Shown here: positions 1-64,000 of the stretch, in pieces
Numbering within the stretch: the stretch's first letter is position 1
Layout of the letters: the number at the start of each line of letters is the position of its first letter
DNA from: Gammaproteobacteria bacterium
GTDB lineage: Bacteria > Pseudomonadota > Gammaproteobacteria > UBA4575
Reading direction: 5' to 3'
NCBI GenBank assembly: GCA_963662355.1
Contig: OY759361.1
Span: forward strand, 615,834-679,833
Length of the DNA stretch: 64,000 bases
Notes under the pieces: generated by a model
Database searches by the model: none
What the model saw: the letters and a program-made list of their open reading frames with translations, nothing else
Told to the model about the DNA's origin: nothing
Made by a program: the position numbers and the translations under genes

Positions 1-73
1 ATCCGGATTCCAGGACAGGTGGTTTGCAGGCGGGCAGCATAGGGGAAGTACCTCTGCCGGGCAAGGTTTTTTC

Positions 74-1432
74 TCAGGGTTCCTTGGGGGTAATCCCCAG
101 GGCACGCAGTTTGCGGTACAGGTGGGTGCGCTCCAGGCCGACGCGCCTGGACAGCTTGCTGATATTGCCCTCCACCTGCTTGAGCTGGTACAGCAGGTAA
201 TCCCGCTCGAACGACTCGCGCGCCTCGCGCATCGGCAGCTGGTACAGCTTCTGGCGCCAGGTCGCTTCAGGCCCCGCCTGCGGGGCACTCTCGTCCAGGG
301 CCAGCTCAACCTCCTTGACGGAAATTTCATCCGAGGTACTCAGGATGAGCAGCCTTTGAACGAGGTTTCCTAGCTCCCGGACGTTGCCAGGCCAGTCGTA
401 GTGCAGCAGCAGGTTCTGGGCGGCAATCGAGAACCGCCGATAGGGATAGTTCTCCTGTGAGCAGTAGAAATCGGTGAAGTGTTGGAGCAGCTCGGAGACG
501 TCCGTGAGGTGCTCGCGCAGCGCGGGGATGTGGATCGGCACGGCATTGAGCTGGAAATACAGGGTGTTGTCGAACCGCCCGGCCTGGACCTCGGCCTGCA
601 GGTTGTGCGAGGTGGCAGCCATGATGCGCACGTCCAGGTCCTGCAGGACATTGCCGCCGATCCGGCTGAACTGCCCGCGCTCGAACAGGCGGGACAAGAT
701 CTTCTGGTCCTGCACGGGAATGTTGTCCACGTCATCCACCAGCACCGTGCCGCCCCGGCACACCTCCAGGGTCCCGGGAGTTACGGCCGCACCGTCCTCG
801 GTCCCGAACAGCTCCCAGGCAAGCCCCCGGTCACTGAAATCATCCTCGCTCACGACGATGAACTCGCGGTCCTGACGTGTGCTGAGGTCATGCACGTAGC
901 GGGCAAAGGTCTTCTTGCCAGCCCCGGACTGCCCGGTGATCAGGACCATGTTGTCATGCTGGGCCAGCTTCTTAGCCTGCTCGCGCAAGGTGCGCATCTG
1001 CACGCTCATGCCGACCGGCTCCTCGATCATGAAGCGGGTCCGGGTGCGGTCCGTTTTCTCGGATGAGGCTTCCAGGGCATGCCTGACGCTTGCCAGCAGC
1101 TTGGCCGTGGTCAGGGGTTTTTCGATGAAGCCGTAGGCACCCAGGCGGGTGGCCTCGACCGCAGTCTCCACGGTCCCGTGTCCGGACATCATCACCACGG
1201 GGCAGTCAATCCCGTTGTTGCCCTGCCAGTCTTTCAGCAGGCTGATGCCGTCCTCTCCCGGCATCCAGATATCGAGCAGCACCAGGTCGGGAGGCAGCGT
1301 ATTGGCGTGCTGGCGGGCCGCTGCCGTGTCTTCGGCCACCCTGACCGCATACCCTTCATCGACCAGGATTTCCTGTACCAGATTGCGGATGTCGGGCTCA
1401 TCGTCGACGATCAGGATGTTTTCCCGGCTCAT
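74..1432 (-). CDS. ntrX: NtrC-family AAA+ response regulator, NtrX-like
   Basis: Receiver domain (MSRENILIVDDEPDIRN...DLVLLDIWMPGEDG), AAA+ Walker A (GQSGAGKK) and C-terminal HTH. Start trimmed to the ATG at 1430-1432, which overlaps the stop of the upstream kinase by 4 nt (ATGA coupling). Confidence 0.8.
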   Translation of the reverse strand: MSRENILIVDDEPDIRNLVQEILVDEGYAVRVAEDTAAARQHANTLPPDLVLLDIWMPGEDGISLLKDWQGNNGIDCPVVMMSGHGTVETAVEATRLGAYGFIEKPLTTAKLLASVRHALEASSEKTDRTRTRFMIEEPVGMSVQMRTLREQAKKLAQHDNMVLITGQSGAGKKTFARYVHDLSTRQDREFIVVSEDDFSDRGLAWELFGTEDGAAVTPGTLEVCRGGTVLVDDVDNIPVQDQKILSRLFERGQFSRIGGNVLQDLDVRIMAATSHNLQAEVQAGRFDNTLYFQLNAVPIHIPALREHLTDVSELLQHFTDFYCSQENYPYRRFSIAAQNLLLHYDWPGNVRELGNLVQRLLILSTSDEISVKEVELALDESAPQAGPEATWRQKLYQLPMREARESFERDYLLYQLKQVEGNISKLSRRVGLERTHLYRKLRALGITPKEP

Positions 1433-3642
1433 GCGTGCACCTCCGCGGGCGCACCGGAATCCCCGGTGCCGCACATCGGCAGGCGCATCCGGATGCGTGC
1501 CCCGCGCCCGGGTACATTCTCGGCGCGGATCGCACCGCCATGTTCCTCGATGATTTTCTTCACTATAGCAAGCCCCAGCCCGTTACCCTTGACCTTGGTC
1601 GTGACGTACGGTTCGAACAGCCGTGGCAGGATTTCGCCCGGTATGCCCGGCCCGTCATCCACCACGATCAGGCTGGCGAACGACACCCCCCTGACTTCAA
1701 AACACTGTGAAATGACTTCAATCCTCGCTTCCCTTGTCTGCTTCTCATGGATCGCCTCCAGCGCATTCGTGAGCAGGTTGTGCAGCACCTGGCGCAAGCG
1801 GGTGCTGTCACCCTTGATCAGCGGCGTGCGCACGTCCAGCGTAGCCTCAATTCTAACGTGATCGGCGTTCACCCGGTACAGTTCGATCACCTCCGCAACC
1901 AGTGCATTGAGGTCCAGGGGCACCGCCTCGACCCGCAGCACCCGGGCGTAGTCCGCAAAGTCGTTCACCATCGTCTTCATCGACTCCACCTGCTGGACGA
2001 TCGTGGCCGTAGCCCGGTCGAGCACGTCGGCCTTGTGTTTGCCCAGGTCGGGCAGGATCTTGCTGCGCAGCATTTCCGCCGAGAGCTGGATGGGTGTCAG
2101 CGGGTTCTTGATCTCGTGCGCCAGGCGCCGGGCCACTTCGCCCCAGGCCGAATCGCGTTGTGCCCGGATCAGTTCGGTGACATCCTCGAACACCAGGATA
2201 TGTCCGCCTGCCTGCCCGGCATCCCCCGACAGGGTCACGCCCCGGCACATCAGGATCTCCCCCTCATCCGCAAGCTTGATGTCCGTTTGCCAGTGTTGCG
2301 CACCGCCCCGTATCAGCGGCTCGACCTGCTCGAAAAAGCTCCTCAGGTTCTCGTTCCCCATGGACAGCTGCCTGATGTCCTGTCCGATGAACCGGTTGAG
2401 GCTCGCATTCAGGATCAGGGAGGCAGTCGGGTTGGCGGTCTTGATCACCTGGTCCGCATCCAGGCTGATCACGCCGGACGACAGGTTTTCCAAGATGGTC
2501 TGCAGGTACAGGCGCTGGCTGTCGATCAGCTGCTGGCTGGACTTGGCCTTGTCGCGTGCCAGGGACAGGTGCTCGGTCATCTGGTTGAAGGAGGCCACCA
2601 GCATCCCCAGGTCATCCTGCTGCTCGACGGGAAGCTTCTTGTGGTACTGACCGGCTGCGACCGCCTGGGTACCCTGTGCAAGGTCCTTGATCGGTGCTGC
2701 CAGCCTGCGTGCCGAATAAAAGGCTGCCCAGACCGCGAACAGCACTCCCAGCAGCAGCACCAGTGTCAGGAGCAGGTTGAAGTTGCGCTTCAAAGGCGTG
2801 CGCAGGTAGCGCAGCTGATTGTATTTTCCAAACCCCTCCTGCACGTTCAGGGCGAGGTTGCTGATGCGATCGGAAATCGGATACAGCACCTGCACCATGC
2901 GGGGGCCGGACCCGAGCGGGTCCGCGCGCACCGGGAACACCAGGCGGATGTGCATGCCCGCATCCCGCACCGGATCGAGCCCCACGTAGGTCTCGCCCTG
3001 GCTGACCAGGTTCATGATCGCCTCGCCGGGCAGGCGGGGCACGACCGCCGTCCCCACTTCACCCCCCGAGGCGATGATCTGGCTGTTCCGGTCAAACAGC
3101 ACCATTTCAGCCACGTCGCTGCGGCGCATCAGGTCGTTGATCACCAGCGGCGCATCCAGGGACGTGGTCTCGGCCAGTTCGTCGACCATGGGTTCGGTCT
3201 GCTGTCTCAGCTTGCGCATGTGCAGCTCGAGCGAGGACCGGCTGAGGTCGACCGAGTCCTGCAGGACCTGCTCCATGTCCACGTCAAACCAGCTGTCCAC
3301 ACCCTCCTGCAGCAGCCAGATTGAAAACGAGTACACGATACCGACCGGCATCACCGCCAGCAGGACAAACATCAGCAGCATGCGCAGGGTCAGCCTGGAG
3401 CCCGGCTTTTGCCGGACGACCTGCAGGATCAGGCGCACGACATTGAACCCGATCAGGAGCAGGAATACCGCCAGCAGAAACAGGTTGAACGGCAGCAGCC
3501 ACTGATGCAGCTGATCAAAGATCGTCTCGTTGCGCGTGGCATCGGCAATCAGGTACAGCGAACCCATCAGCGGGACCAGCAGCACCACGATGGGCCAGAA
3601 CCGCACCGGAAACAGCCTGTCTAGAGCGGCCATTCGGACCAC
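1429..3642 (-). CDS. ntrY: Membrane sensor histidine kinase, NtrY-like (TM/HAMP/PAS/HisKA/HATPase)
   Basis: 737 aa with N-terminal TM segments. H-box (RLAHEIKNPLTPIQLSAE) and ATPase G-boxes (DDGPGIP, GNGLGLAIVKKI). Translationally coupled to ntrX. An alternative start lies at 3633. Confidence 0.8.
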   Translation of the reverse strand: MVRMAALDRLFPVRFWPIVVLLVPLMGSLYLIADATRNETIFDQLHQWLLPFNLFLLAVFLLLIGFNVVRLILQVVRQKPGSRLTLRMLLMFVLLAVMPVGIVYSFSIWLLQEGVDSWFDVDMEQVLQDSVDLSRSSLELHMRKLRQQTEPMVDELAETTSLDAPLVINDLMRRSDVAEMVLFDRNSQIIASGGEVGTAVVPRLPGEAIMNLVSQGETYVGLDPVRDAGMHIRLVFPVRADPLGSGPRMVQVLYPISDRISNLALNVQEGFGKYNQLRYLRTPLKRNFNLLLTLVLLLGVLFAVWAAFYSARRLAAPIKDLAQGTQAVAAGQYHKKLPVEQQDDLGMLVASFNQMTEHLSLARDKAKSSQQLIDSQRLYLQTILENLSSGVISLDADQVIKTANPTASLILNASLNRFIGQDIRQLSMGNENLRSFFEQVEPLIRGGAQHWQTDIKLADEGEILMCRGVTLSGDAGQAGGHILVFEDVTELIRAQRDSAWGEVARRLAHEIKNPLTPIQLSAEMLRSKILPDLGKHKADVLDRATATIVQQVESMKTMVNDFADYARVLRVEAVPLDLNALVAEVIELYRVNADHVRIEATLDVRTPLIKGDSTRLRQVLHNLLTNALEAIHEKQTREARIEVISQCFEVRGVSFASLIVVDDGPGIPGEILPRLFEPYVTTKVKGNGLGLAIVKKIIEEHGGAIRAENVPGRGARIRMRLPMCGTGDSGAPAEVHA

Positions 3643-4193
3643 CCGCTTTCAAGCCTCCACTCGGAGGAAAAATAACTTTCCAGGCGCAGCGGAAGGGGCA
3701 GCCTGTAGGTCAGCAGGCGTGAGCGCAGCTGCACGACATACTTGCTTCCCCGGCTCAGGCTGGAAGTGTCGGCGATTCGCAGGAAGTGGATGCGCCCCTG
3801 GGACATCAGCGCCGAATCCAGATCGGGAAAGGCCCGCACGCTGGCATGGTCCAGGTCTTCAAGGAGGTACTGCTTGCTGAGCGCATGATATTTCAGCACA
3901 CGGGAATGCCGGGTACTGGTAACCGTCCGGTTCCAGGTCCACCTGCGCAGGGATTTTACCTGCACCTCCAGCTCAAAGGGCATGGGAATCCCGTTTTTCA
4001 GGGCCTCGGCCACCGGTTCGCTCAAGCGGTAATGAATGTTTGCATGCAGACGCAGTTCGTCCCCGAGCTGCGTGACGCTCACGTGGTCGATGCGAAAGGC
4101 CTCGCTCGTGGCACCCGCCTGGGAGGCCATGCAGATCGCACAGGCCATCAGGACCAGGTACCGGGGGCAGGCGGTGCAGGGATACAGGGTCAT
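3621..4193 (-). CDS. DUF4390-like secreted protein commonly found upstream of ntrYX
   Basis: Only the last 190 codons of the 423-aa ORF 3621..4892 are non-overlapping with fmt. ATG at 4191-4193 and an N-terminal hydrophobic signal-like segment (RYLVLMACAICMASQAGA). The family assignment is from memory of the conserved neighbourhood. Confidence 0.6.
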   Translation of the reverse strand: MTLYPCTACPRYLVLMACAICMASQAGATSEAFRIDHVSVTQLGDELRLHANIHYRLSEPVAEALKNGIPMPFELEVQVKSLRRWTWNRTVTSTRHSRVLKYHALSKQYLLEDLDHASVRAFPDLDSALMSQGRIHFLRIADTSSLSRGSKYVVQLRSRLLTYRLPLPLRLESYFSSEWRLESGWSEWPL

Positions 4194-4203
4194 AGCGGTG
4201 CCT

Positions 4204-5154
4204 TCAGCTTTCCTGTGAGGCCCTGCTGAAGCATTCTCCTCGCAGGTCATGGGCATTGGTGAAATCACGCGCCGGGATGCATTTTCCGCCCGGCAGCTGC
4301 AGGGCCGCCACACCCAGCACGCCGTCTCCCGTGGCCACCTCGATGTCCGCCCGGGTGTCCAGGATCGTGCCCGGGTCGTGCTCACTGTCCCCCGAGGCAA
4401 GCCTCGCCTCCCAGACACGCACCCTGCGCTCTCCCAGCCAGGTGCAGGCCACCGGCCAGTCATTGAATGCCCGGACCTTGCGTTCGATCTGCACGGCACT
4501 GTCGCGCCAGTCGATGTCCGCCTCGGATTTGTCGATCTTGTGTGCATAGGTGACATGCTCCAGGTCCTGCGACTCGGGTTCAAACCCGTGTTCATCCAGC
4601 CCTTCGAGCACGCCGGCAATCTTCCCGGCGGCCATCCCCGCCAGGCGGTCATGCAGGGAGACGGCCGTATCCCCGGCGCGGATCTCACAGGATTCACGAA
4701 GCAGTACCGGCCCGGCATCGAGCTCCTCAACCATGCGCATGATGCAGATCCCGCTGCGGCGGTCTCCTGCCAGGATGGCGCGCTGGATCGGGGCGGCCCC
4801 CCGCCATCTCGGCAACAGCGAGGCATGGATATTGATACAGCCCAGTCTCGGGATGTCCAGGGCGGCACCGGGCAGCAGCAGGCCATAGGCACTGACCAGC
4901 ATCACATCGGCGCCCAGCGTATCCAGACGACGGCATTCCCCTTCCCCGAAATGCCGGGGCTGAAAGACAGGAATGCCTTCCTGCAAGGCCACCTCCTTGA
5001 CCGGGCCCGGGCGCACCGTGCGGCCCCGGCCTGCCGGGCGGTCCGGCCGGGTATAGACGCCCACCACCCGGTGGTCACTTGCAATCAGGGCCCGCAGGGC
5101 CGTGGCGGCAAATCCGGGGGTTCCTGCAAATACGACCCTAAGACCGGCGGACAC
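4204..5154 (-). CDS. fmt: Methionyl-tRNA formyltransferase
   Basis: 316 aa. N-terminus RVVFAGTPGFAATALRALI, plus the HASLLPRWRGAAPIQRAI motif. Sits immediately downstream of def. Confidence 0.95.
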   Translation of the reverse strand: MSAGLRVVFAGTPGFAATALRALIASDHRVVGVYTRPDRPAGRGRTVRPGPVKEVALQEGIPVFQPRHFGEGECRRLDTLGADVMLVSAYGLLLPGAALDIPRLGCINIHASLLPRWRGAAPIQRAILAGDRRSGICIMRMVEELDAGPVLLRESCEIRAGDTAVSLHDRLAGMAAGKIAGVLEGLDEHGFEPESQDLEHVTYAHKIDKSEADIDWRDSAVQIERKVRAFNDWPVACTWLGERRVRVWEARLASGDSEHDPGTILDTRADIEVATGDGVLGVAALQLPGGKCIPARDFTNAHDLRGECFSRASQES

Positions 5155-5189
5155 GGTATCTCGTACCAGCAGGATGCGGGGCGGGTACG

Positions 5190-5732
5190 CTAGCCCGCAT
5201 GAGTGGGCCGGGGTTCGGGATCACTGGTTGCCTGCCCGGCTTTCTGCGCCTTGAGCAGCTTCTTTTCAATGCGTTGGCGCTTCAGGGGAGACAGGTAGTC
5301 GATGAACAGCTTCCCCTCCAGGTGATCGATTTCATGCTGGATGCACACGGCCAGCAGGCCCTCAGCCTCCAGCGATACGGCCTTGCCGTCCAGGTCCAGG
5401 GCTTCTACCCTGACTCTCTGGGCTCGCTGCACGATGGCAAATGTGTCCGGCACCGACAGGCACCCCTCCCGCATCTCCTCCTCGCCATCGCGCTCCACGA
5501 TTTGCGGGTTGATCAGGCAGCGGGGTTCATTCCTGTCTTCCGAGACATCGATCACGGCAATCTGCTGCAGGATGTTGACCTGGGTGGCAGCCAGTCCGAT
5601 GCCATGGGCTGCGTACATGGTCTCAAGCATGTCGCCTGCAATCTGGCGCAGTTTATCCCCCACGGCCTCGACCGGGCACGCCAGCCTGCGTAACCGGGGG
5701 TCAGGAAAGTGCAGAATTTCCAGTAATGCCAT
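5190..5732 (-). CDS. def: Peptide deformylase
   Basis: 180 aa carrying the three Def motifs: [16 protein letters not shown] and QHEIDHLEG. Confidence 0.95.
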
Positions 5733-5960
5733 GGTGCTACCAATACGTTATGCGGATACCCTGGTATGACCGCGTGACTCATGATCCTGGACCTCCTGGT
5801 GAAGGAGGCCAGTACCCGGGAATTCTAGCAAAAATTCAATTGCGGCAACATATTGCATGCCGGCCCGACGGGCACCCGACCACCGGTGCAGGCACATGCC
5901 AGGGGAGGCGCATCGGTGCGCGATGGCTGGCGGGGCGCAGGCACCGGGGCCATTGTGGAG

Positions 5961-5991
5961 CCGGTTGAACCCGCCGGGAGGATTCAACCGG
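5961..5991 (-). terminator. Hairpin downstream of OMP gene 1 (CCGGTTGAA-N13-TTCAACCGG)
   Basis: Perfect 9-bp inverted repeat about 30 nt past the stop at 6021. There is no U-tract, so it is only terminator-like. Confidence 0.35.
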
Positions 5992-6020
5992 AAGTCCATG
6001 CTGTTGCCGGGTGTACCCGC

Positions 6021-7004
6021 CTAGAACGCGTACTTGAGGTTCATGCTGACGGCAAACATTTCAATATCGTCGATCTTCATGCTACCGCTCACATGCTCCC
6101 GGTCGCCTCCGCCCGCCTGCTCCGGCGTGCGCAGGTAGGGTGGATGACCACGCAACGGATCCCATACGACCCCACCGTCCTTGAAGGAGTCATAATCGAC
6201 CCAGCGACCCTTGACCCCCAGCATCAGCGACTCGTTCAGCTCGTAGTCCACCCCGAACATGATCTGGTACCCGAACAGCGTGTCGTCCAGCTCCTTGTCT
6301 GCAAAGCTGGCCGTACTGGCAAGATTCGCCTGAATCTCTGCTGCATTGGGCAAGGCCTGTCCCCCATCCGGGGCATTCCCAGTGGTGATTCTGGCCGCAT
6401 CATCGTTTCTCGCCCACACGCTGCCATATTCCACTTCGGTAAACCCGAAACCGACGCCCACGCCTACATACGGCGTAAACTTGCTGTCATTGGCGAAATC
6501 CATGTACACATTGGCAAACAGGTTGTGCGAAGTCATGTCGCCGACCCGGTCTATGGTCCTGACCAGTTCCTGCTCAAGCTTGTCGCCGCTTTCCCCCGAG
6601 GCGCTGTACACATCGGAATCCTCGTCATAGCCGGTATCGCGGTAGAAGTATTCAAGTTCTACACGGAAGCGGGAGTCCTGCATACGGTAGCCGATGGCCG
6701 TACCGAGCAAAATGCCCTCGTCAGAACTGATGCTGTTGTTCCAGTCACCGGTCGCGCCCCGGTTCGGGCCGGTACAGTTGTAGCCCTCGTAGCCCGGTGT
6801 CTGAGTAACGGTTGCATACATGGGATTGATGTATCCGTCGCACACACTGGCCCGGTCATTACTGGATCCGGTCGTATCCAGCGACTCGCCGAAATTTATG
6901 CCCAGCTCGCCGCTGACATAGAACCCTTCGGCATGCACCGGAATCGTGATCGAGAATAGGGTAAAGATGCCGATCAAGGCTGCAAATGAAAAATACCTGT
7001 TCAT
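6021..7004 (-). CDS. Outer-membrane beta-barrel protein (OmpA-barrel/opacity-like), paralogue 1
   Basis: Start trimmed to MNRYFSF (ATG 7002-7004). Signal peptide ends ...PVHAEG, followed by alternating amphipathic strands and the C-terminal signature MNLKYAF. Confidence 0.8.
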   Translation of the reverse strand: MNRYFSFAALIGIFTLFSITIPVHAEGFYVSGELGINFGESLDTTGSSNDRASVCDGYINPMYATVTQTPGYEGYNCTGPNRGATGDWNNSISSDEGILLGTAIGYRMQDSRFRVELEYFYRDTGYDEDSDVYSASGESGDKLEQELVRTIDRVGDMTSHNLFANVYMDFANDSKFTPYVGVGVGFGFTEVEYGSVWARNDDAARITTGNAPDGGQALPNAAEIQANLASTASFADKELDDTLFGYQIMFGVDYELNESLMLGVKGRWVDYDSFKDGGVVWDPLRGHPPYLRTPEQAGGGDREHVSGSMKIDDIEMFAVSMNLKYAF

Positions 7005-7240
7005 GTTCACACCCCCTTTTAGCTTCTGCAATGTTAAGGCTGTAAACCGACCCCGCGCAGCACCGAAAAAACCTGCACAAGATCGAAATCCTTGGCCCCT
7101 CCCTGAGCAGGCACGCCAACTGCCCACTGGGCAGGATGTGCCCCTGCAACAGTCCTAGAAGCTGTATTTTTCCCGTCAGCATACACCGCCCGGGACGCTG
7201 CGTACAGGCACTCCATGGTCCGACGATGCATGGCCCACAC

Positions 7241-7306
7241 CCCGGGCATCCGGCGGATGCCCGGGCTTGAATATCGCCAGGTGTCCTGATCCGGTGGCCG
7301 TTGCGC
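7241..7306. repeat. Leader/spacer repeat copy A with palindrome CCCGGGCATC-cggcg-GATGCCCGGG
   Basis: Homologous to 8375-8440 by hand alignment: GGCATCCGnCGGATGCC ... CGCCAG ... CTGATCCGG.GCCGTT. Confidence 0.6.
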
Positions 7307-8224
7307 CTAGAACAGGTACTTGAGGTTCATGCTGACCCCAAACATCTCGATATCATCGACCTTTAATTTATATTCCACAGGCTCACTGCCGTCCAGGCGA
7401 AGATTGGACGGGTGGCTGCGCAGGCTATTGTAGTCGCTGCCATCCTTGAAGGAGCCGAAGCTGACCCAGCGGCCCTTGACCCCGAGCAGCAGCGATTCCG
7501 TGAGTGCATAGTCCACGCCGGCCATCACCTGGTACCCGAACAAGGTGTCGTCCAGCTCCTTGTCCGAAATAGTAGCCGTGCCGGCCAGTCTACTCCTTAC
7601 ATCGGGCAGGGTATCCGGCACGGTAAAGATAGTATTCGGATCAAGTCTTCTTTGAGCCACGAGGCCAAAGTCCATATCGGTAAACCCGAAACCGACGCCC
7701 ATGCCTACATACGGCGTAAACTTACTGTCATTGGCGAAATCCATGTACACATTGGCAAACAGGTTGTGCGAGATGAGACTGTCGATACGCTCTGCCACAA
7801 CCAGGAGTTCATTATTGATTTTTTCAACGGTCTGCGGGTCCGCGCCAAAGTCGATCGTGGAGGTCTCCTCATAGCCGGTATCGCGGTAGAAGTATTCAAG
7901 TTCTACGCGGAAACGGGAATCCTCGAAGCGGTAGCCGATAGCCGCACCAAACAGAATGCCCTCATCGGAACCAAAGCTGTTCTCCCATGCATCGCCCCCC
8001 GTACGCGGCTCAGTACACCTCGCAATCATCCTGTAGCCCGGATTGAGATACTCGTCGCATACACTTCCACGATCGTTGTCAACCCCTTTAGAATCCAGTG
8101 ATTCACCGAAGTTCATGCCCAGCTCGCCGCTGACATAAAACCCCGATTCAGCCTGCACGGGAACCGCCACCAGGAATGCGATGAAAACAGCGGTAAGCGC
8201 TGTTAGTGAAAAAGATCTGTTCAT
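7307..8224 (-). CDS. Outer-membrane beta-barrel protein, paralogue 2
   Basis: Start trimmed to MNRSFSL (ATG 8222-8224). Signal peptide ends ...PVQAES. Shares long identical peptide blocks with paralogue 1 (HNLFANVYMDFANDSKFTPYVG, DSRFRVELEYFYRDTGY). Ends MNLKYLF. Confidence 0.8.
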   Translation of the reverse strand: MNRSFSLTALTAVFIAFLVAVPVQAESGFYVSGELGMNFGESLDSKGVDNDRGSVCDEYLNPGYRMIARCTEPRTGGDAWENSFGSDEGILFGAAIGYRFEDSRFRVELEYFYRDTGYEETSTIDFGADPQTVEKINNELLVVAERIDSLISHNLFANVYMDFANDSKFTPYVGMGVGFGFTDMDFGLVAQRRLDPNTIFTVPDTLPDVRSRLAGTATISDKELDDTLFGYQVMAGVDYALTESLLLGVKGRWVSFGSFKDGSDYNSLRSHPSNLRLDGSEPVEYKLKVDDIEMFGVSMNLKYLF

Positions 8225-8374
8225 GCCCTCATACCCCCTTCTTTTTGTGCCTGAACCTTTCAGAACGGCATCGTGAATTCTCGAGAGACTTGAGCATGCA
8301 GGAAGCGAGGTTTGGTAGTCAACACCCATGATTCCACCGGACAGGATGGACCGGGCATTCACGTGGACCGTGCC

Positions 8375-8480
8375 CACCGGCATCCGACGGATGCCTGCCG
8401 CGAGTACCGCCAGATTTGCTGATCCGGAGCCGTTCCGTCTGGAACTTGTCCGTTCAGGTTCAGGCTGCAGCCGAAGCCGC
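8375..8480. repeat. Leader/spacer repeat copy B plus a roughly 40-nt relic of the 3' end of a third OMP copy
   Basis: 8379-8395 (GGCATCCGaCGGATGCC) and its flank match 7241-7306. 8439-8478 aligns at about 75% with the last 40 nt of both OMP genes; the relic translates as ...FGCSLNLNGQ versus FGVSMNLKYLF. Confidence 0.55.
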
Positions 8481-8501
8481 ACGTATGGCCGCTGAGGCGG
8501 C

Positions 8502-8720
8502 ATGAAGTACGCAGTGAACACCTTTGCGGGCAGCAGCATGCCTTATGCTCAAGCAAAGGATGGAACGTTTCCTGCGGATGCGCTCAATACCTTACAGGGC
8601 ACGGCCACGTATGATGGTTCTGCAACCGGGCTTTATGCGAGAAAAGATCCAACTGCAGTGGACGGAGCTGTGGTTGGTATACCAGCAGAAACTGGACAGT
8701 TTTCGGCCAATGTAGAACTG
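8502..8720 (+). pseudogene. Fragment resembling the beta-barrel (handle) domain of TbpB/fHbp-type surface lipoproteins
   Basis: The peptide ...LQGTATYDGSATGLYARKD...GQFSANVELT shows the G-x-A-x-Y-x-G...G-x-F-x-A-x-V pattern of that domain. The frame then runs into low-GC non-coding-looking DNA. No signal peptide or lipobox is present. Confidence 0.3.
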
Positions 8721-9355
8721 ACGCTTCTGGTACGGCACTTTTCTAAGTTGTGTGGGCCGTGTCCTTTACTTGTTGAGTTTGCTACTATTCAAGTATCCCA
8801 CAGATCGGCGGCCCACATAGCACCTACAATACACCGTTCAAATGGATATATTCTTTCTCACTCTAATCACGATTGTAGGCATTATGGGTGTCTTGCTGAT
8901 TATCTACCTGATCAACCCTAACATGTTTATCTTTATCAAATGGATTTGGGAATCCGACATCTTGTACAAGACTACGAAAAAACATCCCAAACTACGCAGG
9001 AAGCACTGATTCAAACACTGTATGCCCTACTGGGAACGCCTGCTGTAAATCCCTGTTTAACTGTCAACTTAAGTACATAATTCCCAGACTTTTCCATGTG
9101 GCATCCCCCTGCCTGTCCCTTCAGACCCGCCCGTATTCCCGGTTTCTGACCGGCAAACCGGGCATCAAACAAAGCTGTTTCAACCCGTCAAAAAAACACC
9201 GGGGGTGCGGACAGTTCGCGATAATTTTGCAAAAAATATTTACAAAAGCCTCATAACGGCGTATTAGTTTGCCGCCGATACTCCTGTTCACACTACCAAA
9301 AAGGATTGACTGGCTTTCAACATCCGGCGCGGAATGTACCCGGCCTTCTCGTTTT

Positions 9356-11704
9356 ATGAGCAACAACCTGGTTATCGTCGAATCCCCTGCCAAGGCCCGC
9401 ACCCTGGAGAAATACCTGGGCAGCGGTTTTGCCGTGCTGGCCTCCTACGGGCATGTGCGGGACCTGGTGCCCAAGGACGGCGCGGTGGACCCGGAGCATG
9501 ATTTCGCCATGCGCTACGAGGTGATCGGGAAAAACAAGAAACACGTATCCGCCATCACCCGGGCCCTGAAAACTTCCACCGCCCTGTATCTTGCCACTGA
9601 CCCGGATCGTGAAGGCGAGGCCATCTCCTGGCACCTGTATGAGCTGCTCAAGGAGCAGGGCGTGCTGGACGGCAAGGAGGTGCACCGGGTGGTGTTCCAT
9701 GAAATCACCCGGCGCGCCGTGAACGATGCCATCGCGCACCCGCGCACCCTGTCCAATGCGCTGGTCAACGCCCAGCAGGCCCGCCGTGCCATGGATTACC
9801 TGGTGGGCTTCAACCTCTCCCCGCTTTTGTGGAAGAAGATCAAGCCAGGCCTCTCGGCGGGACGCGTGCAAAGCCCTGCCTTGCGCCTGATCTGTGAACG
9901 TGAGGAGGAAATCGAGAAATTCGTGCCCCGCGAATACTGGACCCTCGAAGCGGACTGCGAAAAGGACCGCCAGGCGTTTATGGCCAAGCTGCATGCCTAT
10001 CAGCACAAGAAACTCAGGCAGTTCGACATCGACAACGAACGCGATGCCACGGCCATGCGCCAGGACCTGGCACAGCATGCCCGGGACCGGCTCACGGTCG
10101 AGTCGGTAGAGAAAAAGGAGCGTACCCGCAATCCTGCCCCCCCGTTCACGACCTCCACCCTGCAGCAGGAGGCCGTGCGCAAGCTGCGATTCTCCGCATC
10201 GAAAGCCATGCGGGTCGCGCAGCAGCTGTACGAAGGCATCGACCTCGGGGACGGTCCGGTTGGACTGATCACCTACATGCGCACGGACTCCGTGGTGCTT
10301 GCGCGTGAAGCGGTTGCGGAGTTGCGCGAGTTCATCGCCGGGCAGTACGGGCCAGGCGATCTGCCCGACAAGCCCAGGGTGTACCGGACCAAATCCAAAA
10401 ATGCACAGGAAGCACATGAAGCGATCCGCCCCACGTCCTGCAAGCGCACGCCCGAGCAGGTCAAAAGATTCCTGAACCCGGACCAGCTCCGGCTGTACAG
10501 CCTGATCTGGAAACGCGCCGTGGCCTGCCAGATGATTCACGCGACCCTGAGCCTGGTGGCTGCAGAACTTGGCTGCGGGGAAGGCAACACCTTTCGTGCG
10601 ACCGGATCATCGATCAAGAACCCGGGCTTTATCAAGGTCTACCAGGAGGGGCTGGACGATACCGCAAAAGGTGCGGACGAGCGCATGCTGCCATCCCTGG
10701 AGGTTGGCGAGACCGTTGCACTGAACGCCATCCGGGCCGAACAGCATTTCACCGAGCCGCCACCGCGTTTCACGGAGGCGACCCTGGTCAAGACCCTGGA
10801 AGAATTCGGCATCGGCCGCCCGTCCACCTATGCGAGCATTATCTCGACCCTGCAAAGCCGTGAATACGCCGAGACCGACAAGCGGCGGTTCACGCCCACC
10901 GACATGGGCCGGCTGGTCAACGGGTTCCTGACCCAGCATTTCACGCAGTACGTCGATTACGATTTCACCGCGCACCTGGAAGACGACCTGGACGAGATCG
11001 CGCGCGGCGAAAAGGACTGGGTGCCGGTGCTGCATGCATTCTGGGAACCGTTCAGCACACGGGTCATCGAAAAGGAACAGACCGTCAGCCGGGAAGAGGC
11101 CGTACAGGCCCGCGAACTCGGGGCCGACCCCGGGTCCGGCAAGCCGGTCAGCGTGCGTATGGGCCGCTACGGGCCGTTCGTGCAGATCGGCACCCGGGAT
11201 GACCCGGAAAAGCCCCGGTTTGCCGGACTGCTCCCCGGGCAGAAGATCACGAAGATTACGCTGCAGGAGGCCCTCGAACTGTTCAAGCTGCCACGCCCCC
11301 TCGGCGAGACCGAGCAGGGGGAACCGGTGCAGGCCGGCATCGGGCGCTACGGCCCGTACATCAAATACGGAGGAAAGTATCTCTCCATCCAGAACGACGA
11401 CCCGCATACCATCAGCCTGGACCGCGCCCTGGAACTGGTGGCCGAGCACCGCCTCAAGGAGGCCAGCCGGGTGATCAAGGATTTCGCGGAACAGGGTATC
11501 CAGGTCCTGAACGGGCGCTACGGCCCGTACATCACCGATGGCCACAAGAACGCGAAGATCCCGAAAGACCAGGAACCTTCGGAGCTCACCCTGGAGCAGT
11601 GCGAGACCCTGATTGCCGCGGCGCCCCTGAAGAAGAAGGGGGCCAGGAAAAAAGCCAAGGGAGCCCGGCGCAAGGCACCCGGAAAACGGGCGCCAAGCAA
11701 ATAG
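9356..11704 (+). CDS. topA: DNA topoisomerase I
   Basis: Start trimmed to MSNNLVIVESPAKARTLEKYLG (TOPRIM domain). The active-site region ITYMRTDS is present, and the C-terminus is a basic lysine-rich tail. Confidence 0.95.
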   Translation: MSNNLVIVESPAKARTLEKYLGSGFAVLASYGHVRDLVPKDGAVDPEHDFAMRYEVIGKNKKHVSAITRALKTSTALYLATDPDREGEAISWHLYELLKEQGVLDGKEVHRVVFHEITRRAVNDAIAHPRTLSNALVNAQQARRAMDYLVGFNLSPLLWKKIKPGLSAGRVQSPALRLICEREEEIEKFVPREYWTLEADCEKDRQAFMAKLHAYQHKKLRQFDIDNERDATAMRQDLAQHARDRLTVESVEKKERTRNPAPPFTTSTLQQEAVRKLRFSASKAMRVAQQLYEGIDLGDGPVGLITYMRTDSVVLAREAVAELREFIAGQYGPGDLPDKPRVYRTKSKNAQEAHEAIRPTSCKRTPEQVKRFLNPDQLRLYSLIWKRAVACQMIHATLSLVAAELGCGEGNTFRATGSSIKNPGFIKVYQEGLDDTAKGADERMLPSLEVGETVALNAIRAEQHFTEPPPRFTEATLVKTLEEFGIGRPSTYASIISTLQSREYAETDKRRFTPTDMGRLVNGFLTQHFTQYVDYDFTAHLEDDLDEIARGEKDWVPVLHAFWEPFSTRVIEKEQTVSREEAVQARELGADPGSGKPVSVRMGRYGPFVQIGTRDDPEKPRFAGLLPGQKITKITLQEALELFKLPRPLGETEQGEPVQAGIGRYGPYIKYGGKYLSIQNDDPHTISLDRALELVAEHRLKEASRVIKDFAEQGIQVLNGRYGPYITDGHKNAKIPKDQEPSELTLEQCETLIAAAPLKKKGARKKAKGARRKAPGKRAPSK

Positions 11705-11707
11705 CCC

Positions 11708-12283
11708 TTGTGCCGAGCCGTGCTGACCCACAGACTCCAGCAAGCTGCAACGGTTGTCGAGCGAGGTGGTATCATTGCCTATTCAACGGACACCGTGCTG
11801 GGGCTGGGCTGTGACCCGCACAACCGGGATGCCGTCGAGAAAATCCTGTGGCTCAAGGGCCGCAGCGTGGACAAGGGGCTGATCCTTCTGACCGAAAATC
11901 TCGAAACGCTGCAGCAGATTGCAGGACCGCTTGGTGCGGCCCAGCGCCAGCAGGTCAATGCATCCCTGGCGGGCCCTCCCACCACCTGGGTGGTGCCTGC
12001 CCAGGGCACGGTGCCGGCCTGGATTACCGGTGCGAACGACAGCGTGGCCGTGCGCATCCCGCAACACCCTGTAGCAAGCGGACTCTGCGCGCGGGCAGGG
12101 GACCTGGTCTCCACCAGCGCGAACGTCTCAGGCTATCCCACTGCCACCCGTGCCCGCCAGCTCCGTGACTGGTTCGGGCCGCATCTGGACTACGTGATTC
12201 TGGGTCCTGCCGGAACCGGCGCACCCAGCGAAGTCCGCGATCTGATGGGCACAAACGTGCACCGCCACGGGCCTGGATCATGA
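11708..12283 (+). CDS. tsaC: L-threonylcarbamoyladenylate synthase (YrdC/TsaC type)
   Basis: [16 protein letters not shown]...[12 protein letters not shown] matches the YrdC fold signature. TTG start at 11708. The stop overlaps the hemF start (ATGA). Confidence 0.85.
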
Positions 12284-13194
12284 CGCAGGCGTCCCTGGAT
12301 GATGTATTGCAGTACCTGCAGTCCCTGCAGGCCAGGATCTGTGAACAGCTCGAGGCAGCCGACTGCGGGGGGAAGTTTGCCGCAGACCCCTGGCAACGCG
12401 ATGAAGGCGGCGGCGGTCTCACGCAGATCCTGCAGGAAGGGCGCGTATTCGAGCAGGCGGGAGTGGGCCTCTCGCATGTGCACGGTGAACATTTGCCTCC
12501 TTCTGCAAGCCGTCTGCGCCCCGAGCTTGCGGGATGCGCGTTCCAGGCGGCCGGGGTTTCCACCGTGGTTCATCCACTCAATCCGTACGTGCCCACCACA
12601 CACTGCAACGTGCGGTTTTTCATTGCAGAAAAGCCCGCTGAGCCCCCCGTGTGGTGGTTCGGAGGCGGCTTTGACCTGACACCGTTCTACGGGTTCGAGG
12701 AGGACGCCGTCTGGTGGCACCAAACGGCAAAGCAGGCCTGTGATGCGATCAGCAAAGCCCTGTACCCGCAATTCAAGAAAAACTGCGACGAGTACTTCTT
12801 CATCAAGCACCGTAACGAAGCCCGCGGCATTGGCGGGCTGTTCTTTGACGATTACAACACGGGTGACTTCGAACAGGATTTCCGGCTGATCCAGAGCGTG
12901 GGGGATCATTTCCTGCAGGCCTACCTGCCGATCGTCGAGCGGCGCAAGGATCACAGCTTCGGTGAACGCGAGCGCAGTTTTCAGTGCTACCGGCGCGGAC
13001 GGTATGTGGAATTCAACCTCGTGTACGACCGTGGGACCCTGTTCGGACTGCAGTCAGGCGGGCGCACGGAATCCATTCTGATGTCGCTGCCCCCGCAGGT
13101 CCGCTGGGCATATGACTGGCAGCCCGAAGCAGGCAGTGCCGAAGAACAACTGTATACGTCGTTCCTGCCGGTGCGGGACTGGCTCGCACCGTGA
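12280..13194 (+). CDS. hemF: Oxygen-dependent coproporphyrinogen III oxidase
   Basis: 304 aa with HemF blocks: [37 protein letters not shown] and [30 protein letters not shown]. Confidence 0.95.
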
Positions 13195-13380
13195 ACCGGT
13201 AGCGGGCAGTCAGCGCCCAGGGTATCGATTTCACGGGTACTCCGGGACGCCGTAAAGCCATCACATGCCGGGCATGTGCCCTGCGAAGACAAGGAACACC
13301 TCCGAAGCACGGACAAGGCGGCAGGGTCCCTGACGTATCTGCGGAACCCGCCAGCCACCGGACCAATCCGGTACGGCGGT

Positions 13381-14145
13381 TCAGGAGGTGCCCTGCTGGG
13401 TCTTCCTATCCTCCAGCGCCTGGTCGATATCTGAAATGACGGACCGGGCCACCTCGCATGGACGATCCGAGCCGGTAATCGGCCTGCCGGCCACCAGGTA
13501 GTCCGCACCGTAGACAATCGCCTTGTAGGGGGTCAGTGAGCGCTTGTGGTCGTCCCGGGTTACGCCTTCCGGGCGGATCCCCGGGGTCACGATCAGGAAC
13601 TGCCGGTCCCAGAAATGCTCGCGCAGTTCCCTGACCGACTCACCGGAGGCAATCAGCCCTTCACAGCCGGCATCCAGCGCCTGGCGTGCGCGAATGCGCA
13701 CCGCCTCGGATACATTCGTTTGCCCGTCACCCGCACTGTACATGTCCCGCAGGTCGATATCATCCATGCTCGACAGCACGGTGACCATCAGCAGGCAGGG
13801 CCGGTCACCGTTGCGCCCGGCTTTCGCGGCACGCACCGTATCGCCGTTGCCCTGCAGGGTAAGCAGCTCGAGCTGGCCGGCAAACCGGTCCGGCATGTTG
13901 CCCAGTGCGGCGCGGACCGTGTTTTCGATATCCCCGATCTTCAGGTCCAGGAACACCTTTTTACCGGACTCCAGAAGGGTCTCGACGAACGGCCAGCCCG
14001 CTCCCAGGAACAGCTGCCATCCGACCTTGTAGAAACAGACCGTATCGCCCAGTTCACGCACCACGGAACGGGCCTCACCGGCAGTATCCACATCCAGTGC
14101 CACGATCAGGCGCTCGCACGCCGCAATGTCATCGGGTCGGTCCAC
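13381..14145 (-). CDS. pyrF: Orotidine 5'-phosphate decarboxylase
   Basis: LIVALDV...FYKVGWQLF...VFLDLKIGDIENT, the D-x-K-x-x-D catalytic motif region. Confidence 0.9.
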   Translation of the reverse strand: MDRPDDIAACERLIVALDVDTAGEARSVVRELGDTVCFYKVGWQLFLGAGWPFVETLLESGKKVFLDLKIGDIENTVRAALGNMPDRFAGQLELLTLQGNGDTVRAAKAGRNGDRPCLLMVTVLSSMDDIDLRDMYSAGDGQTNVSEAVRIRARQALDAGCEGLIASGESVRELREHFWDRQFLIVTPGIRPEGVTRDDHKRSLTPYKAIVYGADYLVAGRPITGSDRPCEVARSVISDIDQALEDRKTQQGTS

Positions 14146-14485
14146 GGCCTACCGTCCTGCGGTCCCCTTCTTGCTGACGGGAAAACATATCGTCATAGCG
14201 GCCCTCGGGCACAACATATCGTCTGGAGTATTCCTTGCGGACACAATATACAGGAACATCGACTTCTCTGCCGGACTCTCCTCCATGCTCCACCAGCTCC
14301 TGCGTTCTCATTTCGCGGCACTCGATACTACCACGGCTTTTCCGGAGAATTCGAGGCCACCGGGCGGAACTGCCCTCCTACAAGGGGATAATTACCTGCC
14401 CTGCGGAATACGGGACAATCCGCGTGACCTGTGGATTCCCGTTTGACCTGGGTACCTTAACTGGAAAAAGGAAGGGTGAACTGAC

Positions 14486-14920
14486 ATGCAAAAATTTCCG
14501 CATCACTATACGGTCCGCGCCGAAGGGCAGCCTTCCGGTGTCGTGACCACCCAGGCCGAGGACCTGCCAACGCTGGAAGTGGCCGCTCCCAGGCAGTTTG
14601 ACGGGCCGGGAGACAAGTGGTCGCCCGAGGACATGCTGGTGGCGTGTGCCGCCGACTGCCTGATCCTGACCTTTCGTGCCATCGCCAGCGCCTCGCAACT
14701 GAAATGGGAGTCACTGGCCTGCGAAGTGACGGGCACGCTGGAGATGGTGGACCGGGTCGTGCAGTTTACCGAACTGCAGATCAGCGCATCGCTTGCCATC
14801 GACCCGCAGGAAAATGCTGACAAGGCATCACGCGTACTGGAAAAGGCGGAGAAAAACTGCCTGGTTACCAACTCGCTGATGGCGAACACGCACCTGGAAT
14901 CGCATATCACCACCGGCTGA
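14486..14920 (+). CDS. OsmC/Ohr-family peroxiredoxin-like protein
   Basis: 144 aa. GDKWSPEDMLVACAADCLILTF and EKAEKNCLVTNSL carry the two conserved Cys of the OsmC fold. Confidence 0.8.
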   Translation: MQKFPHHYTVRAEGQPSGVVTTQAEDLPTLEVAAPRQFDGPGDKWSPEDMLVACAADCLILTFRAIASASQLKWESLACEVTGTLEMVDRVVQFTELQISASLAIDPQENADKASRVLEKAEKNCLVTNSLMANTHLESHITTG

Positions 14921-14935
14921 ACCCGGTACCCGTAG

Positions 14936-15985
<1,050 letters not shown>

Positions 15986-16072
15986 GGCAGCGACAAATGG
16001 AGAAGGTTGCCAGAAGGAGTGACACCGGAACTGTCAAGCCCTCTGGGTATGTACCAAGTTATGAGAGAGAGT

Positions 16073-16500
16073 TGAGGTGACTGGTCCTTCCCCAGAAACT
16101 GGTTCGGACTTTATGCGAAATTCTGACTTAAATTGTTCTGTTTTTCTTCCTCGTTCCGGTGCGCTTCAGCCAACTCCACCGGGGTCTTGTACTCCAGCTG
16201 GCGGTGCGGCCGTTCGTGATTATACATCTCCCTCCACTGGTCTATCCTGACCCGCACATCCTCCAAGGACAAAAACCTGTGCTGGTTCAAACACTCCAGT
16301 GTCACCCCGTTGGCATAAGCCCACAAATCGACCTCTTTCGATACGAACTCGGGGCATCGTCTACCCGAATCGTATGGGGGACCCCGTACTCCAATGGAGC
16401 CTGCTCCAGGGTGCGTACCCCATCGTATCCCGTATCCCTGCAACGCACCTTCACTGCAGAACTCACACGACAGAAGGGGTCCACTACCGTCAACCCCCTC
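16073..16500 (-). mobile_element. Decayed IS3-family insertion-sequence end (transposase OrfB C-terminal relic plus a possible terminal inverted repeat)
   Basis: ORF 16111..16443 ends ...CLNQHRFLSLEDVRVRIDQWREMYNHERPHRQLEYKTPVE, the C-terminus of an rve integrase core. A second frame (16302..16493) gives GVPHTIRVDDAP.., so the gene is frameshifted, and the segment between GVTLE and CLNQ is missing. TGAGGTGACTGG... at 16073 resembles an IS3-type TG-terminus. Confidence 0.6.
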
Positions 16501-16551
16501 AGCCTGCGGCCATGAGTCAGGTACTACGGCTTGGATGGCGGATCATAGAAG

Positions 16552-17655
16552 CTACTGCTCTACGATCGAGTAACTCGTACTACGTCCCCCGCCAAGGTTC
16601 TTCTTGAGGGCGCCACGTTCAGCCAGATCCTTAATATCACGTGATGCTGTGTCTTGTGAGCATTTCGCGATTTTGGCCCATTTTGAACTGGTCAATTTGC
16701 CCTCGAAGCCATCGAGTAACTTGTTCATAACTTTTATTTGTCGGTTATTGAGGGGCTCTTTTGCGAACCGATCCCAGAACCTTGCCTTAGCCATGACTGC
16801 GTCTAGGGTTTCCGTGCTTCCTTTGATTGCCCGATGCAGGCATCCAAGGAACCACTCCTGCCAGCGCGTAACATCCATGTCGCCCTTCTGTGTCCATTCG
16901 AGAGCATGGTAGTAGTCCTCACGTTCGGCCCTTATTTGTGAAGACATGCTGTAGAAGCGTTGCTGGGCCTTCTCGGACCGTGCAAGAGCCATATCCACTA
17001 TCGCGCGGGCGATGCGGCCATTTCCATCATCGAACGGATGGATCGTTACAAACCACAAGTGCGCCAATGCGCCAACAAGTAAGGGGTGCGCATCTCCAGG
17101 GTTGTTAAACCACGTTAAGAATCGCGCCATCTCATCTGCGAGGCGCGCAGCCGGCGGAGCCTCGTAGTGGACTTTCTCGCGGCCCATGGGCCCTGATACC
17201 ACTTGCATCGGTCCGTCACGGTCATCGCGCCAAGCGCCAGTAATTATTCTGGCCATACCACTGCGACCTGTGGGGAAGAGGGCGGCATGCCAGCCGTGCA
17301 GCCGCTCCTCAGTTAACAGCTCATCAAATTTCCCGGTCGCATCGAGCATCATCTCAACGACGCCTTCAACGTCCCTGTCGGCCGGCACGAGCCCGGCAAT
17401 GTCCATTCCAAGCCGGCGCGCGATGGAGGATCGGACCTGGTCCGCATCGAGCTGTTCGCCTTCAATCTCGCTCGACTTGATGACCTCTTCTGTAAGGGTT
17501 CGAAGATGCGCTTCCTTTCGCAGGTCAAAACCCAAGGCTTCCATCTTGCCCAGCAAGCGCCCTTGTTCATGGGATACCGTGGCAAGCAGTTTTGAAAGCC
17601 GCCCCTCATCCCATCTTAAATTCGGCCATTGATCCTTTTTCCACAGGTAGGTCAT
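16552..17655 (-). CDS. Fic-family protein (AMPylase-type), class II, with C-terminal winged-helix region
   Basis: Fic motif HPFDDGNGRIARA (HxFx[D/E]GNGRxxR). N-terminal inhibitory-helix motif SSEIEG matches [S/T]xxxE[G/N]. GC is visibly lower than in the flanking core genes. Confidence 0.9.
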   Translation of the reverse strand: MTYLWKKDQWPNLRWDEGRLSKLLATVSHEQGRLLGKMEALGFDLRKEAHLRTLTEEVIKSSEIEGEQLDADQVRSSIARRLGMDIAGLVPADRDVEGVVEMMLDATGKFDELLTEERLHGWHAALFPTGRSGMARIITGAWRDDRDGPMQVVSGPMGREKVHYEAPPAARLADEMARFLTWFNNPGDAHPLLVGALAHLWFVTIHPFDDGNGRIARAIVDMALARSEKAQQRFYSMSSQIRAEREDYYHALEWTQKGDMDVTRWQEWFLGCLHRAIKGSTETLDAVMAKARFWDRFAKEPLNNRQIKVMNKLLDGFEGKLTSSKWAKIAKCSQDTASRDIKDLAERGALKKNLGGGRSTSYSIVEQ

Positions 17656-17672
17656 TCATAATCTCCGTAAAT

Positions 17673-17705
17673 TATGCGGATATTATGAGGGGTATCCTCC
17701 GCATA
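17673..17705. promoter_or_regulatory. Inverted repeat TATGCGGA-N17-TCCGCATA in the Fic 5' region
   Basis: Perfect 8-bp arms 18-50 nt upstream of the Fic start. Further TCCG(C/T)A copies occur at about 17664, 17717 and 17751. Confidence 0.3.
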
Positions 17706-18208
17706 GGCAAATAAAATCCGCAGATATTGCAGAAAATAGGCGGTCTAATCTCCGCAAAGTCAGCTATCCCTGTGGGTACCACGCTTCAGTGCCAAGGCAT
17801 TCGCGACCAAACGTAGGGTCGAGGTGTCAACGGCAACTGAAAACTGCACACTTTATAGCTGGACATAAGAGCGAAGTTGCCCTTCTATCGTTGACTGGCT
17901 GGTTTCGGCCTCGGCGCGTTGCTCTTTCGGCCGGCGCCGCAGCTGAGGCGCTTTTAGCTTGCTTGCTCTGTTCTTGTGAATTTCAAGCCAGCTATAAATT
18001 TCATAGGTTTCCGTTTCATTTCTGGTTGTACTACCAACGTTGAGTCAGCACATTGCCGATTTCTAAAGGCTTGAACCGGTTTATAATGCGAGGCTCTCAT
18101 AAAGAGTTTGGGTCAGAGAATGATGCTGCGCGGGGCTGCACTAGTACAGCAGGCCATCTGTTTTCGATGATCCAATTGTACATATACCTGTTTCAACGTA
18201 TGCGGTAC

Positions 18209-18856
18209 ATGAAGGCATACATGTCAAAATCATTCGGACGGGTCACACGTGTGGCCTGCACCTTGGCTCTGGGCCTGCTGCTGGTGGCATGTGCATCCAC
18301 ACCGCCAGCACAGCAGGCGGACCTGTGCGCGGTCTTCGAACAGCATCCCGACTGGTACGACTACGCACGTGCCTCAGCCAGGGAATGGGGTACGCCGGTA
18401 CATATCCAGATGGCATTCGTGCGACACGAGTCGAGCTACCGGTCCGATGCGAGACCGCCATACAAGTGGTTCCTGTTCATTCCGCTGGGACGTGCCTCGT
18501 CGGCCAAAGGCTATGCCCAGGCCCAAGACCCAGTGTGGGGGGAATATCAGGAGGAGCGCGGTCGGCTGTTTAAAAGTCGGTCGGACATGGAAGATGCACT
18601 TGACTTCATCGGCTGGTACAACTACAAGACTTGGCGCGAACTTGGCATTCCTCGGACCGATGCGTACAGGCTTTACCTTGCCTATCATGAAGGAAAGGGA
18701 GGCTACCGGCGCGGTACTTGGAAGAAGAAGGCCGGACTACAGCGTACTGCGGGACGAGTCAGGGATACCGCCCACCGCTATGCGTCACAGCTTGCACATT
18801 GCGAGAAGCGCTTTCGTTGTGATGCCTGGTATCAGGTCTGGCCCTTCTGCAGATGA
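18209..18856 (+). CDS. Putative lipoprotein, possibly lytic-transglycosylase (SLT)-like
   Basis: Start trimmed to MKAYMSKS (ATG 18209). Lipobox LLLVAC. The block HIQMAFVRHESSYRSDARP resembles the catalytic Glu-Ser region of SLT domains, but this assignment is tentative. Confidence 0.55.
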   Translation: MKAYMSKSFGRVTRVACTLALGLLLVACASTPPAQQADLCAVFEQHPDWYDYARASAREWGTPVHIQMAFVRHESSYRSDARPPYKWFLFIPLGRASSAKGYAQAQDPVWGEYQEERGRLFKSRSDMEDALDFIGWYNYKTWRELGIPRTDAYRLYLAYHEGKGGYRRGTWKKKAGLQRTAGRVRDTAHRYASQLAHCEKRFRCDAWYQVWPFCR

Positions 18857-19120
18857 TAGTCTTTGTGCAGGACTTCTCGCCAGCTCTGTCAAGTGGTCTT
18901 CTCCCCGTAACCTGATCCAGGCATAGCACGAAAAAGCTTGGTAATTGAAGAGCCCCCTTTTTCAGGTTCATGCAGTCAGTGAATTTCTGACCTTCTCAGG
19001 ATTGGGACGTGCTCTATGCGGTCGAGCTTTTGGGCGCCAGCGCTGGATCAGTGACTGCAGGGAGGGTCAGGAACCCGCAGCAAGGATTGCAGTGCGGCAT
19101 TTCACCATCGCCCGAGGAAA

Positions 19121-20233
19121 TCAGATCGCAGGCGTGCTCACCTTCATGTTCCTGAGCATGTCCGGTTTGACGGTATTTGAGGGGGAGATCGCACCGGTCG
19201 GACATCGGTCCACACAGGCAAGACACCGGATACACTCCTTCTCATCGATGTAGAGCGAGTTGTAGTACAGGCCGGAAGTATGCGCGGGGTCCACGCGCAC
19301 ATAGCCCACGACTTCGTCATTTTCACCCAGTACGAGGTCTGAAATCTCAACGATGCAGTTTTCCATCGGCTTGACAAGCAGGCACTCATCGCACAGTACG
19401 CATTTTGAATTGTTGATCACGGGTGCCGGGGAACTCGCATCTTCAAACTTGTCGAAATAGATGCGCTCCCGTGCAAGTCCGGCTTTCGCCAGCACGGAAA
19501 CTGCGGCATCCACCATCGGGGGTGGCCCACAAAGATACGCCCTCGATTGGCTGACATCAAAGCTTCCATCCCTGACATGGGCACGTTCAAAATGCTCGGT
19601 CACCAGCCCTCTCGGGCCGGCCCAGTCACTGTCTTGCGGCTCTACCGAAAGAACGTTCACATGCTCAAACCGGTAATCCTTGTTCCATTTCCGCTTGATC
19701 GATTCGATTTCATCCTGGCAGTACAGATCCGCCTGCGTCCTGGCGCCGTACAGGAACAGGGCATCCCGCCTCACGCGACGGTTGGCGGCATGCTCAAGGA
19801 TCGCCAGGAGTGCGCTCAGGCCGCTTCCGCCGGCAATGCACACCATCGGGTCATCGGACGCATCAAGCACGAACTGTCCAAGCGGTCCGGTCAGGGTAAC
19901 GGGTTCCCCGGTCCGGTCTGTCCTGAACAGCCAGCCTGAAAACTCTCCGCCGTGGATCAGTTTGACGAAAAACGTATGCTGGCCCACCGCCTCGTTTTCG
20001 GGGGCACGGGCAAATGAATAGGCACGCGGCTTGCTCAGGCTCGGAGTCGCCAGGGTCGCGTATTGCCCTGCGATACCGTTCAAGGGGCTGGACGGCTGAT
20101 CGCATTGCACGACCAGGCGCATCGTGTCATACGTGAGTTTCCGGGTGGCGGCGATGACGCCCTGGCTGGCCTTGACCCGGCTGTGGTGAATCCGGGGATC
20201 CGCTACCGGCAGGCTTTGAAGCTGGGCGCTCAA
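19121..20233 (-). CDS. FNR-type flavin reductase fused to a C-terminal dicluster-ferredoxin-like domain
   Basis: FAD motif RAYSFA, NAD(P) motif GGSGLSALLAI and YLCGPPPMV. The C-terminal region has CVLCDEC...C and CIRCLACVDRCP (CxxCxxCxxxCP). Confidence 0.85.
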   Translation of the reverse strand: MSAQLQSLPVADPRIHHSRVKASQGVIAATRKLTYDTMRLVVQCDQPSSPLNGIAGQYATLATPSLSKPRAYSFARAPENEAVGQHTFFVKLIHGGEFSGWLFRTDRTGEPVTLTGPLGQFVLDASDDPMVCIAGGSGLSALLAILEHAANRRVRRDALFLYGARTQADLYCQDEIESIKRKWNKDYRFEHVNVLSVEPQDSDWAGPRGLVTEHFERAHVRDGSFDVSQSRAYLCGPPPMVDAAVSVLAKAGLARERIYFDKFEDASSPAPVINNSKCVLCDECLLVKPMENCIVEISDLVLGENDEVVGYVRVDPAHTSGLYYNSLYIDEKECIRCLACVDRCPTGAISPSNTVKPDMLRNMKVSTPAI

Positions 20234-20262
20234 TTGAACCTCCTTATCCAGGCCGTTGCCGG

Positions 20263-22410
20263 CTAAGCCGCTTCAGCCCGTGCTTTTTCGACCTGTGCAA
20301 GGCATGAATAGAACGAGGGACTCCAGCCAATATCCGTCAGCTCTTCCGAGATCAGGGCGTTCGCATTCACCCCGCCCGGCGTATTGCTGCCCTTGAACTG
20401 CTTCTGGGTGCTGCATACCCCGGGAAGCAGGCCGTCGATGATCACGGCATGCGCGTACGTCTCCCCGCGGTCATTGTACAGGCGGCACAGATCGCCGTCC
20501 TCGATGCCGCGTTCGAAGGCGTCTTCGGGGCACAGTTCCACGGTGGGCCTGGACATCATCGCCTGCAGCCTGGGCACGGTCTGGAACGAATCACCGATGA
20601 AGTAGTGCGGCGCGTTGCTCAGCACCTGAAGCGGGAATTTTTTCCTGCGTTCATAGTTCTCCTGGCCTTCCTCCTCCGGCAGGTATGTGGGCAGGGGGGA
20701 CTGGCCCTGGTTCTTGATTTCCTCGGACCAGATGTTGATCTTCCCCGTCTCCGTGGGCCAGCCGAGTTTCAGCCAGTCCCGGTTCGGCGAATCGACGTTG
20801 CAGCGCATCCAGCCATTCTCCTTGAGTCCCTGCATCGTGATGCCTTCCATGCCGGGGTGTCCCTCATCGCAGATGATCTCCTTGATCATGTCCTCGTCCG
20901 ACTGCTCGAACGTATCCTCGTCATAGCCCATTTTCCTGGCCAGCCTCCTGAACACTTCCGTGTTGCACAGGCTCTCCCCGAGGGGCTGGATACAGGGCTG
21001 GCTCATGTTGTAGATGTAGTGGCCCCAGGGGGCATGCAGGTCCCAGCGTTCCAGTTGCGTATCGGCCGGCAGCACGATGTCCGCATACAGGCAGGTGTCG
21101 GTCCACACCGGGTCATGCACCGCAACGAAGAGATCGTCGCGCATCAGGCCCTTGCGGACGTTGGTGGTGTTCGGTGCACAATTGGCGGGATCCGAGTTGT
21201 ACACGAACAGGGACTTGATCGGTGGATCGAGCGGGTCGCCGTTCATGTCCCGGTGATCCGCCAGCGCGCGCCCGATCTGCACCATGTTGATGGTACGCTT
21301 GGACGCCCGGTCACCCAGGTCCGGCCGTTGCAGCTTGCCGAGCTGCAGGCGCATCCAGTTTTCCTCACCGGTCCAGCCCAGGTACCCCCCGCATTTTTCA
21401 CGCCACGCACCGGTGATGCAGGGCAAGAGCATGACGGCCCGACAGGTCTGGCCTGAGTTCCTGTGCCGGTTCAGGCCCCAGCCGGTGCGGATAGTCGTTT
21501 TCCTGCTCGCCGCGTACGTCCTGGCAAGCTTTTCGATCTCCGAAGCCTTGATGCCCGTTATGCTGGACACTTTCTCCAGGGGCCATTTCGGGAGCTCGTC
21601 TCGTATCAGCTGTTCCCAGCCATGGGTGTACTGTTTCAGGAATGCCTCATCATGCAGTCCGGCCTCCACAATGATTTTCATCATTCCCAGCGCCAGGGCG
21701 GCATCCGTCCCCGGGCGCGGCTGGATGTGCCAGTCCGCAAATTCGGTGGTGCGTGTCTTTCTGGGGTCGATCGCGACGATCGTGGCACCGCGCTCCCTGG
21801 CTTCCTCCACGAACGGGATCAGGTGCACCCCCGTGCTGACGATGTTGTTCGCCCACAGGATCACCAGGTCGGCATCCGGGATGTCCTCGGTGCTCGGGCC
21901 ATCTGCCAGCCCGTAGGTGTAGATGTGTGTCCAGATTCCTGCCCAGGCACAGATGGACTGGTCAAGCCTTGCGGCTTCCATCTTGTTCCAGAAGCGCTGG
22001 TCCATGCCCCAGAAACCGATCAGCCCCAGCGTGCCCGAATAGGAATACGGCTGTACGGCTTCCGGCCCATACTCGGCAATCACTGACTTGAAATTGTCCG
22101 TGATGGTATCCAGGGCCTCATCCCAGGAGATTCTTTCGAATCTTGCCCCCGGCCCTTTTGGCCCGACGCGCTTGCGGGGATAAAGGACCCGGCTGTCGTT
22201 GTAGACCAGGTCCAGGTAGTGATTGACCTTGTTGCACAGATACCCGCGTGTGATGGGGTTGGTCGGGTCACCCTCCACGCGAACGGCTTTGCCGGATGCA
22301 TCATCTACAGTGACCAGCATCGAGCAACCGTCCGGGCAGTCATGGGGACACACCACATGGTGCTGGGAATGTCCGGCAGGTGGTTCAGGTCGAACAGCGT
22401 GTGTGCCCAT
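20263..22410 (-). CDS. Cytoplasmic molybdopterin (bis-PGD, DMSO-reductase superfamily) oxidoreductase
   Basis: 715 aa. N-terminal Fe-S motif CPHDCPDGC...C. Typical Mo-bisPGD blocks (ISWDEALD, DPRKTRT, PGTDAALALGM) and a C-terminal barrel. No twin-arginine signal peptide. Confidence 0.9.
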   Translation of the reverse strand: MGTHAVRPEPPAGHSQHHVVCPHDCPDGCSMLVTVDDASGKAVRVEGDPTNPITRGYLCNKVNHYLDLVYNDSRVLYPRKRVGPKGPGARFERISWDEALDTITDNFKSVIAEYGPEAVQPYSYSGTLGLIGFWGMDQRFWNKMEAARLDQSICAWAGIWTHIYTYGLADGPSTEDIPDADLVILWANNIVSTGVHLIPFVEEARERGATIVAIDPRKTRTTEFADWHIQPRPGTDAALALGMMKIIVEAGLHDEAFLKQYTHGWEQLIRDELPKWPLEKVSSITGIKASEIEKLARTYAASRKTTIRTGWGLNRHRNSGQTCRAVMLLPCITGAWREKCGGYLGWTGEENWMRLQLGKLQRPDLGDRASKRTINMVQIGRALADHRDMNGDPLDPPIKSLFVYNSDPANCAPNTTNVRKGLMRDDLFVAVHDPVWTDTCLYADIVLPADTQLERWDLHAPWGHYIYNMSQPCIQPLGESLCNTEVFRRLARKMGYDEDTFEQSDEDMIKEIICDEGHPGMEGITMQGLKENGWMRCNVDSPNRDWLKLGWPTETGKINIWSEEIKNQGQSPLPTYLPEEEGQENYERRKKFPLQVLSNAPHYFIGDSFQTVPRLQAMMSRPTVELCPEDAFERGIEDGDLCRLYNDRGETYAHAVIIDGLLPGVCSTQKQFKGSNTPGGVNANALISEELTDIGWSPSFYSCLAQVEKARAEAA

Positions 22411-22432
22411 GGGCGCACTCCTTTTCGTGTTG

Positions 22433-23614
22433 TCAGGCCGAAGCCGTGTGGTGGGGGACGGACTCTTCCAGTTCCTTGATTCCGCTCTCCCGGTTTTCTT
22501 TCCTGGTCAGCTCCAGCTCCTCCGGGGTGGCGTATTTTTCATCCCATTCCTTGAGCATGGGAACCATCACTTTAAAAAACAGGGGAGGGATCCATGCGAT
22601 CACCGTCATCGTCAGGTACCCGAAGGGGCACTGCGGGTCGTCCGGATACGCCTTGAGGTCCTGGTAGCGGCTGCTGTCGGCATGGTGCGCCCCGTGACGG
22701 CCGAGATTCAGCAGAATCCAGTTGCCCCAGGCATTATTGCTGGAGAAGGTCACCCTCGGGGTAATCGGTTGGCCTTCTTCCCGGACCAGCCCGTAATGGG
22801 AGAAAAAGTTAAGCCCTTCCAGGATGAACTTGGCATAGGCGATCGCCAAAAGGTAGGCCAGAAAACACACCCAGCCGCCACCGATGATGACCAGCGCCAT
22901 CACCAGGGCGCCTCGCAGCCAAGCCTGCACGATCCGGTTCCCGAGTGAGAACGCAGAGTGGCCGGCATCGTTCAGCCTGCGCTTTTCAACGTCCCAGCCG
23001 CTCTTCCACTGGGTCCATGTGCCGACCGTTTGAAAATGATAAAAATGGATGCCCCGTATGGGCGTCACCGCGTCTTGCTCGGGAAAGCCCAGGTTCTTGT
23101 GATGACCGTAGACATGCTCCACGGCAAAGTTGGTGCCGAACATCAACGCGAAGACCCACTCCCCGATCTTCGTGTCCACGATGTCGTCGGTACGTGAAAC
23201 CAGTTCATGCCCCATGACGATGCCTTGCACACCCAGGATGATCCCGAGTGACAGCGCGGCGCCCGAGTAGTGATACCAGGCGTTCTCACCGCGAACCGCC
23301 AGGGCATCGTATCCGAACTGTTCGAGTGTGAATTTCCCGACACCCAGCAGGTCTGCCGCGCTGAATGCCCAGATAAAGGTCAACAGGGCGATGACCAGGA
23401 ACAGGGAGATCGAGTATACGATCGCATCGCAGATCCAGCCAAAACCGTAACGGGGCTCCGAATTGTCCTCCCTGCTCAGCAGTTCGCCTCCGACCCCTGC
23501 AATGAACATGAACGCAACCCCGAACCACATCCACCAGCCTCCAACGATGAAGCTCGCGGCGGTACCCAAGGTCACAATCCAGTTCAGCCATCCGAACTTT
23601 AGATATTTCCACAT
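22433..23614 (-). CDS. AlkB-type integral-membrane di-iron hydroxylase / fatty-acid-desaturase-superfamily protein (divergent)
   Basis: Start trimmed to MWKYLKF (ATG 23612-23614, preceded by GAGGA). The His boxes align with AlkB: HELVSR (versus HELGHK), EHVYGHH, NFFSHYG and LGRHGAHHA. Several TM segments. Confidence 0.85.
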   Translation of the reverse strand: MWKYLKFGWLNWIVTLGTAASFIVGGWWMWFGVAFMFIAGVGGELLSREDNSEPRYGFGWICDAIVYSISLFLVIALLTFIWAFSAADLLGVGKFTLEQFGYDALAVRGENAWYHYSGAALSLGIILGVQGIVMGHELVSRTDDIVDTKIGEWVFALMFGTNFAVEHVYGHHKNLGFPEQDAVTPIRGIHFYHFQTVGTWTQWKSGWDVEKRRLNDAGHSAFSLGNRIVQAWLRGALVMALVIIGGGWVCFLAYLLAIAYAKFILEGLNFFSHYGLVREEGQPITPRVTFSSNNAWGNWILLNLGRHGAHHADSSRYQDLKAYPDDPQCPFGYLTMTVIAWIPPLFFKVMVPMLKEWDEKYATPEELELTRKENRESGIKELEESVPHHTASA

Positions 23615-23915
23615 AGTCGTTTCCTCAAGCCAGATCAAAAAACATGTTACAGCGTCAAAAAACAACTTTTGCCGGGTTCTTTCGGCCCTCCTGGCGTTTG
23701 CGATACGGGTTACCAATACTCCTGTTTCTGAATGCATCGGCTTTTTTAGGCGCTACCACTAGCGTACCCATTTTGGGCTAGAAAAGTCAACTACTGCATG
23801 GTATGCTTTCGCGGGGCTAAGAATAAAGCCTGATAAAGAATATAACAACAAGGCGCCTGTCGCCAAAAGAGGGTTTGCCAGATGAAAAACCCCGCAGTGA
23901 TATAGAGGAGCTCTG

Positions 23916-24704
23916 ATGCCAGGCGATGTGTCTGCTGGTAACGGAGTGCTTCTGGAAACCAATGACATTTCCCTGTCGTTCAAGGGCGTGACAGCCCTTT
24001 CCAATGTCAGCCTGAAGGTTCACAAGGGTGAAATCTGTGCCCTGATCGGTCCGAACGGCGCCGGCAAGAGTTCACTGCTTAACGTGATTAACGGGGTGTA
24101 CCGACCCCAGCACGGCGAGGTGGTTTTCGACGGCAGGCATTTCCAGAAGATCTCGCCCCTGGTCGCGGCACAACGCGGGATCGGGCGAACCTTCCAGCAC
24201 AATGCATTGTTCGAGAGGCTGACGGTCCTGGACAACGTCCTGGCCGGACTTGCGCGGTGCAGCAAGACCACGTTCCTGGAGAATATTTTCGGTGTCGGCC
24301 GGGACCGTGCTGAAAAAAGGCAGTTTCTTGCACTGGCCAACGGGATCATCTCCTTTCTCAACCTTGAGGAACATGCTGACACGGTTGTCTCGACCCTTCC
24401 GTTCGGTACTCAAAAGCGGGTCGACCTGGCCCGTGCGCTGGTATCCGAACCCAAGCTCCTGCTGCTGGACGAACCGATGGCGGGAATGAACCAGGAAGAA
24501 AAACAGGAGATGAGCCGCATCGTCTCGGAGGTAAATTCGCGCTTTGAAATCACCATCGTGCTGATCGAGCATGACATCGGCATTGTCATGGGACTGGCAC
24601 ATCGCATCGTGGTGCTGGACTACGGGCGCAAGATTGCCGATGGAATGCCGGAGCACGTGCGCAATGACCCGGTCGTGATCAAGGCCTACCTTGGCGAAGA
24701 CTAG
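23916..24704 (+). CDS. ABC transporter ATP-binding protein, LivG type
   Basis: Walker A GPNGAGKSS, signature region and Walker B LLLLDEPMAG. GAGGAG ribosome-binding site upstream. Confidence 0.9.
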   Translation: MPGDVSAGNGVLLETNDISLSFKGVTALSNVSLKVHKGEICALIGPNGAGKSSLLNVINGVYRPQHGEVVFDGRHFQKISPLVAAQRGIGRTFQHNALFERLTVLDNVLAGLARCSKTTFLENIFGVGRDRAEKRQFLALANGIISFLNLEEHADTVVSTLPFGTQKRVDLARALVSEPKLLLLDEPMAGMNQEEKQEMSRIVSEVNSRFEITIVLIEHDIGIVMGLAHRIVVLDYGRKIADGMPEHVRNDPVVIKAYLGED

Positions 24705-24729
24705 GCACAAGCAAACTTTGGAGTCGTAG

Positions 24730-25605
24730 ATGATACTGGAAGTGATATTGGGGGGACTGCTGGCGGGAGTACTGTATTCGTCCGTGGCGCTCGGGTTCGT
24801 GCTCATCTACAAGGCATCCGGGGTATTCAACTTCGCACAGGGCGCGATGGTACTGTTTGCGGCCTTGATTTACGTGACACTTGTCGATGCCGGCGCCCCG
24901 TTCTGGCTCTCGCTGTTCGCGGTGCTGGTGGTGATGATTGCGTGTGCGGTGCTGATCGAGCGCTTCATGCTGCGTCCCATGGCAAACCGCGATCCCATCG
25001 TCCTGTTCGTGGCCACCTTGGGACTCAGTTTCATCATCGAGGGCGTGGCGCAGATGACGATGGGAACTGACGTCCACATCCTGGAGCTCGGGATTGCGGA
25101 TGGCGCCATTCAGATCGGCAATCTGTGGCTGAGTGAATTTGACCTGTTTGCCACCGCAATGGCTATCCTGCTGGTCATCATCATTACCTTTGTTTTCAAC
25201 ATCACGCGCATAGGCATCTCGCTGCGCGCGGTCGCCGATGACGTGTTGGCGGCGCAATCGATTGGCATTCAGCTGCCGTACGTCTGGCGCATTGTATGGA
25301 GCGTGGCCGGATTCATCGCGCTGGTCGCCGGGCTGCTTTGGGGAGCCCGTCAAGGGGTCCAGTTTTCGCTGACCCTGTCAGCACTCAAGGCATTGCCGGT
25401 GCTGATCATAGGTGGTTTCTCCTCCATGAGCGGGGCCATCATTGCCGGGCTGCTGGTCGGGGCATGTGAAAGCCTGGCTGATTTCTACCTGGGCCCGATC
25501 TTTCGTGGCAGCGTATCGAACTGGTTCGTATACGTGCTGGCGGTCGCCTTCCTGCTGTTCAGGCCGGCCGGCCTTTTTGGCGAACGTGCGATCGAGAGGG
25601 TTTGA
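24730..25605 (+). CDS. Branched-chain-amino-acid-type ABC permease, LivH type
   Basis: 291-aa polytopic membrane protein with the typical LivH N-terminus (GGLLAGVLYSSVALGFVLIYKASGVFNFAQG). Confidence 0.9.
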   Translation: MILEVILGGLLAGVLYSSVALGFVLIYKASGVFNFAQGAMVLFAALIYVTLVDAGAPFWLSLFAVLVVMIACAVLIERFMLRPMANRDPIVLFVATLGLSFIIEGVAQMTMGTDVHILELGIADGAIQIGNLWLSEFDLFATAMAILLVIIITFVFNITRIGISLRAVADDVLAAQSIGIQLPYVWRIVWSVAGFIALVAGLLWGARQGVQFSLTLSALKALPVLIIGGFSSMSGAIIAGLLVGACESLADFYLGPIFRGSVSNWFVYVLAVAFLLFRPAGLFGERAIERV

Positions 25606-25608
25606 GCC

Positions 25609-26685
25609 ATGTCAGACATCAAGAGCCTAGCTGAATCCGCCACGGTCATGAGTCGGCCGGGCAAGCAGAACGAGGGGATGAAGCGAACTGCGCTCTGGGT
25701 GCTGGCCATTGCCGCGTCCTTTTTGCCGCTCAGCTTCAGTGACTACTGGATCAGCTCGATCATCATTCCGATGCTGGTGATGGGCCTGGCGGGCGTTGGA
25801 GTCAATTTTCTGATGGGGTACGCCGGATGTGTTTCGATCGGATCTGCTGCCTTCATGGCGGTGGGCGCCTTTTCGGCATACAACCTGATCCTGCGCGCCC
25901 CGATGTTGCCGTTGCCGGTCGTCATCGTCCTGGCAGGACTGATTGCGGCACTGTTCGGAGTCTTGTTTGGGCTGCCCAGCCTGCGGATAAAAGGGTTCTA
26001 CCTGATCGTGTCGACCCTTGCCGCGCAATTTTTCTTCGAATGGCTGTTTACGAATTTCGCCTGGTTCTGCAACTATAACCTGTCCCTGACCATCACGGCC
26101 CCGCGCCTGGAGATCTTTGGCTGGAATCTCAAGACGGTCCACGGCCGTTACCTGATGGTGATCGTTACCACGCTCACCCTGGTCGCGCTGGCGTACAGCA
26201 TCGCCCGCAGTCGCCTCGGTCGGGAATGGATGGCCGTCAGTGACATGGAAACCTCCGCTACCGTCACGGGGATCAGGGTTGGCAGCCGCAAGCTCCTAGC
26301 CTTTGGCATCAGCTCTTTTTATTGCGGGGTCGCAGGCGTACTCTGGGCATTCTGTTACCTGGGCACCAGCAACGCGCTGTCCTTCGACCTCGACAAGTCC
26401 TTTGAAATCCTGTTCATCGTGATCATAGGCGGCGCCGCGAACATCTTCGGCAACTTTATCGGTGCGGCCTTCATCGTCCTGACCCCCATATTTCTCACGC
26501 TGGCCGTGGTCGGCCTGGGGCTGACGGACTATGTCAATATCGGAACCCTCACGAACGTGCAGCGGGTGATATTCGGCGTCCTGATTATCTACATTCTGAT
26601 AAAAGAACCGGACGGCCTTTACAGGCTGTTGCAGCGCATCGCCGCAGCGCTGTTCAACCGGGTTCGACGACCGGGTACCGCCTGA
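25609..26685 (+). CDS. Branched-chain-amino-acid-type ABC permease, LivM type
   Basis: 358-aa polytopic membrane protein. The block GYAGCVSIGSAAFMAVGAF is typical of LivM. Confidence 0.9.
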   Translation: MSDIKSLAESATVMSRPGKQNEGMKRTALWVLAIAASFLPLSFSDYWISSIIIPMLVMGLAGVGVNFLMGYAGCVSIGSAAFMAVGAFSAYNLILRAPMLPLPVVIVLAGLIAALFGVLFGLPSLRIKGFYLIVSTLAAQFFFEWLFTNFAWFCNYNLSLTITAPRLEIFGWNLKTVHGRYLMVIVTTLTLVALAYSIARSRLGREWMAVSDMETSATVTGIRVGSRKLLAFGISSFYCGVAGVLWAFCYLGTSNALSFDLDKSFEILFIVIIGGAANIFGNFIGAAFIVLTPIFLTLAVVGLGLTDYVNIGTLTNVQRVIFGVLIIYILIKEPDGLYRLLQRIAAALFNRVRRPGTA

Positions 26686-26879
26686 TGAGGTTAATACCCT
26701 GCGCAGCACCGGACCTGCTGGGCACCATGATTGAACGTACGGGCCACCGGTGCCGGGGGGTTGGTGTCCCGTACACAACACACAAAGGAGGTGATACCAC
26801 GCGTATTTGCGCCTGCCGCCGTATCGCGGGACAGGATTCGACTAAATACACACACAAATAATTACGAGGAGAACAGACC

Positions 26880-28223
26880 ATGATTTTAAATCAACTCAAG
26901 TACACGCTGCTTGCCGCCGTACTGAGCCTTGCAAGCGTCCAGGCAGTACTGGCAGCCGGGGCGCACGAAGGGGAGCAATTCTACCCCCTGTTTACCTACC
27001 GGACCGGGGCCTACGCTAATGTTGGCACCTCAATCGTAGGTGGGCAGAAAGACTACCTGGTGTACCAGAACGAAACCCAGGGTGGGGTCAACGGTGTCAA
27101 GCACTACATGGTGGAGTGCGAAACCGCATACGATATCGACCGGGGCATTGAGTGCTTCGACCGGTATGTAAAAGGCCACGAAGGGGCTCCCACGGCCACG
27201 ATTACGAGCATGTCTTCAGGCCTGTTCGCAGCCACCGTGGAGAGGAACCGCGAGAACAAGATGCCGCATATGATCCCGGGTGGCGGTCAAGCTACCGCGA
27301 TTGACGGACGCTACAATGAATATCAGTTTTCAGTGATGTTTGACTACTGGAGACAGTCACAGGTTGTTGTTGAATACATTGCGCAGCGTCTGGGCGGTCA
27401 TGACAAACTCAAGGACCAGGTGATCGTCACGCTGTACCACGATTCCGGGTACGGTCGTGAAACCCTTGAACCCATGAAGATCCTGTCAGAGCAGTACGGC
27501 TTCAAAGATGTGCAGATTCCTGTCGCGCATCCGGGTGTTCAGCAAGAAGCGCACTGGCAACAGATTCGCAACGTGAAGGGTGACTGGGTGTATTACCGTG
27601 CCTGGGGCGCAATGACGCCTGTGGGCATCAAGACAGCCAAGCGCACGGGTTTCCCGGTAGATCACATAGTGGGTGATATCTGGTCCACCTCGGAAGATGA
27701 TGTACGTCCTGCAGGAGAGGCCGCAATCGGCTACACGGGAGTCAACATTTTCCCGCCGGGAACGGATTTCGAACTCCTCAAGAGGATCAAGGAGACCCTG
27801 TATGACGAGGGCAAGGGTGATCTCAAGGAGATGGAGCGATTCGGCACGGTGTACTACAACTTCGGTGTCATCACGTCATTGATCTATGCCGAGATGCTGC
27901 GTACCGGCCACGAGAAGTTTGGCAACAGACCCTTGAACGGCGAGGAAGCCAGGTGGGCGTATGAGCATATGGAAATCGACCAGGCGCGCATCGATGAACT
28001 GGGTGCAAACGGTTTGCTGGCTCCACTCAAGCTCTCACGCTGTAACCACCAGGGTGAAAAAATCCAGGCCAAAGTGGTCCAATGGACCGGTGACGGCTGG
28101 GATTCAACAGACTGGATAGAGATCGATACGCAGATGTTCGTGCCTACCTTCACTGCAAGAGCTGCAGCCCAGGCACAGGAACAGGGTGTACCGAAACGTG
28201 ACCTGCCCGAGTGCGAAGCCTAG
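26880..28223 (+). CDS. Periplasmic substrate-binding protein (type I PBP, LivK-like long subfamily)
   Basis: Signal peptide ...SVQAVLAAG. 447 aa, placed between the permease genes and livF-type ATPase gene of the same transporter. Confidence 0.8.
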   Translation: MILNQLKYTLLAAVLSLASVQAVLAAGAHEGEQFYPLFTYRTGAYANVGTSIVGGQKDYLVYQNETQGGVNGVKHYMVECETAYDIDRGIECFDRYVKGHEGAPTATITSMSSGLFAATVERNRENKMPHMIPGGGQATAIDGRYNEYQFSVMFDYWRQSQVVVEYIAQRLGGHDKLKDQVIVTLYHDSGYGRETLEPMKILSEQYGFKDVQIPVAHPGVQQEAHWQQIRNVKGDWVYYRAWGAMTPVGIKTAKRTGFPVDHIVGDIWSTSEDDVRPAGEAAIGYTGVNIFPPGTDFELLKRIKETLYDEGKGDLKEMERFGTVYYNFGVITSLIYAEMLRTGHEKFGNRPLNGEEARWAYEHMEIDQARIDELGANGLLAPLKLSRCNHQGEKIQAKVVQWTGDGWDSTDWIEIDTQMFVPTFTARAAAQAQEQGVPKRDLPECEA

Positions 28224-28251
28224 ACGTTAGACCCGGATAACCGTTTCGAGC

Positions 28252-29013
28252 ATGAACGATTTTCTTAATCTCTCTAACGTCGAGGTCCACTACGGCCAGG
28301 CCATTCTTGCCGTACAGAACGTGACCATGGCGGTCGAACAGGGATCGATCGTATCCCTGTTTGGCGCCAATGGGGCGGGGAAGTCCACGACCCTGAAGGC
28401 GATCTCCAAACTTCTCGAACAGGAGAGAGGCGAGGTCACCAAAGGTGAAATCACCTGGCGCGGGGAGTCTCTTGACCGTCTCTCCGCTTCCGACCTCGTT
28501 GCCAAGGGCGTGGTTCAGGTACTGGAAGGCCGACACGTTTTCCCGCAGCTTACTGTGGAAGAAAATCTCAAGGCCGGCGCATTCGTGCGACGGCCCAGCC
28601 GCGCCCAGATGGACAGGAATCTGGAGCAGATATACGGATGGTTTCCGCGTCTCAAGGACATACGCAGAAACAAGGCGGGGCTAACCTCGGGCGGTGAACA
28701 GCAGATGCTCGCCATTGGACGTGCGTTAATGACCCGGCCTGTCCTGGTTCTGCTGGACGAGCCTTCGATGGGTCTTGCACCCGTCATCATCCATGAAATT
28801 TTCGACATCATTAAGGTGATGAACCGTGAAAACAATGTCAGTTTTCTGATTGCCGAGCAAAACGTCGGCCTTACCATGAAATACGCCGACTACTGTTACA
28901 TCCTGGAAAACGGCAGTGTCGCCGTATCCGGCGAGGTCGACACGCTGGCAGCCCGTGATGATATCAAGGAGTTTTATCTGGGCTCGAACAAAGGCAACGG
29001 GGAAACACCATGA
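28252..29013 (+). CDS. ABC transporter ATP-binding protein, LivF type
   Basis: Walker A GANGAGKST, signature TSGGEQQML and Walker B VLVLLDEPSMG. Confidence 0.9.
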   Translation: MNDFLNLSNVEVHYGQAILAVQNVTMAVEQGSIVSLFGANGAGKSTTLKAISKLLEQERGEVTKGEITWRGESLDRLSASDLVAKGVVQVLEGRHVFPQLTVEENLKAGAFVRRPSRAQMDRNLEQIYGWFPRLKDIRRNKAGLTSGGEQQMLAIGRALMTRPVLVLLDEPSMGLAPVIIHEIFDIIKVMNRENNVSFLIAEQNVGLTMKYADYCYILENGSVAVSGEVDTLAARDDIKEFYLGSNKGNGETP

Positions 29014-29030
29014 CCGGCAAGCTGCTGCCT

Positions 29031-29090
29031 GAGGACGTACACGGCCTTGCAAGCTGCACGATGTTGGCAACCTAGATTTGAAAGAGGGGG
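29031..29090 (+). repeat. Degenerate direct copy of codons about 9-28 of the downstream hydrolase gene (partner copy at 29120-29181)
   Basis: Hand alignment of GTACACGG-CCTTGCAAGCTGCACGATGTTGGCAACCTAGATTTGAAAGAGG with GTGCACGGGCCTTACGAGCTGCACGATGTTGGCGACCTGGTTTTGGAAGAAGG. Offset 89-90 nt, one 1-nt indel. Confidence 0.7.
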
Positions 29091-29095
29091 ATACT

Positions 29096-30148
29096 ATGAG
29101 CGACAACAGCTACTACTCGCAGGAAGTGCACGGGCCTTACGAGCTGCACGATGTTGGCGACCTGGTTTTGGAAGAAGGCGGAACCCTGCGCGCCTGCCAG
29201 CTTGCCTACGCAACTTTCGGCAATCTCAATGCCGCCAAGGACAATGCCATCCTGATTCCCACTTGGTACTCCGGTACCAACAAGATCATGGAGCAGGTCT
29301 ATACCGGCCAGGGGCGCGCACTTGATCCGGACAAGTATTTCATCATTATCATCAACCAGATTGGCAGCGGCCTTTCTTCGTCGCCGCACAACACCCCCGC
29401 CCCCGGCGGGATGGGGAATTTCCCACCGGTGCGCATTGGCGACGATGTGCGGGCCCAGCACAAGCTGCTCACGGAAAAGTTCGGTATCGAGAGTCTGGCC
29501 CTGGTAATCGGTGGCTCGATGGGTGCGCAGCAGACCTACGAATGGGCCGTGCGCTATCCCGACATGGTCAAACGCATTGCCGCGATCGCCGGCACAGCGA
29601 AAAACTCCGACCATGATTTCCTGTTCACCGACACGCTGGCCGATGCCATCACGTCCGATCCCGGCTTCAACGGCGGCTTCTATCGATGCCCCTCCGATGT
29701 GCGGGAAGGCCTGTTGCGCCACGCCAAGCTGTTTGCGGTGATGGGCTGGAGCACGGAATTCTACCAGCAGGGTCGCCCGAGAGCGCTGGGATTTTCGTCG
29801 ATCGATGATTTCATCATGAATTTTATGAATGGCTATTTCAGCGTCATGGATCCAAATAACCTGCTCTGCATGGCGCGGAAGTGGCAGCACGGCGACGTCA
29901 GCCGCATGACAGGGGGCAATCTCAAGGAAGCGCTAGGACGCATCACCGCCCAGGCGTTTGTCATGCCGATCAACGAGGACATGTTCTTCCCGCCGCAAGA
30001 TTGCGAAGCGGAGCAGAAAATGATTCCCAACAGTCAGTTCCGTGTCCTGCACAGTATCGACGGACACCTGGCACTGTTTGGCGCCGATCCAGAATTTCTA
30101 GACCAACTCGACAAGAATCTGGGAGAACTGCTGGCGATTGAAGTCTAG
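29096..30148 (+). CDS. Alpha/beta-fold hydrolase, MetX (homoserine O-acetyltransferase)-like family; candidate esterase
   Basis: Start set at MSDNSYY (ATG 29096, after AGAGGGGG). Nucleophile elbow GGSMGA and the overall MetX-like layout. Confidence 0.8.
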   Translation: MSDNSYYSQEVHGPYELHDVGDLVLEEGGTLRACQLAYATFGNLNAAKDNAILIPTWYSGTNKIMEQVYTGQGRALDPDKYFIIIINQIGSGLSSSPHNTPAPGGMGNFPPVRIGDDVRAQHKLLTEKFGIESLALVIGGSMGAQQTYEWAVRYPDMVKRIAAIAGTAKNSDHDFLFTDTLADAITSDPGFNGGFYRCPSDVREGLLRHAKLFAVMGWSTEFYQQGRPRALGFSSIDDFIMNFMNGYFSVMDPNNLLCMARKWQHGDVSRMTGGNLKEALGRITAQAFVMPINEDMFFPPQDCEAEQKMIPNSQFRVLHSIDGHLALFGADPEFLDQLDKNLGELLAIEV

Positions 30149-30187
30149 AACAAACACACTCACTTTTAACGAATAGGAGGAAACCCT

Positions 30188-31801
30188 ATGACTAGTTCCA
30201 AAACAACTGACTTTGACGCAGTTATTGCTGGCGCCGGTTTCTCCGGAATGTATATGCTGCATAGCCTGCGTGACAAGCTCGGCCTCTCGGTGCGGGTTTT
30301 AGAGAAAGGCGGCGGCGTCGGTGGCACGTGGTACTGGAATCGCTATCCGGGCGCGCGCTGCGATTCCGACAGCTACATTTACTGCTACATGTTCGACAAG
30401 GACCTGCTGCAGGAATGGGAGTGGTCCGAGCGCTATCCCCGCCAGCCCGAGGTTCTGAAGTACCTAGAACACGTGGCCGATCGTTTCGACCTGCGCAAGG
30501 ATATCCAGTTCGATACGACCGTCAGCGCGGCGAGCTTCGACGAGGAGGCCAACTGCTGGACGATCCGTACTGGCGATGGCAACACCGTCACCGCGAAATA
30601 CTTCATCAGTGCAATCGGGGCCATATCCGAACCGTTCATGCCGGACATCAAGGGCCTGGAGACATTCGAGGGCACGCAGTACCACACCTCGCATTGGCCG
30701 CACGGCGGTGTTGATTTCACTCACAAGCGGGCTGCCGTCATCGGTACCGGCGCGACTGCAGTGCAGGTCATTCCGGAAATCTCCGAGCAGGCGAAGCACG
30801 TTACCGTGTTTCAGCGTACGCCCAACTTCTGCTGGCCCGCGCGCCATGGCAAGGTGGACCCCGAGGTAGTAGAGTCCCGCAAGGCCGACTATGACGGGAT
30901 TCGCGAACGTCTTCAAAACTCGTTCTTCGGCTTTGAACTGGCCTTTATAGAAAAGGGGGTGCTCGATGCCACGGAGGAGGAGCGCAAGCAAGTGTGGGAT
31001 GAAATGTGGTATCGGGGCGGCTTCCCTTTCTGGATTGCCAACTACATCGACGTGTTCTTCAACAAGGAGGCCAACGACGAATGCGTCAAGTACATGGCCG
31101 AAAGGATCCGCGAAAAAGTGAAGGACCCGGAGACCGCAGAAAAGCTGATTCCGAAGAACCATCACTACGGTACCAAGCGTCAGCCGCTGGAAAGCAACTA
31201 TTACGATTCATTCAACAAGCCGAATGTCGTGCTGGTGGACGTAAATGAAACACCGATCGAGGAGATCACCCCGCAGGGGGTCCGCACCAGCGATCAGGAG
31301 TATGAATTCGATATCATCGTGTTCGCCACCGGCTTCGACGGCATGACCGGCCCGCTGAAAAAGATCAACCTCAGCGGCCGCGATGGCCAGCAGCTGTCAG
31401 AGAAATGGAGCGACGGGCCGCACACCTACCTGGGCCTGGCCATGGCGGGATTCCCCAACATGTTCACTATCACCGGTCCAGGCAGCCCCTCGGTACTAAG
31501 CAACGTGCCGGTGTCGATCGAGCAGCATGTCGAGTGGATCACGAGTTGTATCGACTACATGGAAAAGAACAATGTTGCGACGATCGAGGCGACGGCCGAG
31601 GCCGAGGACCAATGGACCGCGCATGTTGCCGAAGTGGTCAAAGATTCGCTGATGATCACAGCCAACTCCTGGTACATGGGTGCCAACATTCCCGGCAAGC
31701 CGCTGGTGTTCATGCCTTACCTTGGCGGGGTCGGGGCTTACCGGCAAAAGTGCGACGAGGTCGCATCGAAGGGGTACGAGGGGTTTGCCTTAGCCAGTTA
31801 G
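30188..31801 (+). CDS. Type I Baeyer-Villiger monooxygenase (FAD/NADPH-dependent)
   Basis: GAGFSG Rossmann motif, GGTWYWNRYPGARCD, BVMO fingerprint FEGTQYHTSHWP (FxGxxxHxxxW[P/D]), and a second Rossmann motif GTGATA. Confidence 0.9.
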   Translation: MTSSKTTDFDAVIAGAGFSGMYMLHSLRDKLGLSVRVLEKGGGVGGTWYWNRYPGARCDSDSYIYCYMFDKDLLQEWEWSERYPRQPEVLKYLEHVADRFDLRKDIQFDTTVSAASFDEEANCWTIRTGDGNTVTAKYFISAIGAISEPFMPDIKGLETFEGTQYHTSHWPHGGVDFTHKRAAVIGTGATAVQVIPEISEQAKHVTVFQRTPNFCWPARHGKVDPEVVESRKADYDGIRERLQNSFFGFELAFIEKGVLDATEEERKQVWDEMWYRGGFPFWIANYIDVFFNKEANDECVKYMAERIREKVKDPETAEKLIPKNHHYGTKRQPLESNYYDSFNKPNVVLVDVNETPIEEITPQGVRTSDQEYEFDIIVFATGFDGMTGPLKKINLSGRDGQQLSEKWSDGPHTYLGLAMAGFPNMFTITGPGSPSVLSNVPVSIEQHVEWITSCIDYMEKNNVATIEATAEAEDQWTAHVAEVVKDSLMITANSWYMGANIPGKPLVFMPYLGGVGAYRQKCDEVASKGYEGFALAS

Positions 31802-31833
31802 CCGCGCATTGGCCGCACCCTCGGGTGTGTCAG

Positions 31834-31870
31834 GGCCGGGGCCGCAGCGATGACCACTGCGGCCCCGGCC
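31834..31870. terminator. Strong GC hairpin between convergent genes (14-bp perfect stem, 9-nt loop)
   Basis: GGCCGGGGCCGCAG-cgatgacca-CTGCGGCCCCGGCC, 33 nt after the BVMO stop. It lacks a clear U-tract. Confidence 0.5.
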
Positions 31871-31952
31871 GGTCACGGGTGACAATGGTCTGGAATCATC
31901 AATTTTTAATATTGATGCGTGTCTCGTGCGGGCGCCTTCAGGCCGACAGCGC

Positions 31953-32519
31953 TCATTCGGCACCTGTCACCCAGGTCTCATCCAGGCCAGGTAACCCGTC
32001 GATGCTTGTCTTGTTTTTGCCCCTTCGGTATGCAGCGATTTCCTGTGGGCTCCTGACTTCCACCCACCGTTTGATGTCATTGCGATGAGACTTGAACTTC
32101 ATAAGCGGCACACCAAATCCACATGAATCACTGATACGTTCTACCCGCACTCGTATGATCGATCTTGATCCCTTGTAGGATGGGAACTTTGTCAGCAGGG
32201 AGTCGTGTTCCCTGTCGCCCGGGAAGAGCGTTTCACCTTTGCCGTGCAGTCGCACGATCTTGGGCGCTCCCTCAAATGCACAAAGCATGATGAGTATCCG
32301 TTTGTTTTCCCTGAGGTGGGCAACCGTTTCGATTCCACTGCCTGTAAAATCCAGATAGGCGACGGTATGCGGGTCGATTATGCGGAACGTGTCACCGCCT
32401 TTCGGAGAGCAGTTGATATGCCCGTCCTGTGACAGCGGTGCCGTGGAAACAAAGAATACCTTCTGCCGCTGGATCCATTTAGCCAGACTCGAATCAATTT
32501 GATCGTATAGCTTGCTCAT
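31953..32519 (-). CDS. Pyridoxamine 5'-phosphate oxidase-family (split-barrel flavin-binding) protein
   Basis: 188 aa. FFVSTAPLSQDGHINCSPKGG...LDFTGSGIETVAHL is typical of the PNPOx-like fold. Confidence 0.75.
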   Translation of the reverse strand: MSKLYDQIDSSLAKWIQRQKVFFVSTAPLSQDGHINCSPKGGDTFRIIDPHTVAYLDFTGSGIETVAHLRENKRILIMLCAFEGAPKIVRLHGKGETLFPGDREHDSLLTKFPSYKGSRSIIRVRVERISDSCGFGVPLMKFKSHRNDIKRWVEVRSPQEIAAYRRGKNKTSIDGLPGLDETWVTGAE

Positions 32520-32661
32520 AGTACAGATTCCGCCTGAATGACCTGATTAGCTTGTTATTGAATGCCGCCCTGGACTGTCAGCGGTCATTCGTGCACTACA
32601 TAATGTGGAAATCAGGGCAAACATTTTACACACAGCCGGTCGACCTGGAAAGCACGACAGT

Positions 32662-32701
32662 GGAAAAAGCAAAGGTGAGCGGGCTGTGCGCAGCCCTCAC
32701 C
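32662..32701 (-). terminator. Hairpin plus T-tract readable as an intrinsic terminator on the minus strand
   Basis: GGTGAG(cg)GGCTG-tgcg-CAGCCCTCACC gives an 11-bp stem with a 2-nt bulge. On the minus strand it is followed directly by TTTGCTTTTTCC. Confidence 0.3.
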
Positions 32702-32875
32702 GAAAGTGACTGTTTATTTTCAAGGCTAAAACCCGAAGTCAAGGCCAGGGGTGTGCAAATCCGGCATGTGTGTTCACCCATTTCCCGCCAGATCCTGCAT
32801 ACACGGTTGACAATTGACTGTACAGCTTTACCATTAAAACTGTTACATTAGAACAACATAACCTGAGCGCGAACT

Positions 32876-34276
32876 ATGTCCAAGCAAATTCATATGAACG
32901 CATTCACAATGTGTTCCGTTTGTTTTCATTCGAAGGGACAATGGAAGCATCCCCTCGACCAATCCTCACTGGGATACAAGGATGTGAACTACTGGGTGGA
33001 CCTGGCCCGGACCCTGGAACGCGGGTGCTTCGATACTTTATTTCTGGCCGACGTGCACGGAACATACAATGTCTACAAGGGGTCACGTGAAACCGCAGTG
33101 CGGCACTCCACGCAAATCCCCAGCAATGACCCCACCCTGGTCATCTCGGCGATGGCGTACGCCACGAAGCATGTAGGCTTCGCCTGTACGTTTTCAACGA
33201 GTTATTTCCCCCCCTACCAGACGGCCAAACTGTTCTCCACGCTGGACCATCTTACCAAGGGGCGCATTGCGTGGAACATTGTGACGTCCTACCTGCCCGA
33301 CGCCAACGAGAACTTCGGCATCGGCGGACAGATGGAGCATGACGAACGCTATGACCGGGCAGATGAATACATGGACGTGGTGTACAAGCTGTGGGAGCAC
33401 TCATGGGAAGAAGATGCTGTGATACGTGATACCGAGAACGATATTCACACAGACCCCGCCAAGGTGCATGAAATCAATCACAAGGGCAAGTACTTCAACA
33501 TTCCGGGCCCGCACATGTGCGAACCGTCCCCGCAACGTACGCCTGTCCTGTTTCAGGCGGGCGGTTCAGGCCGGGGGATCGAGTTTGCGGCAAGCCACGC
33601 CGAGGCAATATTTGCAATCCATCCAACCATGGAGGTCTCAAAAAAGATCATCCGGTCCACCCGCGAAGTCATTGCCAAGCAAGGCCGCAATCCGGACGAG
33701 GTAAAGATATTTCCCGGCATATCGGTAATCACCGCACCGACTGACGAAGAGGCAAGGCTGAAATTCGAAACCTGTAAAAAATACAGAAGCCCCGAAGGTG
33801 CCCTGGCGCTGTACTGCGGCTGGGTCGGGGTGGACCTGTCCAAGATCGATGTCAATGAAAAGCTGGCGAATGCAGAAACCAATGCGATCCAGGGGCTGCT
33901 GAGTTATTTCGCAGAAGTTGCACCGGACCGCGAGTGGACACTGCAGGAAGCGGCGGAATTTATCTCGATCGGCAGCGTCATGCCAAAGATCATTGGCAGT
34001 CCGGCGACGGTCGCAGATGAACTTGAGAAGTGGATGGAAGTGACAGACTGTGACGGGTTCAATCTGGTCGTGGCCAACCACCCTGCCGGGTACATCGATT
34101 TCGTAAACCTGGTCGTGCCCGAGTTGCAGCGGCGCGGGCGCATGCGTACCCACTACGAGACGAGCACCTTGCGCGAACACTACTTTGGTGCAGGGCAGCG
34201 GCGGCTATCGAAAGATCATCAGGCATTCCGGTCCTTGCCCGGGTGGAAACTACGCAGCAACCGCCAAGTAGCGTAG
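32876..34276 (+). CDS. LLM-class flavin-dependent monooxygenase, NtaA/SnaA/DszA(DmoA) family
   Basis: 466 aa. N-terminus HMNAFTMCSVCFHSKGQWKHP and the blocks LFLADVHG and LDHLTKGRIAWNIVTSY are characteristic of this family. Confidence 0.9.
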   Translation: MSKQIHMNAFTMCSVCFHSKGQWKHPLDQSSLGYKDVNYWVDLARTLERGCFDTLFLADVHGTYNVYKGSRETAVRHSTQIPSNDPTLVISAMAYATKHVGFACTFSTSYFPPYQTAKLFSTLDHLTKGRIAWNIVTSYLPDANENFGIGGQMEHDERYDRADEYMDVVYKLWEHSWEEDAVIRDTENDIHTDPAKVHEINHKGKYFNIPGPHMCEPSPQRTPVLFQAGGSGRGIEFAASHAEAIFAIHPTMEVSKKIIRSTREVIAKQGRNPDEVKIFPGISVITAPTDEEARLKFETCKKYRSPEGALALYCGWVGVDLSKIDVNEKLANAETNAIQGLLSYFAEVAPDREWTLQEAAEFISIGSVMPKIIGSPATVADELEKWMEVTDCDGFNLVVANHPAGYIDFVNLVVPELQRRGRMRTHYETSTLREHYFGAGQRRLSKDHQAFRSLPGWKLRSNRQVA

Positions 34277-34442
34277 CGGGGTTTTGGCACTGACATGCCC
34301 AGGCCCGATGTCGGCCGCATGTCATGGCGCTCAGCCAACAGGTACCCACGACCGGCCGTCTTTCGAACCGGACCTTGAGCTTCCCTCAGACCTGCAGGGG
34401 TCTGCTGCGTGTCACGCTGGATATTGCGAAGCTGCCGGTTTC

Positions 34443-34838
34443 CTACCGGTAGGCGCCGTGCCTTTGCAAAACCTCTATTTCGTACCCGTCAGGGTCATTG
34501 ATAAAGAAAAATTTTGCGAGCAGTTCGCCGCCGGGGCTGAAGGAAACAATATCCTGAGGCTCATAGCCAAGGGATTTGATTCGCTCATGTTCCGCTTCCA
34601 GGTCCTCGACGCACACCGCAACATGCCCATAGCCGTTGCCATGTGTATAGGCATCCGTGCGACCCTTGTTCAGGGTCAACTCAATCTCCACATCATTCTC
34701 ATCGTTACCCAGGTACACCAGGGCGAAATCATCAAAATCCAGATAACGCTTTTCTTTTATGTCAAACACCTCTTCATAGAAGGTCTTGGAGCGCTCCACA
34801 TCCAGCACACGAATCATTGAATGAATTATTTTTGCCAT
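34443..34838 (-). CDS. VOC-family protein, lactoylglutathione-lyase (GloA)-like
   Basis: Only the last 131 codons of ORF 34443..35279 are used (start MAKIIHSMIRV, ATG 34836-34838). GYGHVAVCVEDL and DPDGYEIEVL are typical of glyoxalase I. Confidence 0.8.
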   Translation of the reverse strand: MAKIIHSMIRVLDVERSKTFYEEVFDIKEKRYLDFDDFALVYLGNDENDVEIELTLNKGRTDAYTHGNGYGHVAVCVEDLEAEHERIKSLGYEPQDIVSFSPGGELLAKFFFINDPDGYEIEVLQRHGAYR

Positions 34839-35045
34839 TTTTACCCTCTCATCAGCCTGTTTGCCCGGCTGTAGTATGAAACAATTGGGTATGGACATTG
34901 TAAATATTTGGTTGAACAGTGTCCATAGCGCCGGGGTTTCCAATGGTGAACGGGGCTGACTCCCGTTCACGAGGCATTGTGTCCCCAAGTAATTTCCTGA
35001 TATACAGAAGATGCCTGCATACAGCACCCGATACAGTAGAATGAC

Positions 35046-35882
35046 GTGAACAACGTAACCGACCGCTACGCCGTGATCGGCAACCCGATTGCACACAGCC
35101 TGTCGCCTGAAATACACCTCCTGTTCGCGGAGCAGACGAACGAGCGCATCACGTACGAAAAGCTCTTCGCCCCCCCGGGAGACTTTGCCCGAATCACTGT
35201 ACGGTTTTTCGCTAACGAGGGCAGGGGACTGAACGTGACCGTGCCGTTCAAGCGTGAGGCGTGCGGATTCGTTGACCAAACCACGCAGTTCGCCGAAAAC
35301 TCCGGTGCCGTGAATACCATCCTCCTCCAGGAAGACGGCACGTACCTCGGGGCGAATACGGATGGCATCGGCCTGCTGCGCGATCTGAAAAAGTCATTGC
35401 ACCTGCAGGTCCAGGACCGTAGCGTCCTGATCCTCGGTGCCGGCGGGGCCACCCGGGGCATCGTCGAGCCCCTGCTCAGGGAACAACCTGCGGAACTGCT
35501 GATCGCCAACCGCACCCCCGACCGGGCCGAGACGATCGCCGCAATGTTCCGGCACGTGGGGCGGGTACGAAGCTGCGCTCTGGACGAGATCCCGGTCAGG
35601 CCCTACGACCTGATCCTGCACGCCACCTCGGCACCCCTGCAGAACAGCCGCCTGACCCTGCCGGGCGGGATCGTCAGCCCAAACACCTGCTGCTACGACC
35701 TCATGTACGGCAAGGACGTCACTTCGTTCATGCGCTGGGCCCTCGCACAAAACGCCGGACGGGTGGTCGACGGGTTCGGGATGCTGCTCGAACAGGCGGC
35801 CGAGTCGTTTTTCCTGTGGCGGGGCAAGCGCCCGGATACCGACATGGCCAGAAAATGCCTGCGACCGGATCCGGCGGCCTGA
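35046..35882 (+). CDS. aroE: Shikimate dehydrogenase
   Basis: YAVIGNPIAHSLSPEIH, NVTVPFK and GAGGATRG. GTG start. Confidence 0.9.
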   Translation: MNNVTDRYAVIGNPIAHSLSPEIHLLFAEQTNERITYEKLFAPPGDFARITVRFFANEGRGLNVTVPFKREACGFVDQTTQFAENSGAVNTILLQEDGTYLGANTDGIGLLRDLKKSLHLQVQDRSVLILGAGGATRGIVEPLLREQPAELLIANRTPDRAETIAAMFRHVGRVRSCALDEIPVRPYDLILHATSAPLQNSRLTLPGGIVSPNTCCYDLMYGKDVTSFMRWALAQNAGRVVDGFGMLLEQAAESFFLWRGKRPDTDMARKCLRPDPAA

Positions 35883-35886
35883 CACA

Positions 35887-36762
35887 ATGCTTCACCCGGC
35901 TTTCCCGAAGCGCTCCGGCAGGCTTGTCCTGTACGCCCGGCTGATCCGCCTGGACAAGCCGGTCGGGATTTTCCTGCTGCTGTGGCCCGCCCTGTGGGCC
36001 CTGTACCTGGCATCAAGCGGCAGACCCGACCCGGTGATTCTGGGGGTCTTCGTGCTGGGGGTTGTCCTGATGCGCTCGGCCGGTTGCGCCATCAACGATC
36101 TCGCCGACCGGGACATCGACCCGCACGTCGCGCGTACCCGGGACCGGCCGGTGGCCAGCGGGGCACTATCCCCTTTTGAGGCCATGATACTGGCGGGCGT
36201 GCTGGCGGGTGCGGCTTTCCTGCTTGCGGTGCTGCTGCTCAACCGCCTGACGGTCCTGCTCGCCGTGGGCGGTGCCGTGCTGGCGGCTACCTACCCGTTC
36301 ATGAAACGCCTGCACGCCCTGCCGCAGGCGCACCTGGGCGTGGCATTCGCCTGGTCCGTTCCGATGGCGTTCACCGCCACCACCGGCAACCTGCCGCCTG
36401 GCGCCGCATGGCTGCTGTTCGCCTGCGCGGCCCTGTGGACCGTGGCGTACGATACCATGTATGCCATGTCTGACCGCGAAGACGACCTGAGGGTCGGTGT
36501 CAAGTCGACCGCTATCCTGTTCGGTTCTGCCGACCGGCTCATGGTGGGCCTGTTGCAGGTGCTGGTGATCGCATGCCTGACAGGCACGGGCCTGCTGGCA
36601 GGCTTCGGCGGGGCCTACTATGCGGCCCTGGGTCTCGGGGCCGGCCTGTTTGTCTACCAGCAAACACTCATTCGGGAGCGCGAGCCTGCTCGCTGCCTGC
36701 GTGCATTTCTCAACAACCAGTATTTCGGCCTGGTGATTTTCATCGGGATTCTTGCGTCGTGA
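35887..36762 (+). CDS. ubiA: 4-hydroxybenzoate polyprenyltransferase
   Basis: LIRLDKPVGIFLLLWPALWAL and NDLADRDIDPHVARTRDRP (UbiA Asp-rich motif). Confidence 0.9.
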   Translation: MLHPAFPKRSGRLVLYARLIRLDKPVGIFLLLWPALWALYLASSGRPDPVILGVFVLGVVLMRSAGCAINDLADRDIDPHVARTRDRPVASGALSPFEAMILAGVLAGAAFLLAVLLLNRLTVLLAVGGAVLAATYPFMKRLHALPQAHLGVAFAWSVPMAFTATTGNLPPGAAWLLFACAALWTVAYDTMYAMSDREDDLRVGVKSTAILFGSADRLMVGLLQVLVIACLTGTGLLAGFGGAYYAALGLGAGLFVYQQTLIREREPARCLRAFLNNQYFGLVIFIGILAS

Positions 36763-36852
36763 AACGCCCGGTGAAGTTGACAGCCCAATGCAACCCGCTA
36801 CACTTGCACGGCAAGGGCGGGGTTTCCGCCCGCCACCTTTGAACTGGACACC

Positions 36853-37830
36853 ATGCCCATAGACACCCTTCGAAACGACTGGCAGCTGCACGAGGTGCTG
36901 GACCTCTATGCACTGCCGTTCAACGACCTGCTGTACCGGGCACACCAGGCACTGCGCGCCTGGCACGACCCCAACCGGGTGCAGGTCAGCACCCTGCTTT
37001 CCATCAAGACCGGGGCGTGTCCCGAGGACTGTGCCTACTGCCCGCAAAGCGGTCATTACGACACGGACATCGAACCGGAGCGCCTGCTCCCGGTCGAGGA
37101 AGTCAAACAGAATGCCGCAGCCGCCCGGGCGGGCGGTGCATCCAGGTTCTGCATGGGCGCGGCCTGGCGCAACCCGACGGACCGGCACCTGGACCATGCC
37201 GTGGAGATGATCCAAGCGGTCAAGGATACGGGGCTCGAGACCTGCATGACGCTCGGGATGCTCACCGGAGCCCAGGCCCGGCGGCTCAAGGCAGCCGGAC
37301 TGGATTACTATAACCACAACCTGGACACCTCGCCCGAGTTCTACGGCCACATCATCACCACCCGGACCTACCAGGACCGGCTGGACACCCTGGAACACGT
37401 GCGCGAGGCAGGCCTCAGCGTCTGCTGCGGAGGCATTATCGGCATGGGGGAATCCCGTGAGGACCGGGCCGGCCTGCTGGCGCAACTGGCCTGCCTGCCC
37501 AGGCATCCGGAATCCGTGCCGATCAACATGCTGGTGCGCATCAAGGGCACCCCCCTGTACGAGGCGCAGGCACTGGACCCGTTTGAATTCATCCGCACCA
37601 TTGCCGTGGCCCGGATCATGATGCCGAAATCGGTCGTGCGCCTGTCTGCCGGGCGTGAAGGCATGAGCGAACAGACCCAGGCGCTGTGCTTTTTCGCAGG
37701 CGCCAATTCGGTCTTTTACGGCGACACCCTGCTGACGGCAAAAAACCCGGCGCCGAACCAGGACCGTTCACTGTTCACCCGACTCGGCATCGAAGCTGAC
37801 CGGCTCGCCGCCCCCGAAACGAGCGCCTGA
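36853..37830 (+). CDS. bioB: Biotin synthase
   Basis: Radical-SAM motif [11 protein letters not shown] plus typical BioB blocks ([21 protein letters not shown]). Confidence 0.95.
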
Positions 37831-37841
37831 TCCGGGCCAGC

Positions 37842-38981
37842 ATGGACGACCTGGCCAGGGCGCTCGACAAGCTGCAGGCCAAACACCTACTGCGCACCCG
37901 CAGTACCCGCAGCTCCGCCCAGCAGATCGAACCGGTCATCGACGGCAGGAAAGTGCTGTCGTTCTGCAGCAACGACTACCTCGGCCTGGCCAACCACCCC
38001 GGCATCATCGAACGCTACGTCCAGGCTGCCCGTGAACACGGTGTGGGCAGCGGCGCCTCGCACCTCATCACCGGACACCACCGCAGCCACCAGGCCCTGG
38101 AAGAGGAGCTGGCTGAATTCATGGGGTGCGAGCGGGCCCTGCTGTTTTCCACGGGGTATATGGCGAACCTGGGCGTCGTCAGTGCGCTTGCGGGCCGCGC
38201 GTCCACGGTGTTCGAAGACCGGCTCAACCATGCCTCGCTGATCGATGCGGCCATGCTGACCCGGGGTCGGCTGGAACGCTACGGCCATCTGGACATGGAC
38301 GAGCTGCAGCACAAACTGACGGCTGCATCTGAACGCTCCAGGCTGATCGCAAGCGACGGCGTGTTCAGCATGGACGGGACCGTCACACCGGTGGACGCGC
38401 TGCAGGAACTGGCGAGCACGCATGATGCCTGGCTGGTCATCGACGATGCCCATGGCATCGGTGTGGTCGGTGAGCATGGAAAGGGCTGTACGGAGGGCCG
38501 GCTGGCGCACGACATCGTCGTAGTGGGCACCCTGGGGAAGGCGTTTGGCCTATTCGGCGCCTTTGCCACGGGTTCGCGGGATGTCATCGAATGGTGCCTG
38601 CAGCGGGCCAGAAGCTACGTCTACACCACGGCGCTGCCGCCTTCACTGGCGGAAGCGGCGCGGGCCGCCTTGCAATTGGTCCGTGAGGAGTCCTGGCGCC
38701 GGGAAAAGCTGCGGGCCCTGATCACGTATTTCCGAACGTGCGCAGACCAGACAGGCCTGCCCGTGACCCCATCGGAAACGCCTATACAGCCGTTGATCCT
38801 AGGCTCGCCGCTGACAGCCCTCGAGGCCAGCCGGAGCCTGCTGGACGAAGGAATCCTGGTCCCGGCCATTCGCCCGCCGACCGTGGCCCGCCATCAGGCC
38901 CGCCTGCGGGTGACGTTCTCCGCTGCGCACACCGAGACACATGTCGACCGGCTGATCGAAGCCCTCGTGAAGGCCGCATGA
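37842..38981 (+). CDS. bioF: 8-amino-7-oxononanoate synthase
   Basis: PLP-dependent acyltransferase: FCSNDYLGLANHP, DDAHGIGVVG and the Lys region GTLGKAFG. Confidence 0.9.
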   Translation: MDDLARALDKLQAKHLLRTRSTRSSAQQIEPVIDGRKVLSFCSNDYLGLANHPGIIERYVQAAREHGVGSGASHLITGHHRSHQALEEELAEFMGCERALLFSTGYMANLGVVSALAGRASTVFEDRLNHASLIDAAMLTRGRLERYGHLDMDELQHKLTAASERSRLIASDGVFSMDGTVTPVDALQELASTHDAWLVIDDAHGIGVVGEHGKGCTEGRLAHDIVVVGTLGKAFGLFGAFATGSRDVIEWCLQRARSYVYTTALPPSLAEAARAALQLVREESWRREKLRALITYFRTCADQTGLPVTPSETPIQPLILGSPLTALEASRSLLDEGILVPAIRPPTVARHQARLRVTFSAAHTETHVDRLIEALVKAA

Positions 38982-39171
38982 CCCACCATCTTCGCATTCG
39001 AGGTGGTATCAGGAAGGAGTTACCTCCAATCGAAAAATTTCACATAATCATCATGATATTGCCCATATAAATCACACTACGTTTACAGCGCATGGTAAGA
39101 TTTGCAAATAAGAAAAAAAGAGGCTAACCTATCTCATACTCCAAATTGGTAGTCAATAAGAGGTATTCGCT

Positions 39172-40596
39172 ATGGCAAGTCGTGCGTGTGAGCGGTGTTT
39201 GGGTTTCGTCTTCTTGCTACTTGCTTCCACGCTCGTGATCGCAGAAGAGCAGACAGTAGCCGATGAGAACAGGGAATTGCGCCAGCGCATCGAGCACCTG
39301 GAGCAGGAACTGGCAAAAGCCCGGGAGAGGCTTGCCGAGGTGGATTCCCAGGAAGAGGGTGAGGTACAACCGGTTGCTCTCGAGGAGCCGGAACCACCAA
39401 AACAACGTCCGGTCCGGATCGGCGGCGCCCTGGGCATACACTACGCATACGGCGATTATGAACATGACGGCTCCTTTGCACGCCGCAACGAAGACCTGGG
39501 AGACGTGGATCTTGATATCTTCCGCCTGAACGCCGATATCGAGTCCGGCAACTTCATCGGCAGAATCGAGTACCGGTGGTATGACCCGTACAGCATGATG
39601 CACACGGCGTGGCTGGGATACGATTCGGAGCAGTACGGCACGTTCAAGGCGGGTATCGTTCGCGTTCCCTTCGGTCCGGGACCGTGGGGGGTGTCCACCA
39701 GTTGGTTCTTTGACCAGCATTATTACGTCGGGCTTTCCGATGACATGGACCTGGGGGTCCGGTGGACCAAGTCCTATGGAGACCTGACCGTGGATGTTGC
39801 CTACTACGTTGAGGACGAAGGGGAGTGGGACGGAACCAGTCGTGACAGCACACGCTACAGCTATGACCTGGTGACGTGGGATGAGCAGACCTACTATGAG
39901 GGTGAGTTGGACTCAGAGGGTGTGGCCCGGTCAGAGGGTGACGTCAAGTGGGGCGAAGGGGAAAGCGGGTTTGAGGAAGACGGTCAATTGAACCTGCGGG
40001 TACTCTACGCGACGGAAAACCTCGGGACCCTGGGAGCCTCCTTTCAATACGGCTGGCTGAAGGGGAAAAACGTGGACGACAGTGGTGCAGACCATTACGC
40101 GATCTCCGCCCACGCCGAGAATTCGTTTGGAAATTTCACGCTTGCATCACAGATTTCCTACTACAAGTACGACATTACCGACGATACACCGTGGGGAACC
40201 GGCGACCTGATCCCCATGGGGGCGTTCAACTTTGCCTGGCCCGTGGCATCCGAGGGCTGGGTACCTGCCTTATCCCTTCGATACAACGGCATCGACACGT
40301 CAGGCATCCCGTGGCTTGATAGCGTTATGCCCTACCTTGAGTGGAGCTCCATCCTGAAAGAGCGAAGCGATTTCAATGACAGCACCCTGTGGACACTGGG
40401 CGCCCTATGGTACTGGGGCAACCTGTATATCTATACCGATCTTGGGATCTCCGACGGCAATTATTTCGTCGGTGACAAGGGTGACAGCTACAGCAACATC
40501 TATGATGGCGTCGGCGACTTCGGCGCCAACGGCAATGACAGGTGGAAGAAGCGATTCAACATCAATGCCCGGTATTATTTCAGCCTGTTCCAGTAG
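39172..40596 (+). CDS. Putative outer-membrane porin with an N-terminal coiled-coil segment
   Basis: Signal peptide (FVFLLLASTLVIAEE), heptad-like ENRELRQRIEHLEQELAKARERLAE, then about 400 aa rich in aromatic/Gly alternating strands, ending ...NARYYFSLFQ. The family is not identified. Confidence 0.55.
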   Translation: MASRACERCLGFVFLLLASTLVIAEEQTVADENRELRQRIEHLEQELAKARERLAEVDSQEEGEVQPVALEEPEPPKQRPVRIGGALGIHYAYGDYEHDGSFARRNEDLGDVDLDIFRLNADIESGNFIGRIEYRWYDPYSMMHTAWLGYDSEQYGTFKAGIVRVPFGPGPWGVSTSWFFDQHYYVGLSDDMDLGVRWTKSYGDLTVDVAYYVEDEGEWDGTSRDSTRYSYDLVTWDEQTYYEGELDSEGVARSEGDVKWGEGESGFEEDGQLNLRVLYATENLGTLGASFQYGWLKGKNVDDSGADHYAISAHAENSFGNFTLASQISYYKYDITDDTPWGTGDLIPMGAFNFAWPVASEGWVPALSLRYNGIDTSGIPWLDSVMPYLEWSSILKERSDFNDSTLWTLGALWYWGNLYIYTDLGISDGNYFVGDKGDSYSNIYDGVGDFGANGNDRWKKRFNINARYYFSLFQ

Positions 40597-40750
40597 CCAT
40601 CAAGTAGACGGGAACGACCGAGGCCCGTCACCCCGTGTGCACCGCCAGACAGGGCAATGCCGAAAACAGCCCGTCCGGCTGTCGGGAAGAGTAAACGAGC
40701 ACTCGGCCTGCAGTATAATGAGACCGTGTCGTCAACGGGGGGAGTGAACA

Positions 40751-42352
40751 ATGTACAAGAAAGAAATGGCATACCAAGACATCGGTGTCTTGCAGCGGAA
40801 ATTCCGGGACGGTCGCATCAGCCGCCGTGACTTTCTCAAGGCCGTGGGTGCCCTTGGCATCTCGGCAGTGGGGGCCCAGGCCTACCTGGCATCCTCCAGT
40901 GCGCTCGCAGCGACGCCGCGCAAGGGCGGAACAGCGATCTTCGCCAACAACATTCACGGGCCGGATGACCAGATGGACCCGATCGTTTTCTCTTCGGGTA
41001 TCGATTACGCGCGGGGACGGGCCACCTACAACGGTCTGATCCAGATCCTCGACAACATGTCCCTGCATCCGGAACTTGCCGAGGAATGGAGTTCCAACCA
41101 GGACGCCACCGAATACACCTTCAAGCTCCGCAAAGGTGTTGAATTCCACGATGGGTCCCCGCTGACGGCAGATGACGTCGTATGGAGCATGAACCGTCAC
41201 CTGGGCGAGGAGTCGCCCTCGGTGATCAAGGCGTTCTTCGGGTCGATCGTTCAATGGCGGAAAGTTGATAGCCATACCGTCAAGGCCGAACTCAGTTCCC
41301 CTGACTCCGACCTGCCAATCAAGCTTGGCGAAAAACAGGCCAAGATCGTCAAGCAGGATACCGCAGACTTCCGCACGGGCAACGGAACCGGCCCCTATGT
41401 TCTCGATTCGTTTGAACCTGGCGTCCGCTCACTGCATTCCCGCAATCCGAACTACTGGCGGGACGGGCCGAACTTCGATGCCCTGGAAATCACCGCGATC
41501 ACGGACCCGATTGCGCGCGTCAATGCACTTATTGCCGGGGACGTGCACCTTATCGCTTCGGTCGATTCCAGAAGTGTTGCACTGGTTGAAAAATCCGAAG
41601 GCGTACATATCAAGTCGACACCGTCCGGTCGCTACGGCGGCTTCTGCTGCCTCAAGAATACCCCGCCCGGAGAGAATGATGATTTCGTAAAGGGAATGCA
41701 ATACATCCAGGACCGCGAACGCATTGTCCGGTCCATTCTCAAGGGGCATGGTCAGGTCGGTAACGACCACCCGATATCCCCCGCCTACGGAGCAGATCAC
41801 TGCTCGGAATTGCCGCAACGCCCCTACGATCCGGACAAGGCAAAGTGGCATCTGGAAAAGTCAGGCTATTCGTCGGCCGAACTCTTCGTGGCACCGGTAG
41901 GCGTCGGAATCGTGGAAGCCAGTCTGCTGATGCAGGCGAACCTCAAGAAAATCGGTTTTGACCTTTCCATCAAACAGGTCCCGGCTGACGGGTACTGGGG
42001 TGCGGTGTGGATGAAGGAGCCGATGAATGCGGTGGCCTGGAACATGCGCCCGACCGCAAATTCGATGCTTGCGATCCAGTTCGCACCCGGTGCGAAGTGG
42101 AATGACACGTTCTGGAACAATGAGCGGTTTGGCCAATTGCTGCAGATGCAGCTCGCCGAGACCGACCCCGCCAGGCGCCATGAGATGCTCTGTGAAATGC
42201 AGACCCTCGTCCACGAAAGCAGCGGTATCGTAGTTCCCTACCACGTCAACATCCTCGATGGCGTGAGCGACAAGATCCATGGCATTCCGACCGTCCCTCT
42301 GGGCGCACTAGGCGACTACGAGTGGGTCGAATTCGCCTGGATGAGTGAGTGA
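40751..42352 (+). CDS. ABC substrate-binding protein, family 5 (peptide/nickel/opine type) with a Tat-like signal
   Basis: RISRRDFLKAVGALGISAVGAQAYLASSSALA twin-arginine leader. 533 aa with the family-5 layout. Confidence 0.85.
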   Translation: MYKKEMAYQDIGVLQRKFRDGRISRRDFLKAVGALGISAVGAQAYLASSSALAATPRKGGTAIFANNIHGPDDQMDPIVFSSGIDYARGRATYNGLIQILDNMSLHPELAEEWSSNQDATEYTFKLRKGVEFHDGSPLTADDVVWSMNRHLGEESPSVIKAFFGSIVQWRKVDSHTVKAELSSPDSDLPIKLGEKQAKIVKQDTADFRTGNGTGPYVLDSFEPGVRSLHSRNPNYWRDGPNFDALEITAITDPIARVNALIAGDVHLIASVDSRSVALVEKSEGVHIKSTPSGRYGGFCCLKNTPPGENDDFVKGMQYIQDRERIVRSILKGHGQVGNDHPISPAYGADHCSELPQRPYDPDKAKWHLEKSGYSSAELFVAPVGVGIVEASLLMQANLKKIGFDLSIKQVPADGYWGAVWMKEPMNAVAWNMRPTANSMLAIQFAPGAKWNDTFWNNERFGQLLQMQLAETDPARRHEMLCEMQTLVHESSGIVVPYHVNILDGVSDKIHGIPTVPLGALGDYEWVEFAWMSE

Positions 42353-42443
42353 GCCCGGTCACGAACCGTGAACAGCTCTGCCTGGCGATCCCAGCATGGT
42401 TGACCGGAGACACTGAACTCTTTGCAGGTCACTGTGACCTGCC

Positions 42444-43412
42444 ATGCTGATCAAGGCTGTCCTGCGCCGGACCGTTTCCGGCCTGGTCACGCTGATTGTG
42501 GTGTCGGTGCTGATCTTTGTGGGGACCAGTGTCCTTCCGGGTGACGTAGCCAACATCATTCTGGGCCAAATGGCCACGCCGGAATCCCTCGCGGCCCTTC
42601 GCAGCAAACTCGGTCTCGATCAGCCGGCCTATCTGCGCTATTTCCTGTGGCTGGGTGACATACTGTCCGGCGATCTGGGAATTTCGAAGGCCGGTTCCGG
42701 TTCCGGGACTATCGGCACACCCATCTCCGAGATCATCGCCCCGCGGGTGGTGCACACCATGCGCCTTGCCGGTATCGTGGCGGTCATCGCCATTCCGCTT
42801 TCCATGGGCCTGGGACTGCTTGCCGCCATGTACCCCGGATCCCGCCTGGACCGGACCATCACCTTCACAACCCTCGGCCTCATATCCGTGCCGGAATTCC
42901 TGGTCGCAACCTTCCTGGTATTGATCGTGGCCGTGTACCTGGGTTGGCTCCCGGCAACGGCCTATGTCAGCGGAACGGAAACCGGCTTGAAACTGTTCAG
43001 GGCTCTGGCCATGCCGACCCTGACCCTGGTGATCGTCGCGTCCTCACAGATCATGCGCATGACCCGTGCAACGGTACTCAACGTCATGAGTTCCCCCTAC
43101 ATCGAGATGGCGATTCTCAAGGGAATTCCGCGAAAGCGGATCATCCTGCGGCATGCGCTGTTCAATGCCCTGGGGCCGATCATCAACGTGATTGCCCTGA
43201 ACCTGGCTTACCTGGTGAGCGGCGTTGTCATTATCGAGACCATCTTTTCCTATCCCGGCCTGGCCAAGCTGATGGTCGATGCCGTCAGAACCCGCGACCT
43301 GCCCCTCGTGCAGGCCTGCGCCATGATCTTTTGCGCCGTGTACATTGTCCTGATCTTCATTGCCGACCTGGCCTCGATTCTGTCAAACCCCAGGCTTAGG
43401 CATCCGAAATGA
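42444..43412 (+). CDS. ABC permease, DppB/OppB type
   Basis: 322-aa polytopic protein with the typical N-terminus MLIKAVLRRTVSGLVTLIVVSVLIF and a permease EAA-loop region. Confidence 0.9.
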   Translation: MLIKAVLRRTVSGLVTLIVVSVLIFVGTSVLPGDVANIILGQMATPESLAALRSKLGLDQPAYLRYFLWLGDILSGDLGISKAGSGSGTIGTPISEIIAPRVVHTMRLAGIVAVIAIPLSMGLGLLAAMYPGSRLDRTITFTTLGLISVPEFLVATFLVLIVAVYLGWLPATAYVSGTETGLKLFRALAMPTLTLVIVASSQIMRMTRATVLNVMSSPYIEMAILKGIPRKRIILRHALFNALGPIINVIALNLAYLVSGVVIIETIFSYPGLAKLMVDAVRTRDLPLVQACAMIFCAVYIVLIFIADLASILSNPRLRHPK

Positions 43413-44356
43413 ACATCCCCGTATCAAACGAATCTGGATCGAAAACCGTTGCGGACGGGTTCCGGGAACTGCCGGATGCCCCGCAGCGTCGCAGGGTCCG
43501 GCTCTCCTGGGCCGGCAAGGCAGGCGTCATCGTGGTCATGTTCTGGATGACCATGGTGGTCATTGGCCCCCTGATCGCTCCCTTTCACGAGGCGGAATTC
43601 CTGGACGAATCACTGTTTATCGTACCCGGGAGCGATGTCCTCTATCCTGAAATCGACTTCCGCTCACCGGGCAACATCGCGTACCTGGGCACGGACTACC
43701 TGGGTCGGGATACGCTCTCACGGCTGCTCTATGGTGCCCGCACAACGATCGGGATTTCGCTGATCTCCACCTTGCTGGCCTACCTCATCGGCGTCACGCT
43801 GGGCATTGCGGCCGCGGCCGGGGGGACTATCCTTGACAGTACGCTCAGCCGGCTCAACGATGCGATACTGTCGATGCCGACCATCATGCTGGGTATGGTC
43901 GTGATCTCCGCATTTGGCAGCACCATCCCCATCCTCATCACACTCACGGGGTTGATTTACGCCTCCAGCGTATTCCGGATTGCACGCGCCTTCGGAATGG
44001 ACATCATGGTCAGCGATTTTGTCGACGCTGCACGGGTACGCGGCGAGGGCCTCGGATGGGTCATCCGCCAGGAGGTCCTGCCCAACATGATCCTGCCGAT
44101 GGCGACGGATTTCGGCCTGCGTTTCGTCTATATCATTCTTTTCATCTCGAGCCTGAGCTTTCTTGGCCTGGGCGTACAGCCTCCACAATCCGACTGGGGC
44201 AGCATGGTGAGGGAAAATCTCGCAGGCCTGCCCTACGGTGCTATTGCTCCCCTGATCCCGGCGCTGGCCATCGCGTCGCTGACCGTTGCAATCAACATGA
44301 TTATCGACGATGTGTCCGCCCATTCCGGCGGCAAGCTTGCCGAGAGAATGATCTGA
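43409..44356 (+). CDS. ABC permease, DppC/OppC type
   Basis: 315 aa. Its start overlaps the upstream permease stop by 4 nt. The YLGTDYLGRD block is typical of OppC/DppC. Confidence 0.9.
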   Translation: MNIPVSNESGSKTVADGFRELPDAPQRRRVRLSWAGKAGVIVVMFWMTMVVIGPLIAPFHEAEFLDESLFIVPGSDVLYPEIDFRSPGNIAYLGTDYLGRDTLSRLLYGARTTIGISLISTLLAYLIGVTLGIAAAAGGTILDSTLSRLNDAILSMPTIMLGMVVISAFGSTIPILITLTGLIYASSVFRIARAFGMDIMVSDFVDAARVRGEGLGWVIRQEVLPNMILPMATDFGLRFVYIILFISSLSFLGLGVQPPQSDWGSMVRENLAGLPYGAIAPLIPALAIASLTVAINMIIDDVSAHSGGKLAERMI

Positions 44357-46173
44357 TGGCCCCACTCCTGGAAGTCGACAGCCTGGTCATTGATGCGCGC
44401 ACCGACGAAGGCAGGCTTCTCCCAATCGTCAAGGACGTAAGTTTCAAGCTGGACCGCGGCGAGGTCCTGGCATTGATTGGCGAGTCGGGTTCGGGCAAGA
44501 CCACGCTGGCATTGTCTGCCCTGGGCTACGCCAAGCCAGGGCTGGAGTTCAGCACCGGTGAAGTCCGGCTCGACGGGGCCGATATCCTTGCCATGCCACC
44601 GGATGAGAAGCGGCAGCTTCGCGGGCAACGGGTGGCGTACCTTGCACAAAGTGCTGCCGCCTCCTTCAACCCGGCGCTGACCATCGGCGAACAGGTGACC
44701 GAATCCGCGGTGCTCCAGGGGCGCCTGACACAGGACGAGGCGGACCGGCGTGCAGCCGACCTCTATCGTGCCCTCGACCTGCCGGACCCGGATCGCCTCG
44801 GCAGGCGTTACCCCCACCAGGTTTCAGGCGGCCAGCTGCAGCGCCTCATGGCCGCGATGGCCCTGTGCGGCAAACCTGACCTGCTTGTCCTGGATGAGCC
44901 GACCACCGCACTGGACGTGACCACGCAGATCGAGGTGCTCAAGTCATTCAAGGCCGTGATCCGCCAGGAAGGCGCCGCCGCACTGTATGTCACCCATGAT
45001 CTTTCCGTGGTGGCACAGATTGCCGATCGTATCGCCGTGCTCTATTCCGGAGAAATCGAGGAATACGGCACCGTCGATGAGATTCTCAACCGGCCTGGCC
45101 ATGAGTACACTCGCCGGCTCATGGCCGCCGTGCGCCCACCCCCGGCGGCAGGCCAGGGCGAGGCTGTTCATACAGAATTTCGACAGGATACCCCTGCGCT
45201 GGAAGTGAAAAACGTTTCGGCAGGGTACGGGATAAAGCATGATACGGACAAGATTCTTCGCGACGTGGATATCACGGTCGAACACGGTCACTCACTGGGC
45301 GTGATCGGCGAGTCCGGTTGCGGCAAATCGACACTTGCCCGGGTCATTTCGGGACTGCTCCCTGCCATGCTGGGCTATGTGCTCCTCGACGGCCAATCAC
45401 TGCAACCGAACCTCAAGCGGCGCACTCGCAAGGAACTTCAAAAGATCCAGTTCGTTTTTCAGATGGCGGATACCGCGCTTAACCCGCGACACCGGATTGG
45501 TCACATCCTGGGCCGGCCGCTCGAATTTTACTTCAGGCTCTCCGGTGTCGAAAAAAGACAGCGCATTGCCGAGTTGCTGCGCATGGTCGAACTCCCTGCG
45601 GACTTTGCCGGGCGGTATCCTGATGAGCTGTCAGGCGGCCAGAAACAGCGCGTCAACCTGGCGCGTGCGCTCGCTGCCTCACCCGATATTCTGCTGTGCG
45701 ACGAGGTCATCTCGGCGCTCGATACGATCATTGGTGCGAGCGTGATTGAGTTGCTTTCCAGGCTTCGCAGGCAAACCGGCGTCTCCTTTGTTTTCATCAG
45801 CCACGACCTTTCGACCGTCGCATCCTTTGCCGACGACATCGTCGTACTGTATGCCGGGCGAGTGGTGGAAAAAGGGACGACGGACCGGGTGCTGTCTCCT
45901 CCCTATCACCCCTACACCCGCCTGCTGATCTCCTCGGTTCCGGAACTTCGCATCGGCTGGCTGGAAGAGACGATGGAGACACGTGAAGCCAAGGCCGGTA
46001 TCGATCAGGTCGTTGAGATCACTGACACAGGCTGTCCTTTCTTCAGCCGCTGCCCGCTCGCCATTGCGGGCACCTGCGACCAGGTGCTGCCCCCGCTCAG
46101 GGACCTGGGTCACGGCCATCTGATCGAGTGCCACCGCACCGAGGAAGAATTCCGGACCGGGTCCTTTCCCTGA
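44356..46173 (+). CDS. Fused double ATP-binding-cassette protein (DppD-DppF type)
   Basis: Start trimmed to MAPLLEVDSL (ATG 44356, sharing one nt with the upstream TGA). Two Walker A sites (GESGSGKTT, GESGCGKST) and two signature motifs (VSGGQLQR, LSGGQKQR). Confidence 0.9.
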   Translation: MAPLLEVDSLVIDARTDEGRLLPIVKDVSFKLDRGEVLALIGESGSGKTTLALSALGYAKPGLEFSTGEVRLDGADILAMPPDEKRQLRGQRVAYLAQSAAASFNPALTIGEQVTESAVLQGRLTQDEADRRAADLYRALDLPDPDRLGRRYPHQVSGGQLQRLMAAMALCGKPDLLVLDEPTTALDVTTQIEVLKSFKAVIRQEGAAALYVTHDLSVVAQIADRIAVLYSGEIEEYGTVDEILNRPGHEYTRRLMAAVRPPPAAGQGEAVHTEFRQDTPALEVKNVSAGYGIKHDTDKILRDVDITVEHGHSLGVIGESGCGKSTLARVISGLLPAMLGYVLLDGQSLQPNLKRRTRKELQKIQFVFQMADTALNPRHRIGHILGRPLEFYFRLSGVEKRQRIAELLRMVELPADFAGRYPDELSGGQKQRVNLARALAASPDILLCDEVISALDTIIGASVIELLSRLRRQTGVSFVFISHDLSTVASFADDIVVLYAGRVVEKGTTDRVLSPPYHPYTRLLISSVPELRIGWLEETMETREAKAGIDQVVEITDTGCPFFSRCPLAIAGTCDQVLPPLRDLGHGHLIECHRTEEEFRTGSFP

Positions 46174-46208
46174 TCGCGGCACGACCCGCCCACAGCCGGG
46201 GCATTACA

Positions 46209-46241
46209 CCCGAGGTCCTTGGACGCACAAAGGGCCTCGGG
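46209..46241 (+). terminator. Hairpin after the ABC ATPase gene (CCGAGG...CCTCGG)
   Basis: Imperfect GC stem about 35 nt after the stop, followed by GGTTTC. Weak. Confidence 0.3.
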
Positions 46242-46297
46242 GGTTTCAGGGAGTGCGAACGGCATCAAGTCATTCCCTAATCTGGTAAACTTGGGGC

Positions 46298-47554
46298 ATG
46301 TCTCTTGCCAACAAAAACATTCTGCTCGGTGTCACCGGGGGCATCGCCGCCTACAAGAGCGCAGAACTCGTGCGCGAACTGGTCCAGTCCGGCGCCCGGG
46401 TGCGCGTGGCAATGACCCTCAAGGCCCGGGAATTCATCACGCCGCTGACCTTTCAGGCCCTGTCCGGTCAACCCGTTGCCACCGATGAGTTCGATGCTTC
46501 ACAGGCGGCTCACGGCATGGACCACATTGCCCTGGCCCGCTGGGCCGATGCGGTCCTGATTGCCCCGGCCAGTGCTAACACGATCGCCAAGCTTGCCCAC
46601 GGCAGGGCGGACGACCTGCTGAGCACCGTCTGCCTGGCAACCCGGGCGCCGGTTGCCCTGGCGCCGGCGATGAACCAGGCCATGTGGTCCAATGCTGCCA
46701 CACACAGTAATTGCGAAACCCTGAAAAAGCGCGGGGTTCGGCTGCTGGGGCCGGCCTCAGGCAGCCAGGCGTGCGGAGATGTGGGCGAGGGGCGGATGTT
46801 CGAAGCGCACCAGTTGCTGCTTTCACTTGCCAACCTGTTCAGCACCGGTGAGCTTGAGGGACTCAATATACTGATTACTGCCGGCCCTACTCGTGAGCCC
46901 ATTGATCCGGTGCGCTATATCAGCAACCGCAGTTCGGGGCGTATGGGCTACGCACTGGCTGAAGCCGCGCGCGATGCCGGGGCCACGGTGGAACTGATTT
47001 CCGGGCCGGTGGCCCTGCAGGCTGGTGAGGACATCCGGTGTGTGCACGTCAACACCGCACAGGAAATGCTGGCTGCCGTGCACGATGCCATCGAACGCCA
47101 GCACATCTTTATCGGCTGTGCGGCCGTTGCGGATTACCGGCCAGTTTCCAGAGAGCCCGAAAAAATCAAGAAACTGCATGCCGGCCTGTCGCTGCCCCTG
47201 ACGCGCAACCCGGATATCATTTCGCAGGTCGCCCAGCTCGAGGATCGCCCCTTTGTCGTAGGGTTTGCCGCGGAATCCCGGGAAGCTGAAAAACATGCCC
47301 TGCAGAAGCTTGCTCGCAAGCACCTCGACATGATCGCCTGCAATGACATTACCGACCCCCGGTCGGGCTTCGACAGCGAGGAGAATGCGCTGGAAGTCTA
47401 TTGGCCGGATGGACACAGCTCGCTGGAGCATGATACAAAACCCAGGATCGCGCGCAGCCTGGTCAGCCTGATCGCAAAACGATACGCCAGCCTGCACAAA
47501 CGGGGCAATGTCACAATCCTTAAAAAAGTCAAAGACAGAAGTCAGACTTCTTGA
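46298..47554 (+). CDS. coaBC: Bifunctional phosphopantothenoylcysteine decarboxylase / phosphopantothenate-cysteine ligase
   Basis: [14 protein letters not shown] flavoprotein N-domain and [25 protein letters not shown] CoaB domain. Confidence 0.95.
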
Positions 47555-47981
47555 TGATCGCATTGGCAAGGAGATCCCCCTTCCTGCCTACGCCACCCCC
47601 GGTTCAGCGGGAATGGACCTGCGTGCCTGCCTGCAGGCGCCCGTATGCCTGCAACCCGGTGAGACGGTCCTGATCCCGACCGGGATCTCGATCCATATCC
47701 ACGACCCGAACCTGGCTGCCACGATCCTGCCGCGCTCCGGGCTGGGCCATAAACACGGAATCGTGCTGGGGAACCTGGTGGGCCTGATCGATTCCGACTA
47801 TCAGGGCCCCCTGATGGTCTCCCTGTGGAACCGCAGCACTCGCCCCTTTGAAGTGAACATAGGAGACCGTATTGCACAACTGGTCATGGTGCCGGTCGTC
47901 CAGACGGAATTCGAGATCGTGGAGGAATTTACCGCTTCGGACCGTGGCACCGGAGGGTTCGGCCACTCCGGAGTCACATAA
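47508..47981 (+). CDS. dut: dUTP diphosphatase
   Basis: [26 protein letters not shown] and [11 protein letters not shown]. The only in-frame start I could find is the ATG at 47508. Confidence 0.9.
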
Positions 47982-48001
47982 GGCACGAACCGGTTATCCT
48001 G

Positions 48002-50310
<2,309 letters not shown>

Positions 50311-50330
50311 ACAGGGGCGGGTCAAGACGA

Positions 50331-50987
50331 TCAGGCTTCGTACTGGCTCGCATATTCACGAACCCGGGCGATGGGTTCACGATACCTGGAGTCAAATCCT
50401 GCATACTTGATCAGGTCCTGGACGTTCGCCACGGCAATGACCTCGATTCCGTGTTGCTGACTGACCTCCTCTATCGCGGACAGTCCCTTCGTGGTCCCCC
50501 ACTCCATGCGGTCAAAGGCAATGACCAGCCCCAGCGGCTCGGCTCCGTGCTCTCGGATGATTGCGATGGACTCCCGCACGGCAGTTCCCGCCGTGATGAC
50601 GTCATCCACGATCAGCACCTTGCCTTGCAGGGGAGCCCCGATCAACTTCCCGGAATCCCCGTAGGACTTGGTCTCCTTGCGGTTGAACGCGTAGGGGAAA
50701 TTGACGCAGTGCCGACTCGACATGGCGGTGGCGACCGATGCCACCAGCGGTATGCCCTTGTAGGCCGGCCCGAACAGCATGTCGGCATGGATATCCGCCT
50801 GGATAATGGCCTGGGCATAAAACCGGCTTAACCTGTCTAGCGACTGGCCATCGTTGAACAACCCGGTATTGAAAAAATACGGTGCTACCCGTCCGGACTT
50901 GAGCGTGAACTCTCCGAACTGGATGACTTTCTTTTCAATCGCAAACTGTATGAATTCCTGACTGTTCTTCATGTACTGACGGATCAT
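50331..50987 (-). CDS. pyrE: Orotate phosphoribosyltransferase
   Basis: FGEFTLKSGRVAPYFFN and the PRPP loop VLIVDDVITAGTA. The start is either MIRQY (50987) or MKNSQ (50972). Confidence 0.9.
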   Translation of the reverse strand: MIRQYMKNSQEFIQFAIEKKVIQFGEFTLKSGRVAPYFFNTGLFNDGQSLDRLSRFYAQAIIQADIHADMLFGPAYKGIPLVASVATAMSSRHCVNFPYAFNRKETKSYGDSGKLIGAPLQGKVLIVDDVITAGTAVRESIAIIREHGAEPLGLVIAFDRMEWGTTKGLSAIEEVSQQHGIEVIAVANVQDLIKYAGFDSRYREPIARVREYASQYEA

Positions 50988-51336
50988 CGGTTCATTCCCC
51001 AGCGTGCTCCCTGCCCGGACCGCATTCAAACGGATGGCTGCAGTTGATGTTCAGGCAGAGAGGGGACAGCACCGCGTGCCAACGTGCACGCTGAGATTCG
51101 GGGATATGCTGCAAGGGCTGATCCTGCATCACGTATCCCAGACATGCCGCCGCTCCCTCCATGAATCGCCGCTGCTCCCATTATAAAATATTCGGGGCCG
51201 AGTCTGCCATTGTAAATCTTCTTTCTTCGTACAGAGTGTCCTTGCAGGGAGATCCGGGTCCCGCACACCGTCATGGGCCGACGAAAGCCCTGGACCCCCG
51301 GCCTGCAAACAGACAGGGTGTGGCGTGCCGGGTACT

Positions 51337-52353
51337 TCACCTGTGTCGGGCGACGTATGCATCCAGTTCGGCCAGATGGGCAGCCTTGGCCTGCTGGTCG
51401 AGAAAGGAGCCGTTGAATGAGTTGCGGGCAATGCAGTGCAGATCATCGATCGTCAACCCGAGCGCTTCCTGGACAGCAGCATAGTTGTCATTGATGTAGC
51501 CTCCGAAGTAGGCGGGATCGTCCGAGTTGACGGTGACGGCGAGCCCGCGCTCGAGCATGGTCTTCAGGGGATGACTTTCCATCTCGTCCACCACTGCAAG
51601 CTTGACGTTCGACATCGGACACACGGTAAGCACCGTACCCTCGTCCGCGATCCGCTGTGTGAGCGCCGGGTCGTCGAGCGTGGCATTGCCATGATCAATG
51701 CGATCGACGTCGAGTAGTTCCACCGCTTCGCGGACATAGGCGGCCGGACCCTCTTCACCGGCATGGGCGAGCAGCCTGTAGCCCTGCTCGCGGGCCTGCT
51801 TGTATACCGCGGCGAACTTGCTCGGCGGGTTGTCCCGTTCCGCCGCATCAAGACCGATGCCGACGATCCAGTCACGATAGGGGGCTGCGGCCTCGAGTAT
51901 GTCCAGTGCAGCCTGTTCGGACAGATGACGCCAGAAACACATGATCAGCCCGGACGAGATGCCGAACTCCCTTTGTGCATCCATCCGGGCCCGCTGGATT
52001 CCGTGCATGAAGGTTTCAAACGCGATCCCGCGGGTAGTGTGGCCTTGCGGGTCGAAGAATATTTCCGCATGCCGCACGTTGTCGGCGTGAATGCGCATGA
52101 AATAGGCCTTGGTCAGATCGTAGAAGTCCTGCTCGCTGCGCAGGACGGCCATGCCCTGGAAAAACAGGTCCAGAAACTCCTGCAGGCAGCCGAAGTCGTA
52201 GGCGGCGCGTGTCTGCTCAACCGATTCAAAGCTGAGGTCAATGCCGTTGCGCTCAGCCAGTGCAAACATCATTTCCGGCTCGAGGCTGCCCTCGATATGC
52301 ATATGCAGCTCAGCCTTCGGAAGGCTGTCAATGAATGGCCTCAGATCGTTCAT
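51337..52353 (-). CDS. add: Adenosine/adenine deaminase family protein
   Basis: Start trimmed to MNDLRPF (ATG 52351-52353, after AAGGAGG). LPKAELHMHIEGS metal motif, HAGE and SDDPAYFG. Confidence 0.85.
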   Translation of the reverse strand: MNDLRPFIDSLPKAELHMHIEGSLEPEMMFALAERNGIDLSFESVEQTRAAYDFGCLQEFLDLFFQGMAVLRSEQDFYDLTKAYFMRIHADNVRHAEIFFDPQGHTTRGIAFETFMHGIQRARMDAQREFGISSGLIMCFWRHLSEQAALDILEAAAPYRDWIVGIGLDAAERDNPPSKFAAVYKQAREQGYRLLAHAGEEGPAAYVREAVELLDVDRIDHGNATLDDPALTQRIADEGTVLTVCPMSNVKLAVVDEMESHPLKTMLERGLAVTVNSDDPAYFGGYINDNYAAVQEALGLTIDDLHCIARNSFNGSFLDQQAKAAHLAELDAYVARHR

Positions 52354-52631
52354 GTTCGCCTCCTTGGGGCTTAGCCGCCCTGTGCCAGGTCCTCGTGGCG
52401 GCCACAAACAGCGTGCGGCGGCGACTCGAGTCTGTTGATCAGGCAGGGATTGTACTGCCAAACATCCTGCTGCGCATCCCGCATCGCGCGCGCGACAGAA
52501 CCGGCGGGCGGGCTGCAGTCCAGCCGTCTCACCCGGCATCCTTCACTGGACAATTTCCCGAAAGCATGCACAATGTCCGAAACGATGGAGCGCAGCACAC
52601 CGAAAGTGTGTCATGCCTCGTGAAGCAATCG

Positions 52632-53330
52632 ATGAACACCCCGCTGAGCACCTTTCTTGTCGCATCACTGGCCGTATCCTTTGCCACGGCCGATGCGGGG
52701 TCGGACCGCCTGCCTCTGCCAGAAGGGTTCGTCTACCTTGACGAAGTCCTCCCCGATCTTGTCGCAGACCTGCACTACGCCACCCGCAACAATTTTGTCG
52801 GGCAGCCGATCGACGGGTACCGTCATGCGAATCCGGTCCTGTCTGCACCCGCTGCCACGGCCCTCGCCGGGGTCCAGGCTGCTTTGCGCCCGTTCGGCCT
52901 CGGACTTAAGGTCTTCGATGCATACCGCCCGCAACGCGCGGTCGATCACTTTGTCCGCTGGGGCAATGACCTGGACGACCAGCGGACCAAGCCCAGGTAC
53001 TACCCCGAGGTCGAGAAAAAGAACCTGTTCAAGGAGGGATACATCGCTGCCCGATCGAGCCACTCGCGGGGCAGTACAGTGGACCTGACCATCGTTTCCT
53101 TCGACCGGGCAGGCTCGGTCCGCGAACTGGACATGGGCTCGCACTTTGACCTGTTCGGCCCGGTCTCCTGGCCAGACAGCCCCAAGGTCTCGGTCCAGCA
53201 ACGCGCCAACCGCATGCTGCTGCAAAGCCTGATGTCCGCACACGGCTTTGCCCCCTATGCCCAGGAATGGTGGCACTTCACCCTCAGGGACGAACCCTAC
53301 CCGGACACCTATTTCGACTTTCCGTTTTGA
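52632..53330 (+). CDS. D-alanyl-D-alanine dipeptidase, VanX/DdpX (M15D) family, with signal peptide
   Basis: Start trimmed to MNTPLSTFLVASLAVSFATADA. Zn motifs SSHSRGSTVDL and EWWHF. Confidence 0.8.
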   Translation: MNTPLSTFLVASLAVSFATADAGSDRLPLPEGFVYLDEVLPDLVADLHYATRNNFVGQPIDGYRHANPVLSAPAATALAGVQAALRPFGLGLKVFDAYRPQRAVDHFVRWGNDLDDQRTKPRYYPEVEKKNLFKEGYIAARSSHSRGSTVDLTIVSFDRAGSVRELDMGSHFDLFGPVSWPDSPKVSVQQRANRMLLQSLMSAHGFAPYAQEWWHFTLRDEPYPDTYFDFPF

Positions 53331-53422
53331 TGACACGCGGCGCCGGGCCAGCAAGTGCCTGACAGCCGGGCGTTGCCACGCGCTGACCGGGCCCGTGCAA
53401 TCCAACGCGCCAGCCTTTATGC

Positions 53423-54208
53423 TTGCATCCCATGCGGATCATTACCCTGAACGTGAATGGAATCCGTGCCGCTGCACGCAAGGGATTTTTTTCCTGGCTT
53501 GGCAGGCAGGACGCGGACCTAGTCTGCCTGCAGGAAACCAAGGCACAGATTCACCAGCTGGAAAAGGATGCAACGTTTTTTCCGGACGGATACCACTGCC
53601 ATTACGTGGATGCGCAGAAAAAAGGGTACAGCGGGGTCGCGGTGTACAGCCGGCACAAACCCGAGCGTGTCATTCGCGGATACGGGGACGGCGAGTTTGA
53701 CAAGGAGGGCCGTTATCTGGAACTGCAGTTCGAGACGCTGGCCGTGGTGTCCCTGTACGCGCCTTCCGGATCCTCCGGCGATGTGCGCCAGCAGGCCAAG
53801 TTTCGCTTCCTGGACAGCTTCATGGCGCACCTGAAAAAGCTCAGGCGCCGGCGCAGGGCCCATATCCTGTGTGGCGACTGGAACATCGCACACAAAAAAA
53901 TCGACCTGAAGAACTGGCGCGGCAACCAGAAAAACTCAGGATTCCTGCCGGAAGAACGCGCGTGGCTGGACACGCTGTTCCACGACGTGGGGTACCTGGA
54001 CATGTTTCGTGAAATCAACCAGGAGGAAGACCAGTACACCTGGTGGTCGAATCGCGGCCAGGCCTGGGCCAAGAACGTCGGCTGGCGGATCGACTACCAT
54101 ATCGCATCCCCCGACCTGAAAAACAGGGTGCACCGTGCCGAGATCTACCTCAAGGAAAGGTTCTCCGATCACGCACCGCTCACCATAGACTACGACCTGT
54201 CGCTTTGA
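53423..54208 (+). CDS. xth: Exodeoxyribonuclease III family nuclease (copy 1)
   Basis: RIITLNVNGIRAA...DLVCLQETK and the C-terminal SDHAPL. The start may instead be at 53432. Confidence 0.9.
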   Translation: MHPMRIITLNVNGIRAAARKGFFSWLGRQDADLVCLQETKAQIHQLEKDATFFPDGYHCHYVDAQKKGYSGVAVYSRHKPERVIRGYGDGEFDKEGRYLELQFETLAVVSLYAPSGSSGDVRQQAKFRFLDSFMAHLKKLRRRRRAHILCGDWNIAHKKIDLKNWRGNQKNSGFLPEERAWLDTLFHDVGYLDMFREINQEEDQYTWWSNRGQAWAKNVGWRIDYHIASPDLKNRVHRAEIYLKERFSDHAPLTIDYDLSL

Positions 54209-54228
54209 CCTCCGTAAAAGAAAACCTG

Positions 54229-55539
54229 GTGTTGTGGAAACAGGCTTTCGGCGTGTACACCCAGCCCCGGGTCATGGCCATGCTGTTCCTGGGCTTTTCT
54301 GCCGGGGTGCCCCTGTTGCTCGTGTTCGGAACCCTGTCGGTCTGGCTGCGCCGCGAAGGAATCGACCGCACGACCATCGGCTACATTTCCTGGGTGGCCA
54401 TCTTGTATGGCTTCAAGTTCGTGTGGGCTCCGCTCGTGGACCGCATGCGCCTGCCGTTCCTGACCCGCTGGCTGGGCCAGCGCCGCAGCTGGATGCTGCT
54501 TGCGCAATGCGGCATACTGATCGGCCTGTGGCTGATGGCCGGCAATGACCCGTCCGTGCAGTTGAGCACCCTGGTGGCAGCTGCCCTGCTGGTAGCATTC
54601 TCCTCGGCGACCCAGGACATCAGCATCGATGCCTGGCGCATTGAAGCCGTTCCCACGGACCTGCAGGGAGGCATGGCCGCGACATACCAGCTCGGATACC
54701 GCCTGGGCCTGATCCTGGCTGGCGGCGGCGCCCTGGTGATTGCGGGAAACTCGTCCTGGAACACCGCATATTTCATCATGGGATGCGCCATGCTTGTCGG
54801 GATGGTTACGACTTTCTTGGTTGCAGAGCCGCATCGCACCCTCCAGGAACCCGCCAGCCACCGCAAGGCACGCGGCCTGCGCGGATTCGCCACCTGGTTC
54901 ATCGAAGCCGTGATCTATCCTTTTGTGGAGTTTTTCAGGCGCAACGGCGCCATGGCCATCGCGATCCTGCTGTTTATCGGGCTGTTTCGTATCAGCGACA
55001 TCACCATGGGGGTCATGACCGGCCCGCTGTACGTGGACATGGGCTTTACGGACGAACAGATCGGCTGGGTATCCAAAACGTTCGGCATCATCGTCACCAT
55101 CGTGGGTGCTTTGCTCGGCGGGGTGCTGGTCATGCGTTACGGAATCATGCCCATGCTGATTGCCTCGGCCGTACTGGTCGTGGCGACCAACCTGGTCTTC
55201 GCATGGCTGTCCACACAGGACGCCAGGGTCGGTTTGCTTGCGCTGGTCATCACGGCGGATAATCTGAGCGGCGGCATCGCAGGCTCGACCTTCATCGCAT
55301 ACCTGTCCAGTCTGACCAACCGCGCGTATACAGCCACCCAGTACGCCCTGTTCAGTTCACTGATGCTGTTGCCCGCAAAATTCATCGGCGGATTCTCAGG
55401 GAAAGTCGTGGATACGTACGGCTACATCCATTTCTTCATCTATGCCGGCCTGCTTGGGATTCCTGCCGTCCTGCTGGCCATCTATCTGCTGCGCAGGAAA
55501 GACAGGATCCAGGGGGTGCAGGACGCCTCACAGGCCTGA
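54229..55539 (+). CDS. ampG: AmpG-family muropeptide MFS permease
   Basis: FGVYTQPRVMAMLFLGFSAGVPLLLVFGTLSVWLRREGID...FKFVWAPLVDR matches the AmpG N-terminal region. No ATG is suitably placed. GTG at 54229 was chosen (TTG at 54205 is also possible), so the start is uncertain. Confidence 0.8.
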   Translation: MLWKQAFGVYTQPRVMAMLFLGFSAGVPLLLVFGTLSVWLRREGIDRTTIGYISWVAILYGFKFVWAPLVDRMRLPFLTRWLGQRRSWMLLAQCGILIGLWLMAGNDPSVQLSTLVAAALLVAFSSATQDISIDAWRIEAVPTDLQGGMAATYQLGYRLGLILAGGGALVIAGNSSWNTAYFIMGCAMLVGMVTTFLVAEPHRTLQEPASHRKARGLRGFATWFIEAVIYPFVEFFRRNGAMAIAILLFIGLFRISDITMGVMTGPLYVDMGFTDEQIGWVSKTFGIIVTIVGALLGGVLVMRYGIMPMLIASAVLVVATNLVFAWLSTQDARVGLLALVITADNLSGGIAGSTFIAYLSSLTNRAYTATQYALFSSLMLLPAKFIGGFSGKVVDTYGYIHFFIYAGLLGIPAVLLAIYLLRRKDRIQGVQDASQA

Positions 55540-55650
55540 GCCTGAAAGGGACACGGGATCCTGGCGAAGACACGCCCTGCCCGGATATCCGGCTTCAGGG
55601 GGTAATCCGGAAGCCCTTGTGCAGGCAATCCCTTCCTGGAGTGGCGTAGC

Positions 55651-56289
55651 CTACGGCTGACTGCGCTTGCTTTTGATCCACTTCACAATGGGCTGCCACT
55701 GCTCACGGTCCCGGGCCGTCGCAGCCGGTGCCATTTCGAATATGCCCAGGCCACGCTCGGCAGCCCGGATGTAGTGCTGGCTGTCCCGCAACATGGTCAG
55801 AAAGGGTATCCTTTGCCGGCTCAGGAAGCGGTCCAGCTCCCAGTAGATCCTGGTGTAGTCCCGCGACCGGTTTGCCAGCAGTGCAAGCTTGGCCTTTTTT
55901 CGCTGTACCGGCGCGCTTTTCCTGATCTCATCGATAAAATCCGCCGCCGCACGCATGTCCATCGGAGAGGGGAGTACAGGAATCAGAATGCTTTGCGCCT
56001 TGCCCGCCATCTTGCTCAGTGCACTGCCATGCAGGCCCGCCGCAACGTCCATGATTACATAGTCCGTATTGCGCCCGGCCCGCTTGGAGTCTTTCGTGTA
56101 GGCCGCAATGCCGCGGATCGGCGGGCGGGCCGCGGGGCGGGCATTGAGCCATGCCATGCTGGAAGCCTGCGGGTCAAAGTCCACCAGAACCACCTTGTTA
56201 TTGTTCGCGGCAAAGTATGCAGCAAGATTGGTCGCGACAGTGGATTTGCCAGAACCCCCTTTGGAATTCATCACCATGATTGTGCGCAT
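55651..56289 (-). CDS. Small ParA/MinD-superfamily ATPase (orphan ParA-like)
   Basis: Start trimmed to MRTIMVMNSKGGSGKST (deviant Walker A KGGxGKS). 212 aa. No parB-like gene lies next to it. Confidence 0.85.
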   Translation of the reverse strand: MRTIMVMNSKGGSGKSTVATNLAAYFAANNNKVVLVDFDPQASSMAWLNARPAARPPIRGIAAYTKDSKRAGRNTDYVIMDVAAGLHGSALSKMAGKAQSILIPVLPSPMDMRAAADFIDEIRKSAPVQRKKAKLALLANRSRDYTRIYWELDRFLSRQRIPFLTMLRDSQHYIRAAERGLGIFEMAPAATARDREQWQPIVKWIKSKRSQP

Positions 56290-56349
56290 TGGTCTACCTC
56301 CCGGTATTGACAACATGAGGCTGGCGCCTCCTGATCGGACCGCCGTCTG

Positions 56350-56375
56350 GTCAAGACAGCCTTGACTCTAGAGTC
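56350..56375. promoter_or_regulatory. Overlapping palindromes upstream of the ParA-like gene (GTCAAG-N5-CTTGAC and GACTCTAGAGTC)
   Basis: A perfect 12-bp palindrome and a 6-bp-arm inverted repeat sit 61-86 nt upstream of the start codon. Confidence 0.3.
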
Positions 56376-56694
56376 TTTTAGCAAAACAGGCGCGGTTCTG
56401 CAAACCGGTTGTCTCCCACTGCGTCCCGCCGGCCCCTTCGCTGCGGCGTGCCGCTGGCAGGCAAGCCGGCCATCCTGATGAAAGCGGGTTTATGCAGGTA
56501 TTCAGAAGATAGCAAATTTTCGGTGCATGATTGCTCATTTTAGCGTCCATATTTTGCAAAAGCTCCGGATCACGCCTGTGCCGGAAGGCGCTGGCTGCCC
56601 CGCATCACCCAAACAGGCCGCCAGACCATGCTGACGGCACCGAACTGAGCAGGATTCCAGACGTTCGCTGCAATTCGATACATGATCAGCCGTT

Positions 56695-57462
56695 TTAGCC
56701 TCCAAATTCTGCAATCACCGGCGCATGGTCGGAGGGCCGTGCATGGCCCCTGGGGGTCTTGTCAATGGCGCTGAAGCTGCACAGGGCCTCGAGGGGTGCG
56801 CTGGCCAGGATCAGGTCGATACGCAGGCCCCGGTTGCGACGGAAGGCCGCTGCACGATAGTCCCACCAGCTGAAACTGCCCGGCTCCTGTTCAAACAGGC
56901 GAAAGGTATCGACGAGGCCCAGTTCGAGCATGGCATTGAGTGCCTTGCGTTCCGGGGCGCTGCACAGGATCTTGCCCTCCCAGGCCCCGGGGTCATGCAC
57001 ATCCTGGTCCTGCGGGGCAATATTGAAGTCGCCCAGTACGACGTATCGGGGAAACCGCTGCAGGTCCTCCTTGATGAACGAGGTCACTTTTTTCAGCCAC
57101 TCCAGCTTGTAGGCATATTTTTCAGAACCCACTTCCGAGCCGTTTACGACGTACAGGTTCAACACCCGCACATCGTCCACCGTCACGGCCAGAATCCGCT
57201 TCTGCGGGTCCTCCAGTCCTTCAATCCCGGTACGCGTATCGCTGCAGGGGCGGCGTGTCAGGACCGCCACACCGTTGTAGCTTTTCTGCCCGGAATAGGC
57301 CGCGTGATAGCCAGCCTCCCTGATTTCCTCCACCGGAAAGTCCTCATCGACGAGCTTCGTTTCCTGCAAGGCCAGCACGTCCACGGGGTTGTCCTGCAGC
57401 CAGTCCAGCACCTGCGCAAGGCGAACGCGCAGGGAATTGACATTCCATGAGGCGATCCTCAT
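56695..57462 (-). CDS. xthA: Exodeoxyribonuclease III (copy 2)
   Basis: MRIASWNVNSLRVR...DVLALQETK, GDFNIAP and the C-terminal SDHAPV. Confidence 0.9.
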   Translation of the reverse strand: MRIASWNVNSLRVRLAQVLDWLQDNPVDVLALQETKLVDEDFPVEEIREAGYHAAYSGQKSYNGVAVLTRRPCSDTRTGIEGLEDPQKRILAVTVDDVRVLNLYVVNGSEVGSEKYAYKLEWLKKVTSFIKEDLQRFPRYVVLGDFNIAPQDQDVHDPGAWEGKILCSAPERKALNAMLELGLVDTFRLFEQEPGSFSWWDYRAAAFRRNRGLRIDLILASAPLEALCSFSAIDKTPRGHARPSDHAPVIAEFGG

Positions 57463-57581
57463 CGTTCAGTCATACCTGACAGGGCGCATACAGTGGGCAA
57501 CACAGGGTTCAGGTACCCTGCCACACCCTGCAAGGGACCTTCCAAGGCAACAACGGGCAAACCGGGGTCCGGCCACGCACC

Positions 57582-60014
<2,433 letters not shown>

Positions 60015-60041
60015 TCAAGTATACCAGCTTATGCGGCCCGT

Positions 60042-61118
60042 TCAGCCCAGGCGCGCGCAGGTTCCCTGTTTCACGTGAAACACTTCCGGGCGGTTCCAGC
60101 CCTGCAAGTCCAGCTGGCCCAGGTCCACGGCGCTGATGAACGTCTGGCAGTCCAGGGCCTGCACCGAGCGCATCAGCGCCCGGGCATGTTCCGCATCCAG
60201 TTCCGCACAGAGGTCATCGAGCAATACGATGCATGCGCGGGCCGTATGCCGGCGAAGGTGACTGATCTGGGCCAGCAGCAGGCTTGCCGCGACCAGTTTC
60301 TGCTGCCCCCGTGAAGCAACCTGTCCGGCGGACTGGCCTTCCAGCGACAGCCGGATGTCCGCCCGATGCGGCCCCCAGTGTGTGGCAAGGGTCTGGCTTT
60401 CCCGCCGTGCGGCCCGCTCCAGGGCTTCCAGCAGGGATCGCTCCTCAGCAGGCCATCCATTGTACAGGCGCAGCGAGATTTTTGTTTCAGGAAGTAACTT
60501 GTTGGCAAATGTCTCGAAAAATGGTGTAATTTCTTCAAATATCTGTGATCTTGTCAAACTGACGCGCTCACCCGCTGAGGCGAGCTCCTGTGTCCACGCC
60601 CGCAGTTCACGGCCCTGTGCCCCCTTGCGCAGGACCTGGTTGCGCTGGCGCAGACACCGGCTGTAGTGCCTCCAGTCCGGCAAAAAACCGGGTTTCACGT
60701 GAAACGCTGACCAGTCCAGGTAATTTCGCCGGTACCGCGCGCCGTCCTGCACCAGCCGGTGACTGTCCGGATGGACCGGTACGACCGGCAGGATCCCGGC
60801 ATGGTTGGAAATGGTTTCTACCGGCTGCTGGTTGCAATGCAGTACCCGTTCACTGGCGGTTTTACGGATCCCGAGGTGCGTTTTCACCCCGGCCTCCCGG
60901 ATTGTTCCGCTCACGGTAACGGCCCGCGCTCCCCTGCGCAGCAGGGCCACGAGATGGCGGCTACGAAACGTCCGGCCCCGGCTCAGGAAGTCGATGGCCT
61001 CCAGAATGCTGGTTTTGCCGGCCCCGTTCTCGCCGCAGAGGATGGTGGCCTGCTCACCCGGAATCAGCTCCAGGCGCTCAATGACCCTGAAGTTGCGGGC
61101 ATCAAGGGAGCACAGCAC
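60042..61118 (-). CDS. recF: DNA replication/repair protein RecF
   Basis: Walker A GENGAGKTSILEAI and the SMC-like signature and Walker B region (IVLLDD). Confidence 0.95.
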   Translation of the reverse strand: MLCSLDARNFRVIERLELIPGEQATILCGENGAGKTSILEAIDFLSRGRTFRSRHLVALLRRGARAVTVSGTIREAGVKTHLGIRKTASERVLHCNQQPVETISNHAGILPVVPVHPDSHRLVQDGARYRRNYLDWSAFHVKPGFLPDWRHYSRCLRQRNQVLRKGAQGRELRAWTQELASAGERVSLTRSQIFEEITPFFETFANKLLPETKISLRLYNGWPAEERSLLEALERAARRESQTLATHWGPHRADIRLSLEGQSAGQVASRGQQKLVAASLLLAQISHLRRHTARACIVLLDDLCAELDAEHARALMRSVQALDCQTFISAVDLGQLDLQGWNRPEVFHVKQGTCARLG

Positions 61119-61142
61119 CGGGTTCAGGCAAGACGGTTACCG

Positions 61143-62243
61143 TCACAGGCGCATGGGCATGATGACATAGCGGTTGCCTGCATCATCAGGCGTCATGATC
61201 AGGACACTGCTGTTCCCGTCCTGGATATACATCTCGACGGTTTCCGAATCCAAAACGGCCAGTACGTCCAGCAGGTACTGTACATTGAAGCCGACTTCAA
61301 GCTTCTCGCCGCTGTACTCGGCCCCGATTTCGTCCTCGGCCTCTTCCTGGCTCGGATTGTGGGTCTGGATGCGCAACGTGTCACAGTCCATGATCAGCCG
61401 CACACCCCGATACTTCTCGTTACACAGGATTGCCACGCGCATCAGGGCCTGCTTCAGGGTGTTCTTATCGACCCGGATACAGTTCTCCCCCTGCTCTGGC
61501 AGCACCCTCTGATACTCGGGAAACCGGCCATCGATCAGCTTGGACGTGAACTGGAGTCCGGTAAACTCTGCGCGGACATGACCCTTGCCCAGTGACAGGG
61601 TAACCGGGCTGTCTTCCTGTGTCAGCAGCCGCTGCAGTTCCTGTACACCCTTGCGGGGCAGGATGATCTGGCGGGTGCCTTCCACATCTGATTCCCGTTC
61701 CAGTTGGGCCAGGGCCAGGCGGTGACCGTCGGTAGCCACTGCCCGAATCTGCCCAACATCAATTTCAAGCAGCAGGCCATTCAGGTAATACCGCACATCC
61801 TGCTGGGCCATGGCAAAGGACGCCCGGTCAATCAGCCCTTTCAGTTCATCTTGTTGCAGGACGATACTGTCACCAAGTTCGATATCATGCAGATAAGGAA
61901 AATCCTCCACCGGGACAGTTGCCAGGGAAAACCGGCTGCGCCCCGAGCTGACTTCAACCCGGCCATTGCCGGAACGGACTTCTACCTGTGAGTCCTTCGG
62001 GAGTGAAAGGCAAATATCCAGCAGCTTGCGGGCCGGGATGGTGACACTGTCAATGCCCTCCACCTGCATCTCATAATGGGCAACCAGCTCAATCTCCAGA
62101 TCCGTTGCCGTAAAGGTCAGCCCTCCCTTGTTCTCCTGCAACAGCAGGTTGCTCAAGGCCGGGATCGTCTGCTGGCGTTCCACTGCACCGATAACTTGCT
62201 GGATGGGTTTGAGTATTTCCTCTCTGGCAATAGATAACTGCAT
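61143..62243 (-). CDS. dnaN: DNA polymerase III beta sliding clamp
   Basis: 366 aa. MQLSIAREEILKPIQQVIGAVERQQTIPALSNLLL. Ends ...YVIMPMRL. Confidence 0.95.
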   Translation of the reverse strand: MQLSIAREEILKPIQQVIGAVERQQTIPALSNLLLQENKGGLTFTATDLEIELVAHYEMQVEGIDSVTIPARKLLDICLSLPKDSQVEVRSGNGRVEVSSGRSRFSLATVPVEDFPYLHDIELGDSIVLQQDELKGLIDRASFAMAQQDVRYYLNGLLLEIDVGQIRAVATDGHRLALAQLERESDVEGTRQIILPRKGVQELQRLLTQEDSPVTLSLGKGHVRAEFTGLQFTSKLIDGRFPEYQRVLPEQGENCIRVDKNTLKQALMRVAILCNEKYRGVRLIMDCDTLRIQTHNPSQEEAEDEIGAEYSGEKLEVGFNVQYLLDVLAVLDSETVEMYIQDGNSSVLIMTPDDAGNRYVIMPMRL

Positions 62244-62441
62244 GATATATATATTTAATAGTAGTTATATAGGGGTATATGGTGCTGTGGGTATCTTTGA
62301 TATTTTATTATATATCAATTAATTAGGTCGTATTAGCATGTTAGTTGGCTCTGTCTTTCCGGTTTGTTTTCGCGTATGGCCAGTATACAACTTGGAGTAT
62401 GAGATCCTGTACAGATTGTAGCACTATTTATCCACAGAATA
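62244..62441. other. AT-rich dnaA-dnaN spacer: candidate DNA-unwinding element / oriC component
   Basis: A 198-bp spacer, strikingly AT-rich in a high-GC genome. It has two GATAT-led AT-rich 13-mers (62244-62256, 62299-62311) and a perfect DnaA box at 62428-62436. Confidence 0.4.
62428..62436 (+). promoter_or_regulatory. Consensus DnaA box TTATCCACA
   Basis: Exact 9-mer match read directly from the sequence, 6 nt from the dnaA stop codon. Confidence 0.6.
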
Positions 62442-63761
62442 TTAACTGGTCAGGCTGCGCAGCAGGGTGATGCAATCGTTGTCAATCTGTTCGTTGCCGT
62501 CGCGCAATTCCGAGATTCTCCTGCAGGCATGCAGGACGGTCGTGTGATCCCGCCCGCCAAAGGCACTGCCGATCTCGGGCAGGCTGTGACTGGTCAACTC
62601 CTTTGACAGGAACATTGCAATCTGGCGGGGACGGGTCACTGAACGCGTGCGCCTTGCTGAAAGCAGGTCCGATACCCGGATGCGGAAGTGCTCTGCGACG
62701 GTCTTCTGGATATTGTCGATGGTGACCATCTTGGCCTGTGAGACCAGCAGGTCCTGCAGGGCGTGCTTGGCGAAGTCGAGTGTGACCGCGGTACCGGTGA
62801 ACTGTGCATTGGCAATGACCCGTCTCAGGGCACCTTCGAGTTCCCGGATATTGGAATGAATACACCGGCCGATGAAAAAGGCCACGTCGCTCGGCAGGGA
62901 GACGCCCATGAGCTCTGCCTTGCTCTGCACAATGGCTACGCGGGTTTCCAGCTCCGGTGGTTCAATGGCTTGCGTGAGCCCCCAGCTGAACCGCGATCTC
63001 AGCCGCTCCTCCAGCCCGTCCACGTCTTTCGGATACCGGTCACACGTCAGGATGACCTGGCGCTGCCCCTCCAGCAGGGAGTTGAAGGTGTGAAAGAATT
63101 CCTCCTGGGAGCGCTCCTTGCGTGCGAAGAACTGGATATCATCGATCAGCAGGACATCGATGGTCCGGTAATGCTGCTTGAATTCACTGATGGTGTTGTG
63201 CTGCAGCGCCTTGACCATGTCAGCGACGAAGCGCTCGGAGTGCAGGTAGGTAATCTTGATGGCCGGACGGTCTGCCAGGATACGATTGCCGATGGCGTGC
63301 AGCAGGTGGGTCTTGCCCAGACCCACCCCGCCGTAGATCAGCAGGGGATTGTAGGTGCTGCCTGGATGGTGGGCAACTTGCAGGGCGGCAGCTTTTGGCA
63401 GCTGGTTGGACTTGCCTTCCACGAAGGTGTCGAAAGTGAAATTCGGGTTGAGGTTATGGTGAAAATTCTTGGGCTGAGGGCCATTGGGCTTCGCGTCTGT
63501 CGGCGTGCGTTGCGGCTCGCTGCTCCCGATCTCCAGTGCGACCTGCCAGTCCATGCCGGTCTGGCCGGAGTGAACCAGCTCGCCGATGCGTTTCAGGAAA
63601 TGGTTTTCTACCCAGTCCAGGACAAACCGGTTGGGTGCCAGCAGGGTCAGTTCGCCGTCGTGCTCGATGGCATGCAGCGGGCGGATCCAGGTGTTGAGTT
63701 GCTGTTCGGTTAACTCGGATTCGAGCCGGTGCACACATGAATTCCAGAGGGTACTTGCCAT
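62442..63761 (-). CDS. dnaA: Chromosomal replication initiator protein DnaA
   Basis: N-terminal domain I ([24 protein letters not shown]), AAA+ Walker [17 protein letters not shown], and the C-terminal DNA-binding helix ([12 protein letters not shown]). Confidence 0.97.
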
Positions 63762-63836
63762 GTGCGAAACTCCAGAGTGTTTTTGTTTTATTATATGTGG
63801 GCTACGGGAGATCCAGTCTATCCAGTAATAGGCGAG

Positions 63837-63844
63837 TTATCCAC
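63837..63844 (+). promoter_or_regulatory. DnaA-box core TTATCCAC in the rpmH-dnaA spacer
   Basis: Exact 8/9 match (TTATCCACt). It sits 76-83 nt upstream of the dnaA start on the opposite strand, typical of dnaA autoregulation or origin regions. Confidence 0.45.
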
Positions 63845-63946
63845 TCCTTGTGTGAAGTCGATAACCGTTGACAAATGCAGATAGCGGGATTATTTTGCGC
63901 ACCGTAAGAGGTTCCTGCCCCAAGTACTTAGAAAATAGAACAGGCT

Positions 63947-64000
63947 ATGAAACGCACCTACCAGCCGAGTAACCTGAAACGTGCACGCACGCACGGGTTC
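63947..64000 (+). CDS. rpmH: 50S ribosomal protein L34 (5' part, truncated by the window edge)
   Basis: ATG at 63947 translates to MKRTYQPSNLKRARTHGF, the conserved L34 N-terminus. It is divergent from dnaA, as in most bacteria. Confidence 0.9.
   Translation, partial: MKRTYQPSNLKRARTHGF

Follow-up and report, generated by a model that had tools for sequence, protein, structure and literature searches.

An AlkB-like membrane hydroxylase gene recurs beside genes for a cytoplasmic Mo-bisPGD enzyme and an FNR-ferredoxin fusion in uncultured bacteria

Introduction

Among AlkB-type enzymes, hydroxylation of a methyl group bound to a heteroatom has a precedent in MdpA, after which a hemiacetal dehydrogenase and a formate esterase act in the degradation of MTBE (PMC4517660). 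For DMS, the first degrading enzyme of Methylophaga thiooxydans is still unidentified. Here we describe a locus in a 64-kb stretch of DNA (the whole stretch analyzed, hereafter the window) in which the gene for an AlkB-like protein is followed by genes for a cytoplasmic Mo-bisPGD enzyme and an FNR-type reductase. The AlkB-like protein shares the FA_desaturase fold, His boxes 2 and 3, and the HYG motif with AlkB, XylM and MdpA, and it is 26-30% identical to the solved AlkBs and to MdpA. A literature search found no published account of such an AlkB-like/Mo/FNR-Fer4 module, in agreement with the original prediction, which knew of no described system with a Mo-bisPGD enzyme placed between an AlkB-type oxygenase and its reductase.

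Results

The three genes lie in tandem on the minus strand. The first encodes a putative AlkB-like membrane di-iron hydroxylase of 393 aa (22433..23614; Pfam FA_desaturase, PDB AlkB matches and family alignment), the second a cytoplasmic Mo/W-bisPGD enzyme of 715 aa with an ATG start (20263..22410; Pfam and alignment), and the third, with a TTG start, a 370-aa protein that joins an FNR module to a C-terminal 2x[4Fe-4S] ferredoxin-like domain (FNR-Fer4; 19121..20233; Pfam and motifs). Re-reading the coordinates gave the same gaps as the original prediction, 22 nt (22411-22432) and 29 nt (20234-20262), and these contain AAAGGAG and AAGGAGG, respectively. The ORF list shows the AlkB-like gene as a longer ORF of 434 aa (22433-23737, minus strand). 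An internal ATG at 23614 is preceded by GAGGAA and gives the 393-aa product; because this product opens with MWKYL, as do all of its homologues (392-403 aa), 23614 is the better start, as had been proposed. A sigma-70-like promoter candidate on the same strand (23839..23866; TTGGCG-16-TATATT, matching at 9 of 12 positions and preceded by TG) lies inside the 301 nt that separate the triad from a divergent ABC operon. Promoter-type sites in this region were no more numerous than in shuffled sequence, so that the candidate is weak evidence.

The AlkB-like protein matched Pfam FA_desaturase (PF00487) at 1.2e-18 and the solved AlkB structures 8f6t and 8sbb at 2.7e-36 and 1.6e-32, and the PF00487 fold together with this significant similarity places it among AlkB-type proteins; no NCBIfam model matched it. 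A hydropathy scan showed hydrophobic segments at about 10-47, 64-82, 117-139 and 228-265 and an amphipathic stretch at 333-354, consistent with the six-TM topology of AlkB. Compared with the canonical boxes HELxHK, EHxxGHH, NYxEHYG and LQRHSDHH, the motifs EHVYGHH, NFFSHYG and LGRHGAHH were intact, whereas His box 1 reads HELVSR and lacks the second histidine, leaving eight of the nine histidines. Across the family, HELVSR occurs in the window clade and one second clade, and HELTHR elsewhere. With one of the nine histidines absent, the chemistry of the window-clade protein may differ. In the window island, FNR-Fer4 is the only reductase alongside the AlkB-like gene, with no reductase of the AlkG/AlkT or XylA type, whereas sister-clade AlkB-like genes have a Fer2-FNR reductase (XylA-like 2Fe-2S/FNR). 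A reading of the window ORFs, which was not a dedicated search, noted no rubredoxin gene among those examined.

The Mo enzyme carries the Pfam domains Molybdop_Fe4S4, Molybdopterin and Molydop_binding, which place it in the Mo/W-bisPGD (DMSO reductase/MopB) superfamily. Its N-terminal [4Fe-4S] motif, CPHDCPDGC...C, is formed by the invariant residues C21, C25, C29 and C59 (CX3CX3C...C). Cys154 is also invariant and aligns with Cys141 of acetylene hydratase and with the Ser of BisC, suggesting that it is the Mo ligand. No twin-arginine leader was found in the protein, as originally predicted, or in its homologues, and no NCBIfam model reached its cut-off. The closest solved structure was acetylene hydratase of Pelobacter acetylenicus (2e7z, 1.7e-53), which is likewise cytoplasmic and close in size (727 aa), with an N-terminal [4Fe-4S] cluster and an aligned Cys ligand. 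However, the similarity is local, confined to two stretches, and the position aligned with the catalytic Asp13 is Pro26, with Asp27 one residue on; the FeS motif of acetylene hydratase is CX2CX3C instead of CX3CX3C. In addition, a dedicated NAD(P)H-linked reductase accompanies the window enzyme, implying redox turnover, whereas acetylene hydratase is non-redox.

Two other identities were tried. BisC is a cytoplasmic Mo-bisPGD enzyme of oxygen-atom transfer, but the window enzyme scored only 218 bits on TIGR00509 (cut-off 1017.55), has a Cys ligand and an FeS cluster where BisC/DorA/TorA have Ser and no FeS cluster, and would need its separate FNR-Fd partner. Assimilatory nitrate reductases (NasA, NasC, NarB) are also cytoplasmic, Cys-ligated enzymes with an N-terminal [4Fe-4S] cluster and receive NAD(P)H electrons via a flavoprotein or ferredoxin; here, the score was 219 bits against a NasC cut-off of 1100, the partner is of the FNR type and not of the Pyr_redox_2 type, and no nitrite reductase or nitrate transporter gene was found near the Mo gene in the window or in the 80 loci.

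FNR-Fer4 contains the Pfam domains FAD_binding_6, NAD_binding_1 and Fer4, and the motifs RAYSFA (at 70), GGSGLSA (at 135) and CGPPPM (at 235) identify it as a member of the FNR family; its FNR part scored 149-158 bits against the models for BenC and AntC. The Cys-rich ferredoxin-like domain announced by the original prediction was confirmed: C278, C281, C284, C293, C334, C337, C340 and C344 show 98% conservation across 57 orthologues and account for two [4Fe-4S] clusters, the spacing of the fourth Cys of the first motif being non-canonical. The protein combines flavin and FeS modules, as do BoxA and BenC/XylA, in which an FNR module and FeS domains supply an oxygenase with electrons from NAD(P)H. 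The order FNR to 2x[4Fe-4S] is nevertheless the reverse of that in BoxA, a plant-type 2Fe-2S domain is lacking, and the conserved partner is a Mo enzyme.

This partnership was evident from the loci. The FNR-Fer4 gene lies directly 3' of the Mo orthologue in 57 of 80 loci, nearly all of them without an AlkB-like gene, with a 1-nt overlap between the pair in one locus (L007). In alphaproteobacterial plasmid homologues (~40% identity), the fusion is replaced: the Mo gene is accompanied by genes for a stand-alone 4Fe-4S ferredoxin and an FAD oxidoreductase and by Moco genes, under an AraC regulator. Moreover, the AlkB-like gene of L009/L098 is provided with a 2Fe-2S/FNR (XylA-type) reductase of its own, alongside the Mo and FNR-Fer4 genes. 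These data show that the Mo enzyme and the FNR-2x[4Fe-4S] protein form one self-contained two-gene unit, FNR-Fer4 being the predicted dedicated reductase of the Mo enzyme. They speak against the fusion as the "obvious electron donor" of the AlkB-like protein, as the original prediction had it; of that interpretation, the tight unit and the AlkB/Mo coupling stood, but the assignment of the FNR-Fd protein to the AlkB-like protein did not. Within the window clade, both enzymes may draw electrons from the fusion.

The surroundings of the Mo/FNR-Fer4 pair varied. Such pairs are common in genomes of sulfur oxidizers beside SoxY, TusA and a YeeE-type transporter, and many others are in housekeeping surroundings without an AlkB-like gene. 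Betaproteobacterial Mo orthologues stand alone, followed by FolD. Triad genomes also hold a second, paralogous pair elsewhere (L043, L060, L089), and in at least 9 loci an AlkB-like gene lies some 2 kb upstream of this "housekeeping" paralogue, in divergent orientation.

The triad proved to be a conserved neighborhood, with the same three-gene order on independent contigs at 57-97% AlkB identity (L001, L011, L013-15, L094, L095). Of the 18 loci of the AlkB-like family flanked by 4 kb or more on each side, 13 carry a Mo-bisPGD gene no farther than 1.4 kb from the AlkB-like gene, and the coupling noted originally in one genome thus extends beyond it. The neighboring Mo gene encodes either the Cys-ligated type of the window or a BisC-family S/N-oxide reductase. 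In L100 and L124, the latter holds the Mo place (TIGR00509, 915-965 bits), and in L107, L112 and L113 the BisC type was suggested by tblastn or N-terminal sequence. The 13 loci involve three divergent Mo subfamilies and varied gene orders, indicating repeated independent recruitment, and triad-type intergenic gaps are 22-43 nt with ribosome-binding sites inside. Because BisC-family enzymes can replace the Mo partner, S/N-oxide reduction is pointed to as the shared role. Taken together, these data show that the AlkB/Mo coupling is real, is kept well beyond the source genome and is not due to chance; that an AlkB-type hydroxylase has been recurrently recruited beside the Mo/FNR-Fer4 unit or a BisC-family S/N-oxide reductase; and that the triad module recurs in many uncultured bacteria.

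Sister loci, with 46-53% AlkB identity, provided a sulfur context. In L009/L098 and L104, mtoX (SBP56) and SCO1/MauG genes are divergent from the AlkB-like gene, and SCO1/MauG occupies the same position in L100. L115 contains FccAB, a flavocytochrome c sulfide dehydrogenase, together with a persulfide dioxygenase-type protein in which rhodanese and beta-lactamase-fold parts are fused, and SQR-like flavoproteins, TusA and DsrE were also found near AlkB-like genes. In L094, methanofuran/H4MPT biosynthesis genes adjoin the triad. The 64-kb window itself held no homologues of mtoX, SCO1/MauG, FccB, the SQR-like proteins or the rhodanese-PDO fusion.

The triad is part of a wider island, which the original prediction did not include. 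Divergent from the triad, on the plus strand, lies an HAAT-family ABC importer: a LivG/UrtD-like ATPase (23916..24704; syntenic with the triad in L001, L013-15 and L095), LivH/UrtB-like and LivM/UrtC-like permeases (24730..25605 and 25609..26685), a 447-aa periplasmic substrate-binding protein (26880..28223; Peripla_BP_6, PDB 4ru0 at 1.6e-134, no NCBIfam match) and a LivF/UrtE-like ATPase (28252..29013). Next on this strand is a MetX-like alpha/beta hydrolase of the PRK07581 subfamily (29078..30148; 497.6 bits, cut-off 332), a putative small (thio)ester hydrolase that adjoins AlkB-like/Mo genes in 12 family loci, and then a 537-aa type I Baeyer-Villiger monooxygenase (BVMO) (30188..31801, plus strand; phenylacetone monooxygenase 1w4x, 9.5e-187). 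The hydrolase is 57-62% identical to those directly 3' of BVMOs in PM1 and RHA1, and the BVMO is 43% identical to that preceding the hydrolase homologue in M. petroleiphilum PM1. The window thus has the predicted BVMO and the putative hydrolase adjacent, as in ketone-degrading bacteria, and the BVMO-then-hydrolase order in cultured degraders fits a role in small-ester hydrolysis. The island continues with a 188-aa PPOX-type FMN-binding protein (31953..32519, minus strand; weak NCBIfam match, syntenic in L011 and L013) and a 466-aa FMN-dependent monooxygenase of the NtaA/DmoA family (32876..34276, plus strand; syntenic in L014 and L015). The latter scored 544.8 bits on TIGR03860 (cut-off 279.7) and is equally near LadA (3b9n, 9.9e-148) and the DMS monooxygenase DmoA (6ak1, 1.8e-143). 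The bioB and bioF genes lie 3 kb beyond the island.

Discussion

We propose that the triad forms the center of a catabolic island (19121-34276) whose substrate would be a small polar methylated heteroatom compound, the likeliest candidates being methylated S-oxides, for example DMSO or dimethyl sulfone. As to the route, we tentatively suggest, at somewhat less than even likelihood, that an S-oxide of the DMSO/DMSO2 type is imported and reduced with NAD(P)H, and that hydroxylation of the S-methyl group by the AlkB-like enzyme follows. Uptake of the polar oxide would fall to the divergent HAAT-type ABC system. Electrons would pass from NAD(P)H to the FAD of the FNR module, through its two [4Fe-4S] clusters to the [4Fe-4S] cluster of the Mo enzyme, and on to the Cys-ligated Mo, where the oxygen atom would be taken off the sulfoxide or sulfone to give the thioether. 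The AlkB-like di-iron enzyme, with O2 and two electrons, would then hydroxylate the heteroatom-bound methyl group; since the neighborhood of the window-clade genes encodes no second reductase, FNR-Fd may supply these electrons as well. The hemithioacetal product would decay to methanethiol and a C1 unit or, alternatively, be oxidized further to a thioformate ester and cleaved by the PRK07581 hydrolase, a course comparable to that of MTBE through MdpA and a formate esterase. For related substrates, accessory oxygenases would be available in the BVMO and the DmoA/LadA-like flavin monooxygenase.

Several points count against the S-oxide route. Characterized DMSO, TMAO and biotin-sulfoxide reductases are Ser-ligated, whereas the window Mo enzyme carries an FeS cluster and a predicted Cys ligand, and the solved structure closest to it is that of a non-redox hydratase. 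The sulfur genes belong to sister clades and have no counterparts in the window, and the AlkB-like protein of the window clade, one histidine short, may have a different chemistry. Because the window already encodes a DmoA-like enzyme, an AlkB-type DMS monooxygenase would be partly redundant, and because DMSO crosses membranes, the importer is not strictly needed for it. The role of the Mo/FNR-Fer4 pair is perhaps more general, since many pairs are in housekeeping surroundings without an AlkB-like gene.

The rival that survives best, which we consider unlikely, is a hydrocarbon/ketone route. The FNR-Fd protein would mainly be the reductase of the AlkB-like alkane or alkyl hydroxylase, sub-terminal oxidation by the AlkB-like and LadA-like hydroxylases would lead to a ketone, and the BVMO would form an ester for the hydrolase, while the Mo enzyme would act on the product or substrate of the hydroxylase, perhaps by hydroxylating or dehydrogenating it without oxygen, or as a hydratase similar to acetylene hydratase. 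BoxA is a Fer4-plus-FNR protein able to reduce a di-iron oxygenase, and the window clade has no other reductase near the triad; however, FNR-Fer4 follows the Mo gene rather than the AlkB-like gene, and a Fer2-FNR, where one is present, belongs to the AlkB-like gene. Relatives of 35-37% identity do lie in classical hydrocarbon clusters on plasmids of cultured degraders, in Hydrocarboniclastica with a Fer2 reductase and AraC and in Polaromonas with a GMC oxidoreductase, an aldehyde dehydrogenase and an acyl-CoA ligase. The BVMO/PRK07581-hydrolase pair occurs in degradation regions of M. petroleiphilum and R. jostii, and the flavin monooxygenase matches LadA; the ABC importer, on the other hand, fits a polar substrate and not a hydrocarbon. 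Although acetylene hydratase is the nearest solved relative of the Mo enzyme, its Asp13 is out of register there, and the replacement of the Mo enzyme by BisC-family S/N-oxide reductases is hard to square with a role on alcohols, alkynes or alkanes.

Distinctly unlikely is the same architecture working on another oxide, either TMAO, reduced to TMA and N-demethylated by the AlkB-like enzyme, or methionine or biotin sulfoxide taken up by the HAAT transporter. The sister-locus BisC-family enzymes also score 665-713 bits on the TorA model, and BisC reduces free methionine-S-sulfoxide and biotin sulfoxide. Amino acids are the classical HAAT cargo, the MetX-like hydrolase is related to methionine biosynthesis, bioB and bioF are close to the island, and NtaA-family enzymes cleave C-N bonds. 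The FolD and H4MPT context is compatible with any demethylation, but the recurrent neighbors (mtoX, SCO1/MauG, FccAB, PDO-rhodanese) are specific for methanethiol and sulfide and not for amines, and neither Tmm/Tdm/Dmm nor methionine gamma-lyase genes were seen nearby.

It is improbable that there is no shared pathway, with the Mo/FNR-Fd pair a general housekeeping or detoxifying oxidoreductase that has a chance AlkB-like neighbor in some lineages. Most pairs do lie among DinB, TraB/GumN, glycerate kinase and TolB-Pal genes, and triad genomes hold their second pair elsewhere; yet 13 of 18 AlkB-like loci have an adjacent Mo gene from three subfamilies in differing orders, the gaps are 22-43 nt with ribosome-binding sites, and even the housekeeping paralogue has its divergent AlkB-like gene in at least 9 loci. 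Least probable of all is a self-powered desulfonation, in which the AlkB-like enzyme would alpha-hydroxylate an alkanesulfonate or sulfone to release sulfite, and the Mo enzyme would oxidize the sulfite and pass electrons through FNR-Fd to NAD(P)+ or the hydroxylase: it would explain the importer (a charged sulfonate would require one) and the sufficiency of a single reductase, the pair is frequent in sulfur oxidizers beside SoxY, TusA and a YeeE-type transporter, and sulfite oxidation coupled to NAD(P)+ is thermodynamically favorable, but BisC-family reductases without FeS clusters hold the same place in sister loci, the similarity of the Mo enzyme to SoeA/SorA does not exceed the generic family level, and betaproteobacterial Mo orthologues stand alone beside FolD.

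Returning to the S-oxide route, a broader proposal, more doubtful than the route itself, is that the AlkB-like family is the missing, widespread DMS (thioether) monooxygenase, fed by an uncharacterized Cys-ligated cytoplasmic Mo-bisPGD sulfoxide/sulfone reductase that would draw on NAD(P)H via FNR-2x[4Fe-4S], with one reductase supplying both enzymes in the window clade. If so, marine, sponge-associated, soil and lake bacteria would have a route from DMSO(2) through DMS to methanethiol that is invisible to the current markers dmoA, tmm and ddhA.

The proposed role, bringing DMS/DMSO into methanethiol, C1 and sulfide metabolism, is the same as that of DmoAB, Tmm, DdhABC, DsoABCDEF and the two-component flavin monooxygenases of A. 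baylyi, and the link of sister AlkB-like loci to mtoX adds to the likeness. None of the known DMS-degrading enzymes, however, is an AlkB-type membrane enzyme or is tied to a cytoplasmic Mo reductase (PMC13352529, PMC6548844). With BisC/DorA/TorA, the window Mo enzyme shares its place, since members of that family hold the equivalent position beside AlkB-like genes in sister loci. The XylA-like 2Fe-2S/FNR reductase of sister-clade AlkB-like genes recalls XylMA, whereas the window system, without rubredoxin and rubredoxin reductase, differs from AlkBGT, and box 1 differs from that of the AlkB family in being HELTHR or, in the window clade with its eight histidines, HELVSR. Unlike AlkBGT, XylMA and MdpA, the AlkB-like gene is linked to a Mo-bisPGD enzyme and an ABC importer and, in sister loci, to genes of methanethiol and sulfide metabolism.

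Layout and recurrence of the triad

Three minus-strand genes make up the triad: an AlkB-like gene (22433-23614), a gene for a Mo-bisPGD enzyme (20263-22410, 715 aa) and a gene for an FNR-Fer4 reductase (19121-20233, 370 aa, TTG start). The longest open reading frame of the AlkB-like gene is 22433-23737, and the start at 23614 is preferred because GAGGAA lies upstream of it and the 393-aa product opens with MWKYL, as do all homologues of 392-403 aa. This start agrees with the original prediction, as do the gaps of 22 and 29 nt, each found to contain a Shine-Dalgarno sequence. Pfam searches assigned an FA_desaturase domain to the AlkB-like protein, Molybdop_Fe4S4, Molybdopterin and Molydop_binding to the Mo enzyme, and FAD_binding_6, NAD_binding_1 and Fer4 to the reductase. 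A scan for promoter-type sites gave one promoter-like candidate in the 301-nt divergent intergenic region and no signal above chance between the triad genes, and inverted repeats and terminators in the flanking intergenic regions were not above chance. The predicted layout thus fits a single operon, short of proof. Just downstream of the triad region, within a stretch of lower GC (0.54), lies a gene for a Fic/DOC-family protein (16552-17655, minus strand) that starts with a DUF4172 domain and ends in an HTH-like region.

The proposed grouping of the three genes held beyond the window: the triad recurs at the homologous loci L001, L011/12, L013-15, L094 and L095, at 57-97% AlkB identity, and at L142 the Mo/FNR-Fer4 pair lies ~6 kb away from the AlkB-like gene. 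A metagenome scan with the AlkB-like family alignment returned 41 loci; pooling them with the earlier loci gave 18 that are flanked by 4 kb or more on each side. Of the 18, a Mo-bisPGD gene lies at most 1.4 kb from the AlkB-like gene in 13, an FNR-type reductase is present in 12, and the same MetX-like hydrolase in 9. The Mo partners are of three kinds, namely enzymes of the CPHDCPDxC Cys type at 58-92% identity, enzymes of the same type at 38-39%, and BisC-family S/N-oxide reductases (TIGR00509, 915-965 bits) without an FeS cluster. The reductase that accompanies the BisC-family partners is solely XylA-like 2Fe-2S/FNR. L009/L098 has both reductases (AlkB-like, Fer2-FNR, Mo, FNR-Fer4), and L112 has both kinds of Mo enzyme. 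This pattern indicates that a redox enzyme as a rule comes with a reductase of its own and that FNR-Fer4 is tied to the Mo enzyme. The role common to the Mo partners would most simply be S- or N-oxide reduction. Judged from these neighbourhoods, we consider the AlkB/Mo coupling real.

In the clade at ~57-59% AlkB identity (L001 3132-4190 and the contig of family protein P0009), the module also holds a SAM-dependent methyltransferase (WHD_Rv2258c type), a TetR regulator, a porin and a second binding-protein and ABC set.

The reductase belongs to the Mo enzyme

The Mo enzyme was used as the query in a scan of one genome per species, and the neighbours were tabulated for the 80 loci obtained. An FNR-Fer4 gene stands directly 3' of the Mo gene in 57 of the 80, among them practically every gammaproteobacterial locus of at least 60% identity; the two genes share one base at L007. 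Nearly all of these 57 loci are without an AlkB-like gene. The original prediction had made the FNR-ferredoxin fusion the electron donor of the AlkB-like protein; the neighbour pattern does not support this and argues that the fusion belongs to the Mo enzyme, the two forming an NAD(P)H-linked unit of two genes that is complete in itself. The FNR motifs of the reductase are intact, and the eight Cys in its C-terminal domain of 2x[4Fe-4S] type all show 98% conservation across 57 orthologues.

The betaproteobacterial Mo orthologues (52-59% identity; L063-L077, L082) have no FNR-Fer4 gene, and in 19 loci folD, for methylene-THF dehydrogenase/cyclohydrolase, directly follows the Mo gene (e.g. L082 12117-12968). 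Homologues at 40% identity on Thioclava plasmid p4 (L138) and Agrobacterium vitis pAt (L139) sit in an AraC-controlled operon of AraC, the Mo enzyme, a 100-aa 4Fe-4S ferredoxin, an FAD oxidoreductase and glp or moaA (Moco genes); these plasmid operons of cultured Alphaproteobacteria offer a genetically tractable way into the function of the family. The actinobacterial contexts (L070, L092) gave no useful functional clue. The nearest complete genomes, OZ242168, OZ242278 and OZ244849, are gammaproteobacterial MAGs of 2.0-2.1 Mb. Each carries the triad, at 90-92% Mo identity, and elsewhere another, paralogous pair at 66-67%. Sponge-symbiont lineages, Candidatus Porisulfidus among them, contribute related loci.

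A very divergent AlkB-like gene lies ~2-4 kb upstream of this second, 'housekeeping' Mo and FNR-Fer4 pair at L089 (7157-9139), and likewise at L033, L039, L043, L045, L051, L053, L060 and L085. Its product is 28-32% identical, with boxes HELAH / AHVYNHH / NFLEHYG / RQADHH, and the gene is followed by one for a conserved 235-aa protein without a Pfam match.

The Mo enzyme and the AlkB-like protein

The FS0 motif of the Mo enzyme reads CPHDCPDGC...C. The invariant Cys154 lines up with acetylene hydratase Cys141 and with the BisC serine; Ser152, a candidate Mo ligand from the DorA alignment, is not conserved and was rejected. As originally predicted, there is no Tat leader: neither the window protein nor its homologues have a Tat motif, so a periplasmic location was rejected, and the extra length of the 763-aa homologues is internal or C-terminal, not N-terminal. 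Nitrate, formate, DMSO, thiosulfate and arsenate enzyme identities were rejected since all NCBIfam scores fell far under cut-off, and formate dehydrogenase also because Ala follows the ligand Cys, where formate dehydrogenases have His. Among solved structures, acetylene hydratase scores best (1.7e-53, the match being confined to two local stretches), and its catalytic Asp is out of register in the window enzyme. Known sulfoxide reductases differ from the window enzyme, for which the predicted ligand is Cys. Its relatives form more than 100 clusters (90% identity), ~67% identical to it, from marine sulfur oxidisers, sponge symbionts and freshwater Burkholderiales.

The AlkB-like protein matched two solved AlkB structures (2.7e-36 and 1.6e-32) and no NCBIfam model, and its hydrophobic segments are compatible with AlkB topology. 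Its family comprises ~170 clusters, nearly all from uncultured sources, with the signature HELTHR / EHVYGHH / NFFSHYG / LGRHGxHH. In the window clade (family proteins P0001-5), however, box 1 is HELVSR, Ser at residue 140 replacing the second His, whereas HELTHR or HELGHK is found elsewhere. HELVSR also arose independently in a second clade (P0016, P0017, P0020, P0024 and others), and P0103 has Gly. Nine His reportedly ligate the AlkB di-iron site, according to 2023 cryo-EM structures and earlier mutagenesis, so that the window-clade site would have eight. Because the change is kept across the clade, it is probably functional, and the missing His may alter the chemistry. It is not a triad marker: L001/P0011 and L094/P0014 retain HELTHR yet sit in triads.

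Genes around the triad and its relatives

In the window, a HAAT-type ABC importer is divergent from the triad. Its binding protein closely matches PDB 4ru0, and plasmid homologues carry generic annotation only. After the importer come a PRK07581 hydrolase, a type I BVMO, a PPOX-type FMN protein and an NtaA/DmoA-family monooxygenase to which LadA and DmoA are equally close; outside 19.1-34.3 kb the window genes are housekeeping. The hydrolase is 57-62% identical to hydrolases encoded immediately after a BVMO in Methylibium petroleiphilum PM1 and in Rhodococcus jostii RHA1, and we therefore take it as a putative small-ester hydrolase. On the PM1 plasmid (L140, 249-13062) ~8 kb separate the BVMO and hydrolase pair from a gene annotated as alkane 1-monooxygenase, which is accompanied by two rubredoxin genes and a regulator of LuxR type and is probably part of the mdpA (MTBE monooxygenase) cluster; this AlkB-type protein, the probable MdpA, shares only 26% identity with the window protein.

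Directly after the DmoA/LadA-like gene is a 178-aa ORF (34284-34820, plus strand) without a Pfam or NCBIfam match, which could encode a flavin reductase or other partner of that enzyme. A 474-aa ORF (39172-40596, plus strand) has no Pfam match. Two adjoining outer-membrane beta-barrel/Surface_Ag_2-like ORFs of 368 and 410 aa (6021-8539, minus strand) lie in the lowest-GC part of the window (0.54-0.56), and these two ORFs may have been acquired horizontally.

The sulfur neighbours come from sister clades, at 46-53% AlkB identity, and not from the window, where no homologue of mtoX, SCO1/MauG, FccB, SQR-like or rhodanese-PDO genes was found in the 64 kb. In L009/L098 and L104, mtoX (methanethiol oxidase) with SCO1/MauG is divergent from the AlkB-like gene, and in L100 SCO1/MauG holds the equivalent position. 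L115 has flavocytochrome c sulfide dehydrogenase and a rhodanese/beta-lactamase-fold fusion of persulfide dioxygenase type; SQR-like flavoproteins, TusA and DsrE are further sister-clade neighbours. Methanofuran/H4MPT biosynthesis genes adjoin the triad at L094.

Discussion

Our best reading, put forward tentatively, is that an imported S-oxide of the DMSO/DMSO2 type is reduced and that the AlkB-like enzyme then hydroxylates the S-methyl group. A polar methylated oxide, DMSO or dimethyl sulfone being the leading candidate, would be taken up, and the Mo enzyme would remove its oxygen using NAD(P)H electrons delivered via the FNR-2x[4Fe-4S] protein. The S-methyl of the resulting thioether would be hydroxylated by the AlkB-like enzyme, and the product would break down to methanethiol and a C1 unit or, alternatively, be oxidized to a thioformate ester cleaved by the hydrolase. 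The potential of the DMSO2/DMSO couple is low enough for a ferredoxin-type chain, and NADH-dependent DMSO2 and DMSO reductase activities, with no gene assigned, have reportedly been found in Hyphomicrobium and Arthrobacter methylotrophs. The DmoA-like gene already present in the window is a caveat on a DMS role for the AlkB-like enzyme.

The original model, a hydrocarbon or ketone pathway, seems unlikely to us, though relatives at 35-37% identity lie in classical degradation clusters and the island holds BVMO/hydrolase and LadA-like genes. We give a somewhat smaller chance to other oxides as substrate (TMAO, methionine sulfoxide or biotin sulfoxide). Electron recycling between sulfonate and sulfite is attractive, but it is at odds with the BisC-type substitutions and we hold it very improbable. 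Pure coincidence of the AlkB/Mo adjacency is unlikely, given that different Mo subfamilies were recruited repeatedly and in different gene orders.

Bacterial DMS/DMSO consumption sets the amount of climate-active sulfur leaving the ocean, and to our knowledge dmoA, tmm and ddhA account for only part of it. If the DMSO/DMS pathway is true, it would supply new marker genes, a new reaction for the AlkB family and the first function for a large Mo-enzyme family. Whatever the substrate, two things are new to enzymology: an O2-dependent di-iron hydroxylase repeatedly paired with a Mo enzyme that would take oxygen atoms off, and a Mo-bisPGD enzyme with an FNR-2x[4Fe-4S] fusion as its dedicated partner. 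In the literature we found no account of AlkB-type genes being coupled to Mo-bisPGD enzymes. Recent DMS-pathway work concerns flavin monooxygenases (PMC13352529), and the parts of a MopB superfamily survey reached by keyword name no such family (PMC10100899); a BLAST-based survey would probably place these sequences with acetylene hydratase.

The component parts are of known kinds; what is new is their combination in one module, an FNR-2x[4Fe-4S] protein dedicated to the Mo enzyme, and the proposed function. The thioformate-ester step of our proposal parallels the MTBE route, in which MdpA is followed by a hemiacetal dehydrogenase and a tert-butyl formate esterase (PMC4517660). In Methylophaga thiooxydans, a model DMS degrader whose first DMS-degrading enzyme was not identified, growth on DMS brought a rise from 10 to 1359 for a 'fatty acid desaturase domain protein' and from 12 to 618 for an NAD-binding oxidoreductase, together with increases in mtoX, SCO1/MauG, rhodanese-PDO and SQR (PMC6548844). 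These DMS-induced genes are the set found around the AlkB-like family, the desaturase-domain protein (MDMS009_226) being a candidate member of it, and this lead points the same way as a possible DMS role for the family.
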